DNA of 64,000 bases, from positions 54,870,001 through 54,934,000 of the forward strand of contig OZ024748.1 of NCBI GenBank assembly GCA_964016885.1, read 5' to 3'. Within the stretch, counting starts at the first letter, position 1, and each line of letters opens with the position of its first letter. The translations under genes and the position numbers were made by a program. This document shows positions 1 through 64,000 of the stretch, piece by piece. This DNA comes from Eledone cirrhosa. Taxonomy: Eukaryota. Under the pieces are notes generated by a model that worked only from the letters and a program-made list of their open reading frames with translations, did not search any database and had not been told where the DNA came from.

Positions 1-441
1 AGAGAGAGACATACAGACAGACAGACAGAGACAGACAGACAGACAGAGACAGACAGAGAGAGACAGACAGACAGACAGAGACAGACAGAGAGAGACAGAC
101 AGAGAGAGACAGACAGAGAGACAGACAGACAGACAGAGAGACAGGCAGAGAGAGACATACAGACAGACAGAGAGAGACAGACAGAGAGAGACAGACAGAG
201 AGACAGACAGACAGACAGAGAGACAGGCAGAGAGAGACATACAGACAGACAGAGAGAGACAGACAGACATCACAGACAGAGAGAGACAGACAGACAGACA
301 TAGACAGACAGAGAGAGACAGACAGAGAGAGACAGACAGAGAGAGACAGACAGAGACAGGCAGACAGAGACAGACAGACAGACATACAGACACAGACAGA
401 CAGACACAGACAGGCAGACAGACAGACAGAGACAGACAGAC
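1..441. repeat. Compound (AGAC)n/(AG)n microsatellite
   Basis: Continuous agac/agag units from the window start. Confidence 0.95.
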
Positions 442-1442
442 ATGAACAGTTTCGTACATTGATAAAGTGTTGAATATAGAAAGAGACAGAAATTTAGACT
501 CGGTGCAAAACTAAATAGATTGGAAAGTAGAATGGAACTCGGGAACGAGTGGTTGCGAAGTGAAGCTATTAACCACTTGGCTGAGCTGGGTTCACGAGGG
601 AGAGGGTAAAGTAGAGAGGGTGATGAGAAAAAGCAGAGTTAGTCAGGTGTCTGCTCGATCTGGGCTGACGTAAGAGAGGGAGGACATGGGGGGAGAGAGC
701 TGGGGGGAGAGAGATGTGGGCAGAGAGATGGGGGGGGAGATAGATGGGGGGGAGAGAAATGGAGGAGGAGAGAGAGGGTGAGAGGGGAGAGAGGGTGAGA
801 GGCGAGAGAGGGTGAGAGGCGAGAGAGGGACGAGGAAGAGAGGGACGGGGAGAAGGACGGGGAGAGAGACGGAACGGGGAGAGAGACCGGACGGGGGGAT
901 GGGGCGAGAGGGATGGGGCGAGAGGGATGGGGAGAGAGGGATGGGGGAGAGAGCGAGAAAGAGAAGGAAGATAGAAAAAGTGACAGAAACTATATATATA
1001 TATATATATATATATACAAATATAGCGAGAGAGAGGTGGGGGTAGAATGAAATAGAGAGAATGAATATAGGGAGAGTTAATGAGTGATAGGGAGAGAGAT
1101 TATAAGAATGGAAATTAGCAATTAAAAAATTGTGAATATAAAAAAAAAACAAAAACAAAAACAACTGATGTGAGAATTAGTTTTCGAGACGTCTGGAAAT
1201 GGGAGGTCAAAATGTCATGTCAGAAGTGGGAGTGGTGGTGGGTAGGTTTTAAAGGTGTCTATTAAGTACGATGGGAAGAAGGGGTGGAAAAATGGTACTG
1301 GAAGATTGAAACCACTGAAGTGTAGGGTGGCAGTTGTATAAAGAACAAATTGATAAACACAGGCATACACACAGTACCAGAGAACATCATATTACAATAA
1401 GAAATAGTACATTAATTTTTACGCGTAAATAAATACAATATT

Positions 1443-1477
1443 ATTGGTGTTTCAGATGCTAGTCCTTCATCGGAAAG
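1443..1477 (-). ncRNA. Decayed minimal hammerhead ribozyme motif (same family as 56348-56383)
   Basis: Minus strand reads CCGATGA-A-GGAC-TAGC-ATCT-GAAAC, a mutated copy of CTGATGA-A-GGAC-TAGC-GTCC-GAAAC at 56.36 kb. Core U4 and stem II are mutated. Confidence 0.45.
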
Positions 1478-1536
1478 AAAACACAGAAAAATGAGTGCTT
1501 TGGAAAGTGAGGAAACCGAAAGAAAAACGTTAAAAT

Positions 1537-1606
<70 letters not shown>

Positions 1607-1751
1607 TGAGAAAGAGAGTGGTATTTCATTGATCGATCTTGAAAGGATAAAATGGTAAAGTTGATTTGAGAGAGAGAGAGAGAAATACCAGGTATTATAT
1701 TTCAAACTTTATAACATCCTGCCAATTCCTCATCTTATTAGCTACTTAAAA

Positions 1752-1970
1752 CCCTTTAGCATTTCAACCGGCCGCATCCAGCCAAAATTCTCTCACCTCT
1801 ATCTGTTGAAACCGGCTGTAACTGGCTGCTTATACTGATGTTAAGGTATTTTTCTCAAAATAAATAACATCAAAATCTCAGATTCAATATTATTCGAGAT
1901 AATTAAGTAATATAAAGCCTTTACCACAAAAATACAACAGTATATATAGAGTGATGTAAATGCTAAAGGG
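1752..1970. mobile_element. piggyBac-type non-autonomous MITE
   Basis: 13-bp TIRs CCCTTTAGCATTT / AAATGCTAAAGGG. The right end is followed by TTAA (1971-1974) and the left is preceded by TTAAAA. Confidence 0.7.
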
Positions 1971-2104
1971 TTAACAAAGAAGGTTCGCTAGTAAATAGTG
2001 AACAGTTACAAAACTATGACGTGGAAATCGTATGAACTCAGTTTAATTGTAAAGCAATAATAGAGTGTATTTATATTAAAATATTTAATTCTTATAAAAA
2101 CAAA

Positions 2105-2430
2105 GGAACAGCTTTACTTGATAGAATGCGTAGCTCGGAGATAAGAGAATCGCTCCAGGTAGAGCCGCTACTTCTCAAAATTGAGAAATAACTGCTCCCC
2201 TATATTAAGGACATCTCGTAAGAATGTCTCAGGAAAGAAGCGCTGGACAGATTTTTTTATCGGGCAAAACTAGCAAACAGGAGAGCAAGTGGTAGACAAC
2301 CGTGTAAGATTGTTAGATAATATTAGCTCGATTGGTCACGTTTGGGAATCAAACCTGATCAGTTGGAGATGGTTGCTTCTGAAAGCAGATGTGCTTGAGG
2401 ACTCTATTTCTATGACCCTCGCAGGAATAA
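2105..2430 (+). mobile_element. RTE-clade LINE 3' remnant (degenerate ORF C-terminus, Expander/Rex-like)
   Basis: With stops and frameshifts it reads LLDRMRSSEIRESLQVEPLLLKIEK*..GHLVRMSQER..RRASGR..WSRLGIKPDQLEMVA. This matches the RTE C-terminal pattern DRVRS.DIRE.L.VEPLLL.IE..QLRWFGHLVRM..R.RGRPR..W.RLGI. Confidence 0.8.
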
Positions 2431-2436
2431 GTGGGT

Positions 2437-2846
2437 GAAGAAAAAGAAGAAAGAAAAAGAAGAAAGAAAAAGAAGAAAGAAAAAGACAGAAAAAGAAAAA
2501 GTCAGAAAAAGAAAAAGACAGAAAAAGAAAAAGACAGAAAAAGAAAAAGACAGAAAAAGAAAAAGACAGAAAAAGTAAAATACAGAAAAAGAAAAAGACA
2601 GAAAAAGAAAAAGACAGAAAAAGAAAAAGACAGTAAAAGAAAAACGAAAGAAAAAGAAAGAAAAAGAAAAAGCCAGAAAAAAAAGAAAAAGAAAAAGGAA
2701 AATGAAAAAGAAAAAGAAAAAGAAAAAGAAAAAAGAAAAAAAGAGGAAAAAGAAAAAAAAACGAAAATGAAGAAAATTAGAAAAAGGAAAGAAAAAGAAA
2801 GAAAAGAAAAAGGGAAAGAAGAAAAAGTAAAAGAGGAAGAAAAAAA
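2437..2846. repeat. A/G-rich low-complexity tract (AAAAAG / GAAAAAGACA units) directly after the LINE 3' end
   Basis: Polypurine tract; the K/E/R-rich ORF is an artefact. Confidence 0.85.
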
Positions 2847-3291
2847 TTGGTAGGACCCAAACAGCGTTCGTTAAAATTTTCTGGGCTCAGTTTCTGGCTT
2901 TATATTTTAATGGAATGATTAAAGTACATAACTACTTTGGAGATGTTATATAATATGAAATAAAGTTAACATTTTAAATCAAGATGAATGAGGAATAATT
3001 AAATATTGCGTACTTAGAATAAGTTAAATTATAAATAAAGGGAAATGAATTGCAGTAATAAATATGCAATGGATAATTAAATGTAAGTAAACACAATTTA
3101 AAGTTTGAGAATATATTTAGGATATTCTAAAATTATGTTGAGAAACGTATTAATGTTATTCATTTTACCATCTGCTGCAAAATTTCAGTTTAGCTTAATA
3201 CATTAATCTTAAAGTAAATAAATATACATTTGATCACGAATTTGATAAACAAAATCCTTTTACAGATTCAAATACATATGTATTTGAAATA

Positions 3292-3323
<32 letters not shown>

Positions 3324-4210
3324 AAGCGTCGCATTAAATGGATGTGGTGCCAAATGAGCTTGATGTATTGCACATGCACTACATTTTAATTTGACATCAC
3401 ACTTTTAAAACGCAATACACTTCATATTTCTATACGTAGAGATGAAATAGATTGTGCATTAAAAATGTTCTGGACTTTGAGAATTAATTCCAGGAATAAT
3501 AAAATATATATACAAGATTATATTTTCGTGTGGTAAAACCCACACACAGAGGCGGCGGTTAATATTCATATATCTAATACATACAGCCAAATACTAGTTC
3601 AGATGTTTTAAAGAGGGGAGATTCATGTATAATAACTCGCACACTTTGGCAAAACAAATCAATTTCCATCTAATGTTATAGTTTAACATTTTATTTTAAG
3701 GGTCCACAAGTAACTGGACAAACTATTGTCAGTATGCTGGTTTCGGAAGGTTTATTTTTATTGTTAAAATCGCATCTTGAATGAAGTAGCATTCAATCCA
3801 GCGCCTTTGCTGCTTCTGATGCTGGTGGAGATCGCGTTGAAGGTGGTGATGTTGATTATGAGGGTAAAGATACTTTTGTGATGTGTATGATGATGATGAA
3901 CGGGATTTTGAGGAAGAGTAGAAGGTTTATTCTGAAAATCAGGACGATGCTGATGACACTGGTGATGATGATGAGGATCATAATGGAAATGTTATGTTGG
4001 TTATGATATGAAAATATGATAATATGATCATGGTAGTGGTGGTCATGATTGTTTTATTTTGTTGTTAGCGATGATGATAAAGATGGTGATAAAATGATTT
4101 CCACGAAGATGTATATGAGAGGGAATTTGATAAAAAAGGTTCAATTGAAGAAAGTGAAGGAAAAGGAGAAGGAATACAAGGAAGGTATTGGCAACATTGT
4201 TCACGATGAC

Positions 4211-4567
4211 AATAATAATTGTTTCTACTTTAGGCACAAGGCCAGCAATTACCCAGTACATTACTGGTACTTTATTTTATCGACCCCGTAAGGATGAAAG
4301 GCAAAGTTAACCTCGGCGGGATTTGAACTCAGACTGTAAAGGGACGTAACTATGCTAGAAAGCATATGGCAATAATAATTGTTTCTACTTTAGGCACAAG
4401 GCCAGCAATTATCCCAGTGCATTACTGGTACTTTATTTTATCGACCCCGTAAGGATGAAAGGCAAAGTTAACCTCGGCGGGATTTGAACTCAGATCATAA
4501 AGGGAGGTAACTCTATGCTTCAAAGCATGGCGTCCGACCCTCTACCGATACTGCCAATCCACCGCCC
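4211..4567 (-). mobile_element. Tandem dimer of tRNA-derived SINE family A (full-length 4371-4567 plus 5'-truncated 4211-4369) inside one TSD
   Basis: Minus strand has A box TGGCAGTATCGG, B box GAGTTCAAATCCC, body TTTGCCTTTCATCCTTACGGGGTCGATAAAATAAAGTACCAG and 3' end GGCCTTGTGCCTAAAGTAGAAACAATT(ATT)n. Direct repeat TGACAATAATAAT at 4207-4219 and 4568-4580. Confidence 0.9.
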
Positions 4568-5216
4568 TGACAATAATAATGATGGTTAAACTATTTTTTA
4601 TGCCGGGATTTTGAGATAGAAGGAAAATAGATAGACTACTATATAGGTACAAACAAACACATAGAAACAGTCTTATATATATATATATATATATATATAA
4701 AGAGAGAGAGAGAGAGAGAGAGATTGTTAAATGTACACATACATACACATACGAACACAAATGCAAGCATGTACATAGCGATACATGCTTGCATTCAGAC
4801 TGACAGATAAATAGAGAGATAGATAGATAGATAGAGAGATAGATATAAAGATAGATAGATAAATCGATAGGTAGATAGCTAAAGAGATAGACAAATAGAA
4901 ACTTATATAGATAAATAGATAAAAATGGAGGAAGTTGAAGGCAAAAAGAAGGAGAAAATGGATGCTAGAAATCAGAAGGAAAATAAATGCAGCTGAAGAA
5001 ATTGTTCACCACTGACGTCATCCTTGAGGCGAGGTGGTGGGTCGGAGCAGACGTGGCTGGTTGTCTAGCGGGTTGATGGGCATGCATACATACATGCAGG
5101 TAGGTAGGAAGGTAGGTAAGTAAGTATGTAGGCAAGAAAGTATGTATATATACATGTATAAAAGTAGGTAGTTAGGTAGGTAGGTAGATGTACATCGGAA
5201 GATAAGCAGAACGCCG

Positions 5217-5345
5217 GGTTAGAGATGTGTGTGTGTGTGGTTAGGGGTTAACGTTAGGGCAAGCACCAAGTATAGGGTTGGGGTTAGCGTTAGCGCTAGG
5301 GTTAGGGTGAGGGTCTTGTTTCGTGTAAGGGTTAGGGTTGGTCAA
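5217..5345 (+). repeat. Short degenerate (TTAGGG)-like interstitial tract
   Basis: Several GTTAGGG, GTTAGCG and GTGAGGG units interspersed with unique bases. Confidence 0.55.
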
Positions 5346-5424
5346 CACGGAGAGAAGCAGTAGTTGTCGTCTATGGGGTCTCATCTCACACCCAGCCCTC
5401 AGGTGTGTCAAATGTATGTGTGCA

Positions 5425-5487
<63 letters not shown>

Positions 5488-5630
5488 GGATGTGTATGTA
5501 TACAAAGAGCGGAATATCTAAAAGAGTCAGAGAGAGAGAAAAAGAAAGATAATATGAAAGTATGTAACGGACAGACAATTAGTGTTATATATATGTATAC
5601 GTACATTCATACATACACACACATATACAT

Positions 5631-5731
<101 letters not shown>

Positions 5732-5732
5732 C

Positions 5733-5821
<89 letters not shown>

Positions 5822-5929
5822 TTCTCAACCACTTCTTTGCTCTGGATGTAATTGTAAACTCCACAATTATAGAATTACCATCAATTCCTGTTCTACAGTT
5901 CACTACCACCACCTATACCACTACCACAA

Positions 5930-6960
5930 CCAATACCACTACCTATACCATAGCCAACACCACCTACATCTCACAGACACCATACCACTACCACTACCAC
6001 CACCTATACCATAGCCAACACCACCTACATCTCACAGACACCATACCACTACCACTACCACCACCTATACCATAGCCAACACCACCTACATCTCACAGAC
6101 ACCATACCACTACCACTACCACCACCTATACCATAGCCAACACCACTGACATCTCACAGACATCATACTACTACCACTACCACCACCTATACCACGACCA
6201 ATACCACCGACATCTCACAGACATCATACCACTACCACTACCACCACCTATACCATAACCAACACCACCGACATCTCACAGACATCATACTACTACCACT
6301 ACCACCACCTATACCATAGCCAACACCACCTACATCTCACAGACACCATACCACTACCACTACCACCACCTATACCATAGCCAACACCACCAACATCTCA
6401 CAGACATCATACCACTACCACTACCACCACCTATACCACGACCAATACCACCACCTATACCATAGCCAACACCACCAACATCTCACAGACATCATACCAC
6501 TACCACTACCACCACCTATACCACGACCAATACCACCACCTATACCATAGCCAACACCACCGACATCTCACAGACATCATACCACTACCACTACCACCAC
6601 CTATACCATAGCCAACACCACCGACATCTCACAGACATCATACCACTACCACTACCACCACCTATACCATAGCCAACACCACCCACATCTCACAGACATC
6701 ATACCACTACCACTACCACCACCTATACCATAGCCAACACCACCCACATCTCACAGACAACATACTACTACCACTACCACCACCTATACCATAGCCAACA
6801 CCACCCACATCTCACAGACATCATACCACTACCACTACCACCACCTATACCATAGCCAACACCACCCACATCTCACAGACAACATACTACTACCACTACC
6901 ACCACCTATACCATAGCCAACACCACTGACATCGCACAGACATCATAACCATCATAGCAT
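5930..6960. repeat. 61-bp minisatellite, about 16-17 copies
   Basis: ACCTATACCATAGCCAACACCACC..CATCTCACAGAC..CATACCACTACCACTACCACC recurs at 5941, 6002, 6063 and onward. Confidence 0.9.
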
Positions 6961-8499
6961 CACCACCTATACCAGCGCCAATACCACCAACAATAATCCA
7001 ACCATCATACTATCATCCATACCACTACCAATACTACCACCAATACCATCACCAATACCACAGTCAATACCACTGACAATATCCCAGACATCATACCATC
7101 ACCACTACAACCATACAACCACATATACCACTACCAATACTAGACATCCCAACCAACATACCATCACCAATACCACCACCACTACCACCATCATTATCAC
7201 CACCAATACCATCACCATCACCACCATCATTATCACCACCAATACCATCACCATCACCACCATCATTATCACCACCAATACCATCACCATCACCACCATC
7301 ATTATCACCACCAATACCACCACCAATACCATCACCAATACCACCAACACTATCCTCCAATCAGTACAGGCACCATACCATCAATACCACCCACATTATG
7401 CCATGACTAGTTCTATTAACATAACTACCATTATCCATATCCCCACGTATACCACTGGTACTCTATTCGCAACCAAACCATTCACCATTCACCCTCGTAA
7501 ACTCTATCATTCGTTTTGCAAGCAACACCATCACTCATCACTCATCAGTCACTCATCAGTCACCATCGTTACCGTCCTCATTATCCTTTTCATCATCATC
7601 ATTATCCTTGTTATCTTCATCATCATCATCACAATCATCATCATCGTTATCATCATCATCACAATAATCATCATCACAATCATCATCATCGTTATCATCA
7701 TCATCACAATCATCATCATCATCGTTATCATCCTCACAATCATCATCATCGTTATCATCATCATCACAATCATCATCATCACCATCCTTTTTTATCCTCT
7801 TCATCATCATCGTTATCATCAACACCATCATCCTTGATATCATCACAATCATCATCATCGTAATCATCATCATCATCACCAACCATCCTTTTTATCCTCT
7901 TCATCACCACCACCACCATCATCATCATCGTTATCATCATCATCATCATCACTATCATCCTTGACATCATCACAATCATCATCATCACCATCATCTAGAC
8001 CATCCATGTCTTGATCACCATACTGTCGCCTCTATCGCCAGTGTTACATTACTCCATCCACACACCCCACCCACAGATTCCACCTTCACATCCACCACCA
8101 CCACACATTCCTCCCTCCCCCCACCACTACACACATCACCCCTCTCTCTTCTTCCTCCTCCACTCCTCCCTTTCCTCATAAAATCCAGTCAACTCGCCAG
8201 ACCCCCCCCTCCCTCATATGTTCAACCATTCGATTCCTTTAACAACATAAGCCAAAGTCTTCTACCCCACTGCCCTCAACCACACCCCCACAGTCAACCA
8301 CTGGACCCCTCCCACACCTGGCACCCCCTTCCTTTCTCTACCATCACCACCATAGTTACACCACACCCCTCCCGCCTCTATCATGGCCACCATCAACACT
8401 GCTAACCTCACCACTGCAACTAGCACTACCACCCCAACTCCCACCACTACAACCACAAACACTATCATAACTATCCTCCACCACCCACCCACTAACACC

Positions 8500-9140
8500 C
8501 CCACCGCCGCCACTATCATAAATATCCCCACCGCCACCACCACTATTACTCTCATAACTATCCCCACCACCGCCACCACTATTACTCTCATAACTATCCC
8601 CACCACCGCCACCACTATTACTCTCATAACTATCCCCACCGCCACCACCACTATTACTCTCATAACTATCCCCACCACCGCCACCACTATTACTCTCATA
8701 ACTATCCCCACCGCCACCACCACTATTACTCTCATAACTATCCCCACCGCCACCACCACTATTACTCTCATAACTATCCCCACCGCCACCACCACTATTA
8801 CTCTCATAAATATCCCCACCGCCACCACCACTATTACTCTCATAACTATCCCCACCGCCACCACCACTATTACTCTCATAACTATCCCCACCGCCACCAC
8901 TATTACTCTCATAACTATACCCACCGCCACCACCACTACTATCATAAATATCCCCACCGCCACCACCACTATCATCATCATAACTATCCCCACCGCCACC
9001 ACTATTACTCTCATAACTATACCCACCGCCACCACCACTACTATCATAAATATCCCCACCGCCACCACCACTATCATCATCATAACTATCCCCACCGCCA
9101 CCACTATTACTCTCATAAATATCCCCACCGCCACCACCAC
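8500..9140. repeat. ~36-bp minisatellite (ACTATCCCCACCGCCACCACCACTATTACTCTCATA)
   Basis: About 17 near-identical 33-39 bp units. Confidence 0.9.
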
Positions 9141-9414
9141 ACCGTGAATACCTCCACCACCACCATAACTATCTCTCCACCATCAGTATTACCTTCATCA
9201 CTATCTCCAACACCAACATTAACCTCCACCACATACATCAACACCACCATACCACCACCACTACAGCCACTACTACTACCACCACTACAGTGACTACTAC
9301 TACTACCACCACCACCACTCCTACCACCACCACCACTACTCCTACTACCACAACCACAATTACTCCTACCACTATCACCACCACGACAATATCCACTATA
9401 TCCACCACCAGCAC

Positions 9415-12400
9415 CACCATTATCACCACCAACACCACTATCACCACTACCACAATATCCACCACCAACACCACCACCAACACCACTATCACCACTACCA
9501 CAATATCCACCACCAACACCACCACCAACACCACTATCACCACTACCACAATATCCACCACCAACACCACCACCAACACCACTATCACCACTACCACAAT
9601 ATCCACCACCAACACCACCACCAACACCACTATCACCACTACCACAATATCCACCACCAACACCACCACCAACACCACTATCACCACTACCACAATATCC
9701 ACCACCAACACCACCACCAACACCACTATCACCACTACCACAATATCCACCACCAACACCACCACCAACACCACTATCACCACTACCACAATATCCACCA
9801 CCAACACCACCACCAACACCACTATCACCACTACCACAATATCCACCACCAACACCACCACCAACACCACTATCACCACTACCACAATATCCACCACCAA
9901 CACCACCACCAACACCACTATCACCACTACCACAATATCCACCACCAACACCACCACCAACACCACTATCACCACTACCACAATATCCACCACCAACACC
10001 ACCACCAACACCACTATCACCACTACCACAATATCCACCACCAACACCACCACCAACACCACTATCACCACTACCACAATATCCACCACCAACACCACCA
10101 CCAACACCACTATCACCACTACCACAATATCCACCACCAACACCACCACCAACACCACTATCACCACTACCACAATATCCACCACCAACACCACCACCAA
10201 CACCACTATCACCACTACCACAATATCCACCACCAACACCACCACCAACACCACTATCACCACTACCACAATATCCACCACCAACACCACCACCAACACC
10301 ACTATCACCACTACCACAATATCCACCACCAACACCACCACCAACACCACTATCACCACTACCACAATATCCACCACCAACACCACCACCAACACCACTA
10401 TCACCACTACCACAATATCCACCACCAACACCACCACCAACACCACTATCACCACTACCACAATATCCACCACCAACACCACCACCAACACCACTATCAC
10501 CACTACCACAATATCCACCACCAACACCACCACCAACACCACTATCACCACTACCACAATATCCACCACCAACACCACCACCAACACCACTATCACCACT
10601 ACCACAATATCCACCACCAACACCACCACCAACACCACTATCACCACTACCACAATATCCACCACCAACACCACCACCAACACCACTATCACCACTACCA
10701 CAATATCCACCACCAACACCACCACCAACACCACTATCACCACTACCACAATATCCACCACCAACACCACCACCAACACCACTATCACCACTACCACAAT
10801 ATCCACCACCAACACCACCACCAACACCACTATCACCACTACCACAATATCCACCACCAACACCACCACCAACACCACTATCACCACTACCACAATATCC
10901 ACCACCAACACCACCACCAACACCACTATCACCACTACCACAATATCCACCACCAACACCACCACCAACACCACTATCACCACTACCACAATATCCACCA
11001 CCAACACCACCACCAACACCACTATCACCACTACCACAATATCCACCACCAACACCACCACCAACACCACTATCACCACTACCACAATATCCACCACCAA
11101 CACCACCACCAACACCACTATCACCACTACCACAATATCCACCACCAACACCACCACCAACACCACTATCACCACTACCACAATATCCACCACCAACACC
11201 ACCACCAACACCACTATCACCACTACCACAATATCCACCACCAACACCACCACCAACACCACTATCACCACTACCACAATATCCACCACCAACACCACCA
11301 CCAACACCACTATCACCACTACCACAATATCCACCACCAACACCACCACCAACACCACTATCACCACTACCACAATATCCACCACCAACACCACCACCAA
11401 CACCACTATCACCACTACCACAATATCCACCACCAACACCACCACCAACACCACTATCACCACTACCACAATATCCACCACCAACACCACCACCAACACC
11501 ACTATCACCACTACCACAATATCCACCACCAACACCACCACCAACACCACTATCACCACTACCACAATATCCACCACCAACACCACCACCAACACCACTA
11601 TCACCACTACCACAATATCCACCACCAACACCACCACCAACACCACTATCACCACTACCACAATATCCACCACCAACACCACCACCAACACCACTATCAC
11701 CACTACCACAATATCCACCACCATTATCACCACCAACACCACTATCACCACTACCACAATATCCACCACCAACACCACCACCAACACCACTATCACCACT
11801 ACCACAATATCCACCACCAACACCACCACCAACACCACTATCACCACTACCACAATATCCACCACCAACACCACCACCAACACCACTATCACCACTACCA
11901 CAATATCCACCACCATTATCACCACCAACACCACTATCACCACTACCACAATATCCACCACCAACACCACCACCAACACCACTATCACCACTACCACAAT
12001 ATCCACCACCAACACCACCACCAACACCACTATCACCACTACCACAATATCCACCACCAACACCACCACCAACACCACTATCACCACTACCACAATATCC
12101 ACCACCAACACCACCACCAACACCACTATCACCACTACCACAATATCCACCACCAACACCACCACCAACACCACTATCACCACTACCACAATATCCACCA
12201 CCAACACCACCACCAACACCACTATCACCACTACCACAATATCCACCACCAACACCACCACCAACACCACTATCACCACTACCACAATATCCACCACCAA
12301 CACCACCACCAACACCACTATCACCACTACCACAATATCCACCACCATTATCACCACCAACACCACTATCACCACTACCACAATATCCACCACCAACACC

Positions 12401-13090
12401 ACCACCAACACCACTATCACCACTACCACAATATCCACCACCAACACCACCACCAACACCACTATCACCACTACCACAATATCCACCACCAACACCACCA
12501 CCAACACCACTATCACCACTACCACAATATCCACCACCATTATCACCACCAACACCACTATCACCACTACCACAATATCCACCACCAACACCACCACCAA
12601 CACCACTATCACCACTACCACAATATCCACCACCAACACCACCACCAACACCACTATCACCACTACCACAATATCCACCACCAACACCACCACCAACACC
12701 ACTATCACCACTACCACAATATCCACCACCAACACCACCACCAACACCACTATCACCACTACCACAATATCCACCACCAACACCACCACCAACACCACTA
12801 TCACCACTACCACAATATCCACCACCAACACCACCACCAACACCACTATCACCACTACCACAATATCCACCACCAACACCACCACCAACACCACTATCAC
12901 CACTACCACAATATCCACCACCAACACCACCACCAACACCACTATCACCACTACCACAATATCCACCACCAACACCACCACCAACACCACTATCACCACT
13001 ACCACAATATCCACCACCAACACCACCACCAACACCACTATCACCACTACCACAATATCCACCACCAACACCACCACCAACACCACTATA
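9415..13090. repeat. Near-perfect 48-bp minisatellite, about 76 copies
   Basis: Sequence lines repeat exactly every 240 nt (5 x 48). The only variant unit (ATTATC) is at 9419, 11723, 11915, 12347 and 12539. Confidence 0.97.
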
Positions 13091-13800
13091 TATATATATA
13101 TTCACCACCACTATCACCACCACCACTATCACCACCACCACCGCCGCCACTATCACCACTATCACCACTATATCCACCACCACTATGCCCACCACCACCA
13201 CTATGCCCACCACCACCACTATGCCCACCACCACCACTATGCCCACCACCACCACTATATCCACCACCACCACCACCACCTCTTTTACCATTAAAATAAC
13301 CTGCTTTGTTTTTCCTTTCCCTGATATCTTCACTTTTTCCTTTCCTTTCCCTAATCCTTCATTTACAAACTTCATTTTTCCATCTTGTGTGATGATCCCC
13401 CTCTCTCTCTCTCTCCATCTTTCTATCTCTTTCTCTCCATATCTGTTTTTTTTTTCTCTCTCTATCTATCTATCTATCTATCTATCTTCTCTCTTTCTCT
13501 CACTCTCTCTGTTCCCCCCTCTTTCCTTGCTATATAGTCTCTCTCTATAGAACCCCAACACATCCCTATTGCTTGTCTCTACTATCTATCTTCTCTCTCT
13601 CTCCGTTTCCCCCTCTTTCCTTGCTATATAATCTCTCTCTATAGAACCCACCAGATACCTATTGCTTGTTTCCACTATCTCTCTCTCATTCTCTCCTTTG
13701 TATTTTCACTTTTTCTTCAGCTCTGACCCTTTAACTTCCTCTCTCGCCCTCTCTCTCCATCTCTCTCTCTCTATATATAGATATATCTCTCCCTCTATAT

Positions 13801-14215
13801 CTCTCTCTATGGTACCACTCTCCCTGACAGTCTCACTCTCCCGTTCCACCTTCACTCTCTAGCTTACTCTATCTCTCTATGGTACCACTCTCCCTGACAG
13901 TCTCACTCTCCCGTTCCACCTTCACTCTCTAGCTTACTCTATCTCTCTATGGTACCACTCTCCCTGACAGTCTCACTCTCCCGTTCCACCTTCACTCTCT
14001 AGCTTACTCTATCTCTCTATGGAACCACTCTCCTGACAGTCTCACTCTCCCGTTCGACCTTCACTCTCTAGCTTACTCTATATCTCTATGGTACCACTCT
14101 CCCTGACAGTCTCACTCTCCCGTTCCACCTTCACTCTCTAACTTACTCTATCTCTCTATGGTACCACTCTCCCTGACTATCTCACTCTCCTGTTTCATCT
14201 TCACTCTAGTTTACT
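13801..14215. repeat. 70-bp tandem repeat, about 6 copies
   Basis: ATGG(T/A)ACCACTCTCC(C)TGACAGTCTCACTCTCCCGTTCCACC.. starts at 13809, 13879, 13949, 14019, 14088 and 14158. Confidence 0.9.
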
Positions 14216-15119
14216 CTGCCTCTCCCTCTTTACTTCATTTTCTCTATCCCCCTCTCTCATTTCCTCTAGTCTTCTTAATTCGTGCAAACCACTCTTTATA
14301 TCTTTCACCCCTCTTCTATTTCTGCCACCCTCTCTCTCTTTACCTGTCTCTGTTTACTAACCCCCTTCTCTGTCTATCTATCTTTCTCTTTGCCAACCGC
14401 TTTATCTAAAACTGCCATCCCTCTATCTCCCTCTTTATATTTCTGTCACCCTCTCTCTATGTCTTTCTACCACCTTCCTTCTCTCTCCATATCTCTCCCC
14501 CCTTCTATCTCCCTCCCTATCTATATTTCTGTCACCCTCTCTCTATGTATTCCTGCCACCCTTACCCTTTCTTTCCATATCTCTGCCTCCCCTCTATCTG
14601 TCTTTATATATCTGTCACTCCCTCTCTATGTATTCCTGCCCCCTCTATATCAATCTATCGTTTACTCCATCACTCCCCTCTCTTTGTCTTCTCCTCTATC
14701 ACCCCCTCTTATTTTTATCAATATTACTCCTTTCTCGCTCTCTTCACTCCCTAGTAAATCTTTCTTCCATATACTCTCCCTTTCTCACTGCTAATCTCAT
14801 TAGCTTTTTTATTGTCACCCATTCTCCTCTCTCTCTTACTCTCTCTCTCTCTCCCTCTATTTATCTACTCTCTCTTTTTCTATTTTTTTCTGGCTCTCCC
14901 TATTTTCTCTACCCCCCCCCTCTCTCTATATATTTCTATATACTCTCCAGTCTGACTTACAACTCATCCTTTCCTTTCTAATTACACCCTATGTTAACAC
15001 TTACTATTTCCCTCTTCTCAAAGCTCTCCCCTTTTTACTCTCTATTTCTCATCAAAAGTACTCTCTAACTATTTTTATATATCATTCTATACGCCCTCAT
15101 CTCTTTTTATTCTACACTA

Positions 15120-15300
15120 CCGAGGTGACCTATAGAACAGCTAGAAAGGGCAGCCACATTTCCTCAAAGTATCATCCTACTGTCTTTAAAAAAAACAGAG
15201 GACATAGACAATGCAGACATAGATAAAAAAAAACGGATGGTCATAGAACGCCTTTGCTTATAGATCAATCGTTGGTAAGCTGACCTGGGGTTAAAATAAC
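15120..15300 (+). mobile_element. Old interspersed repeat family C (SINE-like, AAC-rich tail)
   Basis: Shares motifs (GCTAGAAA..GCAGCCA.ATT..CCTCAAA, GATGGTCA, GCTGACCTGGGG.TAAA) with copies at 17552, 23105 and 50130, and with minus-strand copies at 30490/31120 and 36605. Confidence 0.6.
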
Positions 15301-15401
15301 CTAACACCACATCTTTATATGATATACCCACTCTTCAAATACTATCTTATAATCTCTTCACACGACTATCTCTCCCTCCCTAATTCTGATTCCTCTCTTC
15401 C

Positions 15402-15460
15402 AGTACCAGTAATACACTGGATAATTGCTGGCCTTGTGTCAAAAGTAGAAACAATTAATA
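15402..15460 (+). mobile_element. SINE family A 3' fragment
   Basis: AGTACCAGTAATACACTGGATAATTGCTGGCCTTGTGTCAAAAGTAGAAACAATT. Confidence 0.8.
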
Positions 15461-15730
15461 ATTCTTTCTAAAATACCCTCTTTTTTTCACTCTCTCCTTC
15501 CCCGTCTCTCTATGTTTCTTACTCCCAAATTTCCCTCATATTCTTTTAACCTTTAATCTTTCTCTCTAAAAATGTTTTTACACACTCACACACACACACA
15601 CATATATACATACACATACAAATATGTATATATATACATCCGTGACCCGTGGTAGACAACTAATGAAGAGAAAATGTCCATCTTGTTTGTGTCCTCTTAC
15701 TTTCTAACATTCGTAATCAGTAACCACAGT

Positions 15731-15772
<42 letters not shown>

Positions 15773-15828
15773 GCCAGGGAGTGTAGCGTGAAATTACTGT
15801 AGATTCATTCTATCATTACAACAGCAGA

Positions 15829-15913
15829 GGTCTGACGAGCTTTTGATTCCAGAGTCGGGCTAGATCAATACAGATCAAACCTTGAGTTAATCAATAGCGA
15901 AACGCGCGTCACC
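15829..15913 (+). ncRNA. Type I hammerhead ribozyme, Penelope/retrozyme-type, intact core
   Basis: Stem I GGT/ACC; core CTGACGA (15832-15838); stem II GCTtTTGATT/AATCAAtAGC with a 40-nt loop; GAAA (15899-15902); palindromic stem III ACGCGCGT; GTC cleavage triplet 15908-15910; AATAAA at 15918. Confidence 0.85.
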
Positions 15914-15965
15914 AATCAATAAACGCAATGATGGTATAACAAATCGTCCTTGAATTATTATTATT

Positions 15966-16156
15966 GTGAATTGGCAGTATCGGTAGAGGGTCGGACGCCA
16001 TGCTTTCCAGCAGAGAGTTACGCCCCTTTATGGTCTGAGTTCAAATCCCGCCGAGGTTAACTTAACCATTCATCCTTACGGGGTCGATAAAATAAAGTAC
16101 CAGTAATGCACTGAGTAATTGCTGGCCTTGTGCCAATAGTAGAAATTATTATTATT
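15966..16156 (+). mobile_element. SINE family A, near full length
   Basis: A box, B box, body and 3' end present. AATTATTATTATT lies on both sides (probable TSD). Confidence 0.9.
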
Positions 16157-16169
16157 ATATATATATATA

Positions 16170-16349
16170 ACAAAGAAGGTTTTTTGAAGATACTAGGTTA
16201 ACCATAACCCACTAGAATACTCAATACTTAGGGTAGTAGAGTGGGTAATAGGAAAAGAGTCAGAACCCCGACGGCTGAGCTCCGACCGTTTCGATGTAGC
16301 TGTCGAAACAGCCGGAGCTCAGCCGTCGGGGTCCTGACTCTTTTCTTAT
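16170..16349 (-). mobile_element. Fold-back element family P1: 78-nt unique tail plus 47-bp-arm palindrome; probable truncated Penelope-like pLTR insertion
   Basis: Arms 16248-16294 and 16303-16349 with 4 mismatches; flanked by (TA)n; homologous to 56668-56905; carries GAAACGGTC..GCCGTC (hammerhead 3' half). Confidence 0.75.
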
Positions 16350-16361
16350 ATACATATATAT

Positions 16362-16521
16362 ACGGAGACCTTCTGCAGTTTCCGTCTACCAAATTCCACT
16401 CACAATGCGTTGGTCAATCCGAGGCTATAGTAGAAGACACTTCCAAAGTGCCGCACAACAGAACTGAACACAGAACAATATGGTTGCGAATCTAACTTCT
16501 TAACCACACAGCTATACTTGC

Positions 16522-16522
<1 letters not shown>
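16362..16522 (-). mobile_element. tRNA-derived SINE family B (CORE-like body)
   Basis: Minus strand: GTGTGGTTAAGAAG.. GTTCAGTTC.. GTGTCTTCTACTATAGCCTCGG.. GAGTGGAATTTGGTAGACGGAAACTG. Related copies at 23430, 24105 and 54385. Confidence 0.7.
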
Positions 16523-16614
<92 letters not shown>

Positions 16615-17551
16615 GTCCGCACCTCTCCACTACGTCGCTCATCAACGTTTTCTCCTTTGCTATTTCTCATACATTCCCCTTCCCACACATTCTCTCCCTT
16701 CTTTATTCTCTCTCAGCATTTTTTTATGTGATTCATTCAAATATTTTATCGGCTACCTTTCTGTCAATCAATCTCTCTCTATTTCTCTCTCTCCCTCACT
16801 ATTTACTCTTAACCTTTCTCAATGTGTCTTTTCTCTCTCTTTCTCCCTCTCTCTAGCTTTCTTTCGTTTTTCTTTCTCTCGCCATTTCTCCTCTTTCTTT
16901 ACGCTTCACGTTTCTCTAACCTTTCTCTCTCTCACTCTCTTGCAGTCTCTCTCTCTCTTGCAGTCTCTCCCTCTCTCTCAATATTCCCTTAACCAAACTC
17001 CATCCCTCTCCCTATCTATATCTGTTTCTACGCTGTCCACTCTCAATTGGCTCTCCCCAACTCTAATCTCCACTTCCCTTTTCGCTTCCTTTATTTCTTT
17101 GCTTTCTTCCCTTCCACCCACCACCTTTTCCGTTGCTTCTGTTTTGCCTCTGGCCTTAGTTCCATTCCAGCCCTGTCTCCAGGGCATCCATTTACTCTTT
17201 CTCTATTTCATTAAGAGTCATCGCAGTCCTACCCAAACCCTTACATTACACCACCACCATTTTAGCTCCCTTTCCACCATCTCAGACATAGCTGACCCTA
17301 GTTAAGACAAAAGAAAATACAAAAAAAAACAAACAAAAATAAAAGCTAAAAAAAAACGGATAAATAAATATAAAATACGAAAGAAAAAAAATCATAGAAT
17401 TCCTATTTTCAGTCCAATCAGCCTCCCTACCATTCCTCAAGCCCACATTCTCACCACCACACCCAGCCAACCAACACCACTTACCTCCATTACAACGACC
17501 ACTACACCCACCATTATCATTCCCACTATCATCGACCTAGCAAATTCTCCA

Positions 17552-17715
17552 CCGCGGCTAGAGGGAACCTCTATGTGATCACTTGACCTGGTAGTAATAG
17601 TAGCCAAATTTCCCTCAAATCAAGGAAGGAAAGGAACATATATTAGAATGTGTTTGAATGTATTCGATCATAGGTCTGCAGGATCATGGTTGACCTAGGG
17701 ATAAAAAACAAACAA
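17552..17715 (+). mobile_element. Repeat family C copy
   Basis: GAGGGAACCTCTATGTGATCACTTGACCTG..AGCCAAATTTCCCTCAAAT..GATCATAGGTCTG..GACCTAGGG. Confidence 0.6.
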
Positions 17716-17759
17716 TCTAACTAAAACACCGCCATCACAATCACTATCAACAATATTGC

Positions 17760-17823
17760 ACGTTGCCACAATTACCACCATCATGACCTCTGCAACTGCT
17801 ATAACTACTACTACTTCTACTAG

Positions 17824-17854
<31 letters not shown>

Positions 17855-18800
17855 GTTGTTGCCACCACCATCACATGCATCACCACCACCATCATCACCA
17901 CCACCACTACCACCAACATCACCAGCTCCACCGTCACCACTACCGTCTCCACCATCACCACCACTACTACTACCATCACCACCACAACCACCATCATCCC
18001 CACTACTACCATCACTAATACCACCACCACCACCACGACCATCACCACCACCACCACCACTACCACCACCACTACCATCACTACCACAACCACCATCACC
18101 ACCACCACCACCACCACTACTACCATTACCACCACAACCACCATTACCACCACCACCACCAATAGCACCGCCACAACCACCACTACCATCACCACCACCA
18201 CCACCACAACAACAACAAACACAGTCAGGATCACCAGAGCTAGGAAGGAGAACAAATATCCCCACTACTCCCCAACTCCTTCACCTCCACCACTGACATC
18301 GCTAATACCTCCACCACCAACACTATCATAACTACCATCGCCACAACTACCACCAGAACCACCACCAACACCTCGACGATGAACACAGCCACCATCATCG
18401 CCATCAATAGAAACACCAACACAGCCATCCACTACTAACAGAACCACCAACACAAGCACCAACAACATCAACCACCACCAACATCAACCACCACAACCAC
18501 CAACAACAGCAACCACCACCAACAACATCAACTACCAACACCACCACCACCATCAACCACCAACACCATCAACCACCACCACCACCCACCACCACCACCA
18601 ACAACATCATCAACTACCAACACCACCACCACCACTACCATCAACCACCAACACCATCAACCACCACCACCAACAACAACAACATCAACCACCAACACCA
18701 CCACCACCATCAACCATCAACACCACCACGACCACAACAACACCACCACAAATACCAATATCATCAACAGAACCACCAAATAACCGCCACCACCACCAAT
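17760..18800. repeat. Degenerate (ACC/ACT/AAC)n trinucleotide tract
   Basis: Low complexity; Thr/Pro/Val ORFs in several frames. Confidence 0.85.
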
Positions 18801-18892
18801 TTTGTAGATATTTTTTGTTTCCATTTAGTTTCTACTGTCCACCATTTTGTGTTCATGTATCTATCACTAGGTGTGAAGTTTCTTATTGACTC

Positions 18893-19005
<113 letters not shown>

Positions 19006-19181
19006 CATCGTCTTCATCTTTACTATTCCTTATCACATTTTCATTTCTATTCTCGCCACTATCTTCCAGTCTCTCGCTTCTAAATTGTGTTTACACACGC
19101 GCACATTTCTATGTGTGCGTGCATATATATATATATACACACATGTTAGTATATATAGGTATGCGCGTGTGCACACATGCA

Positions 19182-19219
<38 letters not shown>

Positions 19220-19565
19220 TAGATGACAAAGACATATGTATGTATACATTCATGCATATGTGTGTGTGTGTTTATATATATATATATTATGTGTATTTCG
19301 TCCTCTTTATCTCCCAATATCTATTTCCCCTTCTGCCTTTCACATTATCTTTGCTCCCATATGGTACCCCCATCCCCCCCCCCCCCTTAGTTTGTTTTCT
19401 CATTCATACCTCCATTGTTTCTTTCTCTCTCTCTTTCGCATTTATATACATACATATGTACATATAGACATACATACACACACAAATAAACACACACACA
19501 CACAATATATATACATACACACATACATTCATCCATTACACATATATATAAACACAAACATTCGT

Positions 19566-19602
<37 letters not shown>

Positions 19603-19896
19603 CACATAAACACATACATATATGCACACATGTATATATAAACACACAAACACACACATATATATATAAACACACAAACACATATATATACACACACACA
19701 CATATATATATAAACACACAAACACACATATACATAGACATACATACACACACACATATATATATATACATACATATACATAAACATATACATAAATACA
19801 TACATATATATACATATATATGTGAGTATATATATATATATGTGAGTATAAATGAAAGGTATAGAAAACATTGTAGCAAAAGCCAGTATATGTGAG

Positions 19897-19945
<49 letters not shown>

Positions 19946-21278
19946 TCTTTGTTCTTGTACTTCTTTCTCAGTTTTTTCTATATTTTTCCTTCAAGGATTG
20001 TAACACGAAGACAAAAAAGTATAAAAGTAGAAATAAAGAAATAATACAATAAACGTAAGAAGAAAAATGTTTGGTCAATCTGAAACGTGAAAGCTGTGAA
20101 GAAAAAACGATCGATCCTTGAGCAGCTTTCATTGTTTAATATTTCCGTTCTATCCCTCTCTACCCTCACTCTCATTTCTCCTCTCTCTCATCTTCTCTCC
20201 TCTCTCTCTCATCTCACCTCTCTCCCCACCTTCTCTCCTTTCTCACTATCACTTTATTTTACACGTTCTTCTAACATACACAGATGGATGTCGATCTGTA
20301 TATGTATGTGTATATGTAGCGTTATAGAATGCAATGATTCTTTGACATAGATGCATAGTTAGTCGCTTGTGAAACGTAGTGTAAATATGACAGCTATGCT
20401 GTTTTGTGCTATGTATGATATTGACAGTTTTCATCTTTTACTGAAGGGGGTTTTGGCTTTCAATCTTCAACAACCGCTTCAAAGGGAGCTAACCTTTCAC
20501 CTCAAGACCTACAATTCAAAAGGACTATCTTTTAAGCTACTATACTAGCCTCAGTGGGAGCTAACCTTTTACTTTATAACGGCGTATCTAGCAAGTAACA
20601 GCATTCAACTCGAACGGGATTTTATTTTCACACAAGATCACTGCAGATCACTGGTATCTTTTACCTTTTACTATTAGGCTGCGTAGAAGTTTGCCCTTTT
20701 ATCAACAGAGACTGATTGTCTACACCAAAGGTTCTCAACCCATTTCGACCAAACGCCCCATTTTGCCCCTCGAAATCACGAAACGCCTCTCTACCCTATT
20801 TTTCTATTTTTCAATATACTACTGATTTTGATATCAATAGATTACTGGGCCAAATCAAGTTATGTTAGAATCTTTAAAAAATACTCGTACGAATTAAATA
20901 CAAAAAAGTTTCAGTCCAAAACAAAAGCAAACTATTTCAAATTATATAATTTTTGAAAAATAGATGTGAATGTTCTCAAAGATTTGATCTCAGTCGAAAA
21001 AGTTTTTTTTTTAAAATTCTATAATTCACTGTTAGCTGTTGTAATATTTTGAGTGGATAGACAATTCTACAATTCAAACTGTAAAATCGAAATACAAAAG
21101 ATGCAAAATATGAAGAATTTCTTACCTTTTTCTGAAATCACAAACTAAGGGGGAAAATAGTACCTTGCAAAATAAAATACCTCGTAGCAGAATAAAATAG
21201 TTAGTGGCAACGAATGAATTGAGAAGCTTGGTGACAGTGAGAAAAATATATCTGTATTCCTTATATATATACATAGAT

Positions 21279-21317
<39 letters not shown>

Positions 21318-21456
21318 TCTATATACATACACACACATACACACAAACTTCTGTGTGGTGTATGCCTTGGTTTTGGTACAGAAAGAATTTTGTCTCCAGT
21401 TTTTATTGCCAGGTCAAAGGCCACTGCTCTTTTCAACAACGCCAAATAACAACGCC

Positions 21457-21502
<46 letters not shown>

Positions 21503-21604
21503 TATAAAAATGAAGAGAGAGAGAGAGGGAGGGAGGGATAGAGAGAGTAAGAAATGTGTGTGTGTGTGTGTTTGGTACACGTCTATCTATCTATCTATCT
21601 CCAA

Positions 21605-22009
21605 CAGGGGGCTCAAACATGCGGCCCGAGAACTACTTTTCCGTGGCCCGTGGTAGAACCAATATTTCATATTGCATTATAACTGGTGAAAATAAGGCGG
21701 TGAGCTAGTGGAATAGTTAACACATCTGGCGAAATACTTCGCGGTACCTCTTCCGTTTTTACGTTCTGAGTTCAAATTCTGCCGATCTCAACTTTGCCTT
21801 TCATCCTTTTGGGGTCAATGAATTAAGTACCAGTTGTGTACTAGGATCGATGTAATCGACTGAACCCTGAACCCCAAATTTCATGCCTTGTTCCTATAGT
21901 AGAAATGATTATAACTGATGAAAATGTTCACCCACCACCACGTTTAGCCCACTGTTCCTCTCCTCCAGGACGCAATGGCCCTTTTGTGCCCTTGAGTTTG
22001 AGACCCCTC
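21605..22009. mobile_element. hAT-type MITE with nested SINE
   Basis: TIRs CAGGGGGCTCAAAC / GTTTGAGACCCCT(C); subterminal GCGGCCCG/GGCCC motifs typical of hAT non-autonomous elements; TSD not preserved. Confidence 0.7.
21694..21910 (+). mobile_element. SINE family A, older long subfamily (retains the ATCGATGTAATCGACT..CCCC segment)
   Basis: 18-bp TSD ATTATAACTG(G/A)TGAAAAT at 21676-21693 and 21908-21925. Confidence 0.85.
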
Positions 22010-22291
22010 TTCTATAGCGGAACTCGGTAAGAATAATGCTCATTAAAATACATGGTGAATATTGAATCTTGGAAATAAAATAAAAAAGGAGCGAAAGATA
22101 TGATATGGACACGTTTCTATACTAAATGCATATTCTACAAAATATGACAAAACCACAGATGAAAGCCACATAATGTAGGCATGTTATATATATAGAGAAC
22201 ATTATCCCGATCTAGAAATACTTTGGGATTTCATCGGACGAGCTAACGTGTTAATTTAGAAATATACATACTTGAAAAATATATAATAATT

Positions 22292-22459
22292 CCGTATTTC
22301 CCGACGCCGAAGACGCTTCGTCCTCGAAGATGCACCCTAATTTTGACAGCCGAAAATTTGAAAAAAAATAATAAACAACCTTCGGCCTCCAGGATGCATG
22401 GTAGATTTTGGAGACTTATTTTAGGAAAAAAGTAGCGTCTTCGACGCCGGAAAATATGG
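22292..22459. mobile_element. Tc1/mariner-pogo-type MITE
   Basis: ~25-bp imperfect TIRs CCGTATTTCCCGACGCCGAAGACGC / GCGTCTTCGACGCCGGAAAATATGG, with TA after the right end. Confidence 0.75.
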
Positions 22460-22696
22460 TAATTGACAAAAAATATAAAATGAAATGAAATGAAAATACA
22501 AAATTTTTTAAAACTATATAAGTATTAATAACACAAATTGTGAAGTTAGACTTCGTACAATGAAAATTTATAAAATAAATGATGAAAGTCAACCAAATCA
22601 AACCATATCATTCCTAGAAAATGATGGTCAACAGAAGGTATATGAGAACTCCAAGAATAAGAATATGAATATAACTGAATATGAGAAAGATTTAAA

Positions 22697-22920
22697 AGAT
22701 TGATATATGTAAACGATTGATATATGTAAGACGATTGATATATGTAAAACGATTGATATATGTAAAATGGTTGATATGTGTAAACGGTTGATATGTGTAA
22801 ACGGTTGATATGTGTAAACGGTTGATATGTGTAAACGGTTGATATGTGTAAACGGTTGATATGTGTAAAAGATTGATATGTGTAAAAAATGATGTATGTA
22901 AAAGATTGATGTATGTAAAT
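22697..22920. repeat. 17-bp minisatellite TGATATGTGTAAACGGT, about 12 copies
   Basis: Direct inspection. Confidence 0.9.
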
Positions 22921-23104
22921 GATAGATATATATGTAAAGCTATAAATCGTGAATACGACAATAATCTAAGGAAGGAAGAATGAGTTAAAGAATTTATATT
23001 GTTAGTCCTTCCAACAGAACGATGTAAGAACCACCCAAGGTAAAAATGAAACTTAATTATAAAGTTTTATCTTTATGATGTTATTTAATTATAAATGAAC
23101 CAGC

Positions 23105-23290
23105 GAGGGAGACCTTACATGGTCTTTTGACCTTTTAGAAAATATCTGCCAAATCTATCTCAAATAACACTCCACCTTCATCAAAGAGAAGAAAAACATT
23201 ATAAAACATGAAAATATAACAAAAAGAAAGAAGGGATGCTCACGGCTGGAATACCTTCGATTTTCTGCATGCTGATCAGATCTGAACAGG
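23105..23290 (+). mobile_element. Repeat family C copy
   Basis: GAGGGAGACCTTACATGGTC..GCCAAATCTATCTCAAAT..GGGATGCTCACGGCTGGAATACC. Confidence 0.55.
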
Positions 23291-23429
23291 AAGAAAAAAT
23301 TCAACTTAATAAAATATTAACAAAAACAAAGAAAAAAAGCAACACCAAAAAAACAACAACAAAAAAGCCCCCCCCCCCCCCACACACAACAACAAAAAAC
23401 AACTGTGAAAATAAAACAAAATATAACAC

Positions 23430-23555
23430 AGGCACAAGTGTGTGTTTAACAAATTCGCTTCTCAATCACGAGGACCTAGGTTCAGTCCCGCTGCGCAGTT
23501 TCTTTTACTATGACCCATTGCTGTGCATTTGAGTGGAATTTGGTAGACGGAAACA
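23430..23555 (+). mobile_element. SINE family B, decayed copy
   Basis: B-box-like GGTTCAGTCCC and GAGTGGAATTTGGTAGACGGAAAC shared with 16362-16522. Confidence 0.6.
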
Positions 23556-23746
23556 CACACACACTCTCTCTCTCTCTCTGTTTACCTTTTATTTTGTGTT
23601 TATGTTTAGTATCCAAGAAGTTTGATTTAAAAAAATCGATAAAATAAGTACCACACTTGATAAAAATATATTCTGGGGTTGATGTAATCGACTAAACCAA
23701 GGTGGTGCTCCAGCATGACCACAGTCAAATAACTGAAACCATTAAA

Positions 23747-23926
23747 ATAATTGTTTCTACTTTTGGCACAAGGCCAGCAATTACCAATACATTACTGGTA
23801 CTTTATTTTATCGACCCCGTAAGGATGAAAGACAAAGCTAACCTCGACGGGATTTGAACTTAGACCGTAAAGGGACGTAACTATGCTAGAAAGCATGGCG
23901 TTCAACCCTCTACCGATACTGCCAAA
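23747..23926 (-). mobile_element. SINE family A, young subfamily
   Basis: Near-identical to 4371-4567. Confidence 0.9.
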
Positions 23927-24622
23927 TACAATGATAGTTTATGTAGCGGAACAAGTCGAGTAGTCTAATCAACAGCCATATGACAGTTAGAAAGGAATGT
24001 GGAAACTTCCTGAGAACTTCTCGTATATCTAAATCAAAGACTAAATTGTGAACAAATAAAATAGACAAATAGATACAACAATATATATAGACACACACAT
24101 ATCTATGTAGTTAAGACGTTTGCTTTACAACCATGTTGTTCCGGGTTTAATTCTACTAAGCAACACCTATGTCTACATATCGAAACTGGTTTTGTGTGTC
24201 CCTTTGTATTAAAGTGTAAATTAGTGATTGTTTAAATAGAGATAAATGATGACAATACTTGTATGCATGCTCCCGTTACTCCCGAGAGAGTTATTGGAGC
24301 GCCGTATAGACATACAGTGTTCTTAGAGCATTTTAAAACATGTCGGAGACATTCTCCTCTCTAGACCTGAATACAGCAGATTTCTTCCAGAGAAAGATAA
24401 CGAGTGGGAGAATGAAAATGAAAAAGAGACATAGAGGAAGAATCGTCTCAGTACTTGACTGGCATTTTTCTTTATTGATCTCGAATGGATCAGAGGCAAA
24501 GTTGACCTCAGCGGGATTTGAACTCAGAGAGTAGAGAATCGAAAAGAATACCACAAAACATTTTATCCGACGTTCTAACGACACCTTTAATGATAATACC
24601 ATATAGAAATATGTACCTATAG

Positions 24623-24760
24623 CAGGGTTTCCCAAACTTTTTCTAACGAGCAACCCTTTTTGATTCAGAAACTTTATATGGTCGTAATAGAAATATACTC
24701 CTCTACCCTTTTCACGGAACCACTGACACTCCATAACGGAACCCACTTTGGGAATCACTG
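24623..24760. mobile_element. hAT (Charlie-like) MITE, 138 bp
   Basis: TIRs CAGGGTTTCCCAAA / TTTGGGAATCACTG; perfect 8-bp TSD ACCTATAG at 24615-24622 and 24761-24768. Confidence 0.9.
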
Positions 24761-24857
24761 ACCTATAGAAATATTATCCACTAAAACTTTTTATGGGGGT
24801 GCCCCAGCATTACTGTCGGCCGATGGCCGATATAATAAAAAAATATAAAAACAGAAA

Positions 24858-25069
24858 ATAGTTTCTAATTTAGGCACAAGGCCAACCATTTTGGGGAAGG
24901 GAAAGTCGATTAAATCGACCCAGTGCGTTATTGGTACTTTATTTATCGACCCCGAAAGATGAAAATTAAAGCTAAAACTAGCGGGAATTTAACTCAGAAC
25001 GTAGTGAAGCAAATCTATGCCGCAAAGAATGTTGTCCGACGCTCTACCGAAACTGCTAATCCACCGCCC
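24858..25069 (-). mobile_element. SINE family A, older long subfamily
   Basis: Full head to tail, including the GGGGAAGGGAAAGTCGATTAAATCGACCC segment. Confidence 0.85.
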
Positions 25070-25677
25070 TTATAAAGAGAGAATATATAAGATGTCACGT
25101 GATTCATAATTAGATCAACAATGGCAGTTCACAAAAGAGAGAAATAGAGAGAAGCTAGTGCAACATAAATACAATTTAAATCATCATTTACAATAAACAT
25201 TTATCTATTGTATGTTTTTGGAATATCGTGGTACTCAGAAGTACTCAATACACGAGAAACTCAGAGGATTGATGCTCAGATGTCTTAACTTCTAAGAAAA
25301 TAACAACCACAATTATTTACATTGAAGTTTATTGTATCTTTCGTAAACAACTCTTCTCTCTTTCTCTCACACAGACATACATAGACACATAAACACACAC
25401 AGAAATACATAGACACACACAGAAATACATAGACACACACAATAGTACATAGACACACATAAAAATACATAGACACACACAATAGTACCTAGACACACAG
25501 ACATACATAGACACCGACAGAAATACATAGACACACAGAGTAGTACCTAGACAAACACAGACATACATAGACATACATAGACACACACACAAATACAGAA
25601 ACACACATCACATGTACATTCTCTCGTTATGTATGGTTATGGATGAGAGCGAACATGTATGTTGGAAGTTGGAAAGA

Positions 25678-25855
25678 TAATTGTTTCTACTTTTGGCACA
25701 AGGCCAGCAATTACCCCAGTGGTACTTTATTTTATCGACCCCGTAAGGATGAACGGCAAAGTTAACCTCGGCGAGATTTGAACTCAGATCATAAAGGGAC
25801 GTAACTATGCTTCAAAGCATGGTGTCCGACTCTCTACCGATACTGCCAATCCACC
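25678..25855 (-). mobile_element. SINE family A, young subfamily
   Basis: A box, B box and body present. Confidence 0.9.
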
Positions 25856-25904
25856 TAATAATGTTACATATATGTGAGAGTGTGATCCCTATATTTTGTG
25901 TGAA

Positions 25905-25950
<46 letters not shown>

Positions 25951-26269
25951 CATATAAGGAAGGAGCGGAGAAGAGATGAGTGGAGGGGGGAAGATAGGGA
26001 GAGAGAAGGGTGAGTGAGAGACAGAAGGAGCGAGCGAGAGAGAGAAGGAACGAACGAGGGGGAAAGGAGTGAGAGGAGACAGAAAGGGAGAGAAAGAGAA
26101 AGGGTGAGAGAAAGAGAAGGAACGAGTGAGTGAGCGAGAGATACAGGGAACAGAGAGGGGGAACAGAGAGGAGGAGGGAATGAAGTGTGAAATTGGTGAT
26201 GGAGAGGAGGGTGAGATAGATAATGTGTGTGATGTGTTAGACAAATGAAGTACAGTTGGTAGATAGTAG

Positions 26270-26350
<81 letters not shown>

Positions 26351-27044
26351 GATATATGTGTAGATAGATATATGTGTAGATAGATGGATGGACAAATAAA
26401 TATATAGATAGATATATAAATAAATAGATAGATAGACATGTGTGTAGATAGATAGATAGATAGATAGATGGATAAATAAAGACATTTGTATGCTTTATTA
26501 TTTTTTTGCAAGTATCACAGAAAATATGGCGAAGATTGAAAATACTGAAAGGAAGCTGTTTTCCCATGGAAGTAAATCATGGCTTATATTTCACTTTACA
26601 ATTGGCGACGAGATTTATGTTGGACATCTGAGTGATAAAATCACTCATGAGTGTTATATAGATGGATGACAACAACAACAACGACGACAACAACAACAAC
26701 GACGATGGTGACAGGAGCAACAGTAATAACGATGACAACAGTATCAACCACAACAAAAAAAAACAAAAACAATAATATCAACAACAGCAGCATCGAGAAC
26801 CATCTTAATAAAAGCCTAACAACACCATCAAACATAGTGGTGTCAACGGAAGCAATAACAACGCCAACAACATCAACAAGAGCAAAGACAACAACGACAA
26901 CGACACCAGTATTAACAACATCATCGATAACAACAACATCGGCATCATCGGCATCGGCAACATCAACAACAACGAGAACATGAACAACAACAACGAGATC
27001 AACAACAACAACGACATCAACAACGAAAACAACAACATCGACAG

Positions 27045-27230
27045 CGTCCGTATGCGGTAGGCCGTATGAACACTCAATGCCCTCGTAGAGCAGAGTATGA
27101 TATCACAGAAAAAAGAGAATCAGTGTTGCGTCGAAAGGAATCCATTGGACATACTACAATTGTTTCTCTGGCGATTGTAATATGTCCAATAAATTCCTTT
27201 CGTCGCAACACTGATTCTCTTTTTTCTATG
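27045..27230 (-). mobile_element. Fold-back element family P2: ~59-nt unique tail plus 59-bp-arm palindrome
   Basis: Arms 27104-27162 and 27172-27230 with about 6 mismatches. 27103-27129 is identical (reverse complement) to 45619-45645. GTC(C)AATAAATTCCTTTC is shared with the post-cleavage sequence of the 63-kb hammerhead. Confidence 0.7.
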
Positions 27231-27602
27231 TTCAAAGAGAGGAGAGAGAAAGAGAGAAGAGAGAGAACGAGAGAAAGAGAGAGGAAGAGAGAGAGGAAGA
27301 GAGAGAGGAAGAGAGAGGAAGAGAGAGGAAGAGAGAAAGATAGAGAAAGAGAGAGAGAGAGATATAAAGAAGAGAGAGAGAAGAGAGAAGAGAGAAGAGA
27401 GAGAGAGATATATATATAAAGAAGAGAGAGAGAAGAGAGAAAGAGAGAGAGAGATATATAAAGAGAGAGAGAGAGATAAAGAGAGAGAGAGAAAGACAGA
27501 AGAGAGAAAGAGAGAAGAGAGAGAGAAGAGAGAGAAGAGAGAGAAGAGAGAGAGAGAGAAGAGAGAGAAGATAGAGAGAGAGAGAAGATAGAGAGAGAAG
27601 AT

Positions 27603-27647
<45 letters not shown>

Positions 27648-27886
27648 GAGGGAAAGAGAGAGAGAGAGAGAGAGAGATAGAGAGAGGGAAAGAGAGAGAA
27701 AGAGAGGGAAAGAGAGAGAAAGAGAGGGAAAGAGAGAGAGAGAGAGGATAGGGAGCTGAAAATGAAAAGCGAAAGGGTTTGTATCCAACGCTGTCAATCT
27801 GTCCCGTTTTATCAGTAATACGGTTTCCTAATCCTCGCATTTAAACTTATTTTGGTTATTTCAGATTTTGAAAACACCGGAAATAA

Positions 27887-28501
27887 AGGTTTCTAATTAA
27901 CACATGAAACCAGCGATGTGTGTTGGGGAAGGGGTGATGGGGGCAGTCGATTATACTGACCCCAATATTTTACCTTGGTGGGATTTGAACTCAGAACGCA
28001 GAGTATTGGAACGAATACTGTAAAGCATACTATCCAACGCTCTGCCAATCCACCGCCTTAACACTGGAAATAAGGATTTATGATTTAGAAACAAAGCTAA
28101 CAGTTTGTAGGGCTGGAGGAGAAAGGCGATTATACCGACTCCAGTACTTTTCCGGTACTTTATTTTATCGAACCCCAAAGGATCACAGCTAAAGTTGACC
28201 TCGGCAGGATTTGAACTCAGAACGTAGAAAGTCGTAACAAAATAATCGCAAAGAATTTTGTCCGATACTCAACCAACACAGCCAGTCTACCGTCCTTAAC
28301 TTTGGAAAGATAATTGTTTCTACTTTTGGCACAAGGTCAGCAATTATCCCAGTGCATTACTGGTACTTTATTTTATCGACCCCACAAGGATGAAAGGAAA
28401 AGTGAACCTCGGCGGGATTTGAACTCAGAATGGCAAGGGCCGTAACTCTATGCGTCAAAGCATGGTGTCCGATCCTCTACTGATACTGCCAATCCACCGC
28501 C
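27887..28501 (-). mobile_element. Stack of three co-oriented SINE family A copies (27887-28058, 28074-28297, 28310-28501)
   Basis: Each has the B box GATTTGAACTCAGAA on +. They are separated by four copies of AAC..GGAAA(GA)TAA at 27873, 28060, 28298 and 28502. Confidence 0.85.
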
Positions 28502-30244
28502 AACTTTGGAAATAATGAAACTGAAATCCTATTATCAAATATTAAAAGGTCTTGTTTGTTTGTTTTCAAAGTCATCTCAGAAATAACTACAGTAAGTGGT
28601 AAAATATGGTGATTAAGGAAAAAACGAAAAATCTAAGTGATTAGCTAACACTGTTGTCCGGCTGTGAAAGCGAATGGAGACACTTTGCCTGAAGTATATT
28701 TCCATCATGGCTTCCTGATTCTGATGTAACTAGCTAAACTATATAGAAATGTTGTAAAAGAAACAAAAATGTCTGGTCTCGGAAAATAAGGTTAATTGGT
28801 AATTTAATCATAAAGGGTCATTGACCGTATATTCAGAATGATAACGGTGGGTATAGATATTTCTAATGTTATCAGCACCAGAAATTTTAAGCTAGTTTAA
28901 TAAAAGTCAAGCAATTATTTACTACCATTTCTCTAGTACCTTTGGGAAGTAATATCACAAGATAAACATGGGCCCAACTTGAAGTATAAATAGCCCCCAA
29001 ATCGGTTGCTTAATTTTCAGAGAATACTCTGAGTTATAAAATCAATATTGTGTTTTCAGCAAAAACAAATATACTTTAAGAAGATCTATATGTTTTTGTG
29101 GTTGCAATGTACTTCCACACGCGATGGAAAGTTAAGTTAGCATGTTGTATGGTGTTTCAACTACTATTAACTCAGTGTTCTGTACTACATTTAACCATTC
29201 TTAAAACCTTTAAAACAGCATTTTGACTGCATTACATTAAAAAAAAATTGAGGTTTTAGGTTTACAGCAAATTTTGACAATTTTCACAAATAAAGATTGC
29301 CATAAACATTTGAATTAAACTTATTTTAAGATATTTTCGGCTAAATCATTAGAGGATATTACAAATTAACATTTATTCGTTTTATGAAAGATTTACTATA
29401 TCACACTCCCGGGAATTCTAAATGATTTAGTTTCTACATTTTCATTGTGTAAGCTTCTATGTTTTTCGCTCTTAATTGCTTCACTATTTTCATTACTTTC
29501 AGGTTGAAATAGAAAACGCAAACAAGTATTGACCACATATATAGAAACAAAACATTCTTGTTTTGAGATTCATGAATTGGTCATATGTTTTCACTGATTA
29601 ATCGGGGCGGGACGGACAGCACCTATGACAATTTTTTTATGCCCAAATATTTGCAAGAGAATGAACTCCACTAAACGTTCCAAAAGACCAGGGAATGATG
29701 TAAGATCAAGCGATGAATTAAGTCAACTACCCAATAACAGAGAATGCGAATAGTCTGAACAGATACCAGAAGAAATAATGTTCAACGCAGTAACAACTTC
29801 GTCAACCCCAACGCTCTAGAGTGACAGTTAAATTATCGAGCCCCAAACAATGAAAAACAAAATTGGGCCATTTCTTAAAATTATGTAAATGAGTGAGACC
29901 ATCGATGCAATTGCATTTGTTGTGTGTAGTTCCGGAAGAACTAAGTTCGTGTGCGTTCTACACATGATTTTCCAGCCTATCTTTTTGTCTATAGAGAATT
30001 ACATTATTGAATATCTATTCTTAAGACAACAGATTTAAGACTACTATTTTCAGGATGTCAAACGAATGCGTCGAAACTCGCTTGCTGGTTTGTCTTGCTC
30101 GTGTATTTTGTTAATGATAAACGTTGGAGAAACAAGGAAAGTTAAGCTCGAGGCGACACTGGTTTGATCCTCGTCTGATGTTAGATTCAACCATTTCATT
30201 TAAGCCACTAAATAACAAATAGATGGTGTCATTATTTCCTGTCC

Positions 30245-30388
30245 CTCCGCCGAGGTTAGCGTTGCCTTTCATCCTTACAGGGTCGATAAACTAAAGTACC
30301 AGTAAAGTACATCTAACTTACTGTGGTCGATTTAATCGATTTTCCCCTCCCTTAAAATTCTTGGTCTTGTGCCTAAATCAGAAACCTT
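30245..30388 (+). mobile_element. SINE family A, 5'-truncated older copy
   Basis: CCGCCGAGGTTAGCGTTGCCTTTCATCCTTACAGGGTCGATAAA..CTTGTGCCTAAATCAGAAAC. Confidence 0.75.
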
Positions 30389-30592
30389 TACTTCCATCCT
30401 TAAACCTTTTTATTTTGACATTCAAATTATTTGAGGACTATACAGGAATTAAATCATTACTCTTTTAACTGTTGCTCCAGTTGCTAAGGCAGTTGTTTGT
30501 TGCTGAGGTTATATCAGTGCTGACCCAGTAGGCATATGATCAAAGAAGTTCTAGTCATGACCATTCAATCTTTTCTTTAGTCATAATGTATG

Positions 30593-31090
30593 AAATATGA
30601 AATCCATATTTACAAACCGAAACATCGGTATATACACAAAAACCCGCGTCCTGAAAACATACGTTTAATTCGTCCTTCTATACGGTTATGAATGCTGAAC
30701 AATAAGCTATAAAGCGGCAAGGAAATTTGAAGCTGCTGAAATGTGGTTCATCCAGAAAACAGTCAACATATCTTGGACAGAACAGAAAACCAACGATAAC
30801 GCCCTAAGACTGCCAGGAATGAAAAACATCTCTTGTCCATACTATTAGAAAGAGAAAATTGGGAATCTTTGACTACATAAATAGAAGAGATGGCTTGGAG
30901 AAGCTGATTCTTTATGGCAAGATCGCTGGAAATCAGAGACAAGGAGAGACAAAGAACAATATTTACAGATAGCCTGAGCAAATATATCAAAGAAAATAGG
31001 TCGAGGAAGAGAGGCAATATCACGAATACAGATACCAGGAAGGACTGGAGAGTTATGATCGCTGATGACTGGAACAGATCTGGCACTTGA
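30593..31090 (+). mobile_element. RTE-BovB-like LINE, 5'-truncated 3' end, inserted in a family C repeat
   Basis: Reads MKSIFTNRNIGIYTKTRVLKTYV*FVLLYGYEC*TI..RKFEAAEMWFIQK..ISWTEQKTN..TIRKRKLGIFDYINRRDGLEKLILYGKIAG..GRQRT..DWRVMIAD..GT*. 10-bp TSD ATAATGTATG at 30583-30592 and 31090-31099. Confidence 0.9.
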
Positions 31091-31311
31091 TAATGTATGT
31101 ATCGAATGTGTTTTTCACTTTTGAATAGGTTAGGGCATGATTTAATAGAGATTTTGCTGTTTCTTCTAACATATCAAGCATTTGCTTAGAGGATTCCTTT
31201 CGTTTATTCCTTATAGCAGCTGTTGGGGTTATCTCCCCTGATATTGTTTCTGTTGTTGTTGTTAGGGTTGCCTTTGTTTTCTTCTATCGCTTCTTATTGG
31301 TACAGCAGCAG

Positions 31312-31412
31312 CCTTCGACTTTGCCTTTCATCCTTACGGGGTCGATAAAATAAAGTACCAGTAATGCACTGGGTATTTGCTGGCCTTGTGCCTAAAGTAG
31401 AAACAATTATTA
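31312..31412 (+). mobile_element. SINE family A, 5'-truncated young copy
   Basis: Body and 3' end match the young subfamily. Confidence 0.85.
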
Positions 31413-31656
31413 GTAGTAATAGTAGTCTTCATTATTGAAGTTTTGTTGTTGCTGCTGCTATTGCCGTCGTCATCATCATCATCATCATCATCACTAATTC
31501 TTAGTCGTCGTCGTTGTCATAGTCTTTGCTGCCAGCGTTGCTAGGCCTCGAGCGATCACTGGACATAGTGTCACCCCCCCCCCTCACACCGTTGTAACTT
31601 CACAGTAGACTAATCTATAACAGAGTAATAAATCAAAACCACCACTAACAGTCTAT

Positions 31657-31737
<81 letters not shown>

Positions 31738-31798
31738 CACATATATACATATATATATACACATTCACAAACACACATATATATACACACTCATATAT

Positions 31799-31833
<35 letters not shown>

Positions 31834-31901
31834 TATACATACATACACACATATGCATACACACACACACATATATATATATACATACACACACATACAT
31901 T

Positions 31902-31935
<34 letters not shown>

Positions 31936-32036
31936 CATTCACACATATATATATATCCATACACACACACACATATATTATATATATATATATACATACA
32001 CACACATATATATATATACATATAAATATACATATT

Positions 32037-32070
<34 letters not shown>

Positions 32071-32135
32071 CCATACACACACACACACATATATATATAT
32101 ACATACACACACACATATATATATACATATTACAC

Positions 32136-32171
<36 letters not shown>

Positions 32172-32344
32172 ATACACACACACACATATATATATATATA
32201 CATACACACACATATATATATATATATATATACATACAAATATACATATTACACACACATATACATATATATATCCATACACATATATATCAAACATTGT
32301 CTATTATTCCAGAGAGTAATTTCTTTCATAGCAACCTTGGAGTT

Positions 32345-34930
32345 TTGCTGCCTCTCTCACTGACGTTGCTGCTGCTGCTGCCTCTGTCCCTAGTGCTGCT
32401 GCTGCTGTTGGCTCTGTCCCTAGTGCTGCTGTTGCTGTTGCCTCTGTCCCTAGTGCTGCTGCTGCTACTGCCTCTGTCCCTAGTGCTGCTGTTGCCTCTG
32501 TCCCTAGTGCTGCTGTTGCCTCTGTCCCTAGTGCTGCTGCTGCTACTGCCTCTGTCCCTAGTGCTGCTGTTGCCTCTGTCCCTAGTGCTGCTGCTACTAC
32601 TGCCTCTGTCCCTAGTGCTGCTGTGCCTCTGTCCCTAGTGCTGCTGCTACTACTGCCTCTGTCCCTAGTGCTGCTGTTGCCTCTGTCCCTGGTGCTGCTG
32701 TTGCCTCTGTCCCTAGTGCTGCTGCTACTCATTCTGTCCCTAGTGCTGCTGTTGCTGTTGCCTCTGTCCCTAGTGCTGCTGCTGCTACTGCTTCTGTCCC
32801 TAGTGCTGCTGCTGCTACTGCTTCTGTCCCTAGTGCTGCTGCTGCTACTCATTCTGTCCCTAGTGCTGCTGTTGCTGTTGCCTCTGTCCCTAGTGCTGCT
32901 GCTGCTTTGCCTCTGTCCTTAGTGCTGCTGCTGCTACTGCTTCTGTCCCTAGTGCTGCTGCTGTTTTGCCTCTGTCCCTAGTGCTGCTGCTGCTACTCAT
33001 TCTGTCCCTAGTGCTGCTGTTGCTGTTGCCTCTGTCCCTAGTGCTGCTGCTGCTACTGCTTCTGTCCCTAGTGCTGCTGCTGCTACTGCTTCTGTCCCTA
33101 GTGCTGCTGCTGCTACTCATTCTGTCCTTAGTGCTGCTGTTGCTGTTGGCTCTGTCCCTAGTGCTGCTGCTGCTGTTGCCTCTGTCCCTAGTGCTGCTGT
33201 TGCTGTTGCCTCTGTCCCTAGTGCTGCTGCTGCTGTTGCCTCTGTCCCTAGTGCTGCTGCTGCTGTTGCCTCTGTCCCTAGTGCTGCTGTTGCTGTTGCC
33301 TCTGTCCCTAGTGCTGCTGCTGCTGCTGTTGCCTCTGTCCCTAGTGCTGCTGCTGCTGTTGCCTCTGTCCCTAGTGCTGCTGCTGCTTTGCCTCTGTCCT
33401 TAGTGCTGCTGCTGCTACTGCTTCTGTCCCTAGTGCTGCTGTTGCTGTTGCCTCTGTCCCTAGTGCTGCTGCTGCTACTGCTTCTGTCCCTAGTGCTGCT
33501 GCTGCTGTTGCCTCTGTCCCTAGTGCTGCTGCTGCTGTTGCCTCTGTCCCTAGTGCTGCTGTTGCTGTTGCCTCTGTCCCTAGTGCTGCTGCTGCTGTTG
33601 CCTCTGTCCCTAGTGCTGCTGCTGCTTTGCCTCTGTCCTTAGTGCTGCTGTTGCTGTTGGCTCTGTCCCTAGTGCTGCTGCTGCTACTGCTTCTGTCCCT
33701 AGTGCTACTGTTGCTGTTGCCTCTGTCCCTAGTGCTGCTGCTGCTTTGCCTCTGTCCCTAGTGCTGCTGCTGCTACTGCTTCTGTCCCTAGTGCTGCTGT
33801 TGCTGTTGGCTCTGTCCCTAGTGCTGCTGTTGCTGTTGCCTCTGTCCCTAGTGCTGCTGTTGCTGTTGCCTCTGTCCCTAGTGCTGCTGCTGTTTTGCCT
33901 CTGTCCCTAGTGCTGCTGCTGCTACTCATTCTGTCCCTAGTGCTGCTGTTGCTGTTGCCTCTGTCCCTAGTGCTGCTGCTGCTACTGCTTCTGTCCCTAG
34001 TGCTGCTGCTGCTACTGCTTCTGTCCCTAGTGCTGCTGCTGCTACTGCTTCTGTCCCTAGTGCTGCTGCTGCTACTCATTCTGTCCCTAGTGCTGCTGTT
34101 GCTGTTGGCTCTGTCCCTAGTGCTGCTGCTGCTACTGCTTCTGTCCCTAGTGCTGCTGTTGCTGTTGCCTCTGTCCCTAGTGCTGCTGTTGCTGTTGCCT
34201 CTGTCCCTAGTGCTGCTGCTGCTGTTGCCTCTGTCCCTAGTGCTGCTGCTGCTACTCATTCTGTCCCTGGTGCTGCTGTTGCTGTTGGCTCTGTCCCCAG
34301 TGCTGCTGCTGCTACTGCTTCTGTCCCCAGTGCTGCTGCTGCTACTGCCTCTGTCCCTAGTGCTGCTGCTGCTACTCATTCTGTCCCTAGTGCTGCTGTT
34401 GCTGTTGGCTCTGTCCCTAGTGCTGCTGCTGCTACTGCTTCTGTTCCTAGTGCTGCTGTTGCCTCTGTCCCTAGTGCTGCTGTTGCTGTTGGCTCTGTCC
34501 ATAGTGCTGCTGCTGCTACTGCTTCTGTCCCTAGTGCTGCTGTTGCTGTTGGCTCTGTCCCTAGTGCTGCTGCTGCTACTGCTTCTGTCCCTAGTGCTGC
34601 TGTTGCTGTTGCCTCTGTCCCTAGTGCCGCTGTTGCCTCTGTCCCTAGTGCTGCTGCTGCTGTTGCTTCTGTCCCTAGTGCTGCTGTTGCTGCCTCTGTC
34701 CCTGGTAGTTACGTTGCTGCTGCTGCTGCCTCTGTCACTGACGTTGCTGCTGCTGTTGCCTCTGTCCCTAATGCTGCTGCTGCTGTTGTTGTCTCTGTCC
34801 CTAGTGTTGCTGTTGCTGCTGCCTCTGTCCCTAGTGCTGCTGCCTCTGTCCCTGGTACTTACGTTGCTGCTGCTGTTGACTCTGTCACTGACGTTGCTGC
34901 TGCTGCTGCCTCTGTCCCTGGTACTGCTGT
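32345..34930. repeat. 24/30-bp minisatellite CTGTCCCTAGTGCTGCT(GCT)n.., about 85 units
   Basis: Constant CTGTCCCTAG anchor with a variable (GCT/GTT) run. Confidence 0.95.
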
Positions 34931-35459
34931 TGTTGCTGTTGTATGTGGTGACGTTGGTATGTGGTTGTGTTGCTAGTAATGAGAGTCTAGTCCATGTAGT
35001 CGTGTATATGGTGGGATGAGTTAAAGTAATTGGCGGAGTCATTAGTGTGTTGGATTCAATGCCTTGCGGTATTTGTTTCGTTTCTCTGTTCTGAGTTCAA
35101 ATCCTGCTGAGCTCAAGCTTGCCTTTCATTTGCTCGGAGTCGATAAATAAAGTACCAATGTAGAACGTTGTATTAACAGAATTTGTGATGTAGTTGTCAT
35201 TGTCTAATGGTGATTCAATGGTGAGTTACTGGTGACGTAGTGGTGAGATAGTGGCGATGTTAATGTAGTTGTAATGTAGTGGTTGTGTTCATAAGTGGTG
35301 AGGTACTGGTTATGTCTTGGTGGTGGGGTAGTAGCGATATAGTTGTGACAGAGTTGTGAGGTAGTTGCTGTGTTAGTGATGTGGTGGTAAGGTAAGTGTG
35401 ATGTTAATGATATAGTTGTAATGTAGTGGTTATGTTCATAATGAAGTGATGAGGTACTG

Positions 35460-36370
35460 GTTATGTAGCGGTGGTTATGTAGCGATGGTTATATAGCGGT
35501 GGTTATGTAGCGGTGGTTATGTAGCGGTGGTTATGTAGCGGTAGTTATGTAGCGGTGGTTATGTAGCGGTGGTTATGTAGCGGTGGTTATGTAGTGGTGG
35601 TTATGTAGCGGTGGTTATGTAGCGGTGGTTATGTAGCGGTGGTTATGTAGTGGTGGTTATGTAGCGGTGGTTATGTAGCGGTGGTTATGTAGCGGTGGTT
35701 ATGTAGCGGTGGTTATGTAGTGGTGGTTATGTAGCGGTGGTTATGTAGCGGTGGTTATGTAGCGGTGGTTATGTAGCGGTGGTTATGTAGCGGTAGTTAT
35801 GTAGCGGTAGTTATGTAGCGGTGGTTATGTAGCGGTGGTTATGTAGCGGTGGTTATGTAGCGGTGGTTATGTAGCGGTAGTTATGTAGCGGTAGTTATGT
35901 AGCGATGGTTATATAGCGGTGGTTATGTAGCGGTGGTTATGTAGCGGTGGTTATGTAGCGGTGGTTATGTAGTGGTGGTTATGTAGCGGTGGTTATGTAG
36001 CGGTGGTTATGTAGCGGTGGTTATGTAGCGGTAGTTATGTAGCGGTAGTTATGTAGCGATGGTTATATAGCGGTGGTTATGTAGCGGTGGTTATGTAGCG
36101 GTGGTTATGTAGCGGTGGTTATGTAGTGGTGGTTATGTAGCGGTGGTTATGTAGCGGTGGTTATGTAGCGATGGTTATATAGCGGTGGTTATGTAGCGGT
36201 GGTTATGTAGCGATGGTTATATAGCGGTGGTTATGTAGCGGTGGTTATGTAGCGGTGGTTATGTAGCGGTGGTTATGTAGTGGTGGTTATGTAGCGGTGG
36301 TTATGTAGCGGTAGTTATGTAGCGGTGGTTATGTAGCGGTGGTTATGTAGCGGTGGTTATGTAGTGGTGG
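35460..36370. repeat. 14-bp minisatellite GTAGCGGTGGTTAT, about 65 copies
   Basis: Direct inspection. Confidence 0.95.
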
Positions 36371-37189
36371 GATAGCGGTGATGTAGTGGCTATGTAGAGG
36401 GTATGTAGTGGGGGCGTTAGTGATGTGGTGATAAGGTAGGTGTGGTGTTAATGATGCAGAAGTGATAAGAGTGGTAATGCGCTATAGTAGTGGTAGTAGT
36501 AGTGGTAATAGGTGATGAAGGAGGTGACAGTCGTAGTAATGTCCAAGTAGTGGTTATGACTTTGTTATATTGGGTGTGCAGTGTACGTGCCATATAGAGG
36601 CAATGTATTGTTGTTGTTTAAACCCAGATCAGAGCAGAATTCAGGCAGCAACTCGTCAAATATACTCAGACAGAATGGCAAGGGCCGTAACTCCATGTGT
36701 CAAAGCATGGTGTCCGATCCTCTACCGATACTGCCAATCATATAATGTTTCTTTTTCTTTTAAGACTGGAGCGTGAGATTAAAGCGAGGATCTGGCTGTT
36801 ATTTCTAGCTAAAACCAAGTGAGCAGTGATATTGCTGTCTATTGGGGTGAAGATCGCAATGGTTGTGCTGCTGCTGGTGGTTGCAGCATGGATAATTTAG
36901 TGGTAATTATAGTCAGTGGTGACTACGAAGGTAGAGGTGGTATATACTATTATTAATAATAGTAGTAGTAGTAGTAGTATTAGTAGGTGTAGTAATAGAA
37001 GTGGTAATGGTAGCATTTGTAGTGTTAAGAGTGACTAGGGTGGTAGTGACCAGATTGATGCTGGTGATGATGGAAATGTAGGACTCATAAAAATACGATT
37101 GTATTTAGTTATGTATACAAGTATAATCTAAATATCACACGCACACACACATTTATATACATACATACATACATACATACATACATACA

Positions 37190-37222
<33 letters not shown>

Positions 37223-37729
37223 GTGTAAAAACCCAGAGAGAGAGAGAGATAGGGATAGAAAGAGAACATGTGTAAGTATAAAAAGTCTGGGCGTGGTGAC
37301 GTTTATAAATACGAGTTTGAAGAGGGTGGGTGTAGATGGCGGGTAGAAAACAGAACATTAAGAGTAAAAGCCGACATTTTTTCCTCTTACAGATATCAAT
37401 TAAAAGGCACAAATGAGTTAGTGGAGTGACCTAAATATTTCCGCTCTGCATACGTAAAGTCGAATGATATGGTTTTCTCTCATTACATCCTTACGTTATT
37501 AACGGTTTCGCCTGTAGCCTGGAACGAGAAACCGCATGCTGGTCTCGACCAAGTCACTATGACAAGATAGTGGAATTGTCTGTCAGTCGAAGTAAAGGGC
37601 TCCTTACTCCTGGTGGTGATGGTGATAGAACTGTTAGGGCGCCAAGGTTCTGACACGAGGTGTCGTGTCTTGAGCTTCTTAAACCTGGCGGAACCCATCC
37701 CTCGCAAATTTGAAATATAGCTTGTTTGA

Positions 37730-38460
37730 GAAAGAGAGGGAGAGAACGAGAGAGAGAACGAAGGAGAGAGAGAACGAAGGAGAGAACGAGAGAGAGAACG
37801 AAGGAGAGAGAGAACGAAGGAGAGAACGAAGGAGAGAACGAAGGAGAGAACGAAGGAGAGAACGAAGGAGAGAACGAAGGAGAGAGAATGAGAGATAATG
37901 AGAGAACGAAGGAGAGATAGAAGGAGAGAGAATGAGAGAGAATGAGAGAAACGAAGGAGAGATAGAAGGAGAGAGAGAAGGAGAGAACGAAGGAGAGAGA
38001 GAAGGAGAGAGAGAAGGAGAGAACGAAGGAGAGAACGAGAGAACGACAGAGAGAGAGAGAACGAGAGAACGACAGAGAGAGAGAACGAGAGAATGACAGA
38101 GAGATAGAGAGAACGACAGAGAGAGAGAACGAGAGAACGACAGAGAGAGAGAACGAGAGAACGACAGAGAGATAGAGAGAGAGAACGACAGAGAGATAGA
38201 GAGAGAGAACGAGAGAACGAGAGAACGACAGAGAGATAGAGAGAGAGAACGAGAGAACGAGAGAACGACAGAGAGATAGAGAGAGAGAACGAGAGAGAGA
38301 ACGAGAGAGAGAACGAGAGAGAGAACGAGAGAGAGAACGAGAGAGAGAACGAGATAGAGAACGAGAGAACTTCAGAGAACGAAAGAACGACAGAGAAAGA
38401 GAAAAAGCGAACGAGAGAAAGAGAACGAGAGAAAGAGAATGAGCGAATAAACGCGAACGA
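37730..38460. repeat. GA-rich compound repeat (GAGAACGAAG / GAGAACGACA)
   Basis: Direct inspection. Confidence 0.9.
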
Positions 38461-38805
38461 GGGAGAGAGAGAATCGGCTCTTAACTAGAACTTTATTTAT
38501 CGACCTTGAATGAATAAAATGAAAAGTTAACATCAGTGTGATTCGAAATGAGAGATCAGTGAGCCGGAACAAATTACCGAGACAGTTTTAATAGGATGCC
38601 CTAAGGACTCTCCTAATTCCTCGCCAGTCTTACAGACCGTATAATCTCTGGCAGGTTATAATCTCGTCATGTGGGTTTGAAGAATTATTTTTGTAACTAC
38701 ACAGAATATGAAGGAAAATAAGGCGAAGAAGGAAAATAAGGCGAGAAAAACGATGTAAATTATTTTGTTGATTAGAAGAAAAACAGCGAAGAAAATGATG
38801 ATAAT

Positions 38806-39306
38806 AATAATTGTTTCTACTTTTGGATGTAAGGATGAAAGGCAAAGTTAACCTCGGCGGGATTTGAATTCAGACCATAAAGGGCCGTAACTCTTTGCTG
38901 CAAAGCATGTCGTCCGACCCTCTACCGATACTGCCAATCTACCGCCAATCGCTAATAATAATAATAGTAATTATTATATCATTATTATATCATATATTAC
39001 GTTCTGAGTTCAAATCCCGCCGAGATTAACTTTGCCTTTCATGCTTACGGGGTCGATAAAATAAAGTACCAGTAATGCATTGGGTAATTATGGCCTTGTG
39101 CCTAAAGTAGAAACAATTATTGTTAGCGATTGGCAGTATCGGTAGGGGGTCGGACGTCCTGCTTTGCAGCAAAGAGTTACGGCCCTTTATGGTCTGAGTT
39201 CAAATGCCGCCGAGGTTAACTTTGCCTTTCATCCTTACGGTGTCGAGAAAATAAAGTACCAGTAATGTACTGGTTAATTTCTGGCCTTGTGCCTAAAGTA
39301 GAAACA
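38806..39306. mobile_element. SINE family A trio: minus copy 38806-38946, plus truncated 38997-39120, plus 39129-39306
   Basis: The outer two copies are inverted. They share the private variant TTTGCAGCAAAGAGTTACGGCCC and the 5' flank TTAGCGATTGGC. Confidence 0.85.
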
Positions 39307-39562
39307 AAAAAAGAAAAACGAAAACGAAGAAATAAACGAAAACGAGGAAAAAGAGGAAAATGAAGAGAACAACAACAACAAGGCAAAGAAGAAGAAGAAG
39401 AAGAAGAAGAAGAAGAAGAAGAAGAAGAAGACGAAGAAGAAGAAGAAGAAGAAAGATAAGAAAATGAGGACCAGAAAGAAAAGGTGAAGAAGATTAAAAA
39501 AACAATATGTAATGATGAAATAGGATTTGTTTTGCTATTAATAACTATGATTGGAAAAAATC

Positions 39563-39613
<51 letters not shown>

Positions 39614-39719
39614 TCTCCATGTGCGTTTATTTTCATAATTCCGCACGAGGTGAACTAGCCTGCTTTTAATTTCCCTTTCTGGCATATTTTGGCAGTGATA
39701 CTTTTGGTTATCGTGTTGA

Positions 39720-39800
39720 GCTCTACTGAGGAACGACTCCAGCCGTGACAAATCCCACTGAAAAGTTTCGTGAAATAGTCTTTTTAAGACTATATAGAGC
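39720..39800 (+). ncRNA. Type I hammerhead ribozyme with complete monomeric fold
   Basis: Stem I GCTCTA/TAGAGC (6 bp); core CTGAGGA 39726-39732; stem II ACGA/TCGT with a 31-nt loop; GAA 39772-39774; stem III ATAGTCTT-ttt-AAGACTAT (8 bp); cleavage after A39794 (AUA). Confidence 0.88.
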
Positions 39801-40339
39801 ATTTGTAGTTTTTCCAAATTGAAGGATGAGTATTTAAACTTTCTTTTATTCTGAGTTAAGACTCTACTGGTTTTTACCCTGGATTTCACAAAATCTGTGG
39901 ATAAAATCTCTGTCTTGATTTTTTTTTAATTGAGTTTGAATTATTTTCCCATATCTTACGTTAATTATTTTCCATTTTGACGCTATAGTCACTTATATAT
40001 TATGGAATACTGTTGGCTTCTTGCTCACATTAATTTCTATATTTTCATTTATACCTATCTATATAGATATAGAGAGAGGGAGAAGGAGGGATAGGGAGAG
40101 AGAGGGTGTGAGAGAGAGGGAGGGGGAGAGAGGGAGGGATAGGGAGAGAGGGAGAGAGAGAGAAGGAAAGAGAGAGAGAGAGAGTGAGGGAGAGACAGAG
40201 AGAGAGAGAGGGAGAGTGAGGGCGAGACAGAGAAGGTGAGAGGGAGAGAGGAAGACAGAGGGAGAGATAGATAGAGAGGGAGGGAGAGATAGATAGAGAG
40301 AAAGACAGATAGAAAGCGAAAGATAGGAATCAAACGTTA

Positions 40340-41660
40340 ATGATGTTGATGATGATGATGTTGATGATGATGATAATGTTGATGAATGACTATGATGATG
40401 ATTGTGATGGCTATGATGATGATTGTGATGACTGATGTTGATTGTGATGACTGATGTTGATTGTGATGACTATGATGATGATTGTGATGGCTATGATGTT
40501 GATTGTGATGACTATGATGTTGATTGTGATGACTATGATGATGATTGTGATGGCTATGATGTTGATTGTGATGACTATGATGAAGATTGTGATGGCTATG
40601 ATGTTGATTATGATGGCTATGATGATGATTGTGATGGCTATGATGATTGTGATGACTATGATGTTGATTGTGATGGCTATGATGTTGATTATGATGACTA
40701 TGATGTTGATTATGATGACTATGATGTTGATTATGATGACTATGATGATGATTGTGATGGCTGATGTTGATTGTGATGGCTATGATGTTGATTGTGATGA
40801 CTATGATGTTGATTGTGATGGCTATGATGATGATTGTGATGGCTATGATGTTGATTGTGATGACTATGATGAAGATTGTGATGGCTATGATGTTGATTAT
40901 GATGGCTATGATGATGATTGTGATGGCTATGATGATTGTGATGACTATGATGTTGATTGTGATGGCTATGATGTTGATTATGATGACTATGATGTTGATT
41001 ATGATGACTATGATGTTGATTATGATGACTATGATGATGATTGTGATGGCTGATGTTGATTGTGATGGCTATGATGTTGATTGTGATGACTATGATGTTG
41101 ATTGTGATGGCTATGATGATGATTGTGATGGCTATGATGTTGATTGTGATGGCTATGATGATTGTGATGGCTATGATGATGATTGTGATGACTGATGTTG
41201 ATTGTGATGACTATGATGATTGCGATGGCTATGATGATGATTGTGATCACTATGATTTTGATGACTATGATGATTGCGATGGCTATGATGATTGTGATGA
41301 CTATGATGTTGATTGTGATGGTTATGATGTTGATTGTGATGGTTATGATGATGATTGTGATGACTATGATGTTGATTGTGATGACTATGATGATGATTGT
41401 GATGATTATGATGATGATTGTGATGACTATGATGATGATTGTGATGGCTATGATGTTGATTGTGATGACTATGATGTTGATTGTGATGACTATGATGATG
41501 ATTGTGATGACTATGATGATGATTGTGATGGCTATGATGATGATTGTGATGACTGATGTTGATTGTGATGACTATGATGATGATTGTGATGACTGATGTT
41601 GATTGTGATGACTATAATGATGATTGTGATGGCTATGATGTTGATTGTGATGATGATTAG
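40340..41660. repeat. (GAT)-derived ~21-bp minisatellite with a ~289-bp higher-order duplication
   Basis: GATGTTGATTGTGATGACTAT units; the same variant series recurs 289 bp apart. Confidence 0.9.
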
Positions 41661-42712
41661 TCATTTTCTGTTATGAGTAACTAAAATGTCCGTGTGTATA
41701 CATGTATACGTGTGTGTTAGTATGTATATGTGTGTGTATGTATGTCTTACTATGTATGTGTGTGTAAGTATATGTGTGTGTTAGTATGTATGTGTGTGTG
41801 CATATGTGTGCATATGTGTTAGTATGTATATGTGTGTATGTATATGTGTGTATATGTCTGTATATGTATGTGTATGTATATGTGTGTGTTAGTATGTATA
41901 CGTATGTGTTAGTATGTATACGTGTGTGTTAGTATGTATATATGTGCGTTAGTATGTATATATGTGTGTGTTAGTATGTATATGTGTGTGTTAGTATGTA
42001 TATATGTGTGTCTTAGTATGTATATATGTGTGTGTGTGTGTTAGTATGTATATGTGTGTGTGTGTGTTAGTATGTATATGTGTGTTTGTATGTATATGCG
42101 TGTTAGTGCGTATAGGTGTGTATGCGCGCGCGCGTGTGTGCGTGTGTGCGCGTGCATGTGCGTGTGCGCGTGTGCGTGTGTGTGTGTGCGTGTGTTTGGT
42201 GGTAGGTGTTGGTTTAAGGAAACGAATGCTGCTGCTTCCTGTTTCGTTAGTTCACTATCAACTCTGTCACCCCGTCCCCTCTCTATCTCTCCCGCCCCGC
42301 CTTCTCTCTATAATCATCCTCATCTTTATCATTGTCATCATCCGCTTCTTCCTACTCTTCCCCTCCTCATCATCTGTGACGTCATTAGATGCCATCAGAT
42401 CCCATCAGATGTTGCTATTTCCAGCTTTTTTTTTTTCCGATTGTCACCCGAACACTGAAAATACAACTGAAACACGTATAAGGTGTATAGAGAGTTTGGT
42501 GGGAGGGGGAAGGGGAGGAAAAGAAAGAAAGAGAGAGAAGCAGAGAGGGACATAAATATATACACATGTGTGGGCTGGTGGGGATGGACAGGCGGTATGT
42601 TTGTACGTAATAAATTACCATTGCCTAGATTAAAACAATCCGACTGATCAAATGTCTTGTCAACAACTCGAGGTAGTCGATATTTCTGAGTGTGTGTGGG
42701 TGTGGGTGTGTG

Positions 42713-42754
<42 letters not shown>

Positions 42755-42789
42755 TGTGTGTGTAGAGAGAGAGAGAGATAGAGAGAGAG

Positions 42790-42826
<37 letters not shown>

Positions 42827-42964
42827 TAGAGATAGATAGAGAGAGAGAGAGATAGAGATAGATAGATAGAGATAGATAGAGAGAGATAGAGAGAGAGGCA
42901 GATAGAGAGAGACAGAGAGAGATATTTGTCTGTATTCAACTACACAAAAACACTGATTATATAT

Positions 42965-43287
<323 letters not shown>

Positions 43288-44492
43288 TAGGTACAAATAT
43301 TTATGTTTCAACTTTTCAGATAGGCCGTGTATGTATGTGTGTATGTGTGTGTACGTAGGTATATATATGCATATGTGTGTGTGTGTGTTGTCGTGTACAC
43401 ATATAAACATAAATATGCAGCGTTAGATATATATGTTCGTATGGATGTAGCATTTTCATTTACATAGGCAGGCACTCCTCATACTCTCACAAACACGTGT
43501 CTGTGTATGCATGTGTGTGTGTGCGTGGATGTGTAAGTGTGTGTGAGTGTGTGTGTGTCTGTGTGTGTGAGTGGATGTGTAAGTGTGTGTGTGTGCGTGT
43601 AAGTGTGCATGTGCATCGTGTGTGTGTGTGGATGGATGTGTAAGTGTGTGTGTGTGTGTGTGGATGGATGTGTAAGTGTGTGTGGATGTGTAAGTGTGTG
43701 TGCGTGGATGGGTAAGTGTGTGTGTGTGCGTGGATGTGTAAGTGTGTGCGGTGTGTGTACGCGCGTGTGTGTGTGTTTCTTGTTTAATTTATTTAATTTG
43801 AGTTCTTCAAAGACAGAAACAAAACACCATCGCCGAAATCTTGTGCCAAACATCAACGAGTATTACAGTTGAGAACCTGACAAAAATCTTGCTTATTGAT
43901 ATTGACCCGCGAACAGATTGTGTTTCGAAAGAGCATAGTAACTGATCACATGACATCCCTAGCATTTCACTAGTAACAATTGTCTGAGTGGATCCACAAG
44001 TTTCTTGTGTACATATGTGAATCAATAAGTTTTTATCCTGTCCGTCCGTGTCTGTCTATCCATCCGCCCGTCTGTCTATCTGTCTATCCATCCGCCTGTC
44101 CGTCCGTTCGTCTACCCCCCCCTCCGTGTATCTGGTAGAGGTTTAAACTTCTATGTTGTGTTCATATATTGTGTTCATATATTTGTATGTTGTGTTCATA
44201 TGTGTGTATATGTATCCAGTAGAGGTTAAACTACTGGAATGTTATACATATTTTACAAGTTAAAGGATTTTAATTGTAAATGCTAAGACTGTGACACAAA
44301 CAAATGACCAATAAGTAACTCTAGGTATGAAGCTTATGTTATAGTCAAGCTGGAAAGTCTACAGATTAGTTCGCAAACAAGCATTTTATATTTGACCTCA
44401 TTTTAACATCTGCTGGGCAGCTCACCCCCAGATCATTACATCTGTCTGTTATGCCTACCAGTTTACAGAGGTTTTGACAGAAATGCCACCAT

Positions 44493-44564
<72 letters not shown>

Positions 44565-45544
44565 TGTGTCGGTGTCTGTGTCTGTGTCTGTGTCTGTGTG
44601 TGTGGTTCAGAGGTTAAAGCGTCCACTCCTGATATCGAAAGTTCGCCCCCCTCCCTCTCTCACACAAACGCACGTACATGCTTATAAGTGTATATACACA
44701 TTCATGTATTTATGAATATACATGGCTCTCTCTCTCGCTATACATATATACGTATGTATATATGTACGCACACACACACATATATATATCTATACAAGCA
44801 CATAGACAGAGAGAGCAAGAGAGAGTGGAAGATTATTTACGCCCGGTATGTGATGTATACAAGAGAAAATGGCTGCACAGATGGCTGACTGTCCGCACCC
44901 ACTTCTCTTTTAATAATTTCCGTTCGATTAGTTACATCCGCCACGAACCTTTACAAAATGTATGTAAATTGTATAGGTAAAATTTTATAGTTGTTTAATT
45001 GGAATATCTTTTAGAAGTATAAAAAAACACTACAGACTATCTATGTATATGTGTGTATAGTTTGTTTGGAGTGAGATGTTATTCAAATCTTTTTTTTTTA
45101 TAAATAAATTGTGCGTTAGGAAATGTATGTGATTTCCATTTTTTTCCAAAATTGAACAATATTGTCTATATTGAATGTCTTTTACACATACATACATAAT
45201 GTATGTATGTATGTATGTGCTTCTGGTTTTATAATTTCACAAAGTTTTACCAATAGAGACTCGGTTTCTAACATATACACAAGACTCTCTCATTGGAATT
45301 TACACAACATCAACTAGGTAGATATGTATGTATGCATGCATGTGTAGATATGGATGTTATTGTATGTGTGGATGTGGATGTTTTGAGTTGTATGTGTGCA
45401 TGTGTATATGCTTTGCATCTGTACATGTGTATGTATGGTTGTATATATGTATGTCAACGGCCATCCAAAAGTGTGTAAATATGTATATACACATGTACAT
45501 ATGTATGTATATGTGTATATACATGGATGCATTTGTATGTATAT

Positions 45545-45645
45545 GCGCGGGGGACATAGAAATAGTCGGGCTGGACACCCGATCGCGCGGTTAAACCACT
45601 GGGAGTGAAGGACCCCCTGCAACACTGATTCTCTTTTTTCTGTGA
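45545..45645 (+). mobile_element. GC-rich island related to fold-back family P2 (probable pLTR fragment)
   Basis: Ends in 27 bp identical to the P2 arm terminus; contains GAAATAGTC (hammerhead-3'-half-like) and several short hairpins. Confidence 0.5.
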
Positions 45646-45652
45646 CACACAG

Positions 45653-45705
<53 letters not shown>

Positions 45706-46399
45706 ATATATACGTATATATTGGGTTCTCTTAATTGAAAAACAAAGAAGATCCAGTTTAAATGAATACACATTTATTTTGTTTAATCTATAGAGAACAT
45801 GTTTTATTTAGGTTTTCAGGTCAATGGTGAATTCCTTGTTCACCACATTAAAAATAAATTATTACATTTATCATTAATCACATTACTCTTTTAACATTAC
45901 AAAATTTATGCCACGAGCTGTTTTATGTTCTCTCTCGATCGTTTTACATTTATTTAGTCGAATTCCTCTCGGCCAAAAATATACGTAACTATTTTTAGTT
46001 GTACTGTGATATGTCTTCAAGATCGAATATAATTACAAGAACAAATAGAACCGAGGCACATTTTCATAGTTGTCACTTGTCAGTAGACAGAGGTCAGATT
46101 GTCCTTAAGCATGTAAATTAACTCACCCATCTTGAAATTATCTCCCTTTCTTTTTTATCAGTCGCACAAAACTTACCACTCACAGGTCCTTCAATACTTC
46201 TACAGATCTTACGGACAAGAGCACCTCTACCAGTCCCACGGCCATCACCACCACCACCACCACCATTCTACCGCTCTCGCGACCGTCTCAACGTTTACCG
46301 CTCTCATGACGACGACGGCGGCGACCACCACCACCACTATCGCTGTCACGACCACCACTACTTCTACTGCTGCTCTCACGAACACCACTTGCTCTACTG

Positions 46400-49300
46400 C
46401 TTTCGCAACCACTACCGCTCTCACGACCATCACTACCTCTACCGCTCACGACCACCTCTACCGCTCTCACGACCACCTCTACCGCTCTCACGACCACCAC
46501 TACCGCTCATGACCACCACCACAGCTCTCACGACCACCACCACAGCTCTCACGACCACCTCTACCGCTCTCACGACCACCACTACCGCTCATGACCACCA
46601 CCACAGCTCTCACGACCACCTCTACCGCTCTCACGACCACCACTACCGCTCTCACGACCACCACTACCGCTCTCACGACCACCACTACCGCTCTCACGAC
46701 CACCACTACCGCTCTCACGACCACCACTACCGCTCTTACGACCACCACTACCGCTCTCACGACCACCACTACCGCTCTCACGACCACCACTACCGCTCTC
46801 ACGACCACCACTACCGCTCTCACGACCACCACTACCGCTCTCACGACCACCACTACTACTCTCACGACCACCACTACCACTCTCACGACCACCACTACCA
46901 CTCTCACGACCACCACTACCGCTCTCACGACCACCACTACTACTCTCACGACCACCACTACTACTCTCACGACCACCATTACCGCTCTCACGACCACCAC
47001 TACCACTCTCACGACCACCACTACCACTCTCACAACCACCACTACCGCTCTCACGACCACCACTACGGCTCTCACGACCACCACTACCACTCACGACCAC
47101 CACTACCACTCTCACAACCACCACTACCGCTCTCACGACCACCACTACCACTCTCACGACCACCACTACCACTCACGACCACCACTACCGCTCTCACGAC
47201 CACCACTACCGCTCTCACGACCACCACTACTACTCTCGCGACCACCATTACCGCTCTCACGACCACCACTACCACTCACGACCACCACTACCGCTCTCAC
47301 GACCACCACTACCACTCACGACCACCACTACCGCTCTCACGACCACCACTACCACTCTCACGACCACCACTACCGCTCTCACGAATACCACTACCGCTCT
47401 CACGACCACCACTACCACTCACGACCACCACTACCACTCTCACGACCACCACTACCGCTCACACGACTACCACTCTCACGACCACCACTACCACTCACGA
47501 CCACCACTACCGCTCTCACGACCACCACTACCACTCACGACCACCACTACCGCTCTCACGACCACCACTACCACTCTCACGACCACCACTACCACTCTCA
47601 CGACCACCACTACCACTCACACGACCACCACTCTCACGACCACCACTACCGCTCACACGACCACCACTCTCACGACCACCACTACCACTCACGACCACCA
47701 CTACCACTCTCACGACCACCACTACCACTCTCACGACCACCACTACCGCTCACACGACTACCACTCTCACGACCACCACTACCACTCACGACCACCACTA
47801 CCACTCACGACCACCACTACCGCTCTCACGACCACCACTACCGCTCTCACGACCACCACTATCACTCACACGACCACCACTCTCACGACCACCACTCTCA
47901 CGACCACCACTACCACTCACGACCACCACTACCACTCACGACCACCACTACCGCTCTCACGACCACCACTACCGCTCTCACGACCACCACTATCACTCAC
48001 ACGACCACCACTCTCACGACCACCACTCTCACGACCACCACTCTCACGACCACCACTACCGCTCACACGACCACCACTCTCACGACCACCACTACCACTC
48101 ACGACCACCACTACCACTCACGACCACCACTACCACTCTCACGACCACCACTACCACTCTCACGACCACCACTACCACTCACGACCACCACAACCGCTCA
48201 CACGACCACCACTACTACTCTCACGACCACCACTACCGCTCTCACGACCACCACTACCGCTCTCACGACCACCACTACCGCTCTCACGACCACCACTACC
48301 GCTCTCACGACCACCACTACCGCTCTCACGACCACCACTACCGCTCTCACGACCACCACTACCGCTCTCACGACCACCACTACCGCTCTCACGACCACCA
48401 CTACCGCTCTCACGACCACCACTACCGCTCTCACGACCACCACTACTACTCTCACGACCACCACTACCACTCTCATGACCACCACTACCACTCTCACGAC
48501 CACCACTACCGCTCTCACGACCACCACTACTACTCTCACGACCACCACTACTACTCTCACGACCACCACTACCGCTCTCACGAATACCACTACCGCTCTC
48601 ACGACCACCACTACCACTCACGACCACCACTACCACTCTCACGACCACCACTACCGCTCACACGACTACCACTCTCACGACCACCACTACCACTCACGAC
48701 CACCACTACCGCTCTCACGACCACCACTACCACTCACGACCACCACTACCGCTCTCACGACCACCACTACCACTCTCACGACCACCACTACCACTCTCAC
48801 GACCACCACTACCACTCACACGACCACCACTCTCACGACCACCACTACCGCTCACACGACCACCACTCTCACGACCACCACTACCACTCACGACCACCAC
48901 TACCACTCTCACGACCACCACTACCACTCTCACGACCACCACTACCGCTCACACGACTACCACTCTCACGACCACCACTACCACTCACGACCACCACTAC
49001 CACTCACGACCACCACTACCGCTCTCACGACCACCACTACCGCTCTCACGACCACCACTATCACTCACACGACCACCACTCTCACGACCACCACTACCAC
49101 TCACGACCACCACTACCACTCACGACCACCACTACCACTCACGACCACCACTACCGCTCTCACGACCACCACTACCGCTCTCACGACCACCACTATCACT
49201 CACACGACCACCACTCTCACGACCACCACTACCACTCACGACCACCACTACCACTCACACGACCACCACTACTACTCTCACGACCACCACTACTACTCTC

Positions 49301-50020
49301 ACGACCACCACTACCGCTCTCACGACCACCACTACCACTCACGACCACCACTACCCCTCTCACGACCACCACTACCGCTCACACGACCACCACTACCACT
49401 CTCACGACCACCACTACCACTCTCATGACCACCACTACTACTCTCACGACCACCACTACCACTCTCACGACCGCCACTACTACTCTCACGACCACCACTA
49501 CCACTCTCACGACCACCACTACTACTCTCACGACCACCACTACCGCTCACACGACCACCACTACCACTCTCACGACCACCACTACCACTCTCACGACCAC
49601 CACTACTACTCTCACGACCACCACTACCGCTCTCACGACCACCACTACCACTCTCACGACCACCACTACCACTCTCACGACCACCACTACCACTCTCACG
49701 ACCACCACTACTACTCTCACGACCACCACTACCGCTCACACGACCACCACTACCACTCTCACGACCACCACTACCACTCTCACGACCACCACTACTACTC
49801 TCACGACCACCACTACCACTCTCACGACCACCACTACTACTCTCACGACCACCACTACCGCTCACACGACCACCACTACCACTCTCACGACCACCACTAC
49901 CACTCTCACGACCACCACTACTACTCTCACGACCACCACTGCCGCTCTCACGACCACCACTACCGCTCTCACGACCACCACTACCACTCACGACCACCAC
50001 TACCACTCACGACCACCAAT
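46400..50020. repeat. 21-bp minisatellite CTCTCACGACCACCACTACCG with 19/15-bp variants and a ~1.2-kb higher-order duplication
   Basis: Identical ORF translations at 47528-47743 and 48727-48942 (offset 1199). Confidence 0.95.
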
Positions 50021-50129
50021 GCCTCTAATGTTCTCACAATCATCACTACTTGTACCGCTCTCATGACTATCACTACCTCTACCCTTCTTATGGCCGCCAT
50101 TATACTATCAACATTAAAACGAGAGGGAT

Positions 50130-50344
50130 TCAATACATGGTCGGTTGTTCACCTTGCTAGAATTTGTAGCCAAATATTTCCCCAAACAACATTCTATATG
50201 TTTCTAACGAAGGAGAAGACATGGAAATGTTTAGAGATACACTGTTTTAGAAAAGGACAAAAAATGGACTTGGTGGCCATGGCCGGAAAACGTTTGGTGA
50301 AAGACCAATCATAGTAGTAGCAATGCAATACAGTCAATCAGGTT

Positions 50345-50350
<6 letters not shown>
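50130..50350 (+). mobile_element. Repeat family C copy with (AAC)n tail
   Basis: ACATGGTCGGTTGTTCACCTTGCTAGAA..AGCCAAAT.., followed by (ACA)n. Confidence 0.5.
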
Positions 50351-50375
<25 letters not shown>

Positions 50376-50399
50376 CCACCACCACCCCCACCCTCACTC

Positions 50400-51157
50400 C
50401 TTGGATGAATATCTCCAATATAATTGTTGGTCGCCTTGGAAACATTCCGCCACCTTTGCACTTCTTTATCATCATTTTCATCTCCGACCATCACCCCCCT
50501 CCCCCTCCTCCTCCCCCTACTATCACTAGTATGACCACCACTATCATCATTATCCTCACCATCATAATAGTCATCATCATTATCATCATCTCCACCTTTC
50601 AACCTCCAACCCCGCCCCCTCCCCCTCTCTCTCTCCCACCACCACACCATCACTTTCATCCACATCATGAGGATTATCATCTCCGCTTTTCATCCCTTCA
50701 CTATAACCATCATCATCATCATCATCACCACCACCAACACCACCATCATCATCATCACGATCTTCACCAGTCATCACCCCCCCCCCCCCCCCCCCCTCAC
50801 TCCCACCATCAACTCCACCACCACCACCACCACCATCATCATCATCACGATGTTCCCCATTCATCACCCCTCCCACCACCCACTCCACCACCACCATCAT
50901 CATCATGCACTCCGCCATTCACCTCCACCACCACCACCATCATCATCATCTCGATCTCCTCCATTCATCATCCTCACTTCCACCACCACCACCATCGTCA
51001 TCATCAACTTCGCCATTCATCAACCCTCACTTCCTCCTCCACCACCATCATCATCATCACGATCTTCATTCATCACCCCTCCCACCATCAACTCCACCAC
51101 CACCACCATCATCATCATCATCACGATCTTCATTCATCACCCCTCCCACCATCAACT

Positions 51158-51190
<33 letters not shown>

Positions 51191-51227
51191 TCACGATCTT
51201 CATTCATCACCCCTCCCACCATCAACT

Positions 51228-51260
<33 letters not shown>

Positions 51261-52215
51261 TCACGATCTTCATTCATCACCCCTCCCACCATCAACTCCA
51301 CCACCACCATCATCATCATCATCACGATCATTCCCATTCATCACCTCTCACTTCCATCACCAACTCCACCACCACCAAGATCTTCACCCCTCACTCCACC
51401 TCCAACTCCACCATTATCATCATCATCATCATCATCATGAACCTCGCCATTCACCGCCACACTTCCAATATTACCATGATGATCATCATCACGATCTTTG
51501 CCATTCATTAACCCTCACTTCAACCCCACCACCAAAATCACCATCACCACCACCACTACCACCATCATCCTCATTACGATCTCCATCACCCCCACCATCG
51601 TCATCACCCCGACCCCACCACCACCATTCATCATCCCTCACTACCACCACCACCATACACACCATCCTCATCACGATCTCCACCATTCAGCAGCCCTCAC
51701 CACCACCACCACCACCATTATCACCATCTCCACCACCACGATTTCCACCATTCATCAGCCCTGACTACCACCACCACCATACACACCATCCTCATCACGA
51801 TCTCCACCACCACGATCTCCACCATTCATCAGCCCTCACCACCAGCACCACCACCATTATCACCATCTCCACCACCACGATTTCCACCATTCAGCAGCCC
51901 TCACCACCACCACCACCATTATCACGATCTCCACCACCACGATTTCCACCATTCAGCAGCCCTCACCACCACCATTATCACGATCTCCACCACCACGATT
52001 TCCACCATTCAGCAGCCCTCACCACCACCACCACCACCATTATCACCATCTCCACCACCACGATTTCCACCATTCAGCAGCCCTCACCACCACCACCACC
52101 ATTATCACGATCTCCACCACCACGATTTCCACCATTCAGCAGCCCTCACCACCACCACCACCATTATCACGATCTCCACCACCACGATTTCCACCATTCA
52201 GCAGCCCTCACCACT
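50400..52215. repeat. (CAT/CAC)-derived low-complexity and minisatellite tract
   Basis: Direct inspection. Confidence 0.85.
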
Positions 52216-52659
52216 TCCATGTTATTGCTCTATTTTATATATACTTTATTACTTCGCCCGGTCATATCTTCTTATTTTACACCAAACCTATTCCAATACT
52301 TTCCTATCTCCAACACAGAGACCCCTTTCCCTTTAAATCCCACATCCGGAATTTTCCTGCTCATCACATTTAACCCTTTCCCTCATGCCACCCAATCCCA
52401 ACCAATTCACCTATTTGTTATAATGTATTTGACCTAATTTCCAATGCTCCCTTTATTCAATATTGGTTTCCTTTTTGTCATTAGCCGACAACTGACCTAT
52501 ATTTTAAAGGCAGCAAAGGGAAAGAGAAATAAGATGTTGTGATGTTTATGCCCTTCCGAGGAATATAAACAGTTTAAAGTGGGGTGAAACTGTTTCAGCT
52601 TTTGAGGATTGAAACCTTTTCGTAATCACAAATTCACGTGAGTTATTTAAGTTATAGTA

Positions 52660-52716
52660 AAATAAAGTACCAGTAATGCACTGGATAATTGCTGGCCTTG
52701 TGCCCAAAGTAGAAAC
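52660..52716 (+). mobile_element. 57-bp 5'-truncated SINE family A insertion
   Basis: Perfect 19-bp TSD AGTTATTTAAGTTATAGTA at 52641-52659 and 52717-52735. Confidence 0.9.
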
Positions 52717-52977
52717 AGTTATTTAAGTTATAGTATACATGATGTTGTGAACAATATCACCGTCAGTTATAGGTTTCTAACAGACAAATCAATAGTTCTC
52801 TGCATTTACGATGCGGAGAATGACAAGAGGGCGTCTCCATGTCCTGAGTGTAACAAATATCACAAGGGTATATTTGTTCGAAAGCAATGACTTATAATAT
52901 ATCTCGTCGATGTTAACATCATTTGCGGATATACATCGCTGAAAGGTATTCACAGAAACACTCAATATTATATAATT

Positions 52978-53165
52978 GGTGGTGAGTTGGCAGTATCGGT
53001 AGAGGGTCGGACGCCATGATTTCTAGCATAGTTACATCCCTTTACAGTCTGAGTTCAAATCCCGCCGAGGTTGACTTTGCCTTTCATCCTTACGGGGTCG
53101 ATAACAAAGTACCAGTAATGTACTGGGTAATTGCTGGCCTTGTGCCTAAAGTAGAAACAATTATA
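52978..53165 (+). mobile_element. SINE family A, full-length young copy
   Basis: GGTGGTGAGTTGGCAGTATCGG..GAGTTCAAATCCCGCC..GTAGAAACAATT. Confidence 0.92.
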
Positions 53166-53189
53166 TATATATATATATAGAGAGAGAGA

Positions 53190-53414
53190 GATTAGAGCAA
53201 ACATTACGGGCGCTCTATCTCAAAATTATTTTTGAAAAGCATTAGAAATGCGCAACCGGTAAAACTTAAAACCAAAACTGAATACTAACCAATACTATTA
53301 CTAATTTTTACTTATTCCTAATTAAACTATTTTTCTCTGGGAACAATTTGTCAGTATTTTCTTTTCCGTTTACCAATATATCATAACTCGTGTGTTACAC
53401 CTCTATTCTTTTAA
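53190..53414 (+). mobile_element. Probable Penelope-like pLTR 3' end with a variant hammerhead (53229-53264)
   Basis: TTT-TTGAAAA-GCATTagaAATGC-GCAA-CCGGTA-AAA: U3:A8 covariant core, A13C mutation, palindromic stem III ACCGGT. The last ~29 nt (CTYGTGTGTTACACCTCTATTCTTTTAA then (TA)n) recur at 62935-62963. Confidence 0.6.
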
Positions 53415-53428
53415 ATATATATATATAT

Positions 53429-53617
53429 ATAATTAAGTTAAATATGTAAAATTTGGCTTCGTTTATTATAAATTATAGATAAACGAAGCCAAATTTTACA
53501 TATTTGACTTAATTATTTTACATTAATCCGGAGTAAACAAACCAACCTGCATACTTCGTCGAGTGCTCCAATCTGCATACTAGGTGTCGGTAAACAATCA
53601 ACATATACTCAAAATTT
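53429..53617 (+). mobile_element. Fold-back element P3: 38-bp-arm palindrome plus ~100-nt unique tail between (TA)n tracts
   Basis: Arms 53429-53466 and 53479-53516 with 1 mismatch. Confidence 0.7.
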
Positions 53618-53631
53618 ATATATATATATAT

Positions 53632-54060
53632 TGAGTTAAGAACTCAGAGTAGTCTCTTACAATTAAATAGTTCTAAGAAAAAAGCTTTTCCGAGCCGAAC
53701 AATATAATTGAATAAACAAGAGAGATGAACACTAATATAAACATACATGTGTTCGAATCGTAAGGACCAAATTTGCTAGGTTAAAAAAATACTAAGTACA
53801 GCAATGTTGTTTGTTATTCTTAACTTTAAATATTAAATTAAGAAAAATTAAGAAAAATAACAAACCTATATTGGGCAAAACGCCTGCCCAATATAGGTCT
53901 GTTATTTCTCTTAATTTTTCTTAATTTAATATTTAAAGTTAAGAATAACAAACAACATTGCTGCAGTTAGTATTTTTTTAACCTAGCAAATTTGGTCCTT
54001 ACGATTCGAACACATGTATGTTTATATAAGTGTTCATCTCTCTTGTTTATTCAATTATAT
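53632..54060 (-). mobile_element. Fold-back element P4: ~70-nt unique tail plus 176-bp-arm palindrome between (TA)n tracts
   Basis: Arms 53702-53877 and 53885-54060, 7-nt loop AAACGCC, few mismatches. Confidence 0.8.
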
Positions 54061-54742
54061 ATATATATAATATCGTGCAAACTCCAAATTTTGTTCTATC
54101 GCGGATGTTGACCGACCGTCGCAGCTACGATTTCGTCGCAGCTACGATTTTACTAACCTTCCAATCGTGTATATATATATATATATATATACTGTGTGTG
54201 TACATATATATATATACGTGTAATGTGTACATACAAATATACACGTACACAGTACGTGTATATATATATATATATACACGCACTATACATATATTGTACA
54301 CAAACACTATATATATATATATACACACACAGACATGCACATACACACACACACTATGCACACACACACACACGGCCATACACACGAGACGTCGGCGCAG
54401 TTTCTGTCTAACAAATTTCACTGAATGCATTAGATGAACTCTAGGTGATGTTATATGACACTTGCCACAGTGTCATCTAGCGGAATCGAACTAGTATTAA
54501 TTTGGTCTTTCATCTGTCTGATGGATGATAAAATCAGTATCTGTCAGGTCTTAAGGTCGGTAATAGCTCCTATTCTTTACCAACAGATTTTCTGGTCAAT
54601 ATACTGACAGGATAAGTAACGTACTTCACTAAATGATTTACAGTATTTAATGCTACACTGTACAACGGAATATATAAATAGATATTTTGGTCATTGCTCT
54701 ATGTATAGATAGAAGAAAATATTGTTTTTTTTATAGATATTA

Positions 54743-55095
54743 CTAGCATAGTACCCGTCAAAAATGATGGGGTGGATACTATTAAATGCAAAAATCAACA
54801 AGAAGAAAAGACAAAAAAAAAAAATCAACTAAAACAATGTTTAATTTTATAATTTTATTATAACATTCTATATGAAAACTGAGAAGTGAGGTATGTGTGT
54901 GTGGGGTGGGTGTGAGGGAGGGGTGTGTGTGAATGTTCGTGTGTGTTTTTGAGGAGCAATATATACGGGGTGAGGGGGGGGGGAGGGGTGAGAGTGAGTG
55001 AGTCGATCGTCAGTTTTGACCACGAGTGTTCCAGTTATTCAAAGTATGGAACAGAAGACAGGAAAGACAATTCATACATACGAACAAACACATGC
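54743..55095 (-). mobile_element. Non-autonomous Helitron-like element (3' end clear, 5' end uncertain)
   Basis: Minus strand ends CCCATCA-TTTT-TGACGGG-TACTATG-CTAG|T: a GC hairpin 7 nt before CTAG followed by T, the Helitron 3' signature. Confidence 0.65.
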
Positions 55096-55423
55096 ATGCA
55101 TGCATGCATATATTCACATATATACATACATACACACACAAGCATGCATACATACAATACATATATGACGTTCTAAGTGATGTATAATTCTAATGAAGAG
55201 CTCTGGTGTCGGTGTTGTGAACCAACTCAATCCCACCCCAGAAGAGCAGCAAACGTTCACAAATACACAAGAAACTATCAAGTTTATCTTTAATATATAA
55301 ATAAAACATTGAACATAGTTGACTTTTTTATATTTCAACTTAGCTGCTGATACGGAAACAATGAAAGAATAAATATAGGTTAAATATCATTAGTATTAAA
55401 TTATATTGTTATAGGTACCAAGA

Positions 55424-55644
55424 AATTATTTCTACTATATGCACAAGGCCAGCAATTTGGGGAGAGGGGGAAAGTCGATTAAATCAACCCTAGTACATTA
55501 CTGGTACTTTATTTTATCGACCCCGTAAGGATGAAAGGCAAAGCTAACCTCGGGGGAATTTGAGCTCAGAACGTAAAGAACCGTAACTATATACCACGAA
55601 GCATGTTGTCCGACGCTCCACCGATACTGACAACCCACCACCCT
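55424..55644 (-). mobile_element. SINE family A, long subfamily
   Basis: Full length; TSD core ACCAAGAAAT at 55417-55426 and 55652-55661. Confidence 0.88.
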
Positions 55645-55689
55645 TATGGGAACCAAGAAATAGAAGGAAGACACAATCTAATCTGGCCG

Positions 55690-55950
55690 AGTTTACACTC
55701 GCAAATAAGAAGAACCAGGGTCACCCCTAGGAGCCTTTGATTTGGTGTACTTTATACTTCTTTCGGTTGCTGAATACAATCAGGGGACGTTGCTTCTCCT
55801 GAATGTCAATAGTTCTCTTCTAACTCGAGCGTGAGTGCCTTTCCATTGTCAATTTGCATTGATCAACTGCAAAGCCGCATTGATCTCAGAACCACTACAC
55901 CAGTCTTTCGATGTGTGCAACTGGAACTACTGTCACCCATTGATTTGGCA
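55690..55950 (-). pseudogene. Possible highly decayed LINE reverse-transcriptase fragment (I/Ingi-like)
   Basis: Minus strand with frameshifts: INAALQLI..QWK..ELLTF..PNQRLLGVTL, resembling the RT C-terminal pattern 'AL..WK..N..K..F..P.LLGVTLD'. Confidence 0.3.
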
Positions 55951-56347
55951 GGATTTTATTTTATTTTATTTTATTTTTTCTTAGATGGCATTTGACTCTT
56001 ATGAGTTCTTTCGCCTTTTTGTCAGGTTTTGTTTTTTGTCCTGCAGGGTGTCTAAAATCACCCTCCTCAGCAAGTAAACTTGACACAAACCTACAAACAA
56101 CGACACAAGCACAAATACAACAGAAAGTCAAGACAACAAACAAATAGACAAAGAGCGATGTACAAAGGACCTGTTTCACCCATCACTATGGAGCTTGATC
56201 CGCTTTTGATCATATCAATGAATCTATATACTGCACAATAACACAGTGCTTATATATATATATGTAAAAGGTAAACAGAAATAACACAATCGGTACAGTA
56301 TATGGAAGGAATATATTAGGTTAAAGTTTGAACTAGCAGGAAGAAGG

Positions 56348-56383
56348 TCTTAATGTTTCGGACGCTAGTCCTTCATCAGAAGA
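56348..56383 (-). ncRNA. Minimal type I hammerhead ribozyme (PLE-type) within a ~210-bp island between (TA)n tracts
   Basis: TCTT-CTGATGA-A-GGAC-TAGC-GTCC-GAAAC-ATT-AAGA. Stem III is ACAT where palindromic ACGT is expected (one substitution). Confidence 0.7.
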
Positions 56384-56627
56384 AAGAATGAGAAATAGGA
56401 TTGATTAAAGGGGCGGGCGGGGTAGAATTGGAAAAAATGTCTTTAGATAAAAATAACAGGTCCATTCATGTTGATATCTCATATATATATATATATACAA
56501 CGCTAGCATGGGTTGGACGGTTTTGTCCCACTTGAGGCGAGATTGGTTGGGAGACCGTGTCTCGCTCGTACAGAATTGTCTCTAGCAGGTTTCCTACGGC
56601 TGGATGTATAAACACAAACTTGTATAG

Positions 56628-56666
<39 letters not shown>

Positions 56667-56667
56667 T

Positions 56668-56905
56668 ATAGGAAAATGTATGACCCCAACGGCAGATGTC
56701 AAGCCATTTCGACGGCCATTTCTGGACTAAATTAGAATTTTTAGCATGGCTAAAAATTTTAATTTAGTCCAGAAAAAGCCGTCGAAACGACTAGAGCTCT
56801 GCCGTCGGCATCATACATTTTCCTATTACACACTCTACTAACCTAAGTATTGAGTACTCTGGTGCGTTATGGTCCATATGGTTCCTTACCACACCTCCTT
56901 CGTTT
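56668..56905 (+). mobile_element. Fold-back element family P1, second copy: 78-bp-arm palindrome plus 79-nt tail
   Basis: Arms 56668-56745 and 56749-56826; the tail is homologous to the reverse complement of 16170-16247; flanked by (TA)n. Confidence 0.78.
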
Positions 56906-57769
56906 TATATATATATATTTACTCTTGGAGCAACAGATATGAACTTTCCCGATATAAGGCATGACTCTCTTTGATTATTTTTTATATGAATATTGATTGT
57001 TTGTTCTTGTATCTCATTCTGTTATTTTGCCCGAGAAAATATCTATATGTGTCATAAAGCGATGCGCACATTTGGTTATTTTTTCATATCCAATTGAGTT
57101 CTTAGCACGTGGCTTGCATTCTTGCCAGAGTTCAACGACCTGCGCATGTATTGTTTTTGGCGGTAGCCTCCTTCCTCCCATTTTCGGGACAGTGTGAGAT
57201 TTTCTTTAGAACTGCTGGACTAACAACCTAGCAGTCCCCTCAAGCACTGATGGTGATTATCGCTAAATATTGATGTTGATTTGGTTATCAATATTAATGT
57301 TATTGGGTACCCACTGAAGATTTATAAGAGCCCACTTGAATAAGTATCTGTTGATCTTATACAAGCTTTTACATAATTTGGTAAAATTTCACCCAACTTG
57401 TAGAAATCTTATAATGAAACGAGTCGTCTGGAAAATGATATATTTGATATATCTTATATGAAATAATACAGCCAATTATCCACACAATACAATATAGTTA
57501 GCACCCCAAACGATTAATTGGGAATATACTCAGGTATTTCCTAATGTTTGTTGAGTGAGTTGGAATTTGGCCGGAGTATCGCTTTTAGCTTTCTCCGATT
57601 ATGTATTTATATATATATATATATACATATATATATACATATATATACATATATATATTTGTAGCAATGTGTTGGTTTATACTAGAACCTTTGTCCTGTG
57701 TCAGGTATTTCGATATTAATCCGCTAGAGCCGCCCCCACCCCTCCACATTATCATCCTTGACAACAATA

Positions 57770-60760
57770 AATTATGAACAACAACAACAACAAGACCAAA
57801 TTTAACATCGCCATAATCAACATCACTAACATCAGCACCATCCTCATCAACATCAACAGTAACATCAACATATCATCATCATATCACCTTCAATGCCATT
57901 ATCCTAATTATCATCAACATCAATATAATTAATAAAAGTAATCTTATAATCATTATCATCATTGTCATAATTATCCATCATCACCATCATCACCATCATC
58001 AAGTATTATTGTCATCATCATCATCATCATTAACAAGAATATCAAAATCAAATATCAAAAGCAATGATGATGATCATCATCATATCTATACTGTCATCAG
58101 CACTCAACCACTGTCATCATCATCACCACCACCAACATCACTCCTATAACCAACACCACCAAGAACACCACCATCACACCATTATCACCACAACAACCAC
58201 CACCACCAAGAACACCACCATCACACCATTATCACCACAACAACCACCACCACCAACAACAACACCATCACACCATTATCACCACAACAACCACCACCAC
58301 CAACAACAACACCATCACACCACCACCACCACCAAGAACAACACCACTATCATACCATTATCACCACAACCACCACCACCACCAACACCATCATCACACC
58401 ATTATCACCACCAACAACAACACCACCATCACACCATTATCACCACCCACACCATCACACCATTATCACCACTACCAGCACCACCAAGAACACCACCACC
58501 ATCACACCATTATCAGCACAACCTCCAACACCAACAACAACACCACCATCACACCATTATCACCACCACCACCACCACCACTATTACCACTATTACCACT
58601 ATTACCACCAAGACGACCACCACCACAACCAAGAACAACAACACCAAACACATTACCATTACCACCATCACTACCACGACGACCACCACCAAGAGCAACA
58701 TCAAGAACCCTACCAACAACACTAACTCACCACTAATAGCACCACCACCACCAACAACAACAACACACCATCACCACCACCACCAACAACAACACACCAT
58801 CACCACCAACAACAACACACCATCACCACCACCAACAACAACAACACACCATCACCACCAACAACAACAACACACCATCACCACCAACAACAACACACCA
58901 TCACCACCACCAACAACAACAACACACCATCACCACCAACAACAACAACACACCATCACCACCAACAACAACACACCATCACCACCACCAACAACAACAA
59001 CACACCATCACCACCAACAACAACAACACACCATCACCACCAACAACAACACACCATCACCACCACCAACAACAACAACACACCATCACCACCAACAACA
59101 ACAACACACCATCACCACCAACAACAACACACCATCACCACCAACAACAACACACCATCACCACCACCAACAACAACAACACACCATCACCACCAACAAC
59201 AACAACACACCATCACCACCAACGCGAACAACAACCCCAACTAATATTACCATCACCACTACAACTACTACCACCACCACCATTACCACTACCACCACTA
59301 CCAGTATTACCATCAGTATTATTACCAGCACTGCCAACAGTACTATTACCACTACTGTCACCACTGTCACTATTACCACTACCACCACTACCATCCCCAC
59401 CATCACCACCAACACCCCCAACACCACGACCACCATCACCACTACCACCCTCACCACCACCACCAACACCACCCTCACCCTCACCACCACCACCATCACC
59501 ATCACCGCTATTACCACTGTCCTCACCACTGCCACCACCACCACTACCACTACTACCACTGCCACTATTACCACTACCACCACTACCATCACCTCTACCA
59601 TCCCCACCAACACCACTACCATCACCACCACTGCCATCACCAGCACTACTACCACTATTGCCACTGCCATCACCACTACCACCACTGCCATCACCACCAC
59701 TACCACTGCCATCACCACCACTACCACTGCCATCACCACCACTACCACTACCATCACCACTACCACCACTACCATCACCACCACCACTATTACCACTGCC
59801 ATCACCACCACTACCACTACCACCACCACTACCACCACTACCTTCACCACCACTACTACCACTGCCATCACCACCACTACCATCATCACCACCACTATTA
59901 CCACTGCCATCACCACTACCACCACTACCATCACCACCACTACTACCACTATTACCACTGCCATCACCACCACTACCATCACCACAGCCACCATCACCAC
60001 CACCACTATTACCACTGCCATCACCACTACCACCACTGCCATCACCACTACCACCACTGCCATCACCACCACTACCACTATTACCACTGCCATCACCACC
60101 ACTACCATCACCACCACCATCACCACTGCCATCACCACTACCACCACTGCCATCACCACCACTACCACTATTACCACTGCCATCACCACCACTACCATCA
60201 CCACCACCATCACCACTGCCATCACCACCACTACCACTACCATCACCACCCCTACCATCACCACCACCATCACCACTGCCATCACCACTACCACCACTGC
60301 CATCACCACCACTACCACTACCATCACCACCACTACTACCACTGCCATCACCACCACTACCATCATCACCACCACTACCACCACTACCATCACCACCACT
60401 ACTACCACTGCCATCACCACCACTACCATCATCACCACCACTACCACCACTACCATCACCACCACTACTACCACTGCCATCACCACCACTACCATCATCA
60501 CCACCACTACCACCACTACCATCACCACCACTACTACCACTGCCATCACCACCACTACCATCATCACCACCACTACCACCACTACCATCACCACCACTAC
60601 TACCACTGCCATCACCACCACTACCATCATCACCACCACTACCACCACTACCATCACCACCACTACTACCACTGCCATCACCACCACTACCATCATCACC
60701 ACCACTACCACCACTACCATCACCACCACTACCATCACCACCACTACTACCACTATTACC
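57770..60760. repeat. (ACC/AAC/ATC)-derived low-complexity and minisatellite tract
   Basis: Direct inspection; includes ~75-bp and ~60-bp higher-order units. Confidence 0.88.
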
Positions 60761-61024
60761 AACAAATATAATACGTTAAAAGAGTGGCGAGATCTCATCT
60801 AATTATTGTTAGCTCGCTATCACTGTCAGCAAGTCATTAAATGATGACACGATTAGCTTCAAGTAATCACTTTAATTAGTTTCAACAATCTAACGTCTCT
60901 CTTGATTGGATATTCCTGATCGATATGGCAGATGTTCCTCGTTGTTTGGCACATTTCTTTCACACGAACAATATACATGTGCATATGACTATATGGGGAA
61001 ATGTATGTAGGTGGCTGAGCACAG

Positions 61025-61112
<88 letters not shown>

Positions 61113-61148
61113 TATAAATACATATATATAAGTATAAATACACACACA

Positions 61149-61216
<68 letters not shown>

Positions 61217-61223
61217 TATAAAT

Positions 61224-61290
<67 letters not shown>

Positions 61291-61499
61291 CTTATGTATG
61301 CATATATAAGTATAAATGTATATATGAATATATTTACATACACGTACATGTATGTATGTATGTATTTATATATTTCTAATTAATTTATTAATGAGATAGG
61401 ATTCATTATATAGTGATATATATATGCACATGTATGTATGTATATACACATATATGTATATAGTGTTTACATTTATATTAAATATTGATGGTTCTCTCT

Positions 61500-61543
<44 letters not shown>

Positions 61544-61699
61544 CAGAGAGCTGTATATATACATATATATATATATATACAGAGAGATGTATATATATAT
61601 ATATGTATATATGGTGGCTGCCAACTCGTTTTCGAGTACGGCCACTACTTTATATCCACGTAGGGGAACCCCTACTGATGCGCTGAACGAGTGTGACTT

Positions 61700-62410
<711 letters not shown>

Positions 62411-63132
62411 ATTTATATATATGTGTGTTTTTATGTGTGTATATGTGTATGTGTATGTGTGTTTATGGTTGCGCGTGAGTGTGTGAGTGAGTATGTTTTT
62501 TTGTGAATGTGTCTGTTGATTTTTGGCATATAGTTGATTAGTTTAGGAGAAGTTCGAAGATAATTGTAAGATATGCACTCAGTATTTTGAATCTGTCTAC
62601 AGAATCCTCTAAACCTTTGTCACTTAGTAGAACCTTAATGATTTTAGCTTTTAAAGAATCTCCCTTTTCTTTAATTCTATCGACCATGACTGACCCCCCA
62701 CTGATCTTATAGACATCTGTTAGCTTAAGAGAAACTTAATGACAAGGAATGGTATGCCATCCGGAACCTGTTTATAGAATTCTGTCTGCCCTTGTTACTC
62801 TAAAAACATAAATAAATAAAAATAAAAATAAACTATAGCTTTGTAGAATTAGCTTCGAATGAAACAGTTCTATTCCTGTAGAAGCTATTTCTATATTAAA
62901 TTATATATATATATATAATATATAATATATAATAACTTGTGTGTTACACCTCTATTCTTTTAACTATATATATATATATATACAGTATTTTCCGTTGTGT
63001 TGTAATATAAATATTACACACAGTAGATTGACAGCTCACGTAGAGTTTGCTCGACGGTTCCAGTTGAAATTCCAAAAGTAATCCGGAGAAAAATAGAAAG
63101 ATTTGAATGGATACAGTTTAGTTGAAAGGAAT

Positions 63133-63253
63133 TTATTGACACGTGTTTCTATAACAGTTACATAACCTGAAAACAGCTGCTATCTACAAAGTATTAGTTA
63201 TGCAGACAATCAATATTTCAATGTTATTATTTACTGTCATTTCATCAGAATAA
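63133..63253 (-). ncRNA. Type I hammerhead ribozyme with a long stem II insert, in a probable Penelope-like pLTR (about 62982-63520)
   Basis: Minus strand: stem I TTATT/AATAA; CTGATGA (63248-63242); stem II ATGACAGT/ACTGTTAT with a 74-nt loop and an A.A at its base; GAAA; palindromic stem III ACACGTGT; GTC cleavage (63140-63138); AATAAA immediately after. Confidence 0.8.
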
Positions 63254-64000
63254 TATTACTGAGGACCTGTTTGGTTTTTATAGAGAATATTAGGAGAGAG
63301 GGGTGAAGTTGTTAGAAGAATAGTTGAGGGAGTGGTTTTTTGATAGCAGTGAGAATTTTTGGTGGCAGTGAGTAATTAGATTCCCATCTGTTGTTTTGAC
63401 ATTTTTATAGAATATATTATTGGTTATTTTTCTAAATCTATAGAGGGATTAGAGATAGTAAAGATATGCGTGGTTGGTTTTGTGTTTGCACTTAATTAAC
63501 ATTCAGACTTAAATTTTTTCTTTCCAGTGTACGTATCCTTTCACCCACGCATTCTCACACAAACATATTTGCACCCATCTACAAAATACATATACTCACA
63601 TTCACATAGTAACATGTTCATACTTACATACATATACACATGCATACATATATATATACACACATGTATTCATGTACATACATACGCGTTCATGTGTGTA
63701 CATTTTCATACTCAACTTATCTTTATATACACACGTATAGACACACACATATATACATACATACTCTAGTCTATGTGTATATATATACATATACATATAT
63801 ATCTATATATCTATATATCTATATATATCTATATATATATATATAAAGCATTTTAATACATGAATACACTTACATCTAACTATACACATCAAACATATAT
63901 ATATATTTACTTATTTATATACATTTTCACATATATATACATACTTATGGTCGCTTTTAGACACATTCATTATCGCATTTTTGCACATATTCTCATCAGC

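Follow-up and report, generated by a model that had tools for sequence, protein, structure and literature searches.

A type I hammerhead ribozyme motif with an 8-bp helix III in a high-copy dispersed repeat

Introduction

The closest structural match to the hammerhead motif analysed here, within the literature surveyed, is provided by type I hammerheads in which helix III is large and which were described in the pLTRs of Penelope-like elements (PLEs) from fungi and protists (Cervera and De la Pena 2014, PMC4209133). According to the sections of PMC4209133 that deal with them, every deposited PLE has hammerheads in its pLTRs, mostly as single motifs from truncated copies, and their proposed role is to release the element from a longer precursor by cutting; the motif of a Serpula PLE cleaves at 0.16-1.97 per min. 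The metazoan PLE hammerheads have been described as minimal motifs that are dimer-dependent and have no helix III or a tiny palindromic one, with an extra base between 9 and 10.1, a G10.1-C11.1 pair and often a longer stem II (PMC4209133). Most PLE insertions are truncated on the 5' side and retain a single terminal repeat, from which retrozymes can arise (preprint 10.64898/2026.07.22.740005). A lizard PLE was shown to nick AT-rich DNA, with reverse transcription beginning inside the RNA downstream of the hammerhead, and this hammerhead was dispensable for insertion in vitro (PMC11167929). Naiad PLEs prefer (TA)n targets yet lack canonical hammerheads (PMC8557442). Penelope-like families are common to coleoids (PMC8967140), and active ones have been reported in Octopus vulgaris (PMC13282606), findings that bear on the DNA studied here only if its 190-bp SINE-like repeat is indeed an octopus SINE.

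Animal type I hammerheads have been described as dimer-dependent or as weak monomers because their helix III has 1-2 bp or is absent. A helix III of 8 bp is unusual for these animal motifs, and a large animal repeat family carrying it would test why retroelements keep hammerheads. No description of a self-cleaving hammerhead repeat family in cephalopods or octopus was found in a literature search of titles and abstract starts, and the family considered here may already stand in the figures or supplements of PMC4209133 or PMC7229834, in the supplement of PMC13282606, in Repbase or in Dfam. In the current study, we analysed a 64-kb stretch of eukaryotic DNA (the window), 49% of which is masked as tandem repeats, and the repeat within it that carries a type I hammerhead.

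Results

Both strands of the window were scanned with a type I descriptor requiring Watson-Crick stems of at least 4/3/3 pairs, which gave one match on the + strand, at 39720-39800, and none on the - strand. The descriptor found no match in 300 block-wise dinucleotide shuffles (500-base blocks), the loose setting included, and permitting G-U pairs added two overlapping weak matches at one place on the - strand of the window. The match at 39720-39800 contains CUGANGA, GAAA and NUH in type I order, with every core base present, stems I, II and III of 6, 4 and 8 bp and the cleavage triplet AUA (Table 1). It is thus a genuine type I hammerhead motif, and the complete hammerhead with an 8-bp stem III and an AUA site that had been reported in a preliminary description of this DNA was recovered in all its parts by the descriptor scan. 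The AUA triplet is also found in a natural viroid hammerhead, where it was the slowest of the four triplets tested after purification (PMC1636495). No stem I extension with a conserved tertiary contact was seen at the motif. Rfam gave no match over the whole window at the gathering score or over 39700-39820, and 16 weak matches over 39400-40100 at E up to 10, none of them a hammerhead and the best from the TA run. The long loop II together with helix III may explain why no Rfam hammerhead was matched, and a match to a covariance model is a convenience test and not the definition of a hammerhead.

Table 1. Coordinates in the window of the parts of the hammerhead motif and of the repeat that carries it.
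Feature	Position	Strand	Remarks
Stem I, 5' strand	39720-39725	+	6 Watson-Crick pairs with 39795-39800
Core C3-U4-G5-A6-N7-G8-A9	39726-39732	+	N7 is G in the window copy
Stem II	39733-39736 / 39768-39771	+	4 Watson-Crick pairs; A10.1-U11.1, where G-C is usual
Loop II	inside 39733-39771	+	31 nt between the strands of stem II
G12-A13-A14	39772-39774	+	part of the block 39772-39794
Stem III	39775-39782 / 39786-39793	+	8 pairs including A15.1-U16.1; loop of 3 U
H17 (A), triplet AUA	39794	+	predicted cut 39794/39795
Stem I, 3' strand	39795-39800	+	position 1.1 is 39795
Repeat copy with the hammerhead	39611-40056	+	5'-truncated; family 3' end near 40050-40056
(AT)23 microsatellite	39565-39610		adjoins the repeat copy on its 5' side; likely insertion target
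TA-rich stretch (imperfect) followed by a (GA)n microsatellite	40057-40313		3' of the repeat copy
3'-end-only fragment of the hammerhead repeat	19830-19899	-	TA runs on both sides

The folding of the motif was assessed through ViennaRNA pairing probabilities, for the 81 nt of the motif and for longer contexts. In the 81-nt fold, stem I (P 0.83-1.0) and stem III (P 0.67-1.0) are predicted to form and stem II reaches only about 0.01, and in the longer contexts the probability of stem I falls to about 0.2. Relative to the minimum, the best fold compatible with a hammerhead costs 3.5 kcal/mol more at 37 C and 5.8 kcal/mol more at 15 C. This predicted loss of stem II is due to two competing helices, one that traps the core (39726-39730 with 39737-39742) and another that joins 39756-39762 with 39767-39772. 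The core-trapping helix uses G39730 (N7) and G39742, which are both minority alleles of the repeat family and would therefore account for part of the misfold. When both were barred from pairing, stem II reached about 0.3, which is still not dominant, and the full fold about 0.01. Nearest-neighbour models leave out Mg2+ and the tertiary contacts of the core, so that the predicted misfold lowers the expected activity rather than excluding it. Overall, owing to the misfolding of stem II, the window copy is predicted to be a poor cleaver and would likely cleave weakly or not at all.

These results qualify several points of the preliminary description. All three helices are intact on paper, as it held, and stem II is nevertheless predicted almost never to form; similarly, the expectation that the motif should fold as a monomer stands for helix III, which forms in a single copy, and not for stem II, which loses to its competitors in the prediction. 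The term non-palindromic was imprecise for stem III, which is an inverted repeat around three bases, so that pairing between two copies is possible as well (-18.9 kcal/mol for the cofold vs -6.7 kcal/mol per hairpin), though no dimer is required. The ability to cut any + strand transcript narrows to transcripts that read through the motif, which could be cut in cis. Besides, a candidate pseudoknot of 6 bp between 39748-39753 in loop II and 39801-39806 was discarded; it does not hold with the majority alleles at 39750 and 39753, for which no compensating change is visible among the substitution rows listed.

The hammerhead is one module of a dispersed high-copy repeat of about 450 bases, and the picture of a stand-alone island is not supported: in a single sequencing run (X1), 2,084 contigs match 39611-40068. 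Parts of 39611-40050 are present in five public sequencing runs under two organism labels. Four of the eight runs listed (X1, X4, X5 and X6), which may not be from the species of the window, were aligned to 39611-40068 at a likeness of at least 80%, and the matching records comprised, besides those of X1, 45 contigs in X4, 24 in X5 and 2,332 reads in X6. Up to 86 contigs carry one and the same variant of the repeat. The summed depth in X1, a rough measure that does not equal copy number, was about 4,000-8,000 over the 5' half of the motif and 40,000-55,000 over its 3' half, with peaks of up to 298,000 near 40000 (the longest single pieces giving only 4-22). From the depth of reads and contigs, we roughly infer that the repeat is present at hundreds to thousands of copies. 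The copy in the window, which is the only one there to bear a hammerhead, has a GC content of 33%.

The depth climbs from 5' to 3', towards 39980-40025, though not smoothly (Spearman 0.80 over 28 of the 29 bins, the last partial bin left out), and the 3' 100 bp of the repeat are covered several times more deeply than the ribozyme region. A jump in depth at 39755 reflects the diverged loop II and not a start of copies at the cut site, and sister copies reach at least 180 nt upstream of that site; a loose contig end in X5 runs about 67 nt further upstream of 39626. The 3'-end-only fragment at 19830-19899 shares 79% identity with the repeat over 58 nt (E 1e-5), partly in low-complexity sequence. 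The depth gradient and this fragment support 5'-truncated dispersed copies with a common 3' end, a property that LINEs and SINEs also have. An X5 contig of depth 695 matches 39949-40053 only, with 336 unrelated bases upstream. None of the nine joints listed is head-to-tail (3' end back to 5' end), and the contigs in which they were sought are short.

As to the flanking DNA, the 5' side of the repeat copy is (AT)23, the 3' side fails a strict (TA)4 and the 19830-19899 fragment has TA runs on both sides, while a TA run on either side was found for 2 of 21 copies of another repeat and for 10.5% of random intervals; the boundaries of the hammerhead repeat used in this comparison were partly chosen at TA runs. 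Some other candidate signals were rejected. Read ends in X6 at 39817/39820, 39939, 39963 and 40035 were considered as element ends or ribozyme cuts, and 5 of the 6 shown lie at AATT sites, which identifies them as restriction cuts of a RAD library; X6 is such a library, and its depth profile is shaped by restriction sites. A candidate internal repeat linking the island's start to 39940-39990 did not reach significance (p = 0.55). A first motif pattern had no match among metagenome and viral contigs, and a second one matched four metagenome loci, of which the three distinct ones lack the CUGANGA core and match over about 25 nt only, as expected by chance.

The alleles of the repeat family were followed in 40 of the 132 substitution rows, without phase. 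Among these rows, ten places within the motif vary, namely N7, seven in loop II, 10.1 and 1.1, and none of them is an invariant core base. The probability of at most two of the ten falling in stems plus core is 0.018, and that of none in the core alone 0.18, again for the rows listed. The canonical CUGAUGA is found in most copies, with U at N7 in 74% of the X1 depth and in 310 of 414 X6 reads, and 39742 is A in 98% of the X1 depth and in 384 of 465 X6 reads. The change T39795C (position 1.1) accounts for 44% of the X1 depth, 501 of 994 X6 reads and 94% in X5, and A39733T (position 10.1) for 7% in X1 and all of X5. Both break core-adjacent pairs unless 39725 (2.1) and 39771 (11.1), respectively, change too, and no such compensating change appears among the 40 rows of unphased alleles. 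Indels of the family occur at 39780-39781, in the U run of stem III. The four minority alleles that the window copy has within the motif are all at free positions (P = 0.035).

Open frames of at least 45 residues in the unmasked DNA numbered 218, and the 148 longest were scanned against Pfam. None of these 148 matched a Penelope reverse transcriptase, a GIY-YIG domain or another retroelement protein, one had a weak match to MCM3_WHD below the cut-off, and the scan indicated no exon near the ribozyme. No open frame starts after the ribozyme, all three + frames being closed. At about 57000-57560 on the - strand there are broken frames, one of which was scanned without a Pfam match; their translation resembles, by eye, what we take to be a C-terminal remnant of a LINE reverse transcriptase. 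Three minisatellites of low complexity (9393-13280, 32346-34938 and 46408-50018, with units of 48, 30 and 21 bp) give open frames of more than 1,000 codons, with no coding evidence. A dispersed SINE-like repeat of 190 bp, presumably an octopus SINE, has 21 matches in the window at 73-95% identity, several of them tandem or nested, and its copies include 38829-39310, 4219-4559, 15960-16145 and 52972-53160. Self-complementary stretches of about 100-127 bp (84-87%) at 16248-16349 and 27104-27230 are possibly MITE-like, and 16156-16294 also matches 56782-56917.

A relaxed scan detected a second, textbook minimal hammerhead of PLE type at about 56350-56385 on the - strand (core C3 at about 56379), for which 0.06 matches are expected per shuffled window. 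It has an extra base between 9 and 10.1, a 4-bp stem II with G10.1-C11.1, a tetraloop and no helix III, and it sits in a 220-bp island between TA runs (about 56260-56480), which is likely a solo pLTR. The repeat at 39611-40056 has no significant similarity to this element, since 1,990 of 2,000 shuffles score as well, and the similarity at the 3' ends is not significant either (1,800 and 219 of 2,000 shuffles).

Discussion

The motif and its repeat share features with several described systems. Like the hammerheads of fungal and protist PLEs, as these are characterised in PMC4209133, the motif has type I topology and a large helix III, resides at a repeat end, could in principle fold as a monomer and shows no recognisable loop 1-loop 2 contact. 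It differs from them in lying in what is likely an animal genome, beside TA microsatellites and not telomeric as far as seen, in its loop II of 31 nt, and in having no linked PLE ORF here. With the metazoan PLE hammerheads (Poseidon, Neptune, Cercyon; described in PMC4209133 and PMC11167929) it has in common that single motifs occur in truncated copies, that the ribozyme lies shortly upstream of the 3' end of the copy and that the likely target is AT-rich, while the 8-bp helix III, the A10.1-U11.1 pair and the lack of an extra base between 9 and 10.1 set it outside the minimal metazoan type. The animal non-LTR retrozymes (Cervera and De la Pena 2020, PMC7229834; preprint 10.64898/2026.07.22.740005) likewise carry a complete motif of type I, with 6 bp in stem I and 4 bp in stem II, in a non-coding unit of low GC content that measures a few hundred bases and is present at high copy number; no tandem arrangement or head-to-tail joint was seen here, and helix III has 8 bp as against the 1-2 bp reported for them. 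Finally, the amniote intronic type I hammerheads (RECK, CTCL, DTNB; PMC6155905) are also single type I motifs in non-coding DNA, and they are described as single-copy and conserved at orthologous loci, whereas the present motif belongs to a large and variable repeat family.

A hammerhead within a high-copy repeat is most naturally read as a ribozyme of a retroelement. We consider it probable that the repeat is the 5'-truncated pLTR of a Penelope-like element, or of a non-autonomous derivative of one, which landed in a TA microsatellite, and that the hammerhead is a module of this element that is predicted to cleave poorly here. The rising depth towards the 3' end and the 3'-only fragment are as predicted by 5' truncation, and the copies, like those of pLTRs, continue upstream of the cut site. 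The listed variation, spread over eight free positions and two core-adjacent pairs and sparing the invariant core, is also consistent with a Penelope-like origin, as is the occurrence of an unrelated minimal hammerhead of PLE type between TA runs in the same window. Against it stand the lack of a Penelope reverse transcriptase or GIY-YIG domain linked to the repeat among the 148 of 218 frames scanned, the absence of the traits of animal PLE hammerheads (the minimal form, the longer stem II and G10.1-C11.1), the 3' flank that fails the strict (TA)4, and the changes T39795C in about half of the copies and A39733T in some, for which no compensating row is listed. The lack of significant similarity to the minimal-hammerhead element of the window, and a stem II that stays weak even with both minority alleles barred from pairing, also count against it. 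Since fungal and protist PLEs have a long helix III (as characterised in PMC4209133), this trait is compatible with a Penelope-like origin.

It is unlikely that the repeat is instead the solo monomer of a non-LTR retrozyme, whose tandem unit would, after transcription, be cleaved at every hammerhead, closed into a circle by RtcB and inserted again. The full type I motif, the lengths of stems I and II, the lack of an ORF, the 33% GC and a size near the range of 150-450 bp agree with such an origin; the hammerheads of mussel retrozymes are likewise described without the usual loop 1-loop 2 nucleotides (PMC7229834), and solo monomers are reported as common (preprint 10.64898/2026.07.22.740005). 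A fixed 3' end, to which the depth profile and the 3'-only fragment point, speaks against it, as do the single copy in the window and the lack of head-to-tail joints among the nine listed, although the latter is a weak argument because short contigs could hide such a junction. The retrozyme and Penelope-like origins overlap in any case, since retrozymes were argued to derive from pLTRs (preprint 10.64898/2026.07.22.740005). It is similarly doubtful that the repeat represents a SINE-like class of its own, apart from minimal PLE motifs and tandem retrozymes, that is, a family of short non-coding retroelements in a likely cephalopod genome, dispersed and not in tandem, with a monomer-competent long-helix-III hammerhead of the fungal and protist form, at hundreds to thousands of copies and homing to TA microsatellites. 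If this were true, each sense intronic insertion would be a ready-made cutter of transcripts that needs no dimer.

In a further, rather improbable origin, a SINE-like element or one derived from a LINE UTR, with a hammerhead competent as a monomer, is moved by a non-Penelope reverse transcriptase. The abundant 3' 100 bp would then be a tail shared with a partner LINE or with other SINEs, in agreement with their excess of depth over the ribozyme region and with the X5 contig that shares only 39949-40053. The ribozymes of LINE clades are HDV-like. They have been reported at the 5' ends of some clades (PMC5786205), a precedent for self-cleavage in LINEs; such ribozymes mark the 5' end, whereas the copies here continue upstream of the cut, and the literature surveyed ties animal type I hammerheads to PLEs and retrozymes.

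A chance look-alike, inside a repeat of another structure whose family never cleaved, would account for the missing Rfam match, the weak stem II with A10.1-U11.1, the unexplained T39795C and the lack of shown covariation, and is very unlikely given that shuffled windows gave no match, that the majority of the family has the canonical CUGAUGA and that the listed variation avoids the core. The least credible origin is a domesticated host regulator that cuts read-through pre-mRNA or lncRNA, for which there is a precedent in the domesticated intronic type I hammerheads (PMC6155905) and with which the intact core and stems and the placing of all four minority alleles at free positions would fit, since a young insertion would also be intact, these same alleles create the misfold, the window copy is one of very many, and neither an exon nearby nor a stem I extension with a conserved tertiary contact was found in the window.

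The predicted misfold of the window copy and the many variant copies make mobile-element debris more likely than a switch of gene control, and the single copy in the window is likely an ordinary, decaying fragment of a mobile element. Hammerhead cleavage leaves a 5'-OH and a 2',3'-cyclic phosphate. In a Penelope-like element, the role of the ribozyme would be to cut the element's own read-through RNA, so that a long precursor may be cleaved into unit RNAs with these ends. Reverse transcription, carried out by Penelope-type machinery that would act in trans, may be primed at a fixed 3' end that lies some 260 nt downstream of the cut site, with variable 5' truncation, and the window copy would then have undergone neutral decay. 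If copies of the family cleave alone, host transcripts would gain many potential cut sites from them. Downstream of the ribozyme, further hairpins are predicted at 39852-39925, where the words of stem I and stem III recur as repeats of 8-11 nt (39856-39869), and after cleavage the 3' strand of stem I could pair with this region instead.
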